The notes under the pieces were generated by a model. That model was not told the DNA's origin and did not search any database. It saw only the letters and a list, made by a program, of their open reading frames with translations. The position numbers were made by a program, and so were the translations under genes. 60,706 bases of DNA from positions 1 through 60,706 of the forward strand of contig BJGX01000004.1 of assembly GCA_014191035.1 (NCBI GenBank). The letters are read 5' to 3'. Of the stretch, positions 1 to 60,706 are shown piece after piece. The DNA comes from Candidatus Saccharimonadota bacterium. Its GTDB lineage: Bacteria > Patescibacteriota > Saccharimonadia > CAILAD01 > BJGX01. Positions within the stretch are counted from its first letter, which is position 1; each line of letters begins with the position of its first letter.

Positions 1-324
1 AACACCACCGCCCAGACCCTGATAGACCAACAACGCGGCCGGGCAGTCGCCGAAAACCTCAATAAATTCCAAGGCCTAGACAACACCACCGCCCAAACCC
101 TGATAGACCAAAAACGAGGATGGGCAGTCGCCGAAAACCTCGATAAATTCCAAGGCCTAGATAGCGCCATCGCCGAAATCCTGATAGATTGGGGCAAAGG
201 CTATGTAGTCGCCGAAAACCTCGATAAATTCCAAGGCCTAGATAGCGCCATCGCCGAAATCCTGATAGATTGGGGCAAAGGTTGGGAAGTCGCCCGATAC
301 ATCGATAAATTCCAAGGCCTAAGC
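1..324 (+). repeat. Four tandem 81-bp coding repeats (1-81, 82-162, 163-243, 244-324)
   Basis: Direct alignment by eye. Copies 3 and 4 share an identical first 38 nt (agcgccatcgccgaaatcctgatagattggggcaaagg). All copies end in gataaattccaaggccta. Confidence 0.9.
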
Positions 325-369
325 GAAGAAACTATGGAAAAGCTCAAGAGTTACTTGGATAAAAAATAA
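1..369 (+). CDS. C-terminal fragment of a tandem-repeat protein (27-aa units); the 5' end lies outside the window
   Basis: Frame 1 is open from nt 1 to TAA at 367-369. Four in-frame 81-nt repeats translate to NTTAQTLIDQQRGRAVAENLNKFQGLD-like units. A hairpin terminator follows. Absent from the ORF track because it has no start codon in the window. Confidence 0.6.
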   Translation, partial: NTTAQTLIDQQRGRAVAENLNKFQGLDNTTAQTLIDQKRGWAVAENLDKFQGLDSAIAEILIDWGKGYVVAENLDKFQGLDSAIAEILIDWGKGWEVARYIDKFQGLSEETMEKLKSYLDKK

Positions 370-392
370 GCCCCTCGGTTTAAGAGGGGTTA
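369..392. terminator. Bidirectional hairpin terminator between the repeat-protein gene and rpmB
   Basis: Stem cccctc (371-376) / gagggg (384-389), with an A-run upstream and a T-rich tract downstream. Confidence 0.6.
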
Positions 393-614
393 TTTCTTGG
401 CGTTTTCTAGCTCTTTTGCATCTAGCTGTTTCTGGTACTTATTAAGAGTGCGGATAGTGCTGGCAGCTAGGCGAAGTTTTACCTTCTGGCCATCGATGAT
501 TAAGGTCTTGGTCTGCAAGTTTGGTTTCCAGGTACGCTTAACGTGCCGCTGTGAGTGACTCACATGGTTTCCGAACTGCTTTCCTTTACCTGTTAGATCG
601 CATCTGTATGACAT
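390..614 (-). CDS. rpmB: 50S ribosomal protein L28
   Basis: 74 aa. MSYRCDLTGKGKQFGNHVSHSQRHVKRTWKPNLQ matches the L28 signature. Confidence 0.9.
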   Translation of the reverse strand: MSYRCDLTGKGKQFGNHVSHSQRHVKRTWKPNLQTKTLIIDGQKVKLRLAASTIRTLNKYQKQLDAKELENAKK

Positions 615-702
615 AACTTGAATATATTAACACATCTGCCTTCTTTAATCAACATCTAACGGGGGTGTGTAATAAACCATGCTAGGGTGCTAAAATTATG
701 TT

Positions 703-1332
703 ATGGAACTTATATATTCGATAGTATTTTATGTAATTATTTTGGTAATTGTGCTGACAGTGCACGAGTTTAGTCATGCTTGGGCCGGACATATGCTAGG
801 TGATGTGACCGCTAAAAATGAGGGGAGGCTTACATTAAACCCAGCAAAGCATATTGATCCTTTTTTAACCCTGCTTTTGCCTTTAGGTTTGATACTGTTG
901 GGAAGCCCAGTAGTATTTGGGGCAGCTAAACCGGTGCCATTTAACCCCTATGCGGTTCGATATGGTAGGTGGGGCGCTGCACTAGTGGCATTTGCGGGCC
1001 CAGCCAGTAACCTTTTAATGGCCTTGGTAGTAGGCATGTATTTGCGGTTTGTTGATGTGGGCGGATTGGGCGGAGCGTTTTTACTACAGTTTGTATTGGT
1101 TAATGTGGCCTTTTTTATATTTAATATGATTCCATTCCCACCTTTGGACGGTAGCAGGATACTCTATGCGGTGGCGCCTCCGGGGCTACGTGATGCCATG
1201 GATAGCATAGAGCGTTACGGACTCATTGCGGTTTTTGCATTTATATTTATATTTTTCAGATTCATTGATCCAGCCTTTACCGCTGCAACAGGCGGGCTTA
1301 CCAGCTTTATTATTGGCAAGCTGGTGTTCTGA
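703..1332 (+). CDS. Site-2 protease family (peptidase M50) membrane metalloprotease
   Basis: HEFSHAW (HExxH) lies in the first TM region and a FNMIPFPPLDGSRIL (NxxPxxxLDG) motif follows. The protein is multi-pass hydrophobic. Confidence 0.85.
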   Translation: MELIYSIVFYVIILVIVLTVHEFSHAWAGHMLGDVTAKNEGRLTLNPAKHIDPFLTLLLPLGLILLGSPVVFGAAKPVPFNPYAVRYGRWGAALVAFAGPASNLLMALVVGMYLRFVDVGGLGGAFLLQFVLVNVAFFIFNMIPFPPLDGSRILYAVAPPGLRDAMDSIERYGLIAVFAFIFIFFRFIDPAFTAATGGLTSFIIGKLVF

Positions 1333-1505
1333 TATAATAACAAGGCTTTCGACTGTACTCGCATTCAGGCATTAGTAACTTTTTCCGGTTACTATAACTT
1401 CTAGGGAGCTTTAGATTGCTCACTGATTTATCAGCTGATGCTGCGGGCACCCACCTGTCATTTGGCGGGAAAGGTTAATATGTCGCGGTATGGTGGAAGG
1501 CATTT

Positions 1506-1534
1506 AAAAACCCTCCTTTATATGGAGGGCTTTT
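1506..1534. terminator. Bidirectional hairpin terminator
   Basis: aaaaa-ccctcc-tttatat-ggaggg-ctttt. It overlaps the stop of the 1533..2075 gene. Confidence 0.6.
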
Positions 1535-2075
1535 AAATTTCCCAGTGTTTGCGGTATTTTGGTTCACCATCGATTGCCTGCGCGACAATAAGGCGGATTT
1601 CGGACTTTAGACCGAGCTGTTTTCGCAGGCTAGCGACTAATTTGGCTGGATTGTATGGAATGAGCCACAGGCCTTTTGTGTAATTTATAAATCCGTGCTT
1701 TTTTAGGGTAAGTATTAGCTGGTTGCGAGCGACTTTTTTGCTTTCGGGTATATCGAAGGTGATTAAGTACCAGCGGCCATCCCAGCGTTCGGGGATAGTA
1801 AGGCCATCTTCTGTTACCTGGTGAGCTTTAAGCCGGGCCTTGCCCTTCTCGGTAATCTTAAAGACCTTTTCGTTATCTAGCAAACCAACACTGACATACC
1901 CTTGGCGAGCCAAAAGTGCAGCGGTATCGATAATGCGACGTCTTGGGGTAGCCTTAGCTGAGCTCGCAAAAACACTTAAAAGGTGTTTATTAGAACTCAA
2001 GTCGCCTAGAGTGGCGACTTTTTTGGTTTGAATGAGCCGAAGTATCTCGGCTGTCTTATTTGAGTTTCTACTCAT
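1533..2075 (-). CDS. PaaX-like transcriptional regulator (winged-helix N-terminus, PaaX/Cas2-like C-terminal fold)
   Basis: WDGRWYLITFDIPESKKVARNQLILTLKKHGFINYTKGLWLIPYN resembles the PaaX-family core. Recognised by motif only. Confidence 0.55.
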   Translation of the reverse strand: MSRNSNKTAEILRLIQTKKVATLGDLSSNKHLLSVFASSAKATPRRRIIDTAALLARQGYVSVGLLDNEKVFKITEKGKARLKAHQVTEDGLTIPERWDGRWYLITFDIPESKKVARNQLILTLKKHGFINYTKGLWLIPYNPAKLVASLRKQLGLKSEIRLIVAQAIDGEPKYRKHWEI

Positions 2076-2397
2076 TTGGAGTTTTTAGCACACATAAATT
2101 ACTTACTACATAAACATTATGCCTTAGCATAACTATTATGTAAATACCTTTTTAAAACTTTTTTTAAATTTCTTATGTTTGTATCTGTTGGAGGCTTAAA
2201 AAAGAGCTTTGACTTTAAAAATTTTTTTAAATATTTTTAAAATTAAATAGGCCGATTTGTGCTAATTTACCTGTCAAAATAGAGCATTGTTCAAAAAAAG
2301 TGCACAAAACTATGAAAATTTATCATCTTTGTATTTCCTTTCTTTTATCTTTTAAATAAAAAGAGCTTAATATTGAATACTAAGCTTAAATTACATA

Positions 2398-2474
2398 TGG
2401 TCGGGGTGACAGGACTCGAACCTGCGACCTCACGGCCCCCAGCCGTACGCGCTAGCCAACTGCGCCACACCCCG
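2398..2474 (-). tRNA. tRNA-Pro (anticodon GGG), CCA encoded
   Basis: The reverse complement folds as a cloverleaf: CGGGGTG/CACCCCG acceptor, anticodon loop CTGGGGG, T-arm GCAGG-TTCGAGT-CCTGT, 3' ACCA. Confidence 0.9.
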
Positions 2475-2550
2475 TAAGGCTTTATATTATAAGATATGAA
2501 CCCTTAGCTCAAGCTTGGAGCACAGTTAAATAAAGGGTATTATAGAAGTT

Positions 2551-2961
2551 ATGTCGAGTGTATTTACACAAATCAAAACAGGTAAAATTCCTGGAGTTGT
2601 TCTCCATGAGGACTCTGAATGCTTCGTAATCTTAAGTAACATGCCTCATAATCCTGGCCACTTACTGGTTATACCGAATAAGGAGGTTGCTGACTGGTAT
2701 GATCTAGATCCAGAAACCTATTCACATTTGATGCTAGTTGCAAAATATTTCGGAAAGGCTACCAAAGAAATATACAAGTGCCCCAAAGTTAGCTTGGTTT
2801 CGGTTGGTTTTGATGTTCCGCATGTACACATACATGTATTTTCATTGTTTGAAATTGCAGATATAGATCACGAAAATGCTAAGCCTGCTTCGATGGACCA
2901 GCGAGAGATTGAGGCTGATAAGTTCAGAAAATACATCAGCTCTACAGGGGGCATAAAATAG
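2551..2961 (+). CDS. HIT (histidine triad) family nucleotide hydrolase
   Basis: Carries the HVHIHVF histidine-triad motif; 136 aa. Confidence 0.85.
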   Translation: MSSVFTQIKTGKIPGVVLHEDSECFVILSNMPHNPGHLLVIPNKEVADWYDLDPETYSHLMLVAKYFGKATKEIYKCPKVSLVSVGFDVPHVHIHVFSLFEIADIDHENAKPASMDQREIEADKFRKYISSTGGIK

Positions 2962-3749
2962 TGGTGATATTTACGGTTGTTCTTTTAGCAATCACCCAGG
3001 GCTTTACAGAGTTTTTGCCAATTTCTAGTTCGGCGCACTTGTTTTTGATACCCTGGGCGTTTAATTTGCCAAACCTTGGGCTTAGATTTGATGCAGCAAT
3101 TCATATTGGAACGGCCTTGGCCCTTTTATTATTTTTCTGGAAAGACTTCTATAATCTATTCATTAAAAGAGATAAATTGCTTATTTATATTTTAATTGCC
3201 TCAGTACCAGCTGCTTTAGCAGGTTTTTTTGGAGATAAATACATAGAAGAGTATTTTAGAGCCTCTAGCTTTGCCCCGCTGATTATTGGAGTTGGAATAA
3301 TATTTTTTGGCTTGCTAATGTTGTTTATAGATAAAAGAGCAAAACTAGACAAAGACCTTGCTCATATTGGCCGTAAAAGAGCTTTGTTTATTGGTTTTGC
3401 CCAAGCTTTGGCGCTAATACCTGGAACATCACGATCGGGGATTACCATTACTGCCGGTGAATATCTCGGGCTTAATAGAGAGTCGGCTGCTCGCTTTAGC
3501 TTCCTATTGGCAACCCCAATATCTTTAGGGGCAGGAATGTATAAGTTCCTGCAACTTATAACTGACAAAGACGCTAGCGGGACAATCTCGGCCACTATTT
3601 TAGGTATAATCGTGGCTTTTGTTGTCGGAATATTGGTAATAAAGTGGTTTTTGGATTATTTGAAGAAGCATACGCTGCTAGCCTTTGTTGTATATAGGGT
3701 GGTTCTTGGGCTAACAGTAATTTCAATTTGGTTAATAAGGAGTTTATAA
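2961..3749 (+). CDS. uppP: Undecaprenyl-diphosphate phosphatase
   Basis: FTEFLPISSSAHL and PGTSRSG motifs in a polytopic membrane protein. GTG start overlaps the HIT stop by 1 nt. Confidence 0.9.
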   Translation: MVIFTVVLLAITQGFTEFLPISSSAHLFLIPWAFNLPNLGLRFDAAIHIGTALALLLFFWKDFYNLFIKRDKLLIYILIASVPAALAGFFGDKYIEEYFRASSFAPLIIGVGIIFFGLLMLFIDKRAKLDKDLAHIGRKRALFIGFAQALALIPGTSRSGITITAGEYLGLNRESAARFSFLLATPISLGAGMYKFLQLITDKDASGTISATILGIIVAFVVGILVIKWFLDYLKKHTLLAFVVYRVVLGLTVISIWLIRSL

Positions 3750-3752
3750 GAA

Positions 3753-4157
3753 ATGACAGAAAGAGTTAAGGTCAATTGCGACGGAGGTTCTAGAGGTAAT
3801 CCTGGGCCTTCGGCGCTTGGTGTTGTAATAACTACAAAAGACGGCCAAATAATCGAGGAGTTCGGCGAGTATTTAGGTGAACAAACTAATAATTATGCGG
3901 AATATAGTGCAGTAATAAAGGCTTTAGAAAAACTACGAGACTTAAATATTTTAGATGCTGACTTTTATCTAGATAGTGAACTTATCGTTAAACAGCTAAA
4001 TGGAATCTATAAAGTAAAGCATGAAAACATTAAGCCGCTTAACGCCGCAGTTAATGAATTGCTATCTGGAATGAATGTGACTTTTACTCATGTCTACCGA
4101 AAAGACAACAAAGAGGCTGACGCGTTGGTGAATGAAGTGCTCGATTCCAAGAGATAG
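3753..4157 (+). CDS. rnhA: Ribonuclease HI family protein
   Basis: CDGGSRGNPGPSA, NNYAEYSAVIKAL and KEADALVN match the RNase H D-E-D-D core layout. An AAGGAG SD lies upstream. Confidence 0.8.
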   Translation: MTERVKVNCDGGSRGNPGPSALGVVITTKDGQIIEEFGEYLGEQTNNYAEYSAVIKALEKLRDLNILDADFYLDSELIVKQLNGIYKVKHENIKPLNAAVNELLSGMNVTFTHVYRKDNKEADALVNEVLDSKR

Positions 4158-4189
4158 ACAAATAAGCATAAATATATTATAATAACGTT

Positions 4190-4564
4190 GCTATGAGTTA
4201 ACGGATGGTCGCTCGATTATCGAGAGGAAAGTCCGAACAGCATAGAGTAACGGTAGTTGCTAACTGCAACCAGGAGTAATCCTAGGGAAAGTGCCACAGA
4301 GACTATACCGCCCTTCGGGGTAAGGGTGAAAAGAGTGGGGTAAGAGCCCACAGCTCGGACAGGTGATTGTCGGGGCGAGGTAAACCCTACCGGCTGCAAG
4401 ATTATGGGCCCTTCTGCAATGTGCGGAGAGATTTCTCGTCTTTTTATGGGTATATCGCGTCATGTGTTTTCACAGATTATCAGCTTGCTGGTAAAGATAG
4501 ATGGCCATCGTCTTTCGAATTTATTCGGGAGAGTACAAAATTCGGCTTATAGTTAAGTCATAGC
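4190..4564 (+). ncRNA. rnpB: RNase P RNA (bacterial type A-like)
   Basis: GAGGAAAGTCCGAAC (P4 5' strand), AGGGTGAAA, GTAAGAGC and ACAAAATTCGGCTTAT (P4 3' strand) are present. P1 pairs gctatgagttaac with gttaagtcatagc. Confidence 0.85.
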
Positions 4565-4631
4565 AAATTAGATAACATTCGCAATCGTTTTGAGGGCGAA
4601 TGTTATTTATTTAAGTGGTAAAATAATAGTT

Positions 4632-6053
4632 ATGAGAAAACGAAGTGAATTGCTAATTGCGGTTTTTCAGATACCGGTAGATTATTTAATGCTGGTGATT
4701 AGTTTCGTTTTGGCATACTTTTTAAGAGAAGGAAGTGGAAAGCCTTTCGCTGTTGATGTTGGGGGCTATACATATCTGAACTTTATGCTGATATTTTTGC
4801 CTATTTGGTTAGTTTTGTTCTTCTCGGTTGGGCTTTATAGGCTTCGATCCGATAGAACTAAGTGGCTAGAGCTAGGTAAAATAATCGCTGCTTGCTCTGC
4901 TGGAGTAATGGCTTTAATTGTTATAGATTTTCTATCTGTTAAACCGATATTTCCTGCAAAAATAATACCGATCTATGGATTTTTATTTTCCATCGTTTTA
5001 GTGAGTTTGGGCCGAATAATTATGGGGGTTGTTCAGCGGCTTTTAGCAAGATACGGCGTGGGAGTTTATAGAGTTCTTTTCATAGGCCAAGGCCCTACAG
5101 CAGATCAGCTTAAACGAACTCTAAGAAAATTAAAAAGACGCTATAAAATCGTTTCTACAATATCTAGTATTGAATCGGTTTCCTTCCAGAAGCTAGAAAA
5201 TTTGATTAGGCGAGAGCATATAGATACGGTTCTTGTAGCAAATGTTAGCTCTGATGAGCAAAAGCTAACAGACATACTGTCATTTTGCCAAAATAATCAT
5301 GTCGGATACCAATATGTTCCAACTATGTCAGGTTTATATACTTCAAAAATATTATCTACTCAGATAGGCTCAGTGCCTGTGTTGGAAATGAAGCCAACAC
5401 CCATAGAGGGCTGGGGAAGAGTAGTAAAAAGATTATTCGATGTAATAGTTACAACTATAATTGCTTTAGTTACATTGCCAATTCAGATTGTAATTTATTT
5501 ACTTATAAAGATAACTGAACCTGGCCCAGTTATATACCCTCACGAGTGTTACGGCAGAAAAGGTAAAAAAATAAATGTCTATAAATTTAGAACAATGAAA
5601 TCTGAATATAGCTTAGGACCAAAATTTGGGGGCCAAACAATTGAAGATGTACTAAAAAAGCTTCCAAAGGATAAAGCAGAAGAGTTTAAGAAGAATGCGA
5701 AAATTAAAAATGACCCAAGAGTAAGCGGAATTGGTAAATTCTTAAGAAAAACCAGCTTAGATGAACTGCCTCAGTTATACAATGTCCTTAAGGGAGATTT
5801 AAGCTTGGTTGGCCCAAGGCCTCTTCCGGAATCTGAGTTGAAGCTACTTGGAGGTAATAAAAACTTGGCCAAAATAGTAACGATTAGGCCCGGAATTACG
5901 GGGCTGTGGCAGGTTTCTGGCAGAAACGATTTAGAATATTCGGAAAGAGTAAGGTTGAATATTTATTACATCGAAAACTGGTCTTTGTGGCTAGATATAA
6001 AAATATTATTTAAAACTTTTTGGCAGGCTGTTTTTGAACGCAATGGACTCTAA
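4632..6053 (+). CDS. Polyprenyl-phosphate glycosyl-1-phosphate transferase (bacterial sugar transferase, WbaP/EpsL-like)
   Basis: C-terminal SLDELPQLYNVLKGDLSLVGPRP motif after N-terminal TM helices. Start moved to ATG 4632, which has TAAAAT 7 nt upstream; the track ORF opens at 4590. Confidence 0.8.
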   Translation: MRKRSELLIAVFQIPVDYLMLVISFVLAYFLREGSGKPFAVDVGGYTYLNFMLIFLPIWLVLFFSVGLYRLRSDRTKWLELGKIIAACSAGVMALIVIDFLSVKPIFPAKIIPIYGFLFSIVLVSLGRIIMGVVQRLLARYGVGVYRVLFIGQGPTADQLKRTLRKLKRRYKIVSTISSIESVSFQKLENLIRREHIDTVLVANVSSDEQKLTDILSFCQNNHVGYQYVPTMSGLYTSKILSTQIGSVPVLEMKPTPIEGWGRVVKRLFDVIVTTIIALVTLPIQIVIYLLIKITEPGPVIYPHECYGRKGKKINVYKFRTMKSEYSLGPKFGGQTIEDVLKKLPKDKAEEFKKNAKIKNDPRVSGIGKFLRKTSLDELPQLYNVLKGDLSLVGPRPLPESELKLLGGNKNLAKIVTIRPGITGLWQVSGRNDLEYSERVRLNIYYIENWSLWLDIKILFKTFWQAVFERNGL

Positions 6054-7167
6054 AAAAGACTTTTCCAAGCTAAAGGTAGCTATTGTCCATGATTGGCTAG
6101 TTGGGTTGGGCGGTGCTGAAAGAGTTGTTGAGTCTATGCTCAAGCTTTTTCCCCAAGCGGATCTTTTTACTAGTGTTTATGATGATACGAAAATCAATAT
6201 TTTTAAGAATCGAAAAGTTATAACAACCTTTTTGCAAGACTGGCCATTATCTAAGAAAAAACATCAACTATTTGCCTCTTTGAGACCTTTGGCTTTTGAG
6301 AGTTTGGATTTGAGTGATTATGATCTGGTCTTATCTAGTTCCAGCGCCGAATCCAAAGGAGTAATAACACACACCGAGACTTTGCACGTGAGCTACATAC
6401 ATACCCCAGTGAGGTATTATTGGAGCTCTTATGATGAGTATCTCAAAAATCCTGGATTTGGGCTTTTAAACCCCTTTATAAGGCTTGTAATGCCTAGTAT
6501 GGTTAAAAAATTAAAGAGCTGGGATTATGCAGCCGCGCAAAGGCCGGATTTTATGATTGCCAACTCGAAAGAAGTATCATCTAGAATAAAGAAATACTAC
6601 AAGAGAAAGAGTGAAACTATAAACCCACCTGTAAATATAAAAAGGTTTTCGAAGATAAAAAGAAGTCACGAAGATTATTACCTTGTCGTTTCAAGATTTG
6701 TACCATACAAAAGGATAGATCTGGCGATAAAAGCCTGTAATGATCTTGAGAGAAAACTAATTGTCGCCGGAAGAGGCCCCGAAATAAAGAATCTTAAAAA
6801 GCTAGCTTCAAAAAACATTACATTTATTGAAGATCCTACAGATAAAAAAGTAGACTCCCTGTACGCAGGCGCCAAAGCATTTATTTTTTCTGCAGAGGAG
6901 GATTTTGGCATAACACCAGTTGAAGCGATGGCTGCAGGGGTTCCGGTGATATGTTTTGGCAGGGCGGGCGCAACTGAAACGGTAATAAATGGTAAAACAG
7001 GCTTGTATCATGACAAGCAGTCAGTACAAAGCCTGAAGGATGCAATCGAAAAATTCGAAACTATGCAGTTTGATACTAAATTAATAAAGTCTAGAGCGAG
7101 AGATTTTTCAGAAGATAAGTTTTTGAGCGCTTTAGGAGGGTTTATAAGTGAGAAGCTCAAGAAATAA
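6043..7167 (+). CDS. Glycosyltransferase family 4 (GT-B fold)
   Basis: EDFGITPVEAMAAGVPVI is an EX7E-type motif. Start is either ATG 6043 or TTG 6034. Confidence 0.8.
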   Translation: MDSKKDFSKLKVAIVHDWLVGLGGAERVVESMLKLFPQADLFTSVYDDTKINIFKNRKVITTFLQDWPLSKKKHQLFASLRPLAFESLDLSDYDLVLSSSSAESKGVITHTETLHVSYIHTPVRYYWSSYDEYLKNPGFGLLNPFIRLVMPSMVKKLKSWDYAAAQRPDFMIANSKEVSSRIKKYYKRKSETINPPVNIKRFSKIKRSHEDYYLVVSRFVPYKRIDLAIKACNDLERKLIVAGRGPEIKNLKKLASKNITFIEDPTDKKVDSLYAGAKAFIFSAEEDFGITPVEAMAAGVPVICFGRAGATETVINGKTGLYHDKQSVQSLKDAIEKFETMQFDTKLIKSRARDFSEDKFLSALGGFISEKLKK

Positions 7168-8581
7168 AAAAAGTAGAAAGTTTCTATTAACTTCATTGTT
7201 TGCTTTATTAATTATTATCTTATTGGTTTTTGGTCTATCAAGATTACCAAAATATATAAATAAAGTTGTTGATAAAACAACAAAAATTAGTGAATATAAT
7301 CTTTTATTACAAAACTTTCTAGGGACAGAAAAGAGAAACGATACCTTAATTTTATTTATGAATAATGCCGAGCAAAGGTATGGAGGGGGATTTATTGGTA
7401 GTCTTGGCTATGTGAGTCTGGATAAGGGTAAAATTAAGCTAGATCCAGTTAGAGAAGTATATTACTATGACTATTTCTTTGGCGAGGCAAACTATATAGA
7501 GAAATCGCCGGACCCTACAGAGGGTGAGGTTCTTTATTCCTTGAAGGATAGTGGGCAAAGCTTAGACTGGCCCGCTAATGCTAAAAGAGCTGATATAATT
7601 TTTGAAAGGCTCTCCAAGAAAAATGTAAACACAGTATTAGGAGTTACCCCTGAAGTTTTAAAGTATTTAATTCAAAAGACCGGCCCAATAGAGCTTAAAG
7701 ACTATAAACTCACCGTTACAGACAGCAATATTACCGAAACTATTCAACAGCAAGTGGAATTCGGCAAGGACAAGAGGCAGGGTAAAGACCCTAAGACTAT
7801 TTTAACTAGTATTGTTACGGTCTTAATGGAAAGACTACAGAAAAAAAATATCGCAGAATTAAAAGATTTAGCTCTAGGTCTTGAAAAACTGGCAGAAAGC
7901 CGCCAAATTTTAGTTTACAGTTCAGATTATGAGGTTTCTCAGCTTTTAAAAAAATATAAACTGGACGGTTCACTTGAAAGCACATCTGCTGACTACTTTT
8001 TAACAAGTGAAAAGAATTTGAGTATCGATAAGAGCAATGCTTTTATAGATAGAAAAATCAGCAGATCATTTAATATTATTGAAGATGGCTCTATAGAGGT
8101 GAGTGCAAAGATAGTCAGAAATCAGACATTACCTGTTTCATTCCCTTATTATGATCCTAATATTCCTGATGTGTTAACTCATGTTGTTAGAAAAAATAAG
8201 AGCTTTATTAAGATTGCCCTTCCGAAAAAGACTCAGATAATTGATTATGAAGGTGCCACAAAGCTTGAATTTAGAGGTTCGGAAGGTGGTTACGATATTT
8301 ATGGATTTCAAAGCGATTTGGAGCCCTTAGTACCATCAGAATATAATTTTAAGTATAAGCTGCCCTTTAAGCTGGCAGGCGAGAGTACTTTTCAGCTAGA
8401 TTCATACATTCAATATCCAAACGGCGGGTGGAAAAATGAAGTTGCAAATGAATTTGTTGCACCCAAGGGATGGAGACTTAAGTATAGCAACCAGCCAATT
8501 AAGCAGAGTGGCGGCAAAGTTTACTATAACGAAAAAGTAGATAAAGATATCCAGCTTAAGCTCATATACGAAAAAAAGTAA
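7148..8581 (+). CDS. Membrane-anchored extracytoplasmic protein, DUF4012-like
   Basis: N-terminal TM helix. LFMNNAEQRYGGGFIGSLGYV resembles the DUF4012 core as I recall it. GGAGGG SD and GTG start; sits in the glycosyltransferase locus. Confidence 0.5.
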   Translation: MRSSRNKKSRKFLLTSLFALLIIILLVFGLSRLPKYINKVVDKTTKISEYNLLLQNFLGTEKRNDTLILFMNNAEQRYGGGFIGSLGYVSLDKGKIKLDPVREVYYYDYFFGEANYIEKSPDPTEGEVLYSLKDSGQSLDWPANAKRADIIFERLSKKNVNTVLGVTPEVLKYLIQKTGPIELKDYKLTVTDSNITETIQQQVEFGKDKRQGKDPKTILTSIVTVLMERLQKKNIAELKDLALGLEKLAESRQILVYSSDYEVSQLLKKYKLDGSLESTSADYFLTSEKNLSIDKSNAFIDRKISRSFNIIEDGSIEVSAKIVRNQTLPVSFPYYDPNIPDVLTHVVRKNKSFIKIALPKKTQIIDYEGATKLEFRGSEGGYDIYGFQSDLEPLVPSEYNFKYKLPFKLAGESTFQLDSYIQYPNGGWKNEVANEFVAPKGWRLKYSNQPIKQSGGKVYYNEKVDKDIQLKLIYEKK

Positions 8582-8653
8582 AAAATAGTCATAAAATTAG
8601 ATAATATCTCAAAAAGCTGTGATGATAAAGCGGGCTTAAAGTCCCTATAAAAA

Positions 8654-8675
8654 ATACCCCACAAGGATGGGGTAT
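8654..8675. terminator. Bidirectional hairpin terminator
   Basis: Stem atacccc / ggggtat, flanked by A- and T-runs, between convergent genes. Confidence 0.6.
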
Positions 8676-8700
8676 TTTGTAATTTATTTTTAATAAATAC

Positions 8701-9042
8701 TTACTTAGAGAGCTTAGTTATTTCTGTAAATGCTTTTGGCTGACTTACTGCTAGCTCTGCAAGTACTTTTCGGTTAAGTTCAATGTTGGCCTTCTTAAGA
8801 CCTGCCATAAGAACAGAGTAGCTAGTACCATTTTCTTTGGCGGCAGCTGATATTCTAGTAATCCAAAGACTTCTTAGGTCTCGCTTCTTGTTACGGCGGT
8901 CTCGGTACTGGTAGCTTAAAGCTTTAATTACGGCTTCGTTAGCTTTTCTGTAAGAACTACGTCGGATTTTTGAGTATCCTTTTGTAAGTTTTAGAACTTT
9001 CTTATGTCTTTTTCTGGCGGCTACGCCTCTTTTAACTCTCAT
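8701..9042 (-). CDS. rplT: 50S ribosomal protein L20
   Basis: [23 protein letters not shown]...[19 protein letters not shown] is the canonical L20 sequence. Confidence 0.95.
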
Positions 9043-9043
9043 T

Positions 9044-9238
9044 TTAGACTCCTAGTGCCTTCTTAATGTTTTTTACATCAGATTCGGAAGCTGGATGCTC
9101 TAGCGTGTAGGCTCTTTTTCGGGCAGCAGATTTTTTGGTCTTTAAGTGACCACGAGTAGCCTTACGACGCATAACTTTTCCGCTTGCGGTAATCTTGAAC
9201 CTCTTAGATGTAGTTTTACTAGTCTTGATCTTTGGCAT
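9044..9238 (-). CDS. rpmI: 50S ribosomal protein L35
   Basis: [27 protein letters not shown]; sits in the conserved infC-rpmI-rplT order. Confidence 0.9.
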
Positions 9239-9785
9239 TTTCTTCTTCCTTTGGTTGCTTAGCTTTAGCGCTTGCTTGTTTAGTCATGTTTATTACTATG
9301 GACATATCTCTGCCCGTCATTGTGGGCTTTTGCTCGATTACTGCAATTTCGGAGAAGTCTTCGAAAAAATTCATCAATACTACTTCTCCAAGATCTGGGC
9401 GTGCCATTTCTCTTCCTTTGAAGCGTACTGTAATCTTTACTTTGTTTCCTGCTTCAAGGAATTTGCGAGCGGCTCGCTGCTTAACTGCGATGTCGTGCTG
9501 TCCTATTTTAAGGCCCATTCTGACTTGTTTGACTTCAATATTGCGCTGCTTTTTGCGGTTTTTTGCAGCCTGCTTGTCCTGTTCGTAGAGGTATTTACCC
9601 CAGTCGAGGAGTTTGCAGACCGGCGGTTCCGCGCCGGGAGAGATCTCTGCTAGATCGTATCCTTTTTCATTGGCTATTTTAAGCGCCTCAGATATAGGAA
9701 CGACTCCTATTTGCTTAGAATCAACATCAAGCAGCCTAACAGTAGACGCTGATATTTGATGATTAAGCCGAATTCGTTTTTTTAT
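9219..9785 (-). CDS. infC: Translation initiation factor IF-3, with a non-ATG (ATA) start
   Basis: The frame is open upstream of the track ORF (9219..9518). It encodes IKKRIRLNHQISASTVRLLDVDSKQIGVVPISEALKIANEKGYDLAEISPGAEPPVCKLLDWGKYLYEQ, the IF-3 N-domain. AAGGAG lies 8 nt before ATA at 9785-9783. Confidence 0.85.
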   Translation of the reverse strand: MKKRIRLNHQISASTVRLLDVDSKQIGVVPISEALKIANEKGYDLAEISPGAEPPVCKLLDWGKYLYEQDKQAAKNRKKQRNIEVKQVRMGLKIGQHDIAVKQRAARKFLEAGNKVKITVRFKGREMARPDLGEVVLMNFFEDFSEIAVIEQKPTMTGRDMSIVINMTKQASAKAKQPKEEENAKDQD

Positions 9786-9813
9786 TGAGATATCTCCTTA
9801 AAAGCTCCGAATA

Positions 9814-9842
9814 ATATTATCATGGAAGCACTTAATTGGCAA
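9814..9842 (-). promoter_or_regulatory. Sigma-70-like promoter for the infC operon
   Basis: On the minus strand: TTGCCA (9842-9837), 17-nt spacer, TAATAT (9819-9814). Confidence 0.45.
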
Positions 9843-9858
9843 GTGTTTATAGGAGGGA

Positions 9859-10650
9859 CTATTTTTGTATATCAGCTTTTTTTGATATTAGTCTGATAGT
9901 TTTAGGGGATTTGCCAATTAAAATAGATTGATTATAGATTCTTCCTGTCGAATCTTTTGCTTTTGATAGGGAATTGATTCTGAAGTTTTTTGCGTGCAGG
10001 CTAAGAATTAAACCCTCTCTTTTTTCTGAGTTGGTATTAAATTTAGCAATAAATTTAGCAAGCACAGTTTTATTTTTGCTTTGCTGTTTTTGCGATTCTA
10101 TCTTGTAGGCCGTAATCTGAATAGGGGTTTTTGTTAAATAACTGTCATCATTGAGGTTTTCTATGGAAACCACACAGCTTGGTATTTTTATTTCTAGACC
10201 CTTATCTGTAGTAATAATTATTTTTTCTTTATGATTTTCATCAAAACTTAAATCTATCTTATCTAAAAAATACCGGCTAGATAAAGAATATATTGTTTTT
10301 TCGGTTATTTTGCGCTGAGATAGAGAATTAATGCTGTCCTGTATATTGCTAAGACCCAGATATTTAGACAGGCTTGATTTTTTAATGGGCAAATAACCAA
10401 CTGCGATATCAGAATCTAGCTTGCCCGTCTGGCCAATTAGCAAATTAAAGTCATTATCATCACCAATAAGTACAAGTGTATTTGTCGTCTGTTTTTTTAG
10501 AGAGCTTAAAATATCGCTCAATTCTTTTTCTCCGGAAAAGTTAATAAATTCACTATAAATTAGTTTTTTTTGTAGTTTTTCTCTGAGTTGAAGATTTAAC
10601 TTTTCATCAATAACTGTTTTGGAATTTGAGTTTATTAAGTATTTATACAT
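9859..10650 (-). CDS. Hypothetical protein, possibly a degenerate DAG-kinase/YegS-like fold
   Basis: LVLIGDDNDFNLLIGQ...VGYLPIKKSSLSKYLGL parallels the GGDGT...P.GT.NDF layout, but the catalytic glycines are missing. Overlaps the bactofilin gene by 8 nt. Confidence 0.35.
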   Translation of the reverse strand: MYKYLINSNSKTVIDEKLNLQLREKLQKKLIYSEFINFSGEKELSDILSSLKKQTTNTLVLIGDDNDFNLLIGQTGKLDSDIAVGYLPIKKSSLSKYLGLSNIQDSINSLSQRKITEKTIYSLSSRYFLDKIDLSFDENHKEKIIITTDKGLEIKIPSCVVSIENLNDDSYLTKTPIQITAYKIESQKQQSKNKTVLAKFIAKFNTNSEKREGLILSLHAKNFRINSLSKAKDSTGRIYNQSILIGKSPKTIRLISKKADIQK

Positions 10651-11008
10651 TTTCTGTGGTTGCCTTAATTTTTAATACCGCCCCTGGATCTATAGAGATG
10701 TTTTTAGAGTTGATACTTCCTTGTACTTTTCCGCAGCCTGCTATATGAATTGAGTCGGTTGCTAGCAAGTCAGCTTTTGCGAAGCCCTCTATGATAATTG
10801 AACGGGCAGTAATGGAGCCTGTTAGGCTTGAGTTTTTGCCAATCTCAACAGCACCAACTGTTTCTATGGATCCTTTAAATTCTCCATCTATAAAAACATC
10901 CTCTTCGGTTTTAATAGAGCCTTGGGCCTCTATTTCTGAGCCCAAAAAAATACCGGAATATCCAACCAGTTCAGATATATGTCCTTTTTTGCTAAGATTT
11001 ATCATCAC
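10643..11008 (-). CDS. Bactofilin-family polymer-forming protein
   Basis: Repetitive beta-helix pattern typical of DUF583: IDGEFKGSIETVGAVEIGKNSSLTGSITARSIIIEGFAKADL...VQGSINSKNISIDPGAVL. Confidence 0.8.
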   Translation of the reverse strand: MMINLSKKGHISELVGYSGIFLGSEIEAQGSIKTEEDVFIDGEFKGSIETVGAVEIGKNSSLTGSITARSIIIEGFAKADLLATDSIHIAGCGKVQGSINSKNISIDPGAVLKIKATTENV

Positions 11009-11469
11009 TTACTCTTTTGGTTTGAGGCTTCTTCTAAGGCTTTGGCCTCTTCTTTTGACAGGTTATGGCTTGATTTACCTTCTATAATGTCTTTTGCGTA
11101 GACTCTAGTTCCTGAACGAGCGTGCACAGCCGAAATGACAATACCATTATTCATATGATCAAGTATTGCTAGAGAAAAACTATGATCTCCTCCTGTATCA
11201 CCAAATGGGTTGAATCTAACTAAGCCCACCTTAGATATCGCAAATTGTTGAGTTTTGTGCAATTTGGCAGCAAAACCTGCCAGCTCATCGAGCTGAGAAA
11301 GCGCCTTATCAACATCCCCAGAGTAGCTTTTAATCATATCTTCTACTTTTTTAGCTTCGGCACCATCCAAAAACTGGCCATATTTTTTCTTGAGCGACAT
11401 TTGTTCCCATAGAATATAGCCAGCTAGGCCAGCGGTTATTAAAAATAGTATAAGTAGTAGTATTTCCAT
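11005..11469 (-). CDS. DUF4446-family membrane-anchored protein
   Basis: N-terminal TM helix plus VGLVRFNPFGDTGGDHSFSLAILDHMNNGIVISAVHARSGTRVYAK, matching the DUF4446 core as I recall it. Confidence 0.65.
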   Translation of the reverse strand: MEILLLILFLITAGLAGYILWEQMSLKKKYGQFLDGAEAKKVEDMIKSYSGDVDKALSQLDELAGFAAKLHKTQQFAISKVGLVRFNPFGDTGGDHSFSLAILDHMNNGIVISAVHARSGTRVYAKDIIEGKSSHNLSKEEAKALEEASNQKSK

Positions 11470-11559
11470 CTTTTCTAATCTATAACTATACTCTCAACAA
11501 GGGGTGCTTGGCAACAGGTTAACTTAGGTCTAAAATGGTACATAAAAGGAGAACAAGCT

Positions 11560-11862
11560 ATGGCAAAGAAGAAAAAACATAAATTAAGCAAAAGTAAGCA
11601 TAATAAAGTTGTCAAAAATACAACTATGAATAAGCCATCAAATCTGAAGACAAACCATATTCAGCAAAAAGATTCAGCAATCGAAAAAACTGTACATGCT
11701 AGTGATAGCCTAAGCAGTAAAGAAAAAGGTGTTATTACTGATGTTAAATTTAGTCTTTCTCTGCTAGGAATAATAATTGGCGCTTTTGTGCTGTTATATA
11801 TATTATTGCAGAATAAGTCTATTTCAGATCAGGTTTATGGAATTATAAAAATCAATTTTTAG
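11560..11862 (+). CDS. Small lysine-rich protein with a C-terminal TM helix (hypothetical)
   Basis: AAGGAG SD upstream of the ATG. No family recognised. Confidence 0.4.
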   Translation: MAKKKKHKLSKSKHNKVVKNTTMNKPSNLKTNHIQQKDSAIEKTVHASDSLSSKEKGVITDVKFSLSLLGIIIGAFVLLYILLQNKSISDQVYGIIKINF

Positions 11863-13355
11863 GCCCTATACTGTAATGCTTCTGCTATATGCTTGGTTTC
11901 AATCGATTTTGAGCCATCTAGGTCGGCTATAGTCCTACTTAATTTAAGAACCCTCATATAAGCCCTCGCGGAAAGCTTTAAGTTATTGATTGCCTGCTCC
12001 ATTAGGCTTTTGCCAGATTCATTTAAGTCACAGTATTTTTCTATTTGTTTATTAGTCATTTCGTTGTTTGAAGAGATGGGGTCTTTTCTAAATCGATCTT
12101 GCTGAATCTTTCTTGCATTTATAACTCTTTTTTTGACATCTGCGCTGGATTCAGAGCTAACCCTGTTCATTAATTGTGATTTCTTAACCCTTTGCACTCT
12201 AACTACAATATCTATTCTATCTAGAAGAGGGCCAGAAACCTTAGAGCTATACTTGTTTAATTGGGAGGGTGAACAGCTACATACATTTTCCTGATCCCCA
12301 GCATATCCGCAGGGGCATGGATTCTGAGCCGCTACTAATAAAAAACGAGCTGGGTAGTCTTGAGTGGTAGAGGCGCGAGATATAGTAACCCTTCCTTCTT
12401 CTAGGGGCTGTCTTAATACCTCCAGAACATTGCGCGCAAACTCTGGAATCTCATCTAAAAATAACACGCCTCTATGAGCTAGGCTTATTTCTCCTGGCTT
12501 AGGCCATTGACCTCCACCAATTAAAGCCACACTACTCGCAGTATGATGAGGACTTCTGTAGGGCCTGTTGCAAATAATTTCGTCCGTTGATTGTCCGGCA
12601 AGGCTATGTATCTTTGTTATCTCAATTGATTCATCATAACTGGGCTCAGGAAGAAGACCAATCAAAGATTTGGCAAGCATAGATTTACCTGAGCCCGGAG
12701 GACCACTTAGCAATATATTGTGATTTCCGCTCGCAGCTAATTCTATGGCCCTCTTTGCTTGCTCTTGACCGTAAATTTCGGACAAGTCAATATCGGCGAG
12801 TCTATCTTGAGGCTTGATCTTGGTTTGGTTCAGGGGAATTATTTTAGATTCTCCAATTAAATGACGATATAGCTGAGATAGTGACTCAACTGGATAGATT
12901 GTAATGCCTTCAATTAGAGCTGCTTGCTTTGCAACTCCGGCTGATATGTAGAGTTCGGTGATATTATTTTCAACGCAGGCTTGCGCGAGAGATAGGGCGC
13001 CAGCTATCGGCCTGGCCGTACCATCTAGGCCAAGTTCTCCCAAGAAAGCAGAGTTTTTATCTATTGTATTTATCTGTTTACTTGCAAGTAATAGGCTTAC
13101 GGCCATAGCTAAATCAAAACCCGAGCCATTTTTTGGAAGATCAGCTGGGGCTAAATTTAAAGTTATTTTTCTTGGTGGAAGATTAAGCCCAGAGTTTTTT
13201 ATAGCAGATCGAACTCGTTCTTTTGCTTCATCTACAGCTTTGTTAGCTAGCCCAACTACCATAAAGCCAGGCAGGCCATTACTGATGTCGGCCTCCACAA
13301 CTATTAATTGACAGTCTAATCCAATATTTGAGATTGTGTTAATTTTTGCAAGCAT
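11859..13355 (-). CDS. comM: Mg-chelatase-like AAA+ protein ComM/YifB
   Basis: Lon-like N-domain, Walker A GPPGSGKS, and GVLFLDEIPEF. Start set at MLAKINT (ATG 13355) with a GGGGG SD 5 nt upstream. Confidence 0.85.
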   Translation of the reverse strand: MLAKINTISNIGLDCQLIVVEADISNGLPGFMVVGLANKAVDEAKERVRSAIKNSGLNLPPRKITLNLAPADLPKNGSGFDLAMAVSLLLASKQINTIDKNSAFLGELGLDGTARPIAGALSLAQACVENNITELYISAGVAKQAALIEGITIYPVESLSQLYRHLIGESKIIPLNQTKIKPQDRLADIDLSEIYGQEQAKRAIELAASGNHNILLSGPPGSGKSMLAKSLIGLLPEPSYDESIEITKIHSLAGQSTDEIICNRPYRSPHHTASSVALIGGGQWPKPGEISLAHRGVLFLDEIPEFARNVLEVLRQPLEEGRVTISRASTTQDYPARFLLVAAQNPCPCGYAGDQENVCSCSPSQLNKYSSKVSGPLLDRIDIVVRVQRVKKSQLMNRVSSESSADVKKRVINARKIQQDRFRKDPISSNNEMTNKQIEKYCDLNESGKSLMEQAINNLKLSARAYMRVLKLSRTIADLDGSKSIETKHIAEALQYRA

Positions 13356-13427
13356 TTGAACCCCCTTGTTTTGAACCATATTATACAAACAAAAAACGAA
13401 AATCAAGCATTTCCGATATAAAATTAA

Positions 13428-13450
13428 TGGCCCTCATAAAATGAGGGCCT
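13428..13450 (-). terminator. Hairpin (9-bp stem), probably a minus-strand terminator
   Basis: ggccctcat-aaa-atgagggcc. On the minus strand it is followed by the U-rich attaatttta. Confidence 0.45.
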
Positions 13451-13560
13451 AAGGCCAAATTGATATTGGCCGTGAGGAGGTTGCTTTTTCTGAAGACTTT
13501 GTGAATTTACTTCAGGGTTGCGATTCGAGATTGCATACTTCTTAATCTAGCGCGCTTAAG

Positions 13561-13657
13561 GGTTGGTGCCCATCCCTCGAACTTTTACTAGCTGCGGGCT
13601 CACAGCCAGCCGGTTGGTGCCCATCCGGAATTTACACTAGCGGGCTCACTAGCAACC
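13561..13657. repeat. Tandem structured motif (two units: 15-nt box plus small hairpin with an identical loop)
   Basis: GGTTGGTGCCCATCC occurs at 13561-13575 and 13612-13626. Hairpins gctg-CGGGCTCA-cagc (13591-13606) and ctag-CGGGCTCA-ctag (13637-13652) follow. Closing helices are ggttg/cagcc and ggttg/caacc. Confidence 0.6.
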
Positions 13658-13684
13658 TAATTTAGGCTAGTTAAGTATAGCATT

Positions 13685-14773
13685 TTACTTGCTCTTATAC
13701 CATTTGGTTGCCGATTCAGGTGGTACTGTGTTTATTACCATCCCAGTTGCAACTTCGAATCCACCCCAGATGTTGCTTCTACCATATAACTTAATAATGC
13801 ATCTAAAATTTGGACTAGTTCCATTTTCTATATAAAAATTATAGCTAATCTGGGCGCCGGTTAGCTTTTCGGTGAGCATTTTAAGTTGTTTAGTACAGGA
13901 CTTTAGCTCAGTTTCGTTTATTTCTGTAAAATTTACAACATGTCTTTTAGGTATTATCCAAGCCTCGAAAGGGTAGATGGATGCATAAGGGCAAATAGCT
14001 ATAAAATGACTGTCCTCAAAAATTACACGTTGCTTCTGGCTCTTTTCGTAGGCAATAATGTCCTCAATAGGCTCTTTCTTTTTATCGATATAGTATTCTT
14101 CAATTTGCTTTGACTGCTCCAAGAACTTTTTGGGTATAATTGGCAGCGCATAGATTTGACTATGAGCGTGGGCTAAGCTTGCGCCTGCTTCGAACCCATC
14201 GTTTCTAAATACTAAAACGTATGCAATTCCTTTTTTGGCACTAAGATCTTTGATTCTTTGTTGGTAGGTCTTGAGTACGCGCTCAATTTGAGCTAATGAA
14301 AGTTGTGAGAAAGAAGTGTTGGCAAGGGGGGTATCGATAACGATTTCTTGGCTACCATGGGCCCTATAATTACCCATTGTGAGCGCAGGAAATCGATTCT
14401 GGACAACTTTTACTAGCCAGTCACCATCTTGCTTAAGGGTATAAACTTCTTTTTCCTTGTCTAGTCTGGGGCTGTCAGCGGTCTCTATAAGAGGGTGGCG
14501 ATTTTTATGAGTATCATAAGGGCGCTTGCCTCTGCCTGGAGATATTATTACGTATTGATCAAAAATATAATCTCTTCTTATCTCGGTTTCTATTCCTTCG
14601 ACATCTAAAATTATTGGTTTGCATTGCCAGGCATCACTTGGGTTTATCGTTTCTGTATCAATTTCGCAAGTAACATAGTCAATAAAAGAGTCGTCAAAAT
14701 TAGCTTTACCTGTACTTGATCCGGAATGGATGGATTTGTGGAGGTCTTTGGCCTTTTTGGGCTTATTTTTCAT
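13685..14773 (-). CDS. Galactose-1-phosphate uridylyltransferase-like (GalT branch of the HIT superfamily)
   Basis: SLAHAHSQIYALP carries an HxHxQ active-site motif in a two-half GalT layout. Adjacent to two GT4 genes. Confidence 0.7.
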   Translation of the reverse strand: MKNKPKKAKDLHKSIHSGSSTGKANFDDSFIDYVTCEIDTETINPSDAWQCKPIILDVEGIETEIRRDYIFDQYVIISPGRGKRPYDTHKNRHPLIETADSPRLDKEKEVYTLKQDGDWLVKVVQNRFPALTMGNYRAHGSQEIVIDTPLANTSFSQLSLAQIERVLKTYQQRIKDLSAKKGIAYVLVFRNDGFEAGASLAHAHSQIYALPIIPKKFLEQSKQIEEYYIDKKKEPIEDIIAYEKSQKQRVIFEDSHFIAICPYASIYPFEAWIIPKRHVVNFTEINETELKSCTKQLKMLTEKLTGAQISYNFYIENGTSPNFRCIIKLYGRSNIWGGFEVATGMVINTVPPESATKWYKSK

Positions 14774-14813
14774 ACTTCTTATGGTATCAAGATTGAAGTA
14801 TTTTTACCAACCG

Positions 14814-16052
14814 CTAGCTGATTTTTTTGTATATGCCTAAGAGTTTTTTAGATTGCTTTTCAATAGTTATTTCCATTGCCATTTTTTTGGCATTTTTACC
14901 ATATTTTTTTGAGAGTTCAGAGTTTTTAATTAGCTCTAGGCAGGCATCGCTGAAACTTTTGGTTGTATTGACTGCCTTAATGCCAGTTTTTTTATCTTCT
15001 GCAAGAGGTGATATTTCGTCATCAAGAAATACAATTGGTTTAGACTCGATAGCAGCCTCATTAAGCACCAGCCCCTGCGTATCGGTAGTTGAGGCAAAAC
15101 AGAAGATATCAGCCGACTTGAAGCAAGCAAAAGTGTCAGACCTGTCTAGCATTCCTGTGAAATGAACATTTTTTTTGATCTTTAAATCCTCAACAAGATT
15201 ATGAAGTTCTTCGGAATAAGGGCCGTCACCAACTATCAATAACTGTGTCATTGGTGATTGTTTGATGATTTTTGGCATGCTTTTAATTATTAGTTGGATA
15301 TTCTTTTCTTTACCTAGTCGCCCCACAAAAAGCAAAAGCGGGGAGTTGTTAATATTGTATCGATCTCTTGGGTTATAATCTGTTTTTGCCTTGGCCTCTT
15401 CTAGGTCTATACCAGTTGGTAGAACCTTAATGTTGTTAAATTTACCATATTCTTTTAAAGAGCGTTCCATTTTTATAGAAGGAACTATAACTGCGTCACA
15501 GTTTTGATAGAAAAGCCCCACACTTTCGATTATTAATTTGCGGTTCCATTTAGTAAACGACTTTTTGGGCTTTAGATTGGGAAGTATGTCTTTGTAGTGT
15601 TCCTTAGACTTAATTAGTGCAGGACCAATTAAGATTCCCACAAGTATACCTAGCATTATTTTTTTATATATTTTAGCGTATTGGTCTATGTCTGTGTGGT
15701 GTGTAACAACAGTTGGAATGCTATCTTCCTTTGCAATTCTAAGACCCAGCATACCCACTTGTGCCGGGGTGTGAATGTGAATAATGTCTAAATTTTCGTT
15801 CTTTACTTTCTTTATGGTTGAAGCGGTAAATGGCATAGTGTCTCGATGGTCCTCATACCATATGCTAGGGACAGACTTGAACCTTACTACATAGGGCGGG
15901 TCTTTTTTGGGCCGATTCTTTTTGGAGGGTTCGGGTGCATAAACTATTACTTTATGACCAAGCTTTATGAGCTCTTGTGCGAATATATCAACTGATACCG
16001 CAACACCATCCACTTGAGGATAATAGCGATCAGTGAAAAACCCTATTTTCAT
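14814..16052 (-). CDS. Glycosyltransferase family 4
   Basis: GT-B fold pattern: N-terminal FTDRYYPQVDGVAV and C-terminal STTDTQGLVLNEAAIESKPIV. Confidence 0.8.
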   Translation of the reverse strand: MKIGFFTDRYYPQVDGVAVSVDIFAQELIKLGHKVIVYAPEPSKKNRPKKDPPYVVRFKSVPSIWYEDHRDTMPFTASTIKKVKNENLDIIHIHTPAQVGMLGLRIAKEDSIPTVVTHHTDIDQYAKIYKKIMLGILVGILIGPALIKSKEHYKDILPNLKPKKSFTKWNRKLIIESVGLFYQNCDAVIVPSIKMERSLKEYGKFNNIKVLPTGIDLEEAKAKTDYNPRDRYNINNSPLLLFVGRLGKEKNIQLIIKSMPKIIKQSPMTQLLIVGDGPYSEELHNLVEDLKIKKNVHFTGMLDRSDTFACFKSADIFCFASTTDTQGLVLNEAAIESKPIVFLDDEISPLAEDKKTGIKAVNTTKSFSDACLELIKNSELSKKYGKNAKKMAMEITIEKQSKKLLGIYKKIS

Positions 16053-17074
16053 TTATTTTTCTCCAGGGCTTTATCATATATTGAGTTTATTTGTTTCATT
16101 ACTGTTTTGGTATCATATCTCAAGGCTATTTGAGATGATTTTTTCTTAGCTTCAGCATAATATTTTTTGTCTTGCGATAGTTTTTTAATTTTTTCTATAA
16201 AACCCTTATCGTCATGGGCCGATAAATACCAGTCTTTGAATGTAATTTTGTATTGGTCATTGTCGCGCAATAGAACAGGTAGGCCAGCAGCTGCACCTTC
16301 GATCATTACTATTCCGAAAGTTTCTTGTTCGGATGGCAAAAAGAAAACATCTGAGGCCTGGTAGTAGGCTATAACTTCTTCATGCTTAATGACCCCTGTG
16401 AAGATAACGTTATCTGGAGCGGTCTGCATAACCTTTTGCATCTCGTTATAGTTTGCAGCAGCCCTCTTAAAAGGAATGCCTCCAACCCAAATGAACTGAA
16501 TTTCTGGAAGGGCTTTTGCACAAGCTAGAAAACTATCAACTCTTTTTCTTGGCTGCACCTGTCCGCTACAAACAACTACGAATTTATCTTTTTGAATATT
16601 AAGTTTTTTTCTTGCAGATGCCTTTTTTTGAGGGGAGTTTGAAAAGGTCTGGGTGTCGAGCATATTCGGAACAACATACACGGGTGGCTTTATCTTCATT
16701 TCCGAAAGTTGGTCGGCTACCTCTTGGCTTACGGCAAATACACCGTCAGCTCTATTGTAGAACCATTTGAGATAGAGTTTTGCAAAGGGATACCAAAGTT
16801 TTGCACCTACCAAACTACCAACAAAAGAATCTGGTACGACGTGGGCAGAAACGAAAACTAAGCATTTTTTTGAGAGCAAAAATCTAATTCCGTATGCACC
16901 AACTGTGTGAATATGTACTATTTCAGTCTTTAAATTTTTCTCGTTAGTGTGAACTTCTAAATTTGGAGAGTATTTTTTTAGTCCATTAAGATGCTCGGTG
17001 TAGGCAGTATGAACTCCATGGCCTTGAACCGTAAACGCACTATCGGATATGACATTTATTTTATACTTTTTCAT
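16049..17074 (-). CDS. Glycosyltransferase family 4
   Basis: PSEQETFGIVMIEGAAAGLPVL is an EX7E-like motif. Overlaps the downstream GT4 gene by 4 nt. Confidence 0.8.
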   Translation of the reverse strand: MKKYKINVISDSAFTVQGHGVHTAYTEHLNGLKKYSPNLEVHTNEKNLKTEIVHIHTVGAYGIRFLLSKKCLVFVSAHVVPDSFVGSLVGAKLWYPFAKLYLKWFYNRADGVFAVSQEVADQLSEMKIKPPVYVVPNMLDTQTFSNSPQKKASARKKLNIQKDKFVVVCSGQVQPRKRVDSFLACAKALPEIQFIWVGGIPFKRAAANYNEMQKVMQTAPDNVIFTGVIKHEEVIAYYQASDVFFLPSEQETFGIVMIEGAAAGLPVLLRDNDQYKITFKDWYLSAHDDKGFIEKIKKLSQDKKYYAEAKKKSSQIALRYDTKTVMKQINSIYDKALEKNK

Positions 17075-17166
17075 ATTAGTCTTAACAATATTTTACTACA
17101 AAGGGTTCATTTTTGCCCAAATAGCTGAAATTTAATGCTTAAAATGTTAGAATTGTATAGATAATT

Positions 17167-18411
17167 ATGTATTTAGATTTATTTAGAAACACAAATTTTG
17201 TAAAAATCTGGATTGCCCAGTTGGCTTCTCAATTGGCTGCTCATCTTCTGAATTTTGCTTTGATAATTAGAATTTTTGAATTAACCGAGAAAACAAGCTA
17301 TGCAAATATCGCAGTTAGCTTGCTTATTTTGGCTTTTGGGGTACCTTCGATTATTTTTGCAGTATTGGCTGGAGCATATGTAGATCACTTGGATCGTAAA
17401 AAAGTGCTGGTGGTCACAAATATTGTTCGGGCAGTGCTAGTTCTGCTCTTTTTAGTTTTTGAGACAAATCTGGTTTTTGTGTATGTGATGGTTTTTGTTA
17501 TATCTGTCTTATCGCAATTCTTTACGCCGGCCGAATCAGCTGCATTGCCTCGCCTTGTAACTAAAAAGCAGTTTGTAGCAGCTAATTCTTTGTTTTTGTT
17601 CACTCTATATAGCTCTTTTATACTGGGCTATAGTTTGGCTGGCCCAATTATATCGGTAGGAGGGGCAAATTCAGTCTACTGGGTTACTTCGGCGGCATTT
17701 CTTTTGGCCGCACTATTAAGCGCAGGCCTTCCTAAATTGGCGCCTAAGGAACAGGGCCTCAATTTTAAGGCTATTAACCATCAAGTATTTGTAACTATAA
17801 GACAGACTACATATAAAATATGGAAAACTCCAATGTTATCTTTTCCTATCGCGAACTTAACTATTGGCCAAATGATTATTGGAATTATCGCCGTAGTCGC
17901 GCCAGGACTGGCGATTGTCTTATTTAATCAAAGCCTCGCTCAGGTGAGCGTCAAGTTGATTATACCGGCTGCATTAGGAATGGTTGTTGGCGCCGTAGCT
18001 GTAGGTCAATTCTTTAAGAACTTCCATAAGGCAAAAGTCATAAATGTAGGAATAGTAATCGCTGTAATATCATTAGTTTCAATTGGATTTGTCGACAGAT
18101 TAAAGAACTTTCCGTTTTATGATTGGATTGTTATTTCCATCGCTTTTGTTTTGGGTCTTGCCAACGCCCTGGTTAGTGTTTCTGCGCAAACGCTTCTTCA
18201 AGAGCATTCTACGGATGAGGAGAGGGGTAAAATTTTTGGAACTCTAAATATGATGATGAACTTAGCAGCATCCTTACCAGTCTTGCTTGCCGGCGTTACA
18301 GCAGATCTAATAAGTCCAGCGTCAGTAATGGTTATAGCAGGGGGCTTGGTGGCTTTATTTGGCCTATACCAGTTCCGAACAGTGAAGAAACATCTAAGAT
18401 ACGATATATAA
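17167..18411 (+). CDS. MFS transporter
   Basis: About 12 predicted TM segments, with a GAYVDHLDRKKVLV (MFS loop 2-3 like) motif. Confidence 0.8.
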   Translation: MYLDLFRNTNFVKIWIAQLASQLAAHLLNFALIIRIFELTEKTSYANIAVSLLILAFGVPSIIFAVLAGAYVDHLDRKKVLVVTNIVRAVLVLLFLVFETNLVFVYVMVFVISVLSQFFTPAESAALPRLVTKKQFVAANSLFLFTLYSSFILGYSLAGPIISVGGANSVYWVTSAAFLLAALLSAGLPKLAPKEQGLNFKAINHQVFVTIRQTTYKIWKTPMLSFPIANLTIGQMIIGIIAVVAPGLAIVLFNQSLAQVSVKLIIPAALGMVVGAVAVGQFFKNFHKAKVINVGIVIAVISLVSIGFVDRLKNFPFYDWIVISIAFVLGLANALVSVSAQTLLQEHSTDEERGKIFGTLNMMMNLAASLPVLLAGVTADLISPASVMVIAGGLVALFGLYQFRTVKKHLRYDI

Positions 18412-18454
18412 ACACTAGCTTTTTAAGCTAATTTGTGGTATAATGTCTTGTTAT

Positions 18455-18847
18455 GGGGCTGTTTAGCTTCGACGTTGAATCTTGAAATATGATTGCGAGT
18501 CGGTTTGGAAATACACGTTAGCTGTTTCCATCTTTAACAAATGCAAAATCATTTGTAGAGCGTTTGGTTAATGCCGTAAAGGCACCAGCCTACGCACCAG
18601 CTTTTGCTTAATTTGCACTGGCCATCGAGCCTTCAATATCTGATAGAAGGAATTCGGTGTAATTTATCAGATTGCAGTAGAACTTCTTGCTAGGTTCTAA
18701 TCAAGTCTTTTATAGCGAGCAAGTTTAGGGCTTATTGCGCTAGTCTATAGAGCACTAAATTTGTAAAACTTATAAGATTAGCTACGCTCGTAGAAGTCAT
18801 ATTGGAAAGTTTAGCGGACGTGGGTGCAATTCCCGCCAGCTCCACCA
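18455..18847 (+). ncRNA. ssrA: tmRNA (SsrA)
   Basis: 5' GGGGCTG pairs with 3' CAGCTCC-ACCA (G3:U70). T-arm-like GGACGTGGGTGCAATTCCCGCC. Tag ORF from GCA 18543 to TAA 18609-18611. A TATAAT lies at 18439-18444. Confidence 0.9.
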
Positions 18848-18852
18848 AAAGA

Positions 18853-18881
18853 AGATCATAAGATAAAATGGTCTTTTTTTG
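18853..18881 (+). terminator. Intrinsic terminator after ssrA
   Basis: Stem agatcat / atggtct (includes one U:G pair), followed by a T7 run. Confidence 0.6.
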
Positions 18882-18988
18882 TGTTCATTATTATTGTATT
18901 TATAACAACATAATATATAACTTATGCTTTAATAATCCAGCATAACCTGTTAGAATTTGGGCCTGTACCTTGCAGCTTAAGGAGATGC

Positions 18989-19822
18989 ATGAACCAGCTA
19001 AGCAGTAAAGACGAAGTCAAGCGTAAAGCAAGATTGGCCTCAGCAACAGGAGTTACATATCCGACTGGCTACATTTTCTTTCGCGGAGCCGTGGCTTTTC
19101 TTTCGAGTTTCTTTATTAAGCCAGTACTTTACCACAATGAACGAATTCCTCAGCCAGGTGGCTACACTTACAAGCCAAGCTACTATTCCAGAAATGGAAA
19201 TAGTAGGGTGGGTGAGATCAAGGCCTTTGTGATTGCTGCTAACCATGGTCAAGTTTGGGACATTCCATTTATCGGAATGTTTAGAAGAGGGCTAATCTGG
19301 GTTTGTAAACCCCAGTTTTGTGTTCACCCAGCCCTTGCCTGGATCAACCAAAGAATGGGCGCCGTACCGGTCTTTAGGCCCAATATTGATGGCAACGAGA
19401 CTAAGAACTCGCCCGAAAGAATAAAAGCGCTTCAGATGGCTTCATATACGCCGCAGGAGCTCATTCCGGTCGTGGTTAGAGCGCTCAAACGTGGCGTTCC
19501 AGCAATCATGTTCCCAGAGGGTAGCAGGGTAGGTACATCTACTGTTGAAGATGCCAAGTACGGCGCATCTAAGGTTGCCTTTTTGTCTGGCTGTCCAATC
19601 CTTCCAATCGCTTTGGTTGGGTGCTCTAAGGGAGACAAGGTTGTTCGCAAGGGACTACTTAGAAGACGAGTTATTATCGGTGTAGTGGGAGAACTAATTT
19701 ACCCTGAGAGTTACATGCATCTTGAGTCCAAGACTGATCGCTATTCTGCGATGATGACCGACTGGATCGAGTCAATAAATCAGCTCCGTGAAGAGGGGGC
19801 AATTTATCTTGATCAGTTCTAA
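18989..19822 (+). CDS. Lysophospholipid (1-acyl-sn-glycerol-3-phosphate) acyltransferase family
   Basis: NHGQVWD (HX4D) and FPEGSR motifs; AAGGAG SD. Confidence 0.75.
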   Translation: MNQLSSKDEVKRKARLASATGVTYPTGYIFFRGAVAFLSSFFIKPVLYHNERIPQPGGYTYKPSYYSRNGNSRVGEIKAFVIAANHGQVWDIPFIGMFRRGLIWVCKPQFCVHPALAWINQRMGAVPVFRPNIDGNETKNSPERIKALQMASYTPQELIPVVVRALKRGVPAIMFPEGSRVGTSTVEDAKYGASKVAFLSGCPILPIALVGCSKGDKVVRKGLLRRRVIIGVVGELIYPESYMHLESKTDRYSAMMTDWIESINQLREEGAIYLDQF

Positions 19823-19850
19823 AAACCCTGGCTTTTTGCCGGGGTTTTTT
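19823..19850. terminator. Bidirectional hairpin terminator
   Basis: aaccctggc-ttttt-gccggggtt, flanked by A5 and T6, between convergent genes. Confidence 0.6.
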
Positions 19851-22800
19851 ATGTAGTTGCCGGCGACTGTTTTGGTCTAACTGGCGATGTTATTTCGGAC
19901 TCGTGTTTGTTAACTGCTCTAGGTACATTGAATTCTATCATTGTTCCCTTACCAAGCTCGGAGCTAATTTTAATAGAACCACCAACTTGCTCAATAATAA
20001 TTCTGTCTAGGTACAATCCAATTCCTAGGCCCTCATAATCGTATTGCATAGCATCTGAAGCTCTTGTAAAAGGCATCATTAGCTGGTCAATCTTATCTTT
20101 AGGAATACCAATACCCTGGTCTTTAACAGATATTTTGGTTCCTCCGAATTTGTTTTCAATAGATACAAAAATCGTGCTGTTATTTTTACTGAATTTTACG
20201 GCGTTATTGATAGTTGAGCCTAGAAGCAATATCAGAGCTGACTTGTCTAGTCGCATATTGAGTTCTTTTGCAACATTAATTTTAATTTTAATATTTTTTC
20301 TAGCCATAATATCTGATTGGCGCTCTAATATCTTATTAAGAACTAAGTTAACATCGTCTTCATCTATAGCTCCAGTTGGGCTAAAGGCTGAGAATTTTTT
20401 AAGTAGTTCGAAGGATTTTTGCACACTTGATAGCATTCCAACGCCTCTTATGAAAGCTTTAGCTTCTTCTTTATTGCTAAGTTCATTAGAAATAGCTTTT
20501 AATTTATCGATGTTTTTGTCAATTGATTTTGAGGCTTCATTTATGAAGTTTATTTTATATTCCGAAAGTTCTTTTTCTTTTTGCAAAGTCACAATTCTTT
20601 GTCTGCTAATTTCTCGGTTTCTGTTTAGACTTCTCCAGGCCAAAATAATAAATAGAGCACTAAGTATAAACAGACCCACCTGAACAATTAGAGAAGTAAA
20701 GCTAAACTGGAACACATCAGCTCTCAAAAATAATAAGTTGGCGATTAGCACTAGTCCACCCGCGATAATGATCGGTATCCAGGCGAGCGGGTTAAAGCTG
20801 GCTTTTTGTACCTTCTTTTGTAATAGCTCGGGGCTAATTTCTGATATAAATCGTTCGGTCGTTTTTGTATTCTTTTCTAATAATTGGTGTACTGAATCGG
20901 TAATGCCATGAATTATCTCAGTTATTTGTTGTGATTTTGCTTTATCGATTATTCCGTTTGTAACTAAAAGGTCAGCACTTAGTTGCATGATACTAATCGG
21001 CGTATTTAGGTAGTGATTAGTAAGCGAAATAAAGTTTTTGCTACCAAATTGCAGGTTATTGTATTTTTCAATTAAAGTGTTATAGCGTTCGGCGCTTTTT
21101 AACTCCCTATAGGACTGAACGGCATATATTAAAGCAAAGAACAGAATTAAAAGGATAAGTAAAAATGGAATAGCTTCGGCGACTTCTCGCGGCACACGCT
21201 TGGTAATGTTTAATATGCCCTGGAGCGCGCTATCGATCGCAGAAACAATACCTCCCGTACGGCCACCTCCAGGTGTAATTATCTGCCCATCGGGCCCAAT
21301 TGCGCTGGCAGCTCCAGTTGTTTGGGGGTTAGTGAAGATTCCTATTGGTATGCTTCCGAATGGTATTGGGTTTGATATAGTTGGAATTAAATTACAGTCT
21401 GTAGTTTTAAGTGTCTGGCCAGATCCAAAATAGTTCGTTGTTCCATTGCTTGCAAAGGCACGGTAATAGTAGGTTGAGCCACAGTTTAGCTGCCCCAAAA
21501 CTCTAGAATAGTCCCCAAAAGGTGCAGCGGCGTTTCTCTGGTAGAATTTTTTAACTAAATTATCCGTAGTGCTTGTTACAAATAAATTGCCATTTGGATC
21601 GACAGCAACTCCGCTTAATATAGAGCTTAGAGCACTACCGTAGCTTAAATTAACAACGTTGCTTTTATAGTATGTTTGAGTACCAACTGCATTGAATTTG
21701 CTTACAGAGCCAGTCGAGTCGGTTACAAAAACATCTTCATTAGTTTGATTTAAGGAGATGAATCCGGGAAGTATCAAATTACCCTTTTCAGAACCAAAAC
21801 TTCCTATTGAGCCTCCAAAATTACCGTTAGGGAAAGAATATTTAGCGATTCTATTTTTAGTGGTATCAGCAACGTAAATAACGCCATTTCCAGAACCGTA
21901 GTCTTTCACTTCGATACCAGTGGGGAAATAGCCCAGATTTTGATTAGTATCCAAAGAGTAGTAGCCCCAAATATCTAGCGGGTTGCCCGCTGAATCCATT
22001 TTTAATACAAATCCTTCTGGAAAAGTTGCGAACATATTGCCAGCTATATCGGCAGCAACATCTGTAGCTCCTATGCCTGCCGAAAAATCAGCCAAGAAAG
22101 TTCCATCAGACTGGAATTTAGATATTCCTGCCGAACTAACTACCCAAATAGTGCCTGGGCGACTGGTTATACCCTTGGGTTGATTAACATTCCAGGATGT
22201 AACTAGACCTCCATTGTTATTGTATTTTTTGACTTTATTATTGGCATAATCCGAAACATATACATTGCCATATTCATCTGAGGCAATATCCAAAGGTGTG
22301 TTAAGTGTCGAGCTCCATTGTGTGGCTAGGTCTAGATAGTTAGCGTCGTTTTGCGATCCGCCATTTTGGTTGTTTAACAAATTACCATATGCCGTTGAGG
22401 ACCCCCATTCAAAGCCCTGAATAACTAAAAGTGGGTCCGGACCGACCGAGGTAATATTGCCATTAAGTGTACCGAATGTACCAGAAATATTAGTTGGCGG
22501 CAGGGTGGCTGCAGTCACATTGGTATTGCAAGGGTTGGTAGTGAAACTCTTGGTTGAACCCAAATAATTTCCATCCGCGTTAGTGGCTGTAGCGCGGTAG
22601 TAGTAGGTCGTGCCACAACTTAAATAGTCTAGGGTGTTGCTGTAATTCGTAACAGAAAATTCTACTTGAGTTAAAAATTTCTCTACTTCGGAATTGTTTT
22701 GATCTGTTACAAAAACCATTGAATTATTATTCACTGGATTTGAGCTTGGCTCAGTATAGGTTGCTACACCAAAAGGAGAATTAAAGTTTGCTATCGACCC

Positions 22801-24921
22801 GTAAGACGATAAGTGTGCGCCAGAAGAATTGTAGATTCCAATTAAATGATTACCGGTGTCGGCAACATAAACATTGTTGTTTACATCAATCGCAACAGAA
22901 GAGGGAGAATTGAAGGGAGTACCCGAAACACTACCATCAACAATCAATGAGGGGGTAGAAATAGGCGTTATCGATATTGGCGGTCCTGCCGAGTATGTTT
23001 GTTCAAACACTTGGTAGCGGTTGTTTCCAGTATCAGCAACCACTATTTTGTTACTGCCTGTCTGATCTATGGCGATGCCTAGAGGGTTATTAAACTGTCC
23101 TGTGCTGCCGCCACCCGTGGAGCCAAAGCTACCGCTAGCATCATAGCTAAAAGATGTGTCATAGCGTTTTATTTTGTCGTTCCCGCTGTCAGCTACATAA
23201 ACATTTCCAAAAGTATCAAGTGCAACTCCATTAGGGTTGTTTAGATTTTCTGGATTCACCCCAGGCCCACCCATAGAGCCAGCAACAGTAGAAAGATCAG
23301 AGTTAACAACAAGTATTCGGTCGTTACCACTATCGGCGATATAGATCCTGCCCGCATTGTCCACGGCCAATCCGTTTGGCCCACTAAGGGTTCCAGGGTT
23401 GTATGTTCCTATCAAGGCTCCAGAGAAATTAAAAACCCTAATTTGGTTACCTGCAGGGTCAGAGACGTAAACTTTTTGGGAATTACTATCTACTGCAATT
23501 CCAGTAGGTAGGTTGCTTGCCGTGGGCCAGCCTGTAGTGTCTGGATAAAGCTTACGGCTCGATTCGGCAGCAATGCCGGCTATGTAATTTCCAAAGCTAG
23601 CAGAAGTTCCCCACTCGAAGCCTCTGCGAGTTATGGCAGAGGTTGAGGCAGTAACTTCACCATTAAGCGTTGCTGTAAAACTGCCAACTCCTGTCGGGTC
23701 GTTAGTTTGAATTGTCAGGGCTTGAGCTGAAACCCCGCACGGTAGGGTATTAAAGCTTTGGTCATTGCCGTAAGATGTGCCATCTTCGTTGGTGGCATAT
23801 GCTCTAAAGTGGTAAGTTGTGCTGCAATTTAGTCCGCTTATGTTTTGTTCAAAGTTTCCAAGTGGTAGTGAAGCTTGGTTTATAAATTTTTGAACCCTCA
23901 AGTTGTCTGTGTCTGCAACAAAAAGATTATTATTGTTAATATTCAAAGCCTTGGCGTTATTGAATTGAGCTATGGCATTTCCGTTTCCACCAAACTGGTT
24001 TAAAAACTGACCATCGTTAGAATATATTTTTATGTAATCATCTTTTAGAGAATATATCTCCCCACTAGCTCCAATAGCAACGGAATCATATAATTCACTA
24101 CCAAATGTTTGTATATAATTTCCAAAAGAGTCGAATTTTTTAGCTCCATCCAATTGAGAGACGAAAACATTTCCAGATTGATCGATGGCCATACTGCTTG
24201 GTTGATTTAGCACGCCCTCGCCAATAGTCGCCACAATATTGAATGAATTATCTAGCTTAAATACTTTTTGCATAGCCTCATCCAATACGTATAAGTTATT
24301 AGCAGAATCTATCTGTAGAGCAGTTGGCTTCTGTATTGCTGGATCACTAATGGTCTGGCTATAGGCTAAATTTAAAGAGTATTTTTGAATTCTTGAATTT
24401 TGTGTGTCTGCAATATACAAATCACCCGAGCTGTCATAGGCCAAAGCTCGTGGCGAATTGAATTCGTAATTGCCAAGGCCCTGTGTGCCTCCCAGCTCGG
24501 CAATTTGATTGCCCAATACATCAAAAACCAGGACTTTGTTAAGCTGAGTGCTTAAAATGGCATAGCCTCCATCGTTCTTTACAGCTATTGAGTCAGGAGC
24601 AAATGCACTTGGCCATTGGCTGTTGAATTTTACCGGCAAGCTAGCGCCATTTAGCGGGGCGGAGTTTCCATAGGAAGGGGAGGTGCCCCATTCAAACCCC
24701 CGAGCAGTCACAGGTTTATCACTCGAATTTATTAAGCCCTTAAGAGTTGCTGATACGTCTTGGGCAATCGCAGGTAGGGTTTCGGTATTGGCAAGATCAG
24801 CATTGGCTTTTTCTGCTTTACCACCACCAGTAATTAATATGACAACAAAAATCAAAAGAAGCCCTAGGCCGGCCATTACATCTGATAAAACCTCAATTTT
24901 TGCTTTTGTTTTTATGGTCAT
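19849..24921 (-). CDS. Giant (1690 aa) membrane sensor histidine kinase with an extracytoplasmic NHL-repeat/FN3-like region
   Basis: N-terminal TM helix. Many NHL-type repeats (e.g. P.GLAVD..GNLYVAD..NNRI.KF). Three GFEWG...TTYYYRA FN3-like modules. TM at about aa 1248. LTNHYLNTPIS His-box-like motif. Two further TM helices. C-terminal HATPase_c boxes (NNAVKFS, DQGIGIP, GLGIGL). Confidence 0.7.
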   Translation of the reverse strand: MTIKTKAKIEVLSDVMAGLGLLLIFVVILITGGGKAEKANADLANTETLPAIAQDVSATLKGLINSSDKPVTARGFEWGTSPSYGNSAPLNGASLPVKFNSQWPSAFAPDSIAVKNDGGYAILSTQLNKVLVFDVLGNQIAELGGTQGLGNYEFNSPRALAYDSSGDLYIADTQNSRIQKYSLNLAYSQTISDPAIQKPTALQIDSANNLYVLDEAMQKVFKLDNSFNIVATIGEGVLNQPSSMAIDQSGNVFVSQLDGAKKFDSFGNYIQTFGSELYDSVAIGASGEIYSLKDDYIKIYSNDGQFLNQFGGNGNAIAQFNNAKALNINNNNLFVADTDNLRVQKFINQASLPLGNFEQNISGLNCSTTYHFRAYATNEDGTSYGNDQSFNTLPCGVSAQALTIQTNDPTGVGSFTATLNGEVTASTSAITRRGFEWGTSASFGNYIAGIAAESSRKLYPDTTGWPTASNLPTGIAVDSNSQKVYVSDPAGNQIRVFNFSGALIGTYNPGTLSGPNGLAVDNAGRIYIADSGNDRILVVNSDLSTVAGSMGGPGVNPENLNNPNGVALDTFGNVYVADSGNDKIKRYDTSFSYDASGSFGSTGGGSTGQFNNPLGIAIDQTGSNKIVVADTGNNRYQVFEQTYSAGPPISITPISTPSLIVDGSVSGTPFNSPSSVAIDVNNNVYVADTGNHLIGIYNSSGAHLSSYGSIANFNSPFGVATYTEPSSNPVNNNSMVFVTDQNNSEVEKFLTQVEFSVTNYSNTLDYLSCGTTYYYRATATNADGNYLGSTKSFTTNPCNTNVTAATLPPTNISGTFGTLNGNITSVGPDPLLVIQGFEWGSSTAYGNLLNNQNGGSQNDANYLDLATQWSSTLNTPLDIASDEYGNVYVSDYANNKVKKYNNNGGLVTSWNVNQPKGITSRPGTIWVVSSAGISKFQSDGTFLADFSAGIGATDVAADIAGNMFATFPEGFVLKMDSAGNPLDIWGYYSLDTNQNLGYFPTGIEVKDYGSGNGVIYVADTTKNRIAKYSFPNGNFGGSIGSFGSEKGNLILPGFISLNQTNEDVFVTDSTGSVSKFNAVGTQTYYKSNVVNLSYGSALSSILSGVAVDPNGNLFVTSTTDNLVKKFYQRNAAAPFGDYSRVLGQLNCGSTYYYRAFASNGTTNYFGSGQTLKTTDCNLIPTISNPIPFGSIPIGIFTNPQTTGAASAIGPDGQIITPGGGRTGGIVSAIDSALQGILNITKRVPREVAEAIPFLLILLILFFALIYAVQSYRELKSAERYNTLIEKYNNLQFGSKNFISLTNHYLNTPISIMQLSADLLVTNGIIDKAKSQQITEIIHGITDSVHQLLEKNTKTTERFISEISPELLQKKVQKASFNPLAWIPIIIAGGLVLIANLLFLRADVFQFSFTSLIVQVGLFILSALFIILAWRSLNRNREISRQRIVTLQKEKELSEYKINFINEASKSIDKNIDKLKAISNELSNKEEAKAFIRGVGMLSSVQKSFELLKKFSAFSPTGAIDEDDVNLVLNKILERQSDIMARKNIKIKINVAKELNMRLDKSALILLLGSTINNAVKFSKNNSTIFVSIENKFGGTKISVKDQGIGIPKDKIDQLMMPFTRASDAMQYDYEGLGIGLYLDRIIIEQVGGSIKISSELGKGTMIEFNVPRAVNKHESEITSPVRPKQSPATT

Positions 24922-25106
24922 TTGTTTTAATTAACTTTAGGTTAAATAATACACTTTTATAGGTCTAAGCACAAGTATTATATATTAATAAAGTAATCAT
25001 AAAACTCTATCAAATATAATTTAATTGAAAATTATATGAATAAAAATATAGTGAACAAAAAAATAACCGCCCAATAAATTTTGAGCGGGGATTGTCCTAA
25101 AAAGAA

Positions 25107-25143
25107 ACAGGTTAGCGTGGGCCCGAGGCGCTTGCTAACCTGT
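25107..25143 (-). terminator. Intrinsic terminator downstream of the aldolase gene
   Basis: Stem acaggttagc / gctaacctgt, followed on the minus strand by ttcttttt. Confidence 0.6.
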
Positions 25144-25254
25144 TAAAAGTCTTTGTTTTTGTTTTTGAGTAATTTATGTGTGCAGCACTGATATAATAAT
25201 ACCGCTTACGTTTCGGGCCGTCAATAACTTTTTTAAACTTTTTTTAAGATTTTT

Positions 25255-26262
25255 TTAAAAAACTTTTTTGCCAGTGAATTGGCCATTACGAGCAGCACTA
25301 TTTTGGGCCAGTAGTTTAGAGAACATTGCTTGTGCTTTGTTGGTATTAACTTCCTTACCTCGCCATAATTTCAGCACTGGATCCTGTACAGCCCTAGAGT
25401 AGCTGTAGGTGATGGGCCACGTTTGTTCACCTTTAAGTCCGATTGCATTAAGATTGGCCGTGGCTTGTTCTGGGCTCTGTCCTCCAGATAAGAAAACTAT
25501 TCCAGCTACTTCATTAGGTACTGAATTATTTAATACCTTCAGGGTGGCATCGGCAACTTCAGTAGGTTTGCTCATTACACTTTTGGTGCCTGCAAGAACC
25601 ATGCTGGTTTTAAGAATTGTTCCAGATAGGTTAACCTTTAGTTTGGCTAGCTCCTCAAATAGTATCTTTATAACCTTTTGAGTCGTTTTTGCGGACTGCT
25701 CAATAGTCTGATTACCCTCGTATAAGACTTCCGGCTCAACAATCGGTACCATTCCAGCAGACTGGGCAATAGAGGCGTAACGGGCCATAACCATTAAGTT
25801 GTATCTAATAACAGCTTCATCTGGCTCACCATCATTGACCTCGAAAGCGCTACGCCATTTAGTAAAGCGAGCACCCATTTCATAGTATTCATTAAGTCTT
25901 GCAGATAGCCCATCAAGGCCTTCAGTAATAGTGGCGGGTTCGAAATTGTCCATGGGAACCAAGCCCATATCAACTTTGATACCTGGAATTATACCTTTTT
26001 TAGTTAGGGCATCGGCAAAAGTAAGGCCTTCATCAGTTTTTTGGCGAATTGTCTCATCGTAGAGGATTACACCTGAAATATACAGCTCGATATTGGGCGA
26101 CATACACAATAATTGACGCCACTGACGCCTAGATTCATCTGTACAGTCAATCTTGAGTGCATCGAAGCGCTTTTGGCATGTCTTGGAGCTTTCGTCGGCA
26201 GCTAATAGACCCTTTGGGTCAGCCATCATTTGCTTGGCAATATCAGATATAGAACTGTTCAT
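25255..26262 (-). CDS. fba: Fructose-bisphosphate aldolase, class I
   Basis: LLAADESSKTCQKRF and ISGVILYDETIRQ give a class I (Schiff-base) aldolase layout; 335 aa. Confidence 0.85.
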   Translation of the reverse strand: MNSSISDIAKQMMADPKGLLAADESSKTCQKRFDALKIDCTDESRRQWRQLLCMSPNIELYISGVILYDETIRQKTDEGLTFADALTKKGIIPGIKVDMGLVPMDNFEPATITEGLDGLSARLNEYYEMGARFTKWRSAFEVNDGEPDEAVIRYNLMVMARYASIAQSAGMVPIVEPEVLYEGNQTIEQSAKTTQKVIKILFEELAKLKVNLSGTILKTSMVLAGTKSVMSKPTEVADATLKVLNNSVPNEVAGIVFLSGGQSPEQATANLNAIGLKGEQTWPITYSYSRAVQDPVLKLWRGKEVNTNKAQAMFSKLLAQNSAARNGQFTGKKVF

Positions 26263-26358
26263 ATACTAAGCATAAGACTAATAGAGAAGTAATGCAATAT
26301 AAATATACTAATTAACTACATATATACTATGCTAAAGCATTATATACAAGCATTAAAA

Positions 26359-26383
26359 AGCCTTTCGTATCTGTTGAAAGACT
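26359..26383 (-). terminator. Intrinsic terminator downstream of smpB
   Basis: Minus-strand stem agtctttc / gaaaggct (the U:G pair forms only on the minus strand), followed by ttttaat. Confidence 0.5.
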
Positions 26384-26405
26384 AAAAAGGTGAATAAATT
26401 ATTTA

Positions 26406-26849
26406 CTACTTAGTGTTCTCGAGCCTTGCATCACGAAGCATTGTTTGTTGCTTTTTTGACTCGCGTTTATCATAGAGCTTCTTACCACGCGCCAGAGCAA
26501 TTTCTAGCTTTATGCGGCCTCTGCTGAGCCCAATTGCAGTCGGAACTATTGTGAGGCGCTGAGATTGCGACTCCTCAATTAGTCTATTAAGCTCTTTTCT
26601 GTGTAAAAGCAGTTTGCGCTCAGCTTCGGGATCGTAATTATCTAAGTCCATTGCTTGCTTATAGGGGCTGATATGGGCCTTTACCAGGAAAGCTTCACCC
26701 TGACGAATAGATACGTAACTACCTTTCATGTCTATGTGGCCAGCCTTAACGCTTTTCACCTCGGGGCCGGACAACACCAACCCAGCTTCAAACTTTTCTT
26801 TAAGTTCGTAATCATGACGCACACGTCTATTTGATGCAATTATCTTCAT
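26406..26849 (-). CDS. smpB: SsrA-binding protein
   Basis: NRRVRHDYELKEKFEAGLVLSGPEVKS...KLLLHRKELNRL is the canonical SmpB sequence. Confidence 0.95.
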   Translation of the reverse strand: MKIIASNRRVRHDYELKEKFEAGLVLSGPEVKSVKAGHIDMKGSYVSIRQGEAFLVKAHISPYKQAMDLDNYDPEAERKLLLHRKELNRLIEESQSQRLTIVPTAIGLSRGRIKLEIALARGKKLYDKRESKKQQTMLRDARLENTK

Positions 26850-26898
26850 AGCCTAATTATAGCTTAAATAGTGGGCTTTGAGATATAATAGGCTTAAT

Positions 26899-28506
26899 AT
26901 GAACCCAAAAGAACAATTTAATGATTTGCTTTTTAAGGCGCTAAATAAGCTATATGGACCTCATGATAAACAGGAGGTTGCCTCAAGTATTAGCTACTGC
27001 GACCCTAAGTTTGGGGAATTTAGCACAAACATTGCCTTTAGGCTTTCTAAGTCAGAATCAAAAGCTCCTTCAGAAGTAGCTGATTCTATTATAATTGAGC
27101 TAAACAAATCAAAAACTATCAAGAAGGCCGAATTTTTACCCCCCGGCTTTATAAATGTAATTATGGATAATAAGTCATGGATAGATTACATCGAATCAAT
27201 TAATGATAATTTTTCTAAGAGCGAAATGGGAAAAGGGCAGAGCATTCAGCTGGAGTTTATTTCCGCTAACCCTACCGGTCCGTTGGTACTAACAAACGCC
27301 TGGCAAGGTTATTATGGTGATATTTTAACCAATATTTATAAATCGCAGGGCTATGAATCTTCCACCGAGTACCTTCTTAATGATGGAGGAAATCAGATTA
27401 TTGCTCTTGGTAGGGCAATCCAGCAAGCAATTGGTAAAGAATTTGAGCCTGAAATAGCCGAAAACTTATACAGAGGAGAATATATTGATAATATTGCTGA
27501 AATAATTACAACAAAAATTGGCTCAAAAGACAAAGTTTTGTCAGAAGAGCCTATAGAGGTTGGCTCACTAGCAGCAGAACTAATAGTTGAAAACTATATA
27601 AAGCCAGATTTAACTAAGCTGGGTGTTAATTTTGACTCTATGTACTCTGAATCTGAAGCCGATATTAAAAGGACCTTAACTAGGCTTGAAGATGCAGGTT
27701 TAATTAAGAACAAAGACGGCGCTGTTTGGATAGATGGCGAAAAGATTGGTCTAGATCAAGACCAAGTACTAATCAGATCTTACGATAATGGAGAGAGCTA
27801 CTTTTTAAAGGACATCGCATACCAGCTAGAGAGGCTAGAGGAGAGGGGGTATGACAGAACTATTACTATCGTGGGTCCAGATCATCATGGCCAAGCAATC
27901 AGGCTAGTCAATACACTCAAAGCCTTAGGTCATAATGAATTTAGTGAGCTTTCTACGCAGACTATAAGGCTTATTAAGGATGGAAAAGAATTTAAAATGA
28001 GCAAGCGCAAAGGAAATTACATACTTCTAAGTGATTTCTTAGATGAGGTGCCAACTGAGGCAGCGAGATTTTACTTTGCTATGCGTGACACAAATACACA
28101 TATGGATTTTGATATCGACCTTGTTAAAGAGCACTCAGCTAAAAACCCTGTGTATTATTCTTTATATGCTTATGCAAGAGCCTGCTCCATCCAAGAAAAC
28201 GCCAAGAAAGAATCCTTAAGTGCGGTCAGCATTGAAAATTATGAGCTTAGCCTTTCAGAGCGTCAGCTAATTATGCAATTATCTAAAATTGAAGGAATAT
28301 TAAAAGAAATAATAGTTAATCATAAGGTTCATCAGCTACTACACCAGACTTTTGATATAGCTAAATCATTCCATGAGTTTTACGAAAAAGAGAGGGTGGT
28401 AGGATCAGAAAAAGCGGGCCAAAAACTGGCTATTATTGAAAAATTTAAGCAAGCATACGAGGCAATTTTTACTATAATTGGTGTTGATTTGTTAGAAAAA
28501 ATGTAG
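26899..28506 (+). CDS. argS: Arginine--tRNA ligase
   Basis: ANPTGPL (HIGH-region equivalent), the MSKRKGN (KMSK) motif and a DALR-type C-terminus. Start set at ATG 26899; the upstream TTG overlaps a TATAAT at 26884-26889. Confidence 0.9.
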   Translation: MNPKEQFNDLLFKALNKLYGPHDKQEVASSISYCDPKFGEFSTNIAFRLSKSESKAPSEVADSIIIELNKSKTIKKAEFLPPGFINVIMDNKSWIDYIESINDNFSKSEMGKGQSIQLEFISANPTGPLVLTNAWQGYYGDILTNIYKSQGYESSTEYLLNDGGNQIIALGRAIQQAIGKEFEPEIAENLYRGEYIDNIAEIITTKIGSKDKVLSEEPIEVGSLAAELIVENYIKPDLTKLGVNFDSMYSESEADIKRTLTRLEDAGLIKNKDGAVWIDGEKIGLDQDQVLIRSYDNGESYFLKDIAYQLERLEERGYDRTITIVGPDHHGQAIRLVNTLKALGHNEFSELSTQTIRLIKDGKEFKMSKRKGNYILLSDFLDEVPTEAARFYFAMRDTNTHMDFDIDLVKEHSAKNPVYYSLYAYARACSIQENAKKESLSAVSIENYELSLSERQLIMQLSKIEGILKEIIVNHKVHQLLHQTFDIAKSFHEFYEKERVVGSEKAGQKLAIIEKFKQAYEAIFTIIGVDLLEKM

Positions 28507-28518
28507 TAAAAAAAGCAA

Positions 28519-30483
28519 CTATTTTTCTATCTTATATGAATAAATTTTATCTCCTGAATTTATTAAAATCTGGGAGTTTTTTGGTTCAATTGTGAATGAG
28601 CTAATTTTTTGATCTGACTCGAGCGCATATTGCCTTATGAAATTGGCAGAATTGGACTCCGTAGTTAGTAGCGCCAGACGGTCCGAGGCTTCATTTAGTA
28701 GAATGAAATAACCCGAATCTTTGTTATAGTAAATATCTTTTATATTTCCAAAACCCGCAGGTAGCCCATTGAGCTGATAAGAACGCTCTGAGCCCTGTTC
28801 GAATAAAAGAATTTTATCTTTTATTGAAATGAAAATATTTCCATTTACAGCAAACGATGTGGCCTGAGAAAGCTCATTTTCAGAGGTGTTTTTGAGTATG
28901 TTTGCTCTTGAAGATAAATTAAGTCCGGATTTAAGATATCTTACTACTTGATTGTCCTGCGCAGCCAATAGGTAGACATTACCCAAGTACGAAGAGATGT
29001 CATTTGATTTAGGTAGCGAATTCGCATTAAGCTTTTGAAGGCCTTTATCTGAAGTGTACTGTAAAATATTTGCCTTACCAAGAACAATTAGACCTGAGTC
29101 TGCAATACTATCCATACTTATTGCCCCTCTAAGGTCTTCAGAACTAGCCCTTATGATAGGCGAGCCTAGTAATGGATTAATTTCAATTATTGATCCATTA
29201 CTGCTGTCCAGGCCGTAAAGAGAGCTATTTAGCCATACAAGGCTTTTTAAGTTGTTTTGAGCAATCTTGAATGAGTTGGATGGTGAAATTCTTGAGGTTA
29301 GATTTAGCTTGTCCTCTAGGGCTATCAGCGAGCTTTGGGTGGAACTAAAGCCGGTTTTGATTCTACCTTTTATTTCGAGCTCATTTAGCTTGTCTCTTTC
29401 TGATGAGCTTATTTTATTTAATATTTGTTCGGCTTTATCTATACTTTCCTTAGCAGAAGCTTGATTGTTTTTTGATAGAGCTGATTTAGCATTATCGATA
29501 AGAGTTTGTGAGTTCTCTAGCTGAGTCAAAGACTTTGGCTTGGCTGTAAGGCTTGATATACCTAAAGAAAGTATACTTATAATTATTATTGTAATTACCA
29601 CAATAATAATAGCTTGTTTAGGGTTGGGATTGATGTATTTTGACCAAAATGAAGTCCACCCAGACTTTGTTTTTGAACTAATTTCTGATGTAATTTTTTT
29701 ATTACTTTTACCTAAAGTCTTAGCTTTTGTTTTAGATTTTGAAGCTGCTTCTTTGATCGATTTTTGAATTTGAGTCATTAGTTTTTTAAATTTTGCATCG
29801 CTTATGGCTTTAGGTTTATCGTTACCTTGGCTAGTTTCTTGCAGCGTATTATTGTCTTCTAATTCAATTAAAAGGGCACTAAAGGCGTGTGTTTTATCTT
29901 TTTGTCGTAAGGATTCGTCTAATTCATCCTCGAAGTTGTCTCGTGAGCTACTTATGGCCATTTTTGATAACTGTTTTTTAGGAATACTTTGGGATATGTA
30001 TTGACTAGCAATTAATATTTTATCTTCGCTATTTAGCTTGCCCTGACCAATCTCTCTAAATATCTTACTTTTGGTATGGGTCGACAAATCTGTAGACGAA
30101 GTGTTTCGTAATAGAAGGAACGTATTGTCTCCAATATCAGAAAAAAGCATTCTGTCATTTGATGTAGCAACAATTGCCATATCAAGTGAGTGCTCGTGCT
30201 TTTTAAGCTGTGCATTTAGGGTCTTTAGGACTTGCTTAAATCTGGATTCGAAGCTGTCTGAAGGAATATCTTCATAAAAAGATTTACCACAAGCCTCAAT
30301 GAGTTTCTCAAAGTCGATTCTTCGGTTGCCGGAATTGTTTTCGAACAGAATATAGAGATTTCCAGTTTCAGAGAGAATGTTTTCTCCTGGTTCAAAACCA
30401 ATTGCAAGGCATTCGTCAGAATTAGATGATTCTGACGAAACATTGATTTGTATATGCTTGGCATTTAACAGGCTATTTTTCAT
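28519..30483 (-). CDS. Hypothetical single-pass membrane protein (cytoplasmic N-domain, coiled coil, extracytoplasmic beta-rich C-domain)
   Basis: Central TM AIIIVVITIIIISILSLGISSL. No family recognised with confidence. Confidence 0.4.
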   Translation of the reverse strand: MKNSLLNAKHIQINVSSESSNSDECLAIGFEPGENILSETGNLYILFENNSGNRRIDFEKLIEACGKSFYEDIPSDSFESRFKQVLKTLNAQLKKHEHSLDMAIVATSNDRMLFSDIGDNTFLLLRNTSSTDLSTHTKSKIFREIGQGKLNSEDKILIASQYISQSIPKKQLSKMAISSSRDNFEDELDESLRQKDKTHAFSALLIELEDNNTLQETSQGNDKPKAISDAKFKKLMTQIQKSIKEAASKSKTKAKTLGKSNKKITSEISSKTKSGWTSFWSKYINPNPKQAIIIVVITIIIISILSLGISSLTAKPKSLTQLENSQTLIDNAKSALSKNNQASAKESIDKAEQILNKISSSERDKLNELEIKGRIKTGFSSTQSSLIALEDKLNLTSRISPSNSFKIAQNNLKSLVWLNSSLYGLDSSNGSIIEINPLLGSPIIRASSEDLRGAISMDSIADSGLIVLGKANILQYTSDKGLQKLNANSLPKSNDISSYLGNVYLLAAQDNQVVRYLKSGLNLSSRANILKNTSENELSQATSFAVNGNIFISIKDKILLFEQGSERSYQLNGLPAGFGNIKDIYYNKDSGYFILLNEASDRLALLTTESNSANFIRQYALESDQKISSFTIEPKNSQILINSGDKIYSYKIEK

Positions 30484-30537
30484 TATCCCTCTTTTGAACT
30501 ATTATAACATCTGATTGCAATGGGGTATTATATTAGT

Positions 30538-33381
30538 ATGAACAAAGCCGACAAAGTAACATTTACAAAGCCGCAGCTTAAGGTTATAAATCATAATGAC
30601 GGGCCAATGTTGGTAGTTGCAGGTGCAGGAACAGGAAAGACGGCGGTAATTACTCAGAGAGTCGCTAGGTTAATTTTGAGTGAAAAGGCAAAACCTGAAG
30701 AGATATTGGCTTTGACTTTTACGGATAAGGCGGCCGCCGAAATGCAGCAAAGGGTCGATGAACTTTTGCCATATGGCTATTTAGATACCCAAATAATGAC
30801 TTTTCACGCTCTAGCCGACAAGATTATGCGCGAGTTTGCGCTTGATGCTGGAGTTAGCCCAGAATTTCAAATTTTAACAGACGTTCAGCAGACAATCATA
30901 CTACAAGAAGTACTGGCAAACACACAATTTGAGTACTTTAGCCCACAAAGAGATCCGTTTGCATTTGTATCTTCAATAAAAAGTGTCATTTCCAGGCTAA
31001 AAGATGAGGGAATCGACGCAGGAGAGTTCAAAAAAAGAGTCGCTAAACTAAATGATACAAAACCGGGGGAAGAGAATGAATCAATGCCTGATTTGGTAGA
31101 AATTTACTTAAAATATTCTGCTATTTGCGAGTCTAAAAACAGCTTAGATTTCGGCGATATGTTGATAAAATTACAGCATTTATTGAAAAAAAGAAATACT
31201 GTTAAAAACGAGCTGCAAAAACGCTATAAATATGTGCTTGTAGATGAATTTCAAGACACAAATTCAATTCAAATGCAGATAATACTTTTACTATTATCAA
31301 AGAAACAAAATATTATGGTAGTTGGTGATGACGACCAAGCAATATACCGTTTTAGGGGCGCATCTGTTCAGAACATACTCTCGTTTAGGTCTCATTTTCC
31401 CAGCAGCGATATTTCTGTTCTTAAGGATAATTTCAGAAGCGGGCAATCAATTCTGGATGCAGGCTATAAGCTAATACAAAATAACAATCCTCAGAGGCTA
31501 GAAGTAAGTGAAAATATAGATAAAAACCTTATTGCCCACCAATTTTCTGATGCGAGCGTCAATATTGATGAGTACGGAAATAAAATTGGCGAATCTGAGG
31601 GAGTTGTTGAAAAAATTTCTGAGCTAGTTGAATCTGAAGTAGACAGCAAAGACATAGCTATTTTATTAAGAAAGAACAATCAGATAAAGCCTTATATTTT
31701 AGAGCTTCAAAAACATAAAATTGCCTACCACGTTCATCAGGATGTTGAGCTTTTTGAGCAAAAGAGTGTGAAAATGATGGTTGCTCTTGCAAAATCGATA
31801 GCAGATCCTGGCGATTCATCATCATTGTTTCAATTGTTAATCAGCGGACTTTTTAAAGATTATAATATTCATCATGTAATTGATTATTCTTCAAAATCTA
31901 AGCGCCTCAATAAAAGCTTATTTGAATATCTAGCACATGATGAGCAAAAAGATGGTTGGATAGAGGCCGCCCTAAAAAGTATTATTAATTGGCGCGAGAT
32001 GATTGCAGATTTTAGTGCTGGTGAGGTTCTTTTTACAGCAGTTAAAGAAAGCGGTTATTTGAAAAGGGCTCTAGATGATTCGGTCACATCAGTAGATAAG
32101 GCTTTAGAGGTTCAATATATGACAGACTTTTTTAAGCTTGTTAAGCAGTTTGAATTGGCATCTTCAAACCCTAGCCTTAATGAGCTTTGCGAGTATTTGG
32201 ATGAAATACGACAGTCATCGGCCGATATTATGAGCGAAATCTCTCCACTTGATATCTCCGGCGTTCAGATTATGACGGTTCATAAAGCTAAAGGTTTGGA
32301 ATTCGATTATATCTTCTTGCCCGAGCTAACTGAACAGACCTTTCCTTCTTATAACAGAGGGGAGCGAATTAGGATACCCGTAGATATAATAAACCCCGGA
32401 GAAGGTGACCAGTTTCAAGAAGAAAGAAGGCTTTTTTATGTAGCACTTACCAGGGCAAAACAGCAGGCTTATTTAAGCTACGCAAAGGATCATGGCTTGA
32501 AGCGAGATAAAAAGATTTCTCGCTTTGTGGTTGAGGCTATAGGAAAAGATTGGTCCGAAAAATCAAATTCTATACCGTCGCAACGAAGTATGTCAGAAGT
32601 ATTAACGAGCTTTGAGCCAGTTGTAAAAAAAGTTGAGAAAGAAAAGATATTATCAAGGCTATTTAAGGGAGAGTGGCTATATTTAACGACCAATCAGATT
32701 GCTGATTATCTAAGATCACCTAAAGAATTTTGGCTGTTTCATGTTCTACATCTACCAAAAGGCCCATTTCATAGCTTGATATATGGTTCAAGCATTCATG
32801 CTGCGCTTGAGCACTACTACAAATATCGTTTGAAAAATAAAGAGACAAATATTGCAGAAATATTAAAAGTCTATGAATCCTCTTGGAGCAGTGAAGGCTT
32901 TGTGTCGGCCGAGCACGAAAAAAATCTTTTCGAAAATGGCAAAAAAGTACTTAGTGACTACATCATAAGACATAGAAAAGACGGTTTTAAGCCGGTTTCT
33001 ATTGAGCAGCCCTTTGAACTTCAGCTTACTGAACTCAAAACAGTGATATCAGGACGTTACGATATCGTACTGGAGTCAGAAGGAGAAATAGAAATAAGAG
33101 ATTTTAAAACTTCTAGAGTGAATGATCAGAAAAAAGCCGACACCAAAGCAAAACAAAGCGTTCAGCTGGGAATATATGCCTTATCTTGGGAGAAACTTCA
33201 AAAAAGTCCAGTAAGCTCCACTAGTCTAGAATTTGTTGAGGACGGTTTTATAGGTAGAAGCGCCAAGGTCGACAATGAAAAGACTCTAGAATTAATAACC
33301 AAGGCAGTAAAGGGCATAAAAAACATGGAATTTGAAGAAAAAGGGGACAATTACGTAGATTTTGACAAACTTTTAGTATGA
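30538..33381 (+). CDS. UvrD/PcrA-type superfamily-1 helicase fused to a C-terminal PD-(D/E)XK (RecB/AddA-like) nuclease
   Basis: AGAGTGKT Walker A, VLVDEFQDTN, and VGDDDQAIYRFRGA. The C-terminal GRYDIV...EIRDFKTSR...QLGIYAL is a nuclease motif set. Start ATG 30538 has TATTAT 6 nt upstream. Confidence 0.8.
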   Translation: MNKADKVTFTKPQLKVINHNDGPMLVVAGAGTGKTAVITQRVARLILSEKAKPEEILALTFTDKAAAEMQQRVDELLPYGYLDTQIMTFHALADKIMREFALDAGVSPEFQILTDVQQTIILQEVLANTQFEYFSPQRDPFAFVSSIKSVISRLKDEGIDAGEFKKRVAKLNDTKPGEENESMPDLVEIYLKYSAICESKNSLDFGDMLIKLQHLLKKRNTVKNELQKRYKYVLVDEFQDTNSIQMQIILLLLSKKQNIMVVGDDDQAIYRFRGASVQNILSFRSHFPSSDISVLKDNFRSGQSILDAGYKLIQNNNPQRLEVSENIDKNLIAHQFSDASVNIDEYGNKIGESEGVVEKISELVESEVDSKDIAILLRKNNQIKPYILELQKHKIAYHVHQDVELFEQKSVKMMVALAKSIADPGDSSSLFQLLISGLFKDYNIHHVIDYSSKSKRLNKSLFEYLAHDEQKDGWIEAALKSIINWREMIADFSAGEVLFTAVKESGYLKRALDDSVTSVDKALEVQYMTDFFKLVKQFELASSNPSLNELCEYLDEIRQSSADIMSEISPLDISGVQIMTVHKAKGLEFDYIFLPELTEQTFPSYNRGERIRIPVDIINPGEGDQFQEERRLFYVALTRAKQQAYLSYAKDHGLKRDKKISRFVVEAIGKDWSEKSNSIPSQRSMSEVLTSFEPVVKKVEKEKILSRLFKGEWLYLTTNQIADYLRSPKEFWLFHVLHLPKGPFHSLIYGSSIHAALEHYYKYRLKNKETNIAEILKVYESSWSSEGFVSAEHEKNLFENGKKVLSDYIIRHRKDGFKPVSIEQPFELQLTELKTVISGRYDIVLESEGEIEIRDFKTSRVNDQKKADTKAKQSVQLGIYALSWEKLQKSPVSSTSLEFVEDGFIGRSAKVDNEKTLELITKAVKGIKNMEFEEKGDNYVDFDKLLV

Positions 33382-33878
33382 AAAAAATAGAATCAAGTTA
33401 TCGAGATCAATTATGGTTAGAGCAAATGCTAGATTATATATGGTCTAATCATTTTTCGGACGTCGAAAAAGTTAATGAAGTTAAAATTAAGTATGGACGA
33501 AAGGCTAAGAGGCGATTAGGGTCAATTGGGCTAGATAGAAATGATCAGACTATTTCAATAATTACCATTAATCCTATTTATCGGGATCCAGAAGTACCAC
33601 AGCATGTAATTGTGGCGACAATCGTTCACGAAATGACGCATTATGCCCACGGATTTAATTCGATGCATGATAGAAAGCAACGACACCCTCATAGGGGTGG
33701 GGTGATAAGAAGGGAATTTGCCGAGAGAGGGCTTGAAAGTATGTATATAGAACAAAAGAAGTGGCTTGATCAAAACTGGATTAGTATATTAGAAAAACAT
33801 TTTGGAGCAGAAAATATCTACAGACCAAGAAAATCAAAGCTCAAAATAAAAATCCCATGGTGGATTTCTGGACTATAA
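33378..33878 (+). CDS. SprT/YgjP-like zinc metallopeptidase-fold protein
   Basis: Carries a HEMTHYAH (HExxH) motif plus downstream HPHRGG. The ATG overlaps the helicase stop (atga). Confidence 0.5.
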   Translation: MKKIESSYRDQLWLEQMLDYIWSNHFSDVEKVNEVKIKYGRKAKRRLGSIGLDRNDQTISIITINPIYRDPEVPQHVIVATIVHEMTHYAHGFNSMHDRKQRHPHRGGVIRREFAERGLESMYIEQKKWLDQNWISILEKHFGAENIYRPRKSKLKIKIPWWISGL

Positions 33879-33902
33879 TTTCAAAAAGAGTAAAATATAA
33901 GC

Positions 33903-34253
33903 ATGAGTAGTATAAATAAAAGTACTAGGAAGGTTAAAAGGCGCTCAAAAACACTTAATCTGTCTTCGGGTAAAACGAAATACAGTAAAAAGCCATCCAG
34001 AGACTCAGTAAAAATTGCTGCAAAAAAGCTAAGTAGAACAAAGACGCGCCAATATGTGTTATTTGCCTTAGGAGCGTTCGTGATAATGCAAATTATTAGT
34101 TATGTTACTACCGATAGCCCTATAGCCGACCTGATCCCGTCGGGAGGGCTTGTATTTTTGTTGGTAATTTATCTTCAATTCGGCCTTATGCTTGCGCTGG
34201 TTGGATTTTTAATGGCCGCATCGGTGACTTATCTACGGTCCCTAAATGACTAG
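33903..34253 (+). CDS. Small basic membrane protein (hypothetical)
   Basis: K/R-rich N-terminus and two TM helices. TAAAAT lies 6 nt upstream of the ATG. Confidence 0.4.
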   Translation: MSSINKSTRKVKRRSKTLNLSSGKTKYSKKPSRDSVKIAAKKLSRTKTRQYVLFALGAFVIMQIISYVTTDSPIADLIPSGGLVFLLVIYLQFGLMLALVGFLMAASVTYLRSLND

Positions 34254-34439
34254 TCATGAATGATGCTTTAGCATTTAAATAATGTAAATATTCAATTTTT
34301 ATATCTGTAAAAACTAATTTTATAGTAATTCAAAAATAGTATTAATAAGAATAAATAAGTTGAACATAGTACAAAATAAATTAATTTTCGTTTTGTGTTC
34401 GCAATATTATGATCTTTGTAGTATTATTGAATTAAACAT

Positions 34440-35510
34440 ATGAACAATATATTGATTATCTTACTATCAGTGATATTTCTGGCCTTAATTGCAGTCATTT
34501 ATTTAATAATGACTAGAAAAAATGAAGCAAGCACTGATTCTTTGTCTTTTTTGAAGCAAGATTTACAAGGTCTGCAGCAGTTAATTAATCAGTCTCAGTC
34601 TCATCTTAATGAAAGAATAGATAAGAATAATGCCGCTATGCAGCAAAGTGTACAAAAGCAAATGAGTGAGTCTTCTAAATTAATTTCGGACGTTACCGAG
34701 AGACTTACAAAGCTCGATGAAACCAACAAAAGGGTAGTTGATGTAGCAGATGAGCTTAAAACCCTACAAAATGTTTTACAGAATCCTAAGCAGAGAGGTG
34801 TTTTGGGCGAATATTACCTTCAAACAGTTCTTGATAATGTTCTTCCTGCTGGTAGATATAAGCTTCAGCACAAATTTAATGATGGCGAGACAGTTGATGC
34901 GGTTATATTTTTAGAAAAAGACAAAATACTACCAATTGACTCCAAATTTAGTCTTGAAAACTATAATCGTCTGGTAGAAGAGAAGAATAAAGAAAGGAAA
35001 GAAGCTTTAACTAAAAAGTTTAAGCAGGATCTCAAGACAAGAATTGACGAAACAAGTAAATACATTAGGCCTTCAGAGAACACAATGGAGTTTGCATTTA
35101 TGTTTATACCTTCAGAGGCAATCTATAATGATTTGCTAACCAATAAGATAGGAGTTACGGACACGGCCTCAAGAGACTTAATAGAATATGCTTTTCAGGA
35201 GAAAAAAGTTATTATTGTTAGCCCGACTACTTTTATGGCCTATTTACAAACAGTTCTTCAGGGATTAAGAAGCTTACAGATAGAGGAGCAAGCTAAAGAG
35301 ATTCAAAAAAGGGTTGGCTTATTGGGTAGACACATTAAGAGTTATGAGCAATTTATGCATAAGCTGGGTAATTCGCTTGGAACAACCGTAAATCACTATA
35401 ATAATGCTCATAAGGAGCTAAAAAAGATTGATAAAGACGTGGTAAAAATAGCCGGAACAGAAGAAGTTGTGGATCCTATGCAATTAGAAAAGCCAAGTAT
35501 CGAAGACTAG
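34440..35510 (+). CDS. rmuC: DNA recombination protein RmuC
   Basis: N-terminal TM helix and coiled coil. QRGVLGEYYLQTVL...LPIDSKF...FMFIPSEAIY is the RmuC core. Confidence 0.85.
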   Translation: MNNILIILLSVIFLALIAVIYLIMTRKNEASTDSLSFLKQDLQGLQQLINQSQSHLNERIDKNNAAMQQSVQKQMSESSKLISDVTERLTKLDETNKRVVDVADELKTLQNVLQNPKQRGVLGEYYLQTVLDNVLPAGRYKLQHKFNDGETVDAVIFLEKDKILPIDSKFSLENYNRLVEEKNKERKEALTKKFKQDLKTRIDETSKYIRPSENTMEFAFMFIPSEAIYNDLLTNKIGVTDTASRDLIEYAFQEKKVIIVSPTTFMAYLQTVLQGLRSLQIEEQAKEIQKRVGLLGRHIKSYEQFMHKLGNSLGTTVNHYNNAHKELKKIDKDVVKIAGTEEVVDPMQLEKPSIED

Positions 35511-35534
35511 CAGTAAGTATTGTATAATACGCTT

Positions 35535-36521
35535 ATGAAAACTGTATTCTCAGGCCTTAAACCTACCGGAGAAATGACCATTGGTAATTATTTGGGTGCA
35601 ATAAAACATTGGCCACTAAGCCAATCTAAAGATAACAGAACTATATTTTTTGTGCCTAATTCGCACGCATTAACTGTTAGGCAAAGTCCTGAGGACATAA
35701 AAACGCGAACATTAGACCTGGTTGCTTGGTTACTAACAGCAGGTATCGAACCATCTAAATCAATAATCTTAGTGCAGTCCATGGTGCCAGCACATGCTGA
35801 GCTATTTTGGATCTTAGATAATTATGTGACCATGGGCGAATTAAGTAGGATGACCCAATTTAAGGATAAATCACAAAAATTAGGTCCAGAAGGGCAGCTA
35901 GTGGGCCTTTTTAACTATCCTGTACTTATGGCAGCCGACATTTTGCTTTATGACTCTAATGAAGTGCCAGTTGGCGAAGATCAAGTTCAGCACGTTGAGC
36001 TCACAAGAGACATAGCAAATAGATTCAACAAGCTATATGGAGAAACTTTTGTTCTTCCTAAAGCCACAATTCCTAATTACGGAGGAAGGGTTATGAGCCT
36101 GGATAACCCCTCTGTAAAAATGAGTAAAAGTGATCATCCAGATAGTTATGTCGCACTTGGAGAGTCGGCTGAGTCTGTAGTTAATAAATTCAAAAGAGCT
36201 GTCACAGACTCAGACACCCAGATTCGCTATAACAAAAGCGAAAAACCTGCTATTTCTAACTTGATGGAAATATATGCAGGATTTTCAGGTATGAGTTTAG
36301 AAGAAATTGAAAATAAATATGAAGGAATAGGCTATGGTGAATTTAAGAATGATCTAGGAGAACTCACTGCAGAGAAATTATCTTCGCTCCAAAAAGATTT
36401 TGAAAAATACAGGTCCAATGAGATTGGTCTTATGAGTATTATTGAAGAGGGTAGCCAAAAAGCCTCAGCAATAGCCAATAAAAAGCTATCAGAAGTAAAG
36501 AATAAAATAGGCTTGTTGTAA
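35535..36521 (+). CDS. trpS: Tryptophan--tRNA ligase
   Basis: SGLKPTGEMTIGNYLGA (HIGH-like), KMSKS, and GEDQVQHVELTRDIA. TATAAT (35523-35528) lies 6 nt upstream of the ATG. Confidence 0.9.
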   Translation: MKTVFSGLKPTGEMTIGNYLGAIKHWPLSQSKDNRTIFFVPNSHALTVRQSPEDIKTRTLDLVAWLLTAGIEPSKSIILVQSMVPAHAELFWILDNYVTMGELSRMTQFKDKSQKLGPEGQLVGLFNYPVLMAADILLYDSNEVPVGEDQVQHVELTRDIANRFNKLYGETFVLPKATIPNYGGRVMSLDNPSVKMSKSDHPDSYVALGESAESVVNKFKRAVTDSDTQIRYNKSEKPAISNLMEIYAGFSGMSLEEIENKYEGIGYGEFKNDLGELTAEKLSSLQKDFEKYRSNEIGLMSIIEEGSQKASAIANKKLSEVKNKIGLL

Positions 36522-36572
36522 AAAATAAACACATTTTTACAGAGTAAAATTAAATTATACGCACAAAAAGTA

Positions 36573-36602
36573 TTGACATAAGCATAAGCGTAATGCTATA
36601 CT
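36573..36602 (+). promoter_or_regulatory. Strong sigma-70-like promoter with no ORF behind it
   Basis: TTGACA (36573-36578), 18-nt spacer, TATACT (36597-36602). Confidence 0.55.
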
Positions 36603-36609
36603 ATAGCTA

Positions 36610-37097
36610 TATTAAGTTCATTAAAAACAAAAACAAAAATCCATGCCACATATTAAGCCTCCATAGGTGCAGCCTGAACTCTAAAAGGTTTGCCACATAA
36701 TTTTAGACGGTAAGGGATTTCTGGATACAAAAAGCAACCCCCTTGTTTTTTGTACCAGAACTTCCTTACTGTCGTAGGGTTTGTCTGAGTGCAGTCATTA
36801 TGCTCAGGGGGAGTTAGACTCCATACCCGATGGAATTTGACCAGGACATAGTCTTCTTTTAAAGAAGGTTGTATCCTGGTCAAGTCCCGAACCGATGGTT
36901 GGGAAGCGACAGCTGCAGTATTTGTTCCATAACATAATTAAAAAGCAGTTGCACCTTCTAGATCTTAGCACCCAGTTAGGATCACCATACCGGGCCGATA
37001 CATGCCAAGTTTGTTTCTAAACATATTAGGGCATTTGAATCGGCCCGTAACCATTTGATTATATTTACGCCACCCATTTGTACAGGGTGGCTTTTTT
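36610..37097 (+). ncRNA. Candidate large structured non-coding RNA (about 485 nt), class unknown
   Basis: Bounded by a consensus promoter and an intrinsic terminator. The longest plus-strand ORF is about 40 codons with no SD. At least four long hairpins contain G:U pairs that form only on the plus strand. Confidence 0.4.
37069..37097 (+). terminator. Intrinsic terminator
   Basis: gccaccc-atttgtaca-gggtggc followed by tttttt. Confidence 0.7.
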
Positions 37098-37467
37098 AGT
37101 AATAATAATACAAATCTTGGGTATCTAACCAATATCAATCCGCAAAGATTGTAATAAATAAGCAATCAGAGCATGTCTGTATTTACATTATTTGAGTTAT
37201 TTTTACCTATATAGTAATTATTACAATGTATTGCTTTTTGCATAACTTATCCACAGTTAAATAAGCTATTTGTTGCCAGGGGTAAAGATTTAGTAGTAAA
37301 TAACTTATTTATTCACAAAATGTGGTTAAAAAAGTAGTTCATTTATTGTGTCAAGAAGTAGCATAAAATAAACTTATTCAATTATAATTTTAATTTGTTC
37401 ATTTTTTGAGCTATCTTTTTGTGCTCTGTACTATATTTGACAGGTGTGTAATAATAATCTTTATCTT

Positions 37468-37845
37468 ATGAAAAATAAAGTCTCAGGTTTAATAGTGATT
37501 ATTTCAATCGTTGCTTTTGTAAGTTTGGCAGTATTTGTGGCTGCTATTTTAATGACAAATCCTACAAAGCTTGGCCCGGGTGGAGTTACCTTTTGGTTTA
37601 TCGATGTACTCCTAATGATTTCTAGTATAACTACTTTGATCTTATATCTGGCTAGAAGAAATAGAGCCGAATCTAAAAAGAGCTTATTATTGTCATCAGC
37701 TAGAACTGGATCTATACTCGCATTCAGTCTGACATTACTGTTGGCCTTATCAAGTCTCAGAAGTTTAAATTGGAGGGATATTATTTTACTACTTCTGCTT
37801 GTCATCCTTGTTGAGGTCTTTTTCAGGACTAGAAGAGAGGCTTAA
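37468..37845 (+). CDS. Small multi-pass membrane protein (hypothetical)
   Basis: Three or four hydrophobic helices. ATG 37468 is preferred over the GTG at 37444. Confidence 0.4.
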   Translation: MKNKVSGLIVIISIVAFVSLAVFVAAILMTNPTKLGPGGVTFWFIDVLLMISSITTLILYLARRNRAESKKSLLLSSARTGSILAFSLTLLLALSSLRSLNWRDIILLLLLVILVEVFFRTRREA

Positions 37846-37847
37846 AG

Positions 37848-38825
37848 ATGGAGAATATTTTAAAAGATTTTAACAATCAATTAAGCAAAGCACAAAACCA
37901 AAATGAGATAGAAAAGGTTAGGGTGCAGTTCTTGGGTAAAAAGAGTTTTATAACGGAAAACATGAAGACTTTGCCAAATCTTTCAGCTGAAAAAAGAGGG
38001 CAGCTTGGTAAGGATTTAAATAGCTTAAAGCTTACTTTCCAAGAAGCAATCAATAAAAAGGTTGATAATTTGGAAATGGCTGCTAAATTTACCCCAATTG
38101 ATGTATCTAGACCTGGAAAACCCCTTTATAAAGAATCAAGAACAGGTCATATGCATCCTTCAAGCTTAGTTTTGAAAGAAACCTATAGGGTATTCACCGA
38201 GTTAGGCTTTGCTATCGTAGATAGTCCAGAAATAGAGGATGATTGGCATAATTTCGAGGCCTTAAATATGCCTGAAATACACCCAGCCAGAGAGATGCAG
38301 GACACATTCTACATCGACAAGAGCAACAAGAAGCTATTGCCAAGAACTCATACCTCAGGAATGCAGGTAAGATTTATGAAGCAAAATAATCCGCCTTTTA
38401 AAATTATCGTACCTGGTAAGGTTTTTAGAAATGAAAACGAAGACGCAACACACTCTTGGACTTTTGGTCAAATTGAAGGCCTAGTGGTCGGTGAGGGGGT
38501 TAGTGTTACAGATTTAAGAGGCACTCTATTGGAAATTGTAAAAAAACAGCTAGGTCCTGAAACGGAAATCAGGTTTAGGGCAAGTTATTTCCCATATACA
38601 GAGCCTTCCATGGAGATAGATGCTAAATTTAAAGGAAAGTGGCTCGAATTGGGAGGTGCCGGCATGGTCCATCCTCAAGTGCTTATAAATGGCGGAATTG
38701 ATCCAGAAAAGTATTCAGGATTTGCATTCGGCTGGGGAGTAGAGAGGCTGGCTGTTATCAAGTACGGGATTACAGATTTAAGAGAGTTGTGGAGACCAAA
38801 ATTTGATTATTTGGAGCAATTTTAG
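37848..38825 (+). CDS. pheS: Phenylalanine--tRNA ligase alpha subunit
   Basis: HPAREMQDTFY, FRNENEDATHSWTFGQIEG and GAGMVHPQVL are class II motifs 1-3. Confidence 0.95.
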   Translation: MENILKDFNNQLSKAQNQNEIEKVRVQFLGKKSFITENMKTLPNLSAEKRGQLGKDLNSLKLTFQEAINKKVDNLEMAAKFTPIDVSRPGKPLYKESRTGHMHPSSLVLKETYRVFTELGFAIVDSPEIEDDWHNFEALNMPEIHPAREMQDTFYIDKSNKKLLPRTHTSGMQVRFMKQNNPPFKIIVPGKVFRNENEDATHSWTFGQIEGLVVGEGVSVTDLRGTLLEIVKKQLGPETEIRFRASYFPYTEPSMEIDAKFKGKWLELGGAGMVHPQVLINGGIDPEKYSGFAFGWGVERLAVIKYGITDLRELWRPKFDYLEQF

Positions 38826-41507
38826 ATGAAAATTAGCGTTGATTTAATAAATTCATATCTGATAAATAAGCTTTCTACCGAAAAGATGGCTGAAGTAATT
38901 GAGCGAACAGAAGTAGAGGTTGAAGAAATTCTGTATGCGAATAAGCTAGATGAAAAAATAATTACGGCTAAAGTAGTTGAAGTTATTAAACATCCAAATG
39001 CAGACAAGCTTAATAAAGCCAAAGTTGATAATGGAATTGCATTGATAGATATTGTATGCGGCGCACCAAATATTCGCGAAGGTTTAGTTGTTGCTCTTGC
39101 TCAAGTCGGATCAGTATTGCCTGATGGCTTTGAGATTAGAGAGGCTAAAATACGAGGTGAAGTTTCTCACGGAATGCTATGTTCAGAAAAAGAGTTAGCT
39201 TGGGGTGAAGATCATGGTGGCATTGTTGAGCTCGACCCTAGCCTACCTATAGGCCAATCATTGTGCGACACAGCAAAAATGAGTGATATCATAGACATTA
39301 AGACACCTTCGAACCGCTGGGACTACTTATCTTATGTCGGGCTAAGTAGGGAAATAGCTGCTTGCGATGATCAGAATTCACTAATTGAACCAGAAACTCA
39401 CGAAATAACATATAAAAACAGGGAAGTCGCAAAAGTCAATAAAAATGAAGGTTGTGAATCTTTTTATACTGTGAAAGCCCGTGTGAAAGCTGATCAAATA
39501 AGCCCTCGTTGGCTTGTGGATAACTTACAGGCATCGGGTGTTCGCACAATAAATCCTGTTGTAGATATTACTAATTTTGTAATGCTCGAATATGGGCAGC
39601 CCTCTCATGCTTACGATATTAATAAACTAAACGGCCCTATCGGTGTTAGGCTGGCTAAAAATAACGAACAGCTCACCACTCTGGATGGTAAGCAGCTTAA
39701 ATTAACTGATTCAGATTTGGTAATTGTGGATAACTCTGGGGCTGTAGCGCTTGCAGGTGTTATGGGAGGCACACGTACACAGACAGACGAAGAAACTACA
39801 GAGGTTCTGATTGAAATAGCTAATTTTGACAAAACAATAGTTCGGCGCTCTGCGCTTAGGCATGGCATTAGAACCGAAGCGTCTGCACGTTTTGAAAAAG
39901 GGCTTCCATCCACTCTCCCCTCTCTGGCTGCCAAAAGAATTATAAAATTACTAATAGAGATCTGTGATGCTGAAATAATAGATGCAAATGAACAATTGTA
40001 CTCCCCTTCCCCTATCCGCAATTTAGGAATGAGACTGAGAAAGGCTGACAAATTTATTGGCTACAGGCTGGATGAAAAAGAGGTGATGACCGCGCTTACG
40101 AAGCGTGGCTTTCAGCCAACCCATTTTTCGCTCACCAAAGAGACAAAAGCTCACATTGGAAAGCCATATATGTATGGGGCGCAAATAGACACTGAAAATC
40201 TTGAAAAGTTTGATTGCTCATTATTAACTAGCTATGTATATTCAAAGGCCGGATTGGATATTGGCAGAACTGCTCAGATGCAATTCGAAAAAGGAATGGA
40301 AGTTCCGGAAGCAGGATTAAAGCCAGGAGATCTTTTATTCCTTAAAGGTGATGAAAAACAAGCAGGCAAAAAAATAGGGCATGTTGGCATGTACCTCGGG
40401 CGCAGTGGCATATTGCAAGCTAGCTCCACTGAAAAAAAAGTTGTTATTAGCCCCGTCACTAAATTTACTAAAGCCAAAAACTATGCTGGAGCCAGAAGGT
40501 ATATAGAGAACTTTAATCATATTATTAGTGTCACTGTTCCGTGGTGGAGAGCAGATGTTGTTGGCGAGGCAGATCTATTAGAAGAGATTGCGAAGACTCA
40601 AGGCTATAATAACATGCCCGAAACATTGCCTGATTTTGGGCCAACACCAACTTTAAATCATCAACTACTACCCTCTTTAATGATCTTAAGGGAAAAGCTA
40701 GTTGCACTAGGCCTAATTGAGGTAATGACATATGCTTTTGTTTCTAAAAAGGACATCGAAAATTTAGGTATAAAAGATTCGGAAATACTAAAAATAGAAA
40801 ATCCACTGAGTTCAGAGCAAGATTATTTAAGGACTAGCTTACTACCAAGTCATTTAAGGGCAGCTTATAACAATCAAAAATCAAACTACAACTCAATGTT
40901 TGAAATAAGTAGAGTATCTAAAAAACAGGCTGATGGAGCTGAAGAAAAATGGGCTTTAGGAATTACGGTTTGGGGGGACGATAGCCTACTTAGACTTAAG
41001 GGCTTGATTGACAGTATCTTTGGTTGGCACAAAATAGATCCTAATATTGAGCGAACTAAAGATAGTTCTTTATATATAGATCAAAGATCGGCAAACATAA
41101 AAAACTATGGAGACTTTGGTCAGCTCAAGCCAGCACTGCTAAAGAGTTTTGGACTAAGAAATGAGCTTTCATTTGCCGAGCTAGATATTGAAAAAATTAT
41201 TAATAGTGATTTTACAATTAAAGCCAAACCGCTACTCCCTTACCAGATAATTTATAAAGATATCACCATTGAGTTACCCATGACCACTTTATATACTGAA
41301 TTAAAAATAAAACTTAATGGAATAACGCATAGCGTTGATTTTGTAGATGAATTTTCTAATGACGAGTTAATAAATAGTTCTAGAAAACGCCTAACTATAA
41401 AGGTAGGTTTTGACTTGGGTCCTAATCCAAAATCCGATGAAATCTCAAAGCATCTGCAAGCCTGCTCCAAAAAACTTGAGACATTAGAAAAAGCTAAAGT
41501 ATTATAG
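38826..41507 (+). CDS. pheT: Phenylalanine--tRNA ligase beta subunit carrying an inserted NlpC/P60-like domain
   Basis: Contains the tRNA-binding OB domain (KHPNADKLNKAKVD), B3/4, B5, the core domain and a C-terminal FDX-ACB domain. About 129 extra residues (aa 437-565) carry GKPYMYG...FDCS...GDLLF...GHVGMY. Confidence 0.9.
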   Translation: MKISVDLINSYLINKLSTEKMAEVIERTEVEVEEILYANKLDEKIITAKVVEVIKHPNADKLNKAKVDNGIALIDIVCGAPNIREGLVVALAQVGSVLPDGFEIREAKIRGEVSHGMLCSEKELAWGEDHGGIVELDPSLPIGQSLCDTAKMSDIIDIKTPSNRWDYLSYVGLSREIAACDDQNSLIEPETHEITYKNREVAKVNKNEGCESFYTVKARVKADQISPRWLVDNLQASGVRTINPVVDITNFVMLEYGQPSHAYDINKLNGPIGVRLAKNNEQLTTLDGKQLKLTDSDLVIVDNSGAVALAGVMGGTRTQTDEETTEVLIEIANFDKTIVRRSALRHGIRTEASARFEKGLPSTLPSLAAKRIIKLLIEICDAEIIDANEQLYSPSPIRNLGMRLRKADKFIGYRLDEKEVMTALTKRGFQPTHFSLTKETKAHIGKPYMYGAQIDTENLEKFDCSLLTSYVYSKAGLDIGRTAQMQFEKGMEVPEAGLKPGDLLFLKGDEKQAGKKIGHVGMYLGRSGILQASSTEKKVVISPVTKFTKAKNYAGARRYIENFNHIISVTVPWWRADVVGEADLLEEIAKTQGYNNMPETLPDFGPTPTLNHQLLPSLMILREKLVALGLIEVMTYAFVSKKDIENLGIKDSEILKIENPLSSEQDYLRTSLLPSHLRAAYNNQKSNYNSMFEISRVSKKQADGAEEKWALGITVWGDDSLLRLKGLIDSIFGWHKIDPNIERTKDSSLYIDQRSANIKNYGDFGQLKPALLKSFGLRNELSFAELDIEKIINSDFTIKAKPLLPYQIIYKDITIELPMTTLYTELKIKLNGITHSVDFVDEFSNDELINSSRKRLTIKVGFDLGPNPKSDEISKHLQACSKKLETLEKAKVL

Positions 41508-41543
41508 AAAAATACCTAATTTTTAATTTATAATGGAAAGTGC

Positions 41544-43013
41544 ATGGGAAAAAAACCACATTCTCATTTCTTAAGCCTACCCCCTAAATTATCGAAAACT
41601 GGACAAAAACCTTCAGTTAAAAATAGGGTGTGGTTTATATTTATAGGAATTTTTTTAGTATTTATAATTTCCAATTTAATAATAGGAGCATTAACCCAAG
41701 GAGTTATTTTTCCAGGCGTTTCTGTTGCAGGCAAAGATTTAAGCTTTAAGACTCAAAATGAAGCTAGACAAATACTTTCCAGCATTAATAATGACAAAAA
41801 ATTTAAGGTAAAAGTTGGTAATAAAACCTTCGATGCTACGACTAAGGATTTTGGAGTTAGTTATGATTTAGAGAAGACGCTTCAGCAGGCATATAGTATT
41901 GGGCATTCCGGGCCACTGCCCATTTTAGGATTTTTTGAAGTTAACCGACGCGGACAGCTAGGCTATTCTTACAATGTAGATTCAAACCAGCTTAAAAGCT
42001 TTACTTCTAAAGTAGTCTCGGCAGTGGGTAAAGATCCGGCAAATGCGACGCTTAAGGTTAATAATGGTAATTTAGAGGTTGTTCCAGATCAAGACGGTTT
42101 TAGAGTTGATCAGAAGCTTCTAACTTCAATTATTCAGAGCGCAATCGCGGATGACAAAGATACGAATGTCGTACTGGAGCCTCAACCTGTTAAGGCCTCT
42201 TTTTTGGTTAGCGATATAAGTGCAGCGCAAAAGAAAGCCAGCGAATTGTTGTCCCGATCAGTTATCTTGAATTATGAGGGTAGGCAGTTTATACCCGATA
42301 AGAATGCAATGGGATACTGGCTCGCATTTAAGCATGTTCAAAAAGAGGACGGAAAAGTAGAATTGCAAGTAGATTTGTCCAGAGATCAAATTAAAGGCTA
42401 TTTACAGTCAGTAGCAAATGAAGTTGATATTGCCCCAAAAAACAAAAAGGTAAATATCCGTAACGGCACCTCTACTGTTGAGCAAGAAGGTGTAAATGGC
42501 AGGGCTATTTTACAAGATCAAGCTGTAGATCAAATATTTTCTGGCCTAGTAAACGGAAGTGTATCTGTTAATCTGACTTCAACACCCCTGGCTTTTAAAA
42601 CGGAAACAAACCGTTCGGTAGGACTGGACTATAATAAATATATTGAAATTAATCTATCCTCACAAAGACTATGGGCCTATCAAGACAATTCAGTGGTATT
42701 TTCCACACCTATCACAAGTGGTGCAACTGGCGCCGGATTCCCGACTGTAACGGGGCTATTTAACATTTACGCCAAAGAGAGAAGTAGATATTTAAACGGC
42801 CGACCTTATGGGTGGGATTATAATGTTTACGTTGACTACTGGATGCCTTTCTATGGAGGATACGGCCTACATGACGCCGATTGGCGCAGTGCTTTTGGCG
42901 GCCAAGATTATTACTATGGTGGTAGCCATGGATGCGTAAATATGCCCAAAAGCTCGGCAGCATTTATATATAGTTGGGCCAATATCGGCACCCCAGTATG
43001 GGTACATTACTAG
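41544..43013 (+). CDS. L,D-transpeptidase (YkuD domain) with an N-terminal membrane anchor
   Basis: The C-terminal LHDADWRS...GGSHGCVNM is the catalytic His/Cys motif. Confidence 0.85.
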   Translation: MGKKPHSHFLSLPPKLSKTGQKPSVKNRVWFIFIGIFLVFIISNLIIGALTQGVIFPGVSVAGKDLSFKTQNEARQILSSINNDKKFKVKVGNKTFDATTKDFGVSYDLEKTLQQAYSIGHSGPLPILGFFEVNRRGQLGYSYNVDSNQLKSFTSKVVSAVGKDPANATLKVNNGNLEVVPDQDGFRVDQKLLTSIIQSAIADDKDTNVVLEPQPVKASFLVSDISAAQKKASELLSRSVILNYEGRQFIPDKNAMGYWLAFKHVQKEDGKVELQVDLSRDQIKGYLQSVANEVDIAPKNKKVNIRNGTSTVEQEGVNGRAILQDQAVDQIFSGLVNGSVSVNLTSTPLAFKTETNRSVGLDYNKYIEINLSSQRLWAYQDNSVVFSTPITSGATGAGFPTVTGLFNIYAKERSRYLNGRPYGWDYNVYVDYWMPFYGGYGLHDADWRSAFGGQDYYYGGSHGCVNMPKSSAAFIYSWANIGTPVWVHY

Positions 43014-43050
43014 TCTAGTTTAGAATAAGCATAGCTGTTATAATTTAATT

Positions 43051-43449
43051 ATGAAGCCAGACGCAAACAATCCTGGTTCTTTTATGCCCGCACAAAATGC
43101 GGAATCTCTTAATGCTATAAAAAAATCCCCAGATGCTATTGGAAATTCTTCTTTATCAGCATCGCAAAACAAGTTTCCTGGCGCCCCTTCTCAAATTAAA
43201 GAAAATATAAATCATGGCGAATCATCAAAGCCTGATACCCAAGCCCCCAAAAGTGAAGTTGATAATTCATTCGAAGCGCAATTATCGCAAATGCCCGCCG
43301 AAGACACGGATATTATTGAGAAGGAATGGGTAGATAAGGTTGATCATGTTATTGAAACAACTTCCAATGATCCATATTTTCAGGAGCAAGGACAGCATGC
43401 ACTTGCAAGGCATTATTTAAAATCTAGATTTAATCAGGATGTTAAGTAA
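43051..43449 (+). CDS. Hypothetical protein (disordered N-half, helical C-half)
   Basis: TGTTATAAT extended -10 lies 6 nt upstream of the ATG. The stop is 3 nt before the next ATG. No family recognised. Confidence 0.35.
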   Translation: MKPDANNPGSFMPAQNAESLNAIKKSPDAIGNSSLSASQNKFPGAPSQIKENINHGESSKPDTQAPKSEVDNSFEAQLSQMPAEDTDIIEKEWVDKVDHVIETTSNDPYFQEQGQHALARHYLKSRFNQDVK

Positions 43450-43452
43450 TTT

Positions 43453-45885
43453 ATGAATAGCTTTGTGACGTTGGCGGTAATTGCTCTTTTAATTTTTTTA
43501 GCTATTATCTCGGTTATTGCAGTGTTGGTTTATTTAAGAATAACAAGACACTCTAAAGATATAGAGAGAAGCTTAAAAATGGTTCCGCTGCTCTTGAAAA
43601 TTCCTCCCCAAGAAACTGAGGAGGGTAACCGAGACGAAAGGGAGCTAGTAAAAGAGAATATATCTAAGGCTGAAGGTGTATATAGACTGTTGTCTGGTAT
43701 TGCTACTAAGTCCTCTATTGTTCATAGCCAAAGACATGTTAGTTTTGAAACAATAGCAAAGGGTAAGCAAATATTTTTCTATGCAGCAGTGCCAATTAGT
43801 TTGTTGGCTGCAGTAAAGAAGGCCCTAACCTCTGCTTACCCAGGCATTCAAATAGAGCAACAAAATGATGTCAACTTCTTTTCTAAGGAATCCAAAATTA
43901 ACGGAGTTGCTGGAGGGGAGTTTGTTCTAAAAAGAACCAGCTTTTACCCTATTAACTCATACCAATTGAGCGAGCAAGATGCGTTTGCGGCACTGCTTTC
44001 TGGTATTTCTGGGCTTAGCGAAAATGATGGAGTAGGAATACAAATAATGGTTAGGCCGGCAGCCTCTAAGTGGCTTAAGTCGGCAAGGCAACAATCGAAG
44101 CAGCTTTTAAATCCAAACAAAAAATATGGTGCCGAAAAAGTTGTTGGTTCTGTAGGAGATATTGCCAAAGCTCCGTTTAGAAGTGCCAAGGATGAAAAAT
44201 CGGCAGAAATTAAACAGCCAGACACCATAGATCAAGAAAATAGCAAACTTATAGAGGAGAAATCTAAATATCCTGTTTTTGAGACACTTATAAGAGTTGT
44301 AGCAAGCTCGGATACCCAGGCCAATGCCAATTTAATTATAGACAGTGTTAAATTAGGCTTTGCTCAGTTGGCACTTAATAATTCAAATGAATTTAAATAT
44401 GAACAAAGTAAGGATACACAGAAGCTTGCTACGGATTTTATTTTTAGATTCTTTCCTAAATCCAAAAATAAAACAGTACTAAATTCAGTTGAGCTTGCAA
44501 CGGTGTTTCACTTACCAAGCGAAAATATTGGTATTGCTGCCACGGTAGAGAGAAAGGGTATGCAAGAAATTGCTGCACCTGCGGATATTAACACCGAGGG
44601 AATGATTCTGGGTACAAATATATATCAGGGCCATGAACAAATCATAAGATTAGGCGACGAAGATAGACGCAGACATTTTTATATAATTGGACAGACTGGA
44701 ACAGGTAAGTCTTTATTCTTACGCAATTGTATAGTTCAAGATATGTACGCTGGTAAGGGTGTGGCTTTTATTGACCCTCACGGCGATACCGCCGAAGAGC
44801 TAATGGCTATGGTTCCACCAGAACGTGCCAAGGATGTTGTATATTTCAATCCCGGAGATTCGGAATTTCCGATGGGTTGGAATATTATGGAATTCGATCC
44901 GGAACACCCAGAACAAAAAGACTTTTTGGTTCAAGAAGCTATATCAATGCTTTATAAAATATATGACCCAAACAAGCAGGGTTTCATGGGTCCTCGATTT
45001 GAAGCCTGGTTTAGAAATGCCGCCTTAACAGTTATGGCTGATCCAGAGGGTGGAACATTTATTGAAATACCTAAAGTCTTTACTGATGATGAGTATTTAA
45101 AAATGAAATTTAAGCACCTGACTGATCCGGTTATTCAAGATTTTTGGACTGGCGAAATGGCCCAAACTGATGCCCATTCTAAATCTGAGATGCTAGGCTG
45201 GTTTGTATCTAAATTTGGTGCTTTTTCAAATAACGAAATAATGCGCAATATTGTTGGGCAGAAAAAATCCGCCTTTAATCTAAGAGAAATGATGGATGAA
45301 GGTAAAATTCTATTTGTAAATCTATCTAAGGGATTGCTTGGCGATATTAACTCTCAGCTATTGGGGATAATGTTTATAATAAAATTTCAGGTAGCTGCCA
45401 TGAGTCGTGCAGGAATGGATAAAAAAGATAGGCGCGACTTTAGTGTTTATATTGATGAGTTTCAGAATTATTCAACAGACTCTATTGCTACAATTTTGTC
45501 TGAAGCAAGAAAGTATGGTCTTAGCCTAATAATGGCTAACCAGTTTATTTCTCAGCTAGATGAAAGTGTTAGAGATTCGGTTTTTGGTAATGTTGGATCA
45601 ATGATAAGTTTTAGAGTTGGCCCAGACGATGCCGAGTATTTAGTAAAGCAGTTTGCCCCAGCCTTCGATGCTGGTGATTTGACCAATATACCTAATCATT
45701 ATTGTGCTGCCAAGGTAATGAATAAGGGCTTTCCTTCAACCCCCTTTTCTATGAAAGAAATAATGCCTCCATTAGGTAAAGAAAAGCCAGAATTAATGCA
45801 GGCCATGATTGATTTAAGTCGCGCAAACTTTGCAAAACCGAAAGCGCAAGTGGATGCAGAAATTGCAAAAAACTTAGGCATATAA
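43453..45885 (+). CDS. Membrane-anchored P-loop ATPase of the FtsK/HerA/TraG-VirD4 (T4SS coupling-protein-like) superfamily
   Basis: N-terminal TM helix, Walker A GQTGTGKS, Walker B VYIDEFQNY, and ARKYGLSLIMANQFISQL. The subfamily cannot be fixed by eye. Confidence 0.6.
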   Translation: MNSFVTLAVIALLIFLAIISVIAVLVYLRITRHSKDIERSLKMVPLLLKIPPQETEEGNRDERELVKENISKAEGVYRLLSGIATKSSIVHSQRHVSFETIAKGKQIFFYAAVPISLLAAVKKALTSAYPGIQIEQQNDVNFFSKESKINGVAGGEFVLKRTSFYPINSYQLSEQDAFAALLSGISGLSENDGVGIQIMVRPAASKWLKSARQQSKQLLNPNKKYGAEKVVGSVGDIAKAPFRSAKDEKSAEIKQPDTIDQENSKLIEEKSKYPVFETLIRVVASSDTQANANLIIDSVKLGFAQLALNNSNEFKYEQSKDTQKLATDFIFRFFPKSKNKTVLNSVELATVFHLPSENIGIAATVERKGMQEIAAPADINTEGMILGTNIYQGHEQIIRLGDEDRRRHFYIIGQTGTGKSLFLRNCIVQDMYAGKGVAFIDPHGDTAEELMAMVPPERAKDVVYFNPGDSEFPMGWNIMEFDPEHPEQKDFLVQEAISMLYKIYDPNKQGFMGPRFEAWFRNAALTVMADPEGGTFIEIPKVFTDDEYLKMKFKHLTDPVIQDFWTGEMAQTDAHSKSEMLGWFVSKFGAFSNNEIMRNIVGQKKSAFNLREMMDEGKILFVNLSKGLLGDINSQLLGIMFIIKFQVAAMSRAGMDKKDRRDFSVYIDEFQNYSTDSIATILSEARKYGLSLIMANQFISQLDESVRDSVFGNVGSMISFRVGPDDAEYLVKQFAPAFDAGDLTNIPNHYCAAKVMNKGFPSTPFSMKEIMPPLGKEKPELMQAMIDLSRANFAKPKAQVDAEIAKNLGI

Positions 45886-45934
45886 TTGAGTAATTATCAT
45901 ATTGGTATTAAAATAGTGCAAAAGAGAGGGTGAT

Positions 45935-48691
45935 TTGAAGTTTAAAGACATAGTAGTCAATTTAGTATCTGGCGCGATGCCAACGCATCGAGCATCATAC
46001 TATATTAAGCGTTTTGCTCAGGAAAATTCGGTAAGACGAATTGCTTCTGTATTGGTTATTGGTTTATTTATTTTTCAGTCCGTGGTTGTGATATTCCCCC
46101 CAAAGGCCACTAAAGCTGCGAGTGGCAATGATTTAATTTATGGTGGAATCGGCGAAGGCACTGAATCCTCAATGAAGCAAAATATGATCAATTACCTAAA
46201 CAAGGATTCTTACGGTTCCGCCTTTTTTCAGTTAATGGGTATAAATCAGCAATATGTACAGAATAATATGAAACGAGGCTCAATCTCTACCAATGGGTGG
46301 AAGTATTCTATGGGGCATAATGCTTTTGGTGGGCCTGGCTGTAGTGTAAGATTTGATCAAGTCCCCGAATTCCAGGGAGTATCGCCCTTTCCTGGTAGCG
46401 AGTCTGTCTATGTAGGATCACCAAGTTGCAGGTGGAATCAAACAAGTTTTGTCGGCCTGGTTGGAGATAAGCCTGTCTACGTAGGAGGGACATGGTGGAA
46501 TATAGGAATTATTGGAGACTGCGGAAACATTGTTCTTTTGCCGGTTGCACCACCCGAACTGCCTAATTGTGAATCGGTTAATTTGTCTGCATACAGTGTT
46601 TTGGTGGGCCAGCCAATTGTTTTGACTGGGGTTGCAAGTGCCAAGGCTACTACTCGTGTTAAATCAGTAAATATGAATTATAATCTTTACAAAACGGCTG
46701 CTAGCGAACCAACAAAAAATCCTCCACTTGAGAGCCGAGTTAGTAATAACGTAGCCTTTAACAATGGCAAATATATAGATAGTAGCGGCAAGTCATTTAC
46801 TTTTTCTTCGCCTGGCTCCTACACTGTGCGGTTAGCCGTAACAACACCCGACGAACCCGCCTTTAGATTTGGACTGCCAGGTTCTTCAGTCAATTCGTGC
46901 GCAAAAACCATAAATGTAGTAGAGGCCAATAAGCAAATTGTTTGCAGTCAATTAGGCATAAGCAATCAGCAGGCAGTTAGTTTTAGCTCCCCCTTCACAC
47001 CACAGCTAAGCGGATTAGCAAAAACTACGGGTTCACAAGGAACTGCCTACCCAAGCAAATTTGAGTATATACTTTTGACCGAAGTGTCTTCTAATGCCCC
47101 AGGCCAAAAGGTTACCTACAATGGCAAGACCTATCAAGAAAAAAATCCTAGCGGTGGGAAAACCCGTATTTCTCAGAATGTAACCTACCAAAACATCAAT
47201 GCATCTCAGTTTAATGACCCCACAGCTGGTGGTTCTTTTGACGCAAATGACTTTACTCAAAATATAACTAGCAATTCAAAATCGACAAATTATTTAATTA
47301 TTCTTAGGGTCTATAATCAGGCCGGTCAGTTAAGCCCAGATAATGTTGAGGGTTGCTACAAGAGTTTTAGCGTTGGGCCAGAGCCACTTCCTGAGAAAAT
47401 TATATGCAAATCTCTAAAGGTTAATCTTAGCCCCGAAACCGCCAAGCTTCCAAACAGTCCCACATTTATTGGGACTGCAGAAAAGCAGGGTAGCGGTTCA
47501 TTGTCCCCCAAGACTTATCAATATAATATATACAAAAAAAATTCGAATAAATATGAAAAATTGGCAAATATGCCGATTAGCGAAAACTCAAGTTCTTATG
47601 AAAACACAAAAACAAAAGCATATAACTTTACTGAAACTGGTGAATATAAAGTAACACTTACGATTGTTGCAAGTGATGGCTCCTCGACTGTAGAAGGTAA
47701 AGATGGCAATGGGGAGGATGGATGCGAACAGGTATTTAGCCTTAGCCCTAACCCCCCACAATGCATAAGTTTAAGCTCCGTTCCAAGCAGTATTCAATCG
47801 CCACCTAAAGAAGTTGAATTTACCGCCGTTACTCAGGTCGATGGTGGAGAAATGACTAGTGTTACTTTTAATTTCGGAGACGGAAGCCCACCGCAAAAGA
47901 TTAATACCAAGCAGCTAGTTAATAAAATAAAACATAACTATACACTGCCTGGCAAATATGAAGCCTACTTAACCTTTGAAGCAACCACCGGTTCAGTGCA
48001 AACTCCTCCTGCCCAATGCAAGACAACCATTACAGTAACAGACCAAAAGTTTATTAAGCTTGTTGCTAATATGACTCAGCTCACAGAAGATGGTAAGCCA
48101 ACCGATGCAAACGGCAAAACCGCTAAGGCTGGCGACGTTTTAAGATACCAAATTGGAATATGTAACGCTTCTGGCGAAACCATAAAAAACTTTGTATTTG
48201 AAGATAACATAACTGATCTTTTGTATTATACTGACGTGGTTGACGCTGGCGGTGGCGAAATTATTTCTACAACCGGAGCCAATGTTCTTACCTGGAAGCC
48301 TCTAGATGTGCCAACATTGCCTCAGTCCAAGGCCTGTAGTGACGAAAATGGCAAACCTATCTATGAAAACTATACCCAGGTTAAGGAGTTTAAAGTTAAA
48401 GTAAAAAGCCCAGTTCCAAACACACCTCTTAAGGCGGCAGATCCGAATGGTTTTGATTGTGAAGTCACAGATGAATTTCGGGCAAATCGTGTTTCCACAC
48501 CGGTGGCTTGCTCTACTATTAAGTTGATTGAGTCTAGAAATCCATTACCCCGAACCGGCTCTGGCTGGGCGCTTGGTTTGATTGGTTTTTTTGCGGCCGC
48601 CTCGACATTCCTATTCTTCAGAAATCGAATGCTTAAAAAAGAATTAGAATTGGTAGAAAAATTAACGGAGGAAGAATATGGCAAGTCCTGA
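45935..48691 (+). CDS. Large surface protein with an LPXTG-type cell-wall sorting signal, a PKD-like domain and DUF11-like repeats
   Basis: N-terminal signal anchor, a FNFGDGSPP (PKD) motif, and LPRTG (48545-48559) followed by a hydrophobic helix and RNR. TTG start with an AGAGGG SD. Confidence 0.7.
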   Translation: MKFKDIVVNLVSGAMPTHRASYYIKRFAQENSVRRIASVLVIGLFIFQSVVVIFPPKATKAASGNDLIYGGIGEGTESSMKQNMINYLNKDSYGSAFFQLMGINQQYVQNNMKRGSISTNGWKYSMGHNAFGGPGCSVRFDQVPEFQGVSPFPGSESVYVGSPSCRWNQTSFVGLVGDKPVYVGGTWWNIGIIGDCGNIVLLPVAPPELPNCESVNLSAYSVLVGQPIVLTGVASAKATTRVKSVNMNYNLYKTAASEPTKNPPLESRVSNNVAFNNGKYIDSSGKSFTFSSPGSYTVRLAVTTPDEPAFRFGLPGSSVNSCAKTINVVEANKQIVCSQLGISNQQAVSFSSPFTPQLSGLAKTTGSQGTAYPSKFEYILLTEVSSNAPGQKVTYNGKTYQEKNPSGGKTRISQNVTYQNINASQFNDPTAGGSFDANDFTQNITSNSKSTNYLIILRVYNQAGQLSPDNVEGCYKSFSVGPEPLPEKIICKSLKVNLSPETAKLPNSPTFIGTAEKQGSGSLSPKTYQYNIYKKNSNKYEKLANMPISENSSSYENTKTKAYNFTETGEYKVTLTIVASDGSSTVEGKDGNGEDGCEQVFSLSPNPPQCISLSSVPSSIQSPPKEVEFTAVTQVDGGEMTSVTFNFGDGSPPQKINTKQLVNKIKHNYTLPGKYEAYLTFEATTGSVQTPPAQCKTTITVTDQKFIKLVANMTQLTEDGKPTDANGKTAKAGDVLRYQIGICNASGETIKNFVFEDNITDLLYYTDVVDAGGGEIISTTGANVLTWKPLDVPTLPQSKACSDENGKPIYENYTQVKEFKVKVKSPVPNTPLKAADPNGFDCEVTDEFRANRVSTPVACSTIKLIESRNPLPRTGSGWALGLIGFFAAASTFLFFRNRMLKKELELVEKLTEEEYGKS

Positions 48692-49283
48692 AAGTAGCGG
48701 AAAATCTCCAGAAACTAAAGGTATAGGTGGCAAGGAGCTTAAAAAACTCTCCCCAGAGACTCAAAAGCTGACTTCGGCAGAACGCGAGGCTTTAGAGAAA
48801 GATTTAGCAGCTCGTGGTGAAAAAGCAGAAAAAGTAATTGAAAAGCACACCAGAGAGAAAGAGCCTGTTATAAAGTCAGAAGAATCTCACCACGAAAAGT
48901 CCAAAACTGTTGGTGAAGGAGCAAGCCATAAAAGTGCTCATCGCCCTAAGCCAAAAACCGAGCGCGAAAGAAGAGCAGTTTATAACTCCGAAATAAAAAA
49001 AATTCAAAAGGACATGCCGCCCGTCCAAAGAGTGTTTTCTAAGCTCATACACACAAATTCGGTAGAAAAAATCAGCGATGCCACCCAAAAAACAATTTTT
49101 AGACCGTCGGCAATTATAGCCGGATCGGCGGTGGGTCTAACCTTGGGCATTTTGGTTTATATAATTGCAGCTATCAACAATTACAGTCTTGGCAATTTAG
49201 AGATACTATCTTTTGCAGTATTAGGCGCTCTTATTGGCCTTGTACTGGAATATATCATCAACAGAGCTAAGCATAAAAAATAG
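48678..49283 (+). CDS. Hypothetical protein with a charged N-half and two C-terminal TM helices
   Basis: Overlaps the preceding gene by 14 nt. No family recognised. Confidence 0.4.
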   Translation: MASPESSGKSPETKGIGGKELKKLSPETQKLTSAEREALEKDLAARGEKAEKVIEKHTREKEPVIKSEESHHEKSKTVGEGASHKSAHRPKPKTERERRAVYNSEIKKIQKDMPPVQRVFSKLIHTNSVEKISDATQKTIFRPSAIIAGSAVGLTLGILVYIIAAINNYSLGNLEILSFAVLGALIGLVLEYIINRAKHKK

Positions 49284-49375
49284 CCTCGGGACACCATTTT
49301 TTAATTGATTCTAATCTTATATTCACCTATAATGAATATATAAATAAGCAATACAAAAGCTTATTATTTGTTTGA

Positions 49376-51463
<2,088 letters not shown>

Positions 51464-51464
51464 A

Positions 51465-54032
51465 ATGGAAGATGAATTGAAAACACCAGAAGAATCAAAC
51501 GAAATAATTGAAGCTACCAAATTTAAGGCTGAAAAAACCGAATTTGGGCTAGTTGCACCACAAACTATTGAATCAGAAATGGAAAAGAGCTACTTGGATT
51601 ACGCGATGAGCGTTATTGTTTCTCGTGCACTCCCAGACGTTCGTGACGGCATGAAGCCTGTGCACAGGCGTATCTTGTATGCTATGCATACATTGGGTCT
51701 TCGAAGCACTGCCAAGTACCGTAAGTCGGCTACTGTAGTCGGTGAAGTTTTAGGTAAATACCACCCGCACGGCGACTCTTCAGTATACGAAGCTATGGTG
51801 CGTATGGCTCAAAACTTCAGTATGCGCTACATGCTTGTAGATGGTCAGGGTAACTTTGGTTCAATGGATGGAGACGGTGCCGCCGCTATGCGTTATACCG
51901 AAGCCAAGATGACCAAGTTTGCCGAAGAAATGCTAATCGATATCGATAAAGATACAGTCGATTTTATGCCCAACTACGATGGTTCACAAAGAGAGCCAAA
52001 AGTATTGCCAGCCAAAGTTCCGAATCTACTCTTGAATGGTGTGCAGGGTATTGCAGTTGGTATGGCAACCAACATACCAACCCACAACCTAACTGAAATT
52101 GTTGATGGTGTAATTTATATTATCGATAACCCAGAAGCAACAATTGCGGATCTTACCAAGATTGTTAAAGGCCCCGACTTCCCTACTGGAGGAATAATTT
52201 TTGATGATGGTGGAATTGCCCAGGCCTATGGAACTGGTCGTGGAAGTATAACTATGCGTGCAGTTGCCGAAATTGAAGAAGACAAAAAAGGTAAAGAGCG
52301 AATTATCATCACCGAAGTTCCTTACCAGACCAACAAAGCTAGTTTGGTAGAAAAGATCGCCGATCTTGTAAAAGACAAAAAGATAGTAGGTATTTCAGAT
52401 CTTCGAGATGAGTCAGCCAAAGAAGAGGTTCGTATTGTAATTGAGCTTAAAAAAGATGCTTATGCAAATAAGATCTTAAATCAGCTATACAAACTTACCC
52501 CAATGCAAACAGCTTTTCATGTAAATATGTTGGCATTAGTCGATGGAATTCAGCCGCGCATTTTGAATTTAGAAATGGTCCTTAGATATTATCTAGACCA
52601 CCGTAAAGTCGTAGTGCGCCGTCGTACAGAATTCGAACTACGTAAGGCCAAGGATAGAGCTCATATCTTGGAAGGCTTGCGAATTGCATTAGATCAAATC
52701 GATGCAGTAATCAGTACAATCCGTGAATCAGACACCCAGGACGAAGCTCGTAAAAACTTAATGGAGCGATTCAAGCTTACCGAAATTCAAGCCAATGCAA
52801 TCCTTGCGATGCAACTTAGAACTCTCGCAGGCCTGGAAAGAAAGAAAATAGAAGACGAATACGAAGAGCTACAAAAGCTAATAAAAGAGTTAGAAAAAAT
52901 ATTAAGTAGCGAAGCAAATATCTTAAAAGTAATTCGCGAAGAACTCGAATACATCAAGGAGAAGTATGGAGACAAGCGTCGCACCCAAATAGTTAAAAAG
53001 GCGATTGGTAACTTCAAGGATGAAGATTTAATACCCGACGAAGAAGTCGTAATAACTCTAACCAAGGGTAACTACATTAAGCGTATTGTGGCTAGCGAAT
53101 ACCGAGCTCAAGGACGCGGAGGCAAGGGAAAAATTGGTATGGCAACCAAGGAAGAAGATGTTGTCGAACATGTAGTACAGGCAAGTACACACGACACTGT
53201 ATTGTTTTTCACAACCCTAGGGCGTGTATTTAAACTCAAGGTTTATGAAATACCACCAGCCAGCCGGATAGCCAAGGGCCAATCAATTGCAAATGTTCTT
53301 AGTTTAAGCCCTGAGGAAAAAGTTACCTCACTTGTTTCTATGAAAAAAGACGACGCCTCAAAGTATCTGTTTATGACTACCAACAACGGTACCATCAAAA
53401 AGACTGCCCTATCGGACTTTGCCAATATCCGACAGAGTGGAATTGTTGCAATCAAGCTAGACTCGGGAGATAAGCTCAGTTGGGTTAAAAAGACAGCCGG
53501 CGATGAAAATATCATTATATCTACCGCAATGGCTCAAGCAATTAGGTTCAAAGAGTCCGATGCTCGACCAATGGGTCGTGCAACCCGTGGAGTTCGAGGC
53601 ATACGCTTGCGTAAAGATGACAAAGTGGTCGGTATGGATGTAGTGAGTGGTGAGGATCAATTGCTACTAGTTATCATGGAGAATGGCTATGGCAAGATTA
53701 CCAAGAGCAGTCATTTCTCTACTCATAACCGTGGCGGTGTTGGAATTAAAGCCGGAGTTGTAACTGCCAAAACTGGTAAGGCTGTTGATGTTAGAATCAT
53801 TAACTCTCGCGAGGATGATGTACTAATTATTTCAAAACAAGGGCAAGTGATTCGACTAAAACTCAGCGAGATACCTGTAATTGGTCGCTCTACCCAAGGT
53901 GTTCGTATTATGCGGATGTCCGAGGGCGACAAGATTGCCTCGATTGCCTTGCTACCTAAAATGCAAGAAGAAGCGACTGAAGTTGAGCCTAAAGAAGAAA
54001 AAGATAACGAAGAAAAGCCCAAAAAAGCATAA
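51465..54032 (+). CDS. gyrA: DNA gyrase subunit A
   Basis: [44 protein letters not shown] (catalytic Tyr) and a C-terminal beta-pinwheel repeat region. Confidence 0.95.
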
Positions 54033-54088
54033 GTCTTTTGCCAAGCCAATCTGAATTGTAGTATTATATAGTCAAAGAAAGGCTATAA

Positions 54089-54652
54089 ATGCTGCAATCG
54101 TTGCCAAAATTTTTAAGGCATAAACTAACTGGGGGTTTTATAAACCCGTCCTCAATTGTTGAGGGAATCGATATTAAAGAGGGGCAAAAAGTACTCGAAA
54201 TTGGCAACCCTATCGGATATTTTGCTCCTGCATTACTTAACAAGGTTGGCTACGACGGGAGAGTTTTTGTTGCTGGTCCAAATAGAGATTCGTTTGGTAA
54301 GCTTTCTCACTTATCAGAAAAAAAAGGCTTGAGGTTCGTATTACTCGCAGATCTTCTGACCGGAGATGGTGTCAGCCCAGGAGATATAGATGTAGTTTTT
54401 TTAACTAATCTTTTGTCTAGCACAGTGAATCCTGATTCATTTTGTCTGTCTATTGGTCAGTACTTAAAGTCTGATAGCGAGGTCATATTAATAGATTGGG
54501 ATGTTAAAGATAAAAATGTAGGACCCTCGATAGAGCAAAGGGTTACTAAAGAAGAGGCTCTCAAGCTTATGCACAGCTGTGGAATGCAATTTAAAAGAAT
54601 TTTAGACCTGCCTGGATACCATTACGGGTTAGTATTTAGCTTTAAGCCCTAA
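54089..54652 (+). CDS. Possible class I SAM-dependent methyltransferase-like protein (degenerate motif I)
   Basis: VLEIGNPIGYFAPAL resembles motif I, with DVVFLTN following. A weak call. Confidence 0.4.
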   Translation: MLQSLPKFLRHKLTGGFINPSSIVEGIDIKEGQKVLEIGNPIGYFAPALLNKVGYDGRVFVAGPNRDSFGKLSHLSEKKGLRFVLLADLLTGDGVSPGDIDVVFLTNLLSSTVNPDSFCLSIGQYLKSDSEVILIDWDVKDKNVGPSIEQRVTKEEALKLMHSCGMQFKRILDLPGYHYGLVFSFKP

Positions 54653-54706
54653 GGCTAGACGGTGGAAGTATATAAGGTTATGATTACATTATAAGAGGGG
54701 ATAATT

Positions 54707-55546
54707 TTGATAACACCATATCTATATGTACCAATAATTGCCTGGCTTTTGGCTCAAATCATTAAGACTACCATCGAAGTTATTAAGGGTGATGCTGATG
54801 TAAAGTATTTGTATGCATCCGGAGGCATGCCTTCGGCTCACTCAGCTGTCGTTGTTTCTTTAGCTGGTTATACCTTCTATCACCAAGGCGCCAATAGCCC
54901 TCTATTTGGCGTAACGGCGATTATCGCAGGCATTGTAATGTATGACAGCTTTGGAGTTCGTCGAAGCTCAGGTGAGCAGGCTAAGACTTTAAACAAGCTT
55001 ATTGGCGAGATGGCACGGAATGGAAATCTAAGAAAGCCAGATGATTTCGAAAAGCTGCGCGAAGTGTTGGGCCATCAGCCACTCGAAGTTATTGTAGGAG
55101 CAATGCTCGGAGCATTAGTGGCAACTTTGTTTAGCCTTGATGAGCTAAGCCCAATAATCAATTGGCTTACTAGCCTACCCTCGCGCAATGAAATTTATGG
55201 CCTATTCATAATAGCTGCGTTCATTGGTATCGGTACGATAGCCTATTTCATACTTGCTCGTAAGAAACTCAAAAAGAATAAAAAAGTATACGAATTATTC
55301 AAATACATATTATTAGTAAATATAATTATTGGATTGGGTTTGGTTTTCTCTTCTGTTGTTGCTTTAGAATCAATTGCTCCATATGGTCAAAGGTGGTTAT
55401 CTGTATTTATATTAACGGCCTGGCTAATATTTATGCTAATTGCAATCTGGCGCTGGGTTAGTCTCCAGAGAGTTGAGAATTTTGAAGACGTTATTATAGA
55501 AGAGCGTAAAAAGAACTGGCTCAAAAAAGCTGGCAAAAAGAAATAG
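54707..55546 (+). CDS. Divergent PAP2 (acid phosphatase/vanadium haloperoxidase-related) family protein with an extra C-terminal multi-TM extension
   Basis: GGMPSAHSAVV...FGVRRSSGEQA...LGHQPLEVIVGAMLG. TTG start with a GAGGGG SD. Confidence 0.65.
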   Translation: MITPYLYVPIIAWLLAQIIKTTIEVIKGDADVKYLYASGGMPSAHSAVVVSLAGYTFYHQGANSPLFGVTAIIAGIVMYDSFGVRRSSGEQAKTLNKLIGEMARNGNLRKPDDFEKLREVLGHQPLEVIVGAMLGALVATLFSLDELSPIINWLTSLPSRNEIYGLFIIAAFIGIGTIAYFILARKKLKKNKKVYELFKYILLVNIIIGLGLVFSSVVALESIAPYGQRWLSVFILTAWLIFMLIAIWRWVSLQRVENFEDVIIEERKKNWLKKAGKKK

Positions 55547-55557
55547 AGTAAACTAGC

Positions 55558-55586
55558 TTGACATAGGTGTAAATAACCTGTAAAAT
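55558..55586 (+). promoter_or_regulatory. Sigma-70-like promoter for the 16S rRNA gene
   Basis: TTGACA (55558-55563), 17-nt spacer, TAAAAT (55581-55586). Confidence 0.55.
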
Positions 55587-55689
55587 TCTATCTAGTTTTT
55601 GCTTACCATTCAAAGCGGACTATAAAATAAAACAGCAGACAGATTAGAAAGTCAGCTGATTTATTTTTCACGTTTTAGGGGCAAAGCAT

Positions 55690-55725
55690 CTTGAGAAGTG
55701 AATAGTGCTAGAAACAACGACTCGT
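55690..55725 (+). promoter_or_regulatory. 5' strand of the 16S leader-trailer processing helix
   Basis: cttgag...aatagtgctagaa...cgactcgt is complementary to 57434-57466. Confidence 0.7.
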
Positions 55726-55786
55726 TAATTTCTTTTTTGGTCACATTTTTTTAAAAAAGTGACACCCCAAGATGAAAATCTTCAAA

Positions 55787-57305
<1,519 letters not shown>

Positions 57306-57433
57306 AGGGAGTAATCGTCCAAGCAATTGGATCTGTAGACAAGAGGCTACAGTCATATATCGAAAACTGGTTTACCAGATTAGTAGAGTGAGTACTTCTA
57401 GGTCGAATCTGTCCTAGAGACAGATTGTTACTG

Positions 57434-57466
57434 ACGAGTCGCTTCTAGCACTATTTACAGCTCAAG
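57434..57466 (+). promoter_or_regulatory. 3' strand of the 16S leader-trailer processing helix
   Basis: acgagtcg...ttctagcactatt...ctcaag pairs with 55690-55725. Confidence 0.7.
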
Positions 57467-57471
57467 AAAAA

Positions 57472-57489
57472 ACACCCCATATGGGGTGT
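57472..57489. terminator. Bidirectional hairpin terminator, ending the 16S unit (+) and the 86-aa gene (-)
   Basis: acacccc-atat-ggggtgt, flanked by A6 and T-rich runs. Confidence 0.65.
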
Positions 57490-57491
57490 TT

Positions 57492-57752
57492 TTATTTTTC
57501 GGTACTTAATCCGCCGAACAAATTAGAGAACGCCCCACCAAGTGGTCCGCTTAAAAATCCTAGTGCACCACTTAAAATTAGTAGTCCACCTAATATCATT
57601 ATTATTCCTATGAGCTTTATAAAGCCCCTGCTAGTGCCCGGGAATTTTCTTTCTATAAAGCTAAGATTTCCGGTGAAGTTATATATTTTTTCACCAAAGA
57701 CAACAATTAGTACCCCAACAATAATTATGATTAGTCCCCAGACAATATTCAT
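57492..57752 (-). CDS. Small (86 aa) glycine-rich membrane protein (hypothetical), antisense to the rRNA/tRNA direction
   Basis: Two or three TM helices. TAAAAT (57764-57759) lies 6 nt upstream of the ATG. A terminator sits at the stop. Confidence 0.5.
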   Translation of the reverse strand: MNIVWGLIIIIVGVLIVVFGEKIYNFTGNLSFIERKFPGTSRGFIKLIGIIMILGGLLILSGALGFLSGPLGGAFSNLFGGLSTEK

Positions 57753-57793
57753 ATTATGATTTTAGCATAAATAGTTTTGACAATATAATATCC

Positions 57794-57822
57794 TTGAAAT
57801 TTAAGCGTTTTCAGGTTACAAT
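57794..57822 (+). promoter_or_regulatory. Sigma-70-like promoter for the tRNA-Ile/tRNA-Ala unit
   Basis: TTGAAA (57794-57799), 17-nt spacer, TACAAT (57817-57822). Confidence 0.5.
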
Positions 57823-57844
57823 AGTGTGGTTATTTGGCCAAAAT

Positions 57845-57921
57845 GGGACCGTAGCTCAGCTGGTTAGAGCGCGTCACTGATAATGACGAGGTCGGAGGTT
57901 CGAGTCCTCCCGGTCCCACCA
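57845..57921 (+). tRNA. tRNA-Ile (anticodon GAT), CCA encoded
   Basis: Cloverleaf: GGGACCG/CGGTCCC acceptor, anticodon loop CTGATAA, T-arm GGAGG-TTCGAGT-CCTCC. Confidence 0.95.
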
Positions 57922-57924
57922 TGA

Positions 57925-57961
57925 GGGGAGCGCGCCGGCTTCGGTCGGTAGCTCTCCACCA
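57925..57961 (+). ncRNA. tRNA-Ala-like acceptor minihelix (37 nt) ending in ACCA
   Basis: GGGGAGC pairs with GCTCTCC (G3:U70 wobble). Then a 3x2 internal loop, a CCGGC-UUCG-GUCGG stem-loop, and 3' ACCA. Confidence 0.5.
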
Positions 57962-57971
57962 TAAATATTTT

Positions 57972-58048
57972 GGGGCATTAGCTCAGTTGGCTAGAGCACC
58001 TGCTTTGCAAGCAGGGGGTCCGGGGTTCGAGTCCCCGATGCTCCACCA
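57972..58048 (+). tRNA. tRNA-Ala (anticodon TGC), CCA encoded
   Basis: Cloverleaf: GGGGCAT/ATGCTCC acceptor with G3:U70, anticodon loop TTTGCAA, T-arm CGGGG-TTCGAGT-CCCCG. Confidence 0.95.
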
Positions 58049-58055
58049 TTCAAAC

Positions 58056-58079
58056 AATCCGCTATTTGGCGGATTTTTT
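58056..58079 (+). terminator. Intrinsic terminator immediately after tRNA-Ala
   Basis: aatccgc-tatttg-gcggatt followed by ttttt. The stem can extend to ttcaaa/tttgaa. Confidence 0.65.
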
Positions 58080-58193
58080 GAATGGACAGTATTGCTCGAG
58101 AACCCAACGCCCGAAAGGGTGGGGTTCGGTGGAATTGAGCCACGCACAGAAGCTTGCTTCGAGCATGGCGAAATGAAAAAGGGCTTGCCCACT

Positions 58194-58212
58194 GTCCCCG
58201 ATGCTCCACCAT
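58194..58212 (+). repeat. Exact 19-nt direct repeat of the tRNA-Ala 3' end (other copy at 58031-58049)
   Basis: gtccccgatgctccaccat occurs at both positions. Confidence 0.9.
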
Positions 58213-58214
58213 AG

Positions 58215-58243
58215 AAAAAACCCACCTTCAGGTGGGCTTTTTC
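58215..58243 (+). terminator. Intrinsic terminator
   Basis: aaaaaa-cccacc-ttca-ggtggg-cttttt. Confidence 0.6.
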
Positions 58244-58346
58244 TATGCATGAATTTCGATAACCCCTTGCCCAGAGGGCGAGGTTCGATATAGTTGAAAA
58301 GACTTATGCTTAGTAGCATAATTAGTTTATAAAGTAAGGATTAATT

Positions 58347-58850
58347 ATGCCAACTAAAAAATCTTCTAAATCAAAATATACTGTCCTAAAAGCAATTTAT
58401 GTAGTGTTTTTAGGATTAATAATTGCCCTATTCTGTGGGCTTGGTGTTGCGGCTTTCTATCAGCAGCCCAAAGAGCCAAAGGCGCCAATAATTGGAAACC
58501 AAACTGTCGAACAAAAGCAGGGACTTGTTGTCGATCAGGCTCAGGTTAATTACGAAAACGAATTTAGAAAATATGAAGAAGAAAAACTAAAACCATATAA
58601 CCGTAATGTATCAATTATTACTCTTGCACTCTCAACACTAATTTTGGTAATAAGCTTATTGCTATCTAATAAACTACCAATTCTCTCAGACGGAATACTA
58701 CTTGGTGCGGTATTTACACTAATCTATAGTATTATTCGCGGTATCTCGGCGGGCAATCCGCGCTTTACATTCATTATTGTTTCGATCGGCTTAGTTATAA
58801 CGGTATTTATTGGCTTCTGGAAATTCCTTCGTAAGTCCAAGAAAAAATAG
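58347..58850 (+). CDS. Hypothetical membrane protein (167 aa)
   Basis: Four hydrophobic helices. No family recognised. Confidence 0.45.
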   Translation: MPTKKSSKSKYTVLKAIYVVFLGLIIALFCGLGVAAFYQQPKEPKAPIIGNQTVEQKQGLVVDQAQVNYENEFRKYEEEKLKPYNRNVSIITLALSTLILVISLLLSNKLPILSDGILLGAVFTLIYSIIRGISAGNPRFTFIIVSIGLVITVFIGFWKFLRKSKKK

Positions 58851-58852
58851 TA

Positions 58853-59341
58853 CTAGCCCCAAATAATCATGAAGGCCATAATGGCCATAATTACGTCCTC
58901 GCCAAGGCTAACAAAGCTCATTGGTAGCTTAAAGACAGTGCCTAAACACGCACACATCAAAACCTTTTTATCTCTTATTCCGTTTAGGGCTCCAATCGAG
59001 TTTATAATCATTAGAATTAAGGTTATCCAGGCGGCCGTAATTACTTCGAAGCGCAGTAAAAACATCAGGCCCAGGCCTATTTCAATAAAGGGGTAAATAA
59101 ATCCATAAAACTTAAATTTCTTTGCGATTAAATCGTACATTCCATACGCCTCAGCAAAGGCTGGTAGTTTAATTAACTTAAACCCACCAAAAACCAAAAA
59201 GAACCCGGCCATGAAATCTAACATTAAGCTCGCCGATAAAAAGTTGCTAGTTATTGCGGCTTTAATAATTACAAAGCCAACAATTACTGCAAAAATAATT
59301 ATTAATGGAACATAGCTGCGCAACTTAAAAACATACTTCAT
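58853..59341 (-). CDS. MauE/DoxX-like small integral membrane protein
   Basis: Four or five TM helices with a CACLGTVFKLP motif resembling MauE-type proteins. TATAAT (59353-59348) lies 6 nt upstream of the ATG. Confidence 0.45.
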   Translation of the reverse strand: MKYVFKLRSYVPLIIIFAVIVGFVIIKAAITSNFLSASLMLDFMAGFFLVFGGFKLIKLPAFAEAYGMYDLIAKKFKFYGFIYPFIEIGLGLMFLLRFEVITAAWITLILMIINSIGALNGIRDKKVLMCACLGTVFKLPMSFVSLGEDVIMAIMAFMIIWG

Positions 59342-59361
59342 AAGCTTATTATAGCAAATAC

Positions 59362-59383
59362 AAAAAAAGCCCCTTTCGGGGCT
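59362..59383 (-). terminator. Intrinsic terminator (minus strand)
   Basis: Minus strand agcccc-gaaa-ggggct followed by ttttttt. Confidence 0.7.
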
Positions 59384-59737
59384 AGAGCTTAAGGAAAACG
59401 CCTGATTACATTCGGGCCTTTTCTTTTACTCTGGATAATGTGGTAGGGGCAGGTCGGGCTAAGCGTTGCACTCATTACAAGCACGCATTCAAGATCTCTT
59501 GGCAGTTCAGGGAAGGCTGCTAGGTACACCCCTTTGGCTTGGTCGGGTGTTCGTGCTTGGGCAAAGATTTTGCCGCACGGGCCCAGCAGTTCGAACACTC
59601 TCTTCGGTGGCTTTTTGCTTTTCCCTTCTTGGGCTGTGGCTTGCAGTGGGCTTGCTTGGCTTATAGTGCGTTTCAATGAGCCTCCAAACTCAAGAAACAG
59701 GCCTACAAACTCACTTATCCTTTCTGTAGGTGCGAAT
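59384..59737 (-). ncRNA. Candidate structured non-coding RNA (about 375 nt including the terminator), class unknown
   Basis: Visibly more G+C-rich than its flanks. A minus-strand TTGACT-16 nt-TAAAAT (59771-59744) lies upstream and a strong terminator downstream. Several nested helices. The overlapping 133-aa ORF has atypical composition. Confidence 0.35.
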
Positions 59738-59838
59738 AAAAGTATTTTATACCCACTATATAATAAGTCAAATAGTAACTTGCAAAACACCTATGCATCT
59801 ATTACACTTATGGTAATCAATGCTAACTTAAAATCAAA

Positions 59839-60706
59839 ATGCCATTCAAATCAAAACTAACATCACGTACTAGATCAGGCATCAAGCCTAAATCTAAATT
59901 ATCAGCCAAACTAGTTGCTGCTGTAATTATTGGCTTAATTGCAATAACAGGAATAGTTATTGTTTTTAGAGGTTTTGCGAGCTCTCTTCCATCTTTTCAG
60001 TATTCATTTTACACATCTTGCTTATCTGATAAAAAATCAACTACCGTAAAAAGTGCTATTGGTAGCTACAACGTAACAGTACCTTGGGATACCAAATCCA
60101 ACTGCCTCAAGGACAGTGCCGAAGAACAGTCCTATAGGCTTAATCGCGCAGTCACAAACGGAAAGCCACCGAACCCACCAACTGACTATAATAAATACAA
60201 AGAGCTTGTACAGAAGATGGCAGGCGATAGAGTACCGGTGCCCGAATTGGTGCCGCAGAGTTTTTTGGATCAATTCAAAGATAAGTCCGATGCCGAATTT
60301 GTTACCCAAGTATTCAAAAACGTTCTTTATCGCACACCTGGAGACAATGGTGCTGCATGGGCTGCAGACATGAGGAAGAACGGGTGGAGCCGAAAAGATG
60401 CTGTATTTATTATCTCATCTTCCCCTGAAGCAAAAGACAAAAATGTAGCATTATTCAGCGAGTTTTTAAGAAATAATCCAAACCCAATCAATATTAATCC
60501 TGTAGCCCAAAATGCCCAAAATGTCCGTGATGAAGAAGCAAAGACGCTAGTGGAGGTTGGTATGAAAGCCGCAAACTTCAGAATTCTACAGCTAAGAGGC
60601 GAAATCAACCCTGCAGGCACCTACGCCACGGCTAAGCCCAAGCCAGCTGAAGTCTCTAGAATTATGATCGACCTTGGTAAATGCCTGGCAAGATTCACCG
60701 CTCTTC
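59839..60706 (+). CDS. Membrane-anchored protein with a DUF4214-like domain; the 3' end lies outside the window
   Basis: Open frame from ATG 59839 to the window end. N-terminal TM AAVIIGLIAITGIVIVF. FVTQVFKNVLYRTPGDNGAAWAADMRKNGWSRKDAVFIISSSPE resembles DUF4214. Absent from the track because it has no stop. Confidence 0.55.
   Translation, partial: MPFKSKLTSRTRSGIKPKSKLSAKLVAAVIIGLIAITGIVIVFRGFASSLPSFQYSFYTSCLSDKKSTTVKSAIGSYNVTVPWDTKSNCLKDSAEEQSYRLNRAVTNGKPPNPPTDYNKYKELVQKMAGDRVPVPELVPQSFLDQFKDKSDAEFVTQVFKNVLYRTPGDNGAAWAADMRKNGWSRKDAVFIISSSPEAKDKNVALFSEFLRNNPNPININPVAQNAQNVRDEEAKTLVEVGMKAANFRILQLRGEINPAGTYATAKPKPAEVSRIMIDLGKCLARFTAL

Follow-up and report, generated by a model that had tools for sequence, protein, structure and literature searches.

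A gene for a structured non-coding RNA (ncRNA) of ~490 nt is located on the plus strand between trpS and pheS in a freshwater Saccharibacteria (CPR) genome, and we put the probability that it represents a genuine new RNA family at about 80%. The gene forms a single unit with its own promoter and terminator that stays together as a block when the neighbouring genes change, and about nine helices are kept by compensatory changes, namely P0, P1, the S2:S3 three-way junction with P2 and P4, P5, P6 and P7. In the sampling to date, the new family occurs only in a single environmental clade of Candidatus Saccharibacteria, from freshwater, sediment and wastewater. The prediction made from the letters of the window (the whole 60.7-kb stretch of DNA analysed here) was of a novel large plus-strand ncRNA, and the null result with Rfam, the covariation and the pieces recovered from RNA libraries all support that assignment. 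We suggest that the ncRNA most likely acts in trans as a stable RNA, either as the component of an RNP or as a regulator that would bind via its conserved C-rich loops.

The transcription unit and its neighbourhood

The window is low-GC DNA whose TrpRS has relatives labelled Candidatus Saccharibacteria in a protein search, and its exact sequence is found again in lake, river, freshwater-sediment and wastewater metagenomes. Its other RNA genes, as assigned with Rfam, are those for 16S rRNA, RNase P RNA, tmRNA and tRNAs. Upstream of the ncRNA gene lies trpS (35520/35535-36521), while downstream a small membrane-protein gene, ORF125, abuts pheS-pheT. The GC content is 0.44-0.46 within the unit, compared with 0.23-0.30 in the spacers around it. 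The unit is delimited by the following elements:

36573..36602, plus strand: sigma-70-type promoter with -35 TTGACA, an 18-nt spacer and a TG-extended -10 TATACT (11/12)
36609..36642, plus strand: A-rich unstructured 5' leader (AAGUUCAUUAAAAACAAAAAC...) with invariant columns, unpaired in folds
37069..37097, plus strand: intrinsic terminator, GCCACCC / 9-nt loop / GGGUGGC followed by U6, with a 7-bp GC-rich stem

The near-consensus promoter of the original prediction (TTGACA-18-TATACT) matches at 11 of 12 positions. It hardly varies among 17 homologues, and the -35 element together with much of the spacer and of the -10 element is identical in all of them; the spacer contains the repeat CATAAGCATAAGC. 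Transcription would start near 36609, and the leader that follows carries invariant columns at G57, C60, T62-A67 and A70-A73 in the alignment of 17 sequences. The strong terminator proposed at 37069-37097 is likewise present, as a 7-bp stem with U6 that a terminator scanner missed because the loop is longer than 8 nt. It corresponds to alignment helix 10, in which four of six pairs show compensatory changes, and a hairpin with a U-tract occupies this site in every homologue, with sequences that differ and are unrelated in loci L089, L109 and L112. DNA similarity to relatives spans the stretch from promoter to terminator and ends at the terminator, so that the proposed promoter-to-terminator unit stands, with a length of ~490 nt and no conserved ORF. 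No terminator is present between trpS and the ncRNA promoter, and part of the ncRNA could therefore also arise as a trpS 3' UTR.

The relatives were reached by a protein search, in which Saccharibacteria TrpRS proteins range gradually from 99% down to about 60% identity, and the contigs encoding them share the gene order RmuC - trpS - gap - ORF125 - pheS - pheT. The ncRNA unit is found by nhmmer in every Saccharibacteria locus with DNA obtained (TrpRS 61-92% identical), the most distant carrier being L172 with a TrpRS of 61%. The first ~585 nt of the trpS-ORF125 gap align with the window at 82-94%, and a scan of metagenome DNA with sequence patterns added ten true homologues. Two further candidates, L098 and L106, were discarded as chance matches in GC-rich DNA; the 58 matches of a pattern scan of viral contigs are all unrelated, and the matches listed in a TrpRS-seeded genome scan come only from distant bacteria, none carrying the ncRNA. 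In the closer relatives, nucleotide identity is higher for the ncRNA than for trpS/pheS (95 vs 83/85, 87 vs 73/70 and 83 vs 71/69%), and in distant relatives ncRNA conservation is comparable to that of trpS and pheS. A mobile element or MITE was considered and rejected on the grounds that one copy is present in the 60.7-kb window and one was detected per related locus, always at the syntenic site.

The family has been seen only at this one site upstream of ORF125-pheST, and a role in cis is therefore possible. In such a scheme the RNA would be a leader or attenuator, in which uncharged tRNA, a metabolite, or proline or EF-P status sensed at the Pro-Pro-stop mini-ORF could be the signal that sets terminator read-through into the downstream genes (ORF125-pheS-pheT, or guaA in L089). 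The constant position upstream of the pheST cluster fits this scheme, as does L089, where guaA starts a few bases past the terminator. Yet this same locus illustrates that the downstream gene varies between lineages: the ncRNA block is intact in L089, as it is in L091, where a methyltransferase gene lies upstream, and ORF125 travels with pheS, not with the ncRNA. Moreover, ~350 nt of unconserved AT-rich spacer separate the terminator from a second conservation island (37391-37442), which holds a promoter-like TTGAGC-17-TACTAT just before ORF125-pheST, so that a promoter separate from that of the ncRNA seems to serve the downstream operon. The terminator itself is a separate hairpin whose sequence bears no relation to that in distant homologues, and it overlaps no conserved anti-terminator. 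We thus conclude that the ncRNA is probably not the leader of the next gene and regard control in cis as improbable.

Expression was assessed from assembled RNA-library contigs, which come without strand, mapped ends or quantification. Within 27001-47000, metatranscriptomes X28 and X30 yield contigs at 36906-37068 only, and across 3900-19200 contigs fall only on RNase P RNA and tmRNA, these three RNAs being the sole source of contigs over 35 kb; depths are about 300 for tmRNA, about 32 for RNase P and 3.6 for the ncRNA in X28, and 5 for tmRNA and 2 for the ncRNA in X30. A third RNA library, X29, contains an adapter-flanked cDNA of 36714-36844 at a depth of 7.1, its highest, with two other contigs within the same 20 kb at a depth of 2, and an X25 contig covers 36708-36897. 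The ncRNA is thus present in RNA libraries and more abundant than the neighbouring mRNAs. With respect to the transcript expected by the original prediction, pieces inside the unit are recovered. The libraries that recover the ncRNA give no contig on the downstream genes, which also speaks against read-through in cis.

Conserved helices and their covariation

The plus strand of the unit folds to -170.6 kcal/mol, with z = -9.4 relative to shuffled sequences, compared with z = -5.3 for the minus strand. Covariation was evaluated with RNAalifold and by counting pairs in alignment A2, whose 17 sequences represent roughly 8-10 lineages. The consensus comprises 79 pairs in 10 helices, with 94.1% of cells paired, a value that falls to 32-52% when the partners are slid by 1-3 columns. 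Double-sided changes are observed in 38 of the 79 pairs, whereas shuffled alignments yield 19.4 +/- 2.9 and none of 500 reaches 38. The helices are therefore conserved beyond both the slid and the shuffled controls, as expected for a structured ncRNA gene. The invariant G.U pairs, the fold z-scores and the orientation of promoter and terminator together point to the plus strand as the RNA strand; the wobble-pair argument previously made for this strand is reinforced by pairs 274:455 and 275:454, which are invariant U.G and G.U pairs in 17/17 sequences and fit the plus strand only. The hairpins of the unit are as follows:

36666..36694, plus strand: hairpin P0, stem sequence variable, loop UGAWCUCUNAAA conserved, from per-sequence folds
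36721..36758, plus strand: P1 upper hairpin with an invariant CCCCCUUG apex, loop 36738-36742
36777..36828, plus strand: P2 domain, GGG(U) 36777-80 pairing with (A)CCC 36825-28
36832..36888, plus strand: P4, long hairpin of about 20-25 bp, sequence variable, structure kept
36910..36951, plus strand: P5, CAGCUGC 36910-16 pairing with GCAGUUG 36945-51
36962..36982, plus strand: P6 hairpin with a C-rich loop ACCCA (helix 7)
36991..37047, plus strand: P7 composite hairpin with a 9-bp base CGGGCCGAU/AUCGGCCCG, an inner stem AUGCC/GGCAU and an apical mini-hairpin

P1 (helix 1) contains 16 pairs, of which 5 are compensatory, with 96% paired and a loop that is invariant in 17/17 sequences. The P2 pairing (helix 3) is 98% paired with one compensatory pair and encloses, in the window, two inner variable hairpins (36784-36808 and 36810-36822). 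P4 (helices 4-5) shows 4-5 compensatory pairs, and a long hairpin is found at its position in 13/13 homologues. In P6, 5 of 8 pairs are compensatory at 92% paired, and P7 (helices 8-9) has 17 pairs, 10 of them compensatory, at 96-100% paired. P0 and the full P5 are out of register in the MAFFT alignment, so that RNAalifold predicts no helix there, and per-sequence folds were used instead. These place P0 at the same position in most of 14 homologues with unrelated stems (GGAUAUCU/AGAUAUCC, GAUACUU/AAGUAUC and UGUUACCGG/CCGUGGUGGCA), and P5 in 13/13 homologues (CAAUCGC/GCGAUUG, AUCGAAC/GUUCGAU, CAGCCG/CGGCUG and others); P5 (helix 6) has 4 of 5 pairs compensatory and a small inner hairpin in the closer relatives. 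Conservation of loops and linkers is seen for CCCCCUUG and UGAWCUCU, as well as for GUAACCA in 14/17 sequences.

Three of the four hairpins of the original prediction are recovered with covariation: hairpin 1 with its CCCCC loop (36706-36773) as P1, hairpin 2 (36839-36881) as P4 and hairpin 4 (36991-37047) as P7. Hairpin 1 had been drawn as one helix of ~30 bp, of which the upper half holds, whereas the lower half competes with the better-supported S2:S3 pairing described below. The third hairpin falls away, as 36886-36903 shows 72% pairing and zero compensatory changes. The same applies to the long-range closing helix (36665-73 / 36948-56), for which pairing is 58-66% and whose strands are already part of the covarying P0 and P5, with which it is incompatible; the AGG at 36665-67 on which its perfect match in the window relies is AAG in most relatives. 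Pairing of the CCCCC loop with GGGGG at 36807-11 in a pseudoknot was also considered and dismissed, as the G-run is missing from distant homologues. A search of the window for targets carrying the loop complement CAAGGGGG gave fewer matches than chance.

Alternative partners of strand S2 and the 5' mini-ORF

The lower half of hairpin 1 shares one strand, S2, with the helix that closes the three-way junction. The segments involved are:

36706..36720, plus strand: S1 (GACGGUAAGGGAUUU), 5' strand of the lower half of hairpin 1, pairs with S2 (state A)
36759..36775, plus strand: S2 (AACUUCCUUACUGUCGU), shared strand with S1 or S3 as partner
36892..36906, plus strand: S3 (CCGAUGGUUGGGAAG), pairs with S2 (state B) and closes the three-way junction around P2 and P4
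37048..37056, plus strand: linker S4 (UAACCAUUU), conserved, complementary to AUGGUU in S3

S1:S2 (36706-20 / 36759-73) comprises 15 pairs with ~90% of cells paired and compensatory changes at A2 columns 208:277, 215:270 and 221:264, the last of which shows four pair types. S2:S3 (36761-75 / 36892-906; helix 2) comprises 13 pairs with 98% paired and compensatory changes at A2 columns 265:464, 266:463, 277:452 and 278:451, where 278:451 occurs as GC, CG and AU. The two pairings overlap on at least 6 nucleotides of S2. L109 compensates a change in S2 by one in S3 and not in S1, whereas in L089 a change in S2 improves pairing with S1 and breaks pairing with S3. Constrained folding places the S1:S2 state below the S2:S3 state by 9-13 kcal/mol in 12/13 homologues and by 26 kcal/mol in L089.

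These observations are consistent with an RNA that alternates between two forms. State A, in which S2 pairs with S1 in a long hairpin, would be the thermodynamic and first-transcribed state, ~10 kcal/mol more stable, while state B, in which S2 pairs with S3 in the three-way junction, would use the better-conserved pairing. Since every homologue disfavours state B by ~10 kcal/mol relative to state A, this state would need a helper, and a protein partner, or ribosomes on the 5' mini-ORF, could shift the balance from A to B. In state A, the S4 segment AACCAU (37049-54) could serve as partner of AUGGUU in S3; UAACCA within S4 is present without variation in 14/17 sequences, and L091 and L112 carry a different S4 that, compared by hand, may be complementary to another part of S3. 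With few independent substitutions to draw on, we rate the chance that the core is such a two-state switch as slightly below even; the alternative is a static arrangement in which a short P1 coexists with S2:S3.

The topology (S1:S2 and S3:S4 versus S2:S3, with a leader ORF and a terminator) resembles that of an attenuator and provides a further argument for control in cis, as does the resemblance of UGGU in S3 and ACCA in S4 to the contact between a T-box and a tRNA acceptor end, which we treat as a lead only. Against these points, the T-box model gives no match even at E <= 10, and three lineages retain S1-S3 without having the mini-ORF. In view of the separate, non-conserved terminator and of the promoter-like island of the next operon, the classical attenuator is likewise set aside.

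The leader ORF in question is short and lies directly upstream of P0:

36643..36666, plus strand: mini-ORF MPHIKPP-stop, AUG CCA CAU AUU AAG CCU CCA UAG, ending where P0 begins

M-P-H/Y...P-P-stop is retained in 8/13 lineages with ORF lengths of 24, 27 or 30 nt, that is, in whole codons, and the changes, judged by eye, are for the most part synonymous or conservative (CCU/CCA, CCA/CCG, AAG/AAA, AUU/AUA, CAU/CAC and UAG/UAA). The L110 group has a different 12-aa peptide, MPQILYAFYDDT, and L172 has a 23-aa MPH... ORF at this site, while L091, L112 and L109 have no mini-ORF AUG. The mini-ORF suggests that some members at least are translated at the 5' end. As the mini-ORF is not universal in the family, we consider it an accessory feature and not the gene product. 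An anti-Shine-Dalgarno mimic at CCUCC (36658-62) was rejected, since relatives have CCACC or CCACCG, which keeps Pro-Pro and not the motif.

A reading in which the RNA is a small-peptide mRNA or a dual-function RNA would give the peptide MPHIKPP, or its translation with stalling at Pro-Pro-stop, the functional role and reduce the rest to a 3' UTR or stabiliser. The conservation at the peptide level, the whole-codon lengths and the stop retained in eight lineages would agree with it, and C-terminal Pro-Pro slows translation termination in E. coli. A Shine-Dalgarno motif is found in only 9/29 window genes (about 30%), so that its lack at the mini-ORF is not decisive. The unrelated 12- or 23-aa ORFs and the lineages without any, however, do not fit a conserved peptide; the ~430 nt downstream keep covarying helices where the peptide is lost, the third-position bias among the six closest relatives (4/8 variable sites) is not significant, and the invariant loops and junctions would be left unexplained. 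We therefore hold this reading to be quite unlikely, somewhat more so than control in cis.

The unit was also examined for longer ORFs. The original prediction gave plus-strand ORFs of 40 codons or fewer; the longest (36895-37020) is 41 aa, an error of one, and none is conserved, as had been implied. No ORF of at least 30 aa is common to the homologues, the frames being broken by mostly 1-2-nt indels, and an ORF starting from the AUG inside S3 (MVGK...) shifts frame between close relatives. Among the six closest relatives, the 129 variable columns are distributed 46/42/41 over the three phases, that is, with no codon periodicity, and reading under alternative genetic code 25 (UGA as sense) yields no conserved long ORF.

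A ribosome paused at Pro-Pro-stop would, given the size of its footprint, keep P0 open. A more elaborate form of the trans-acting RNA would be a two-state device in which translation of the mini-ORF, or a protein partner, would flip S2 from S1:S2 to S2:S3 and thereby expose S1, S4 or the invariant C-rich loops for action on other molecules, or else an ornate RNA that would assemble into a higher-order particle in the manner of OLE, ROOL and GOLLD. We consider this form speculative, with odds well short of even. If true, CPR bacteria would thereby have their first described lineage-specific functional ncRNA, with a mechanism outside the current classes.

Saccharibacteria and other CPR genomes measure about 1 Mb or less, and one near-complete relative contig recovered here is 651 kb. 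A non-coding gene of ~0.5 kb that is kept more strictly than its aaRS neighbours in so small a genome is probably needed by these epibionts, and the ncRNA appears in environmental RNA libraries beside tmRNA and RNase P RNA. As a well-defined target supported by covariation, the family lends itself to structure probing, cryo-EM and genetics in cultivable Saccharibacteria, provided that a carrier can be cultured, and could enter Rfam and CPR genome annotation pipelines.

Relation to known RNA classes

No Rfam 15 family reaches its gathering score at the ncRNA locus or is matched by the five divergent homologues, while the RNA genes named above are found elsewhere in the window. At E <= 10, none is found on 36400-37500 or at the ncRNA locus of L089, L091, L107, L109 and L110, apart from microRNA-type matches, which are spurious and caused by the long hairpins. 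The covariance models for OLE, ROOL, GOLLD, HEARO and raiA match neither the window nor the five homologues. RNase P RNA and tmRNA from this genome, by comparison, reach 206 and 125 bits. ARAGORN gives no hit in 36400-37300, which together with the Rfam result speaks against SRP RNA, tmRNA and tRNA-like elements. In the literature on Saccharibacteria/Patescibacteria we found no description of such an RNA; the TM7x transcriptome paper reports no validated small RNAs in TM7x, whose genome is ~94% coding.

CPR RNAs are often divergent, and a known class (6S, SRP, T-box, hok-like, or OLE/ROOL/GOLLD/raiA) could in principle have diverged so far as to be missed by the models. We judge this very improbable, since six divergent sequences give no match at permissive thresholds where RNase P RNA and tmRNA are readily scored, and individual classes are contradicted by their hallmarks. 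6S RNA is about 180-200 nt long, with its ends paired in a long rod with a large central bubble; the present RNA has neither a 5'-3' closing helix nor a central bubble, and its consensus is a string of independent domains. T-box leaders are defined by a stem I with a specifier loop and an antiterminator that competes with the terminator, whereas here RF00230 is not matched, the terminator sequences are unrelated and no conserved competing strand is present.

The alternative long-range pairings recall the hok-family mRNAs, which are similarly ~400-500 nt long, with one strand that has two conserved, mutually exclusive partners and with local pairing preceding long-range pairing. The toxin ORF of hok-like mRNAs is small, hydrophobic and about 20-60 aa, and the lack of a conserved ORF of that size leads us to reject a type I toxin mRNA of this kind. 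The ncRNA differs, in addition, by having no antisense RNA gene and by a locus that is single-copy, chromosomal and syntenic.

With attenuators (the trp, his and pheST leaders, and the mgtL type with proline codons) the ncRNA shares a leader ORF, the 1:2 + 3:4 versus 2:3 arrangement and a terminator, and like the pheST leader attenuator it lies upstream of pheST. In contrast to attenuators, its 3:4 pairing is not the terminator, its ~490 nt include six further helices, not all members of the family have the leader ORF, and the downstream operon apparently has its own promoter.

New large structured RNA classes are rare, and OLE, ROOL and GOLLD have led to membrane RNPs and RNA-only cages. OLE, ROOL, GOLLD and raiA resemble the ncRNA in having several hundred nucleotides, many covarying helices and invariant loops, and also in being lineage-restricted units with their own promoter and terminator that are found in RNA libraries and have no obvious function. 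The small membrane-protein gene downstream of the ncRNA loosely recalls ole-oapA. Unlike those RNAs, whose hosts are Bacillota or phages, the ncRNA belongs to CPR/Saccharibacteria, is without Rfam similarity to them and has no strictly linked gene for a partner protein; it has, on the other hand, a 5' mini-ORF and mutually exclusive helices. The family is thus an orphan among the large structured bacterial ncRNAs, unrelated in sequence and structure to their current members.

Mini-ORF and terminator of the ~490-nt RNA

The 5' part of the ~490-nt structured RNA located between trpS and pheS contains a short reading frame:

36643-36666, 7-codon ORF, MPHIKPP-stop

Comparison of homologues reveals that 8 of 13 lineages conserve this ORF at the level of the peptide, with differences in ORF length that involve whole codons only. 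The Pro-Pro-stop is directly adjoined by P0, a hairpin with a variable stem and a conserved loop, and the ORF could act as a ribosome-pausing element. At the 3' end, an environmental variant of the RNA (run X31 contig, window 37011-37056) retains the conserved linker AACCAUUU, which is followed by a terminator unlike that of the window (ACACCCAAAAAGGGTGTTTTTTT). This combination argues that the terminator is exchangeable while the body of the RNA is retained.

Promoter and gene starts

Within the 350-nt spacer upstream of ORF125, a small membrane-protein gene, the sole conserved island spans 37391-37442, with the remainder being unconserved. Immediately ahead of the ORF125-pheS-pheT cluster, this island, probably the operon's own promoter, encompasses a promoter-like element:

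37406-37434, TTGAGC-17-TACTAT

A Shine-Dalgarno motif is present in only 9 of the 29 larger ORFs of the window. TATAAT-like boxes lie 5-10 nt ahead of the ATG in several genes (starts at, for example, 26849, 43051 and 59341), which suggests that leaderless or very short-leader mRNAs are frequent.

rRNA locus and repeats

The 16S rRNA gene, tRNA-Ile and tRNA-Ala (55788-58048) are followed by protein-coding ORFs instead of 23S rRNA, and the rRNA genes are thus apparently unlinked. The 3'-terminal 18 nt of tRNA-Ala (GTCCCCGATGCTCCACCA, 58031-58048) recur 163 nt downstream (58194-58212), each copy being followed by its own terminator hairpin. The duplication looks like a scar or attachment-site duplication from an integrated or excised element.

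At the left window edge (36-359), four 81-nt (27-codon) tandem repeats, 60-95% identical, apparently lie inside a coding region. A repeat scan also identified internal repeats (families D4, D9 and D10) in a very large ORF, whose product may be a surface protein:

19849-24921, minus strand, 1690-aa ORF

Follow-up and report, generated by a model that had tools for sequence, protein, structure and literature searches.

The alanine minihelix has been, since 1989, the textbook laboratory construct for synthetase recognition of an acceptor stem alone; it underlies the idea of an "operational RNA code" in the origin of tRNA. Alanyl-tRNA synthetase (AlaRS) recognizes tRNA-Ala mainly by the pair G3.U70, aided by A73 and G2:C71. 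Synthetic minihelix and microhelix RNAs for alanine are also accepted by RNase P, the CCA-adding enzyme, and EF-Tu. The charging of such minihelices by AlaRS in vitro is attributed to Francklyn and Schimmel (1989; reference 110 as listed in PMC9976931). The element described here, a 37-nt hairpin encoded between a tRNA-Ile and a tRNA-Ala gene, resembles these constructs: the synthetic RNAs are likewise single hairpins (about 35 nt) with G1:C72, G2:C71, G3.U70, A73, and a free CCA end, and have about the length of the acceptor/T-arm stack. The synthetic RNAs, however, are laboratory constructs with a 7-nt T loop and 12 pairs, whereas the element is genome-encoded and conserved, consists of 13-14 stacked layers across its family, and carries a tetraloop or a loop of 5-6 nt, with no T loop. 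A natural non-tRNA substrate of AlaRS is the tRNA-like domain of tmRNA, which is likewise recognized via G3.U70 and A73-CCA and matured by RNase P. In contrast to the hairpin, tmRNA possesses a T-arm, an SmpB-binding D-loop analogue, pseudoknots, and a tag reading frame.

Extra aminoacyl carriers among tRNA genes are known from staphylococci, which keep a dedicated non-proteogenic tRNA-Gly for cell-wall synthesis, the donor for FmhB, FemA, and FemB (PMC7826273). FemX of Weissella, whose donor is Ala-tRNA-Ala, accepts alanylated RNA helices, with G2-C71 as the main determinant (PMC2655667). Both of these donors, unlike the hairpin, are full cloverleafs with an anticodon. The mascRNA and menRNA are small non-decoding tRNA-like RNAs that are freed from a precursor by RNase P; they differ from the element in being eukaryotic, in folding into a cloverleaf, and in acquiring CCA post-transcriptionally. 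Neither is known to be aminoacylated, and the Rfam mascRNA matches in the region fall on the two tRNAs and not on the hairpin. The tRNA-like punctuation elements of rRNA and organellar transcripts share the location in an rRNA/tRNA polycistron and an acceptor helix that RNase P can recognize, but need no synthetase identity set, whereas the most conserved part of the hairpin is the alanine set. Natural RNAs of strongly reduced or unorthodox form that are nevertheless aminoacylated include the armless tRNAs of mitochondria (about 42-50 nt) and the tRNA-like structures of viruses. The former keep an anticodon arm and decode and the latter form genome 3' ends with pseudoknots, whereas the element is a free-standing bacterial gene that has no anticodon arm.

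The window, i.e. the whole stretch of 60,706 nt that was analysed, stems from a Saccharimonadia (TM7) bacterium. Its features are collected in Table 1. The element (GGGGAGCGCGCCGGCTTCGGTCGGTAGCTCTCCACCA) is predicted by RNAfold to adopt the structure (((((((..((((((....)))))).))))))).... with -23.1 kcal/mol, representing 84% of the ensemble; the fold has a z-score of -4.0 relative to 200 dinucleotide shuffles, one of which folds equally well. The outer stem consists of the pairs G1:C72, G2:C71, G3.U70 (G57927 with U57955), G4:C69, A5:U68, G6:C67, and C7:G66, followed by an unpaired A and CCA, exact to the base as described in the initial annotation. The 7 + 5 pairs proposed there hold for the outer stem; the inner stem has 6 pairs, not 5, because an extra G.U joins, so that the helix comprises 13 pairs and a 2x1 internal loop and closes on a C(UUCG)G tetraloop. 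All features of minihelix-type AlaRS identity (G3.U70, A73, free CCA, G2:C71, G1:C72, G4:C69) are present. The motif GGGG-N18-36-CTCCACCA occurs once in the window outside tRNA-Ala, with 0.03 occurrences expected from window shuffles. A covariance model built only from the hairpins of relatives assigns 28.8 bits (E = 1.7e-7) to the element; its second-best match in the window is the 3' half of tRNA-Ala (14.7 bits).

Table 1. Features of the window that relate to the hairpin, with the evidence for each.
Feature	Positions	Strand	Evidence
RNase P RNA, bacterial type A	4193..4565	+	Rfam RF00010, 206 bits
Promoter-like site (TTGAAA, 17 nt, TACAAT) of the tRNA-Ile/hairpin/tRNA-Ala unit	57794..57822	+	consensus scan, 10/12
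tRNA-Ile (GAT), CCA encoded	57845..57921	+	ARAGORN; Rfam tRNA, 75.1 bits
3-nt spacer TGA (tRNA-Ile trailer and 5' leader of the hairpin)	57922..57924	+	sequence
Whole 37-nt element (putative minihelix-Ala)	57925..57961	+	sequence, RNAfold, family covariance model, motif count, orthologs
Acceptor-like stem, 5' strand (G1-C7)	57925..57931	+	pairs with 57951-57957; RNAfold
Inner 6-bp stem (57934-57939 with 57944-57949) and UUCG tetraloop (57940-57943)	57934..57949	+	RNAfold
Acceptor-like stem, 3' strand (G66-C72), U70 at 57955	57951..57957	+	sequence, RNAfold
Single-stranded tail A73-C74-C75-A76	57958..57961	+	sequence, RNAfold
10-nt spacer TAAATATTTT (3' trailer of the hairpin and tRNA-Ala 5' leader)	57962..57971	+	sequence
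tRNA-Ala (TGC), CCA encoded	57972..58048	+	ARAGORN, Rfam
Intrinsic-terminator-like hairpin and T run closing the unit	58056..58081	+	terminator scan

Spacers of 3 nt and 10 nt separate the hairpin from tRNA-Ile upstream and tRNA-Ala downstream, respectively; both distances were stated initially and agree with the tRNA boundaries given by ARAGORN and Rfam. The promoter-like site is the same in every base in the ortholog L004, with divergent flanking spacers, and probably acts as promoter of the three-gene unit; the 10-nt spacer is not kept in L004. RNase P would be expected to cut after position 57924, and the type A RNase P RNA encoded in the same window presumably acts in trans, cutting 5' of G1. 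The acceptor identity said to be common to the neighbouring tRNA-Ala and the tmRNA is found in both as the same first four pairs, starting with GGGG: the acceptor stem of tRNA-Ala (GGGGCAU/AUGCUCC) has only these four pairs in common with the hairpin, and the tmRNA (18455-18847) starts with GGGGCUG and ends with CAGCUCCACCA. Decayed 3' fragments of tRNA-Ala are found at 58195-58212 of the window and at 2400-2438 of locus L392.

Known classes of RNA do not account for the hairpin. A canonical tRNA gene was rejected: ARAGORN and the Rfam tRNA model call the neighbours and nothing at the hairpin itself, whose 37 nt make up a single hairpin. A permuted two-piece tmRNA was rejected as well, as tmRNA_permuted reaches 21.4 bits where the threshold is 47 and covers 57894-57943 only. 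A one-piece tmRNA is not a valid identity either, a normal tmRNA (393 nt) being encoded separately in the window, together with SmpB; a reading of the window element as a tRNA pseudogene was also discarded. The novelty claimed in the initial annotation is upheld within the libraries searched, which hold neither an Rfam family nor a paper on such an element: Rfam release 15 gives no match at the gathering threshold, the overlaps at E up to 10 are sub-threshold and partial (tmRNA_permuted, YrlA, rsmX), and no description of a natural minihelix gene was found in the literature searched. We note that annotations of Saccharibacteria genomes with the element omit it, since it is invisible to tRNA finders and Rfam.

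Elements of the same design (34-38 nt) are found in the tRNA-Ala/tRNA-Ile cluster of at least about 100 GTDB species of Saccharibacteria (TM7), often within the 16S-23S spacer; cultivated Nanosynbacter strains have it in their single rRNA operon. In TM7x relatives, TM7-008, oral taxon 488, and HOT-352 it is located between tRNA-Ala and tRNA-Ile. The element is absent from other CPR lineages. A total of 81 unique sequences of 34-38 nt was gathered. A set of 67 was selected by a pattern that forces GGGG/CTCCACCA, and the conservation of identity elements is therefore judged exclusively from a second, unbiased set. The latter consists of 120 metagenome loci fetched solely by a core 25-mer of tRNA-Ile, together with L004, and yields 20 unique minihelices chosen without reference to the hairpin, five of which were located by a consensus-carrying model or by reading the spacers rather than by the structure-only scan. 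Hairpins with G3.U70, A73, and CCA are conserved in all 20, an outcome that strongly supports the initial annotation in the comparison with related genomes proposed there; a fixed place just upstream of tRNA-Ala is not, and in most species the element lies downstream of tRNA-Ala, unlike in the window. Of the about 104 Saccharibacteria-type matches listed, 101 begin no more than 12 nt, and mostly 3 nt, downstream of a tRNA-Ala or tRNA-Ile CCA, a count for which the scan pattern itself permitted gaps of 0-12 nt only. Within the unbiased set, gaps of 28 to more than 70 nt between the preceding tRNA and the element also occur (L370, L399, L466, L472). Among the three commonest types of loci, 1 of 11, 2 of 5, and 6 of 8 lack the element despite the same tRNA-Ile sequence, and have a short tRNA-tRNA spacer instead (14 nt in L409). 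The distribution is thus patchy and the element dispensable. Element loci show a recurrent synteny: gyrB-gyrA-DUF212-16S precede the element, and various housekeeping genes follow it.

The stem as it stands in the window, with any sequence allowed between its strands, has no match in the GTDB representatives. The matches listed for GGGGAGC-N12-30-GCTCTCCACCA are chance occurrences in high-GC genomes; the most hairpin-like of them (L043, L077, L096) have no tRNA nearby and lie in apparently coding sequence. A tRNA followed by GGGCGNTTAGCTCAG within 2-62 nt was rejected as an unbiased sampler, since the anchor matches tRNA genes in many other phyla and is too unspecific. The commonest minihelix class has nine chance matches in viral contigs, none with a proper hairpin and none beside a tRNA.

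Covariation across the family is strong at stem positions 5-7 and in the inner stem, where all pairs except one covary. Of the 14 pairs in the 36-nt class, 9 show changes in both partners; the covariation score is 0.368 compared to 0.154 for shuffles (0 of 500 reach 0.368) and at most 0.08 for slid partners. Over 71 distinct model-aligned sequences, 96.8% of cells are paired and the score is 0.396 versus 0.153. Relative to the window, the inner stem of L004 has a compensatory change of C:G to U:A, and its loop is UUUG in place of UUCG. Loops (UUCG, GAAA, UUAC, CCCCCC), internal loops, and pairs 5-14 are variable, and a mismatch or bulge is usual at layers 7-8 of the helix. The element is a real structured RNA that is maintained by compensatory changes. 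These data also bear on the suspicion that the hairpin has no function and represents a decayed tRNA-Ala fragment, a chance GC-rich hairpin, or an intrinsic terminator. The decayed tRNA-Ala 3' fragments nearby (58195-58212; L392) and a T run that directly follows ACCA in one class of relatives would fit such an origin. It is hardly credible, and close to refuted by the comparative sequence data, in view of 81 unique sequences with pairing held by compensatory changes across a class-level clade, and of the 0.03 motif occurrences expected by chance per window; the chance pattern matches in other genomes and viral contigs, moreover, form no such hairpin and are not adjacent to tRNAs. In the window, ACCAUAAAUAUUUU and then tRNA-Ala come next after the hairpin, at which the terminator scan makes no call; the terminator of the unit is placed at 58056-58075. 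Pairs 5-7 differ from those of tRNA-Ala in the same genome, hence the element is not a recent copy of that gene. An assembly or contamination artefact of one sequence is excluded by the diversity of the orthologs, which come from at least about 100 independent assemblies.

The acceptor end is the invariant part. G1:C72, G2:C71, G3.U70, and ACCA are each present in 20 of 20 unbiased unique elements, and G4:C69 in 19 of 20, the remaining one having G.U. The 5' bases G1-G4 do not vary in the family. G3.U70 is found in all 70 aligned true members. A second, loop-proximal G.U is replaced by G:C in 17 of 65 sequences (26%), and an unselected wobble therefore drifts within the same RNA. A structural scan of the 120 unbiased loci gives 183 hairpins that end in NCCA, mostly weak chance structures; by inspection, none of them is a minihelix-like element beside a tRNA with another 3:70 pair. 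The constraint is limited to the acceptor end and the helix length.

Bacterial type A RNase P uses U at position -1, G1:C72, and a single-stranded RCCA, and it measures the length of the acceptor/T-arm stack. All of these sequence features of an RNase P substrate are found in the family: the pair G1:C72, the 3' RCCA, a helix about as long as the stack, and a preferred U at -1. The base preceding G1 is U in 17 of 20 unbiased (85%) and 57 of 72 pattern-selected (79%) elements and never G, compared to 57% U and 3% G before the tRNA genes of these loci; in the window itself it is A. The three bases 5' of G1 read TAT, CAT, CGA, TAC, or TGA across the family. Together with the location in a tRNA/rRNA polycistron, most commonly 3 nt after a tRNA, these features would also be expected of a cis-acting processing signal, i.e. 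a tRNA-like RCCA hairpin that recruits RNase P and is excised and degraded without ever being charged. The cut would separate the neighbouring tRNAs or rRNA precursors and leave the upstream tRNA with a 3-nt trailer. We consider this unlikely. RNase P has no known need for the invariant or nearly invariant G2:C71, G3.U70, and G4:C69, whereas pairs 5-7 vary; a G.U kept for nothing but pairing tends to become G:C, which is what is seen for the loop-proximal one. The elements located 28 to more than 70 nt past the upstream tRNA, and the relatives such as L409 that manage with a mere short tRNA-tRNA spacer, also argue against a processing signal.

The same pattern of an invariant acceptor end on an otherwise freely varying RNA could reflect a decoy or regulator, a mimic of the tRNA-Ala acceptor that binds a protein, transfers no alanine, and is not necessarily charged. 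Proposed targets are AlaRS, which would be titrated or sensed, a toxin that acts on acceptor ends and for which the RNA would be a sponge, or another tRNA-Ala-specific factor. Since the element sits in an rRNA/tRNA operon, its output is coupled to rRNA and tRNA synthesis, as would suit a regulator, and there are toxins that probe the acceptor stems of tRNAs, such as the toxSAS FaRel2 (as described in a preprint, bioRxiv 10.1101/2024.07.05.602228). No partner gene, however, is consistently linked among the element neighbourhoods inspected. In one gut clade a GNAT acetyltransferase gene lies about 880 nt upstream; it was rejected as a partner, because a terminator of its own and a membrane gene on the opposite strand separate it from the element. 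A decoy that stays uncharged needs the extra assumption of something that prevents charging by AlaRS, because charging would follow for any RNA that combines the full identity set with a free CCA. We regard a decoy as rather improbable, slightly more so than a processing signal.

Recurrence in at least about 100 species and the compensating mutations indicate that the element is very probably a real and previously undescribed "mini-tRNA" that lacks an anticodon. Our preferred reading, to which we assign a probability of roughly 0.6, is that the hairpin is a natural "minihelix-Ala" gene whose product is a tRNA-like RNA that undergoes tRNA-type maturation and is charged by AlaRS. According to this proposal the minihelix would be co-transcribed with tRNA-Ile and tRNA-Ala, in many relatives with all three in the 16S-23S spacer. 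RNase P would release it by cutting 5' of G1, and 3' exonucleases would trim it down to the encoded CCA, like the neighbouring tRNAs; in relatives where the minihelix is last in the unit, the 3' end would be generated by termination and subsequent trimming. The predicted product is a helix of about 36 nt with 13-14 stacked layers that displays just the acceptor end of tRNA-Ala. AlaRS should load alanine onto it, because the enzyme reads tRNA-Ala almost wholly via G3.U70 (plus A73 and G2:C71). Excision, stability, and alanylation in vivo are our inferences; the initial annotation put them forward as possibilities only. With neither an anticodon nor a T-loop elbow, the charged minihelix could not decode, and its role would therefore need just an alanylated, or AlaRS-binding, acceptor end. 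A charged minihelix could also occupy EF-Tu, a possible cost.

Any downstream use of the alanylated minihelix is speculative. A first guess is a non-ribosomal alanine donor, for example to Fem-type cell-wall transferases, and the main determinant of FemX, G2-C71, is invariant in the minihelix family as well. Pfam annotation of the 60-kb window reveals no alaS, Fem, MprF-type, or L/F-transferase genes. At locus L211, a tandem pair of FemAB-family genes occupies 3778-5885 (245 bits in Pfam for the upstream one), and 72 nt separate its end from tRNA-Ala and the minihelix. This is the single case of FemAB next to the element: about 36 related FemAB protein clusters are found, on contigs of up to 892 kb, and five of the six Fem loci examined lie in an rpsG-fusA region with no minihelix nearby. 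No Nanosynbacter name appears among the Fem matches, in a search restricted by a word filter, and no paper was found that contains both "Saccharibacteria" and "FemAB". The link between FemAB and the minihelix is weak, and the recovered Fem clade looks narrower in distribution than the element. More generally, and tentatively, Saccharibacteria might keep an AlaRS-charged, anticodon-less carrier that gives alanine to a non-ribosomal acceptor, be it a cross-bridge, a lipid, or a protein N-terminus. Such a carrier would separate this alanine flux from the translational tRNA-Ala pool.

If true, the proposal would shift the minihelix from a model substrate to biology. For the first time a synthetase would have a minihelix substrate that occurs in nature and is encoded in a genome, a living equivalent of the postulated proto-tRNA. 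To tmRNA, non-proteogenic tRNAs, and the tRNA-like structures of viruses, the element would add a new kind of tRNA-like RNA. A further question would then arise, namely what cells do with alanine on a carrier that does not decode. The element is conserved across an entire class of bacteria whose genomes are very small, with nothing held fixed but the helix length and the alanine identity set.

Positions 57925-57961 of the window (GGGGAGCGCGCCGGCTTCGGTCGGTAGCTCTCCACCA) fold into a single hairpin, (((((((..((((((....)))))).)))))))...., with -23.1 kcal/mol, 84% of the ensemble and a stability z-score of -4.0 against dinucleotide shuffles. The outer stem of this minihelix comprises G1:C72, G2:C71, G3.U70, G4:C69, A5:U68, G6:C67 and C7:G66 (tRNA acceptor-stem numbering, the dot denoting a wobble pair), followed by an unpaired A and CCA. 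In these points sequence and fold agree with the initial annotation, as do the ARAGORN and Rfam placements of the flanking genes with its spacing of 3 nt past the CCA of tRNA-Ile and 10 nt short of tRNA-Ala; the UUCG tetraloop it described is likewise present, but is closed by an inner stem of six pairs instead of five, owing to one more G.U. An assignment as tRNA, tmRNA, terminator or any Rfam family was rejected (ARAGORN, Rfam, terminator scan).

The minihelix is found in many relatives. A first scan, for a tRNA-Ile end and a tRNA-Ala start 31-61 nt apart, yielded one true ortholog, locus L004 of a Candidatus Saccharimonadia MAG. It is identical to the window in promoter, both tRNAs, outer stem and ACCA, and departs from it in the spacers, in the loop (UUUG) and in the inner stem, where a C:G pair has become U:A by a compensatory change. 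A second scan looked for GGGG-N18-36-CTCCACCA, of which 0.03 occurrences are expected in shuffles of the window, beginning 0-12 nt past a tRNA T-arm and its CCA. It matched at least 119 loci; about a hundred of them are Saccharibacteria, among which are cultivated Nanosynbacter strains with complete genomes. Every one of these Saccharibacteria loci carries a hairpin built in the same way, 34-38 nt long, so that the comparative search beside tRNA-Ala suggested earlier gives a positive answer among the matches listed; the remaining loci, from other phyla, do not adopt the fold and were dismissed as chance matches. In the listed loci ARAGORN always places the hairpin within a tRNA-Ala/tRNA-Ile cluster. 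The order is tRNA-Ala, minihelix, tRNA-Ile in 44 of 101 loci, tRNA-Ile, minihelix, end of unit in 31, tRNA-Ala and minihelix with nothing further within 80 nt in 12, tRNA-Ala, minihelix, tRNA-Val in 7, and the order of the window (tRNA-Ile, minihelix, tRNA-Ala) in 7. Relatives lacking the element have a plain short spacer instead; it was absent from the 6-8 kb fetched around a Saccharibacteria MAG locus (L286) and a Patescibacteria MAG locus (L322), and no member was found in the viral contigs searched.

The 101 loci comprise 67 unique sequences (34 nt: 4; 35 nt: 6; 36 nt: 38; 37 nt: 17; 38 nt: 2), whose covariation is that of a structured RNA. Within the 36-nt class, both partners have changed in 9 of the 14 pairs, and the covariation score is 0.368 against a shuffle mean of 0.154, a value reached by 0 of 500 shuffles; slid partners score at most 0.08. 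A covariance model made from this class aligned 76 matches (71 distinct) of all lengths, with 96.8% of cells pairing and a score of 0.396 versus 0.153; the sole unpaired 3:70 cell stems from one spurious antisense partial match among the 76. Constant features are the tail, pairs 1-4 and the helix length of 13-14 stacked layers; pairs 5-14, mismatches or a bulge at layers 7-8, and the loops (UUCG, GAAA, UUAC, CCCCCC and others) vary. Most minihelices share a loop-proximal GGC-tetraloop-GUC motif (columns 12-14 and 19-21 of the minihelix alignment A1; window 57937-57939 with 57944-57946), which contains a second G.U pair or, in its place, G:C, and which is missing from those classes whose loop is CCCCCC or 5 nt long.

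Since the pattern of the second scan forced GGGG, CTCC and ACCA, it cannot test conservation of the alanine identity set, and a separate sample of 120 metagenome loci was therefore picked only by a 25-nt tRNA-Ile core (present in 96 of the 101 scan loci). Most of these loci have no such hairpin and appear to be other CPR lineages. The minihelix occurs in 20 of the 120, as 19 unique sequences (20 with L004), located by a structure-only hairpin finder (15), spacer reading (3) and the covariance model (2), the last five resting partly on recognition of the consensus. G1:C72, G2:C71, G3.U70 and ACCA occur in each of the 20 unique sequences, which bears out the proposed conservation of G3:U70, A73 and CCA; G4:C69 is found in 19, with G.U in one, and pairs 5-7 vary with compensation. 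Drift does occur in this RNA at a wobble pair under no such requirement: the second G.U, at a distance of two pairs from the loop, is kept in 48 of 65 sequences and replaced by G:C in the other 17, whereas G3.U70 stays. Inspection of NCCA-ended hairpins from a loose scan of the 120 loci gave, next to tRNAs, no minihelix-like hairpin whose 3:70 pair differed. Presence tracks Saccharibacteria-type tRNA-Ile sequences, not universally: for the three types met most often, 10 of 11, 3 of 5 and 2 of 8 loci have the element. Eight loci, apparently of other CPR lineages (L428, L434, L435, L453, L454, L467, L471, L486), contain the 3' half of tRNA-Ile, starting at the anticodon loop, a second time, either a short way downstream of the called gene or overlapping with it, which suggests an intron-containing tRNA-Ile or an att-type duplication.

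The three bases 5' of G1 are mostly TAT or CAT. Position -1 is U in 17 of 20 unbiased and in 57 of 72 pattern-selected contexts, and G in none, also where the upstream tRNA lies 28 to more than 70 nt away; for tRNA genes of the same loci the counts are 86 (U) and 5 (G) of 151. Bacterial RNase P favours U at -1, G1:C72 and a 3' RCCA, and with these features the minihelix bears the marks of a putative RNase P substrate. Whatever reads the RNA reads its acceptor end and measures the helix: AlaRS reads G3.U70, A73 and G2:C71, RNase P reads G1:C72, RCCA, the base at -1 and helix length, and the CCA-adding enzyme and EF-Tu read helix length. RNase P as the only reader would fit the leader and the ends; the invariant G2:C71, G3.U70 and G4:C69, however, are not accounted for by RNase P alone, and AlaRS accounts for them. 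We thus favour, with a probability of roughly 60%, a tRNA-like gene whose product would be matured like a tRNA and alanylated. From the observed structure, conservation, identity set and leader signature, the RNA is predicted to be excised and matured as tRNAs are, to be stable, and to be charged by AlaRS via its acceptor end, working like synthetic minihelix-Ala and the tRNA-like end of tmRNA. The first four acceptor pairs of the tmRNA in the window are identical to those of the minihelix; the initial annotation had pointed to the G3:U70 and A73 set that the tmRNA shares.

Coordinates of features in the window and in FemAB-bearing loci of other genomes
Feature	Locus	Position	Remark
Type A RNase P RNA	window	4193-4565	
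tmRNA	window	18455-18847	standard
16S rRNA gene	window	55788-57303	upstream of tRNAs
86-aa membrane ORF	window	57492-57752	opposite strand; between 16S and tRNAs
Promoter-like site (TTGAAA, 17 nt, TACAAT)	window	57794-57822	5' of tRNA-Ile
tRNA-Ile(GAT)	window	57845-57921	ARAGORN and Rfam
tRNA-Ala(TGC)	window	57972-58048	ARAGORN and Rfam
Terminator-like hairpin	window	58056-58075	3' of tRNA-Ala
FemAB-family genes, tandem	L211	3778-4812, 4809-5885	minus strand
tRNA-Ala	L211	5957-6033	
Minihelix	L211	6041-6076	
FemAB tandem pair	L499	7001-9084	insertion in the str operon, flanked by rpsG (S7) and fusA (EF-G); tuf close by
FemAB tandem pair	L501	7001-9075	as in L499
FemAB single copy	L503	7001-8053	inverted, in rpsG-fusA region

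With their own promoter-like site and terminator, an opposite-strand ORF after the 16S gene and no 23S rRNA in the window, including downstream of 16S, tRNA-Ile, minihelix and tRNA-Ala appear to form a separate transcription unit. L004 and a further locus, L139, share this layout; other Saccharibacteria have the tRNAs between 16S and 23S (about 2.5 kb from tRNAs to 23S in locus L173), in several genomes with the minihelix. Among 40 window ORFs of at least 110 aa, Pfam identified ArgRS, a TrpRS/TyrRS-type enzyme, PheRS, gyrase, glycosyltransferases and an L,D-transpeptidase, and neither AlaRS nor an aminoacyl-tRNA transferase; SmpB is also encoded in the window.

Several further observations concern these regions. 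Relative to L004, the window has an insertion of ~190 nt directly after tRNA-Ala (58049-58240), consisting of the tabulated terminator, some 110 nt of further sequence, 18 nt that repeat the tRNA-Ala 3' end exactly (58195-58212, GTCCCCGATGCTCCACCA) and another terminator (58221-58236). The insertion resembles what an element would leave behind on integrating into the tRNA-Ala 3' end. A decayed tRNA-Ala-like fragment downstream of the real tRNA-Ala in locus L392 (2400-2438, GGGGTCGCCAAAGGTGACCGAGTCCCTGTGTCTCCACCA) resembles this duplicated end. A GC-rich island (59420-59700, GC 0.5-0.58 versus about 0.35 around) contains overlapping implausible ORFs only, gave no Rfam match up to E 0.1, and may be an undescribed structured RNA or a remnant. 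The PheRS beta subunit (38826-41507; tRNA_bind, B3_4, B5 and CLM domains) is interrupted by an NlpC/P60 peptidase domain (residues 445-558), and the tmRNA tag peptide, APAYAPAFA, is proline-rich and ends in FA. Rfam matches group II intron D1-D4 on a Saccharimonadia contig (L208, 1628-1715), past the 16S gene and ahead of the tRNA cluster, with 41.5 bits against a threshold of 35. A 147-aa GNAT acetyltransferase is encoded about 880 nt upstream of the minihelix in L139 (3055-3499) and 15 other loci, one clade with tRNA-Ile and minihelix that includes several MAGs from animal guts; a functional link was rejected in favour of synteny, as its own terminator and the opposite-strand membrane gene intervene.

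An acceptor-only design fits a donor role in a non-ribosomal reaction, which we place first among the uses, albeit tentatively, and Fem enzymes were therefore looked for; Fem-type transferases read G2-C71 (PMC2655667). The FemX query agreed with PDB 1NE9 along the full 335 residues (761 bits). Searched locally, the fetched loci gave the two tandem FemAB-family genes of L211, the upstream one with 245 bits to Pfam FemAB; the pair ends 72 nt from tRNA-Ala and minihelix and is divergent from both, a single case of adjacency that may be coincidence. A database search with the L211 protein returned about 36 clusters (51-66% identity, contigs up to 892 kb), one bearing an organism name starting "Candidatus Micr...". 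Six loci were fetched for three of these proteins, and all have the gene in the region running from rpsL-rpsG to fusA: four have two tandem copies between rpsG and fusA, two have one copy in inverted orientation, and none of the six has a minihelix nearby. Some Saccharibacteria thus encode putative FemAB-family aminoacyl-tRNA transferases, and the clade recovered looks narrower than the distribution of the minihelix.

The observation made in the initial annotation is confirmed, and its interpretation as a tRNA-Ala acceptor-stem mimic, chargeable by AlaRS and without anticodon, is supported. Its claim that no natural minihelix-Ala gene has been described holds for the literature searched, including a 2023 review of tRNA identity; most subscription journals lay outside this search, and an earlier description is possible. 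The minihelix is very probably a real RNA gene, widespread in Saccharibacteria and apparently undescribed so far, and one that would surprise a specialist.
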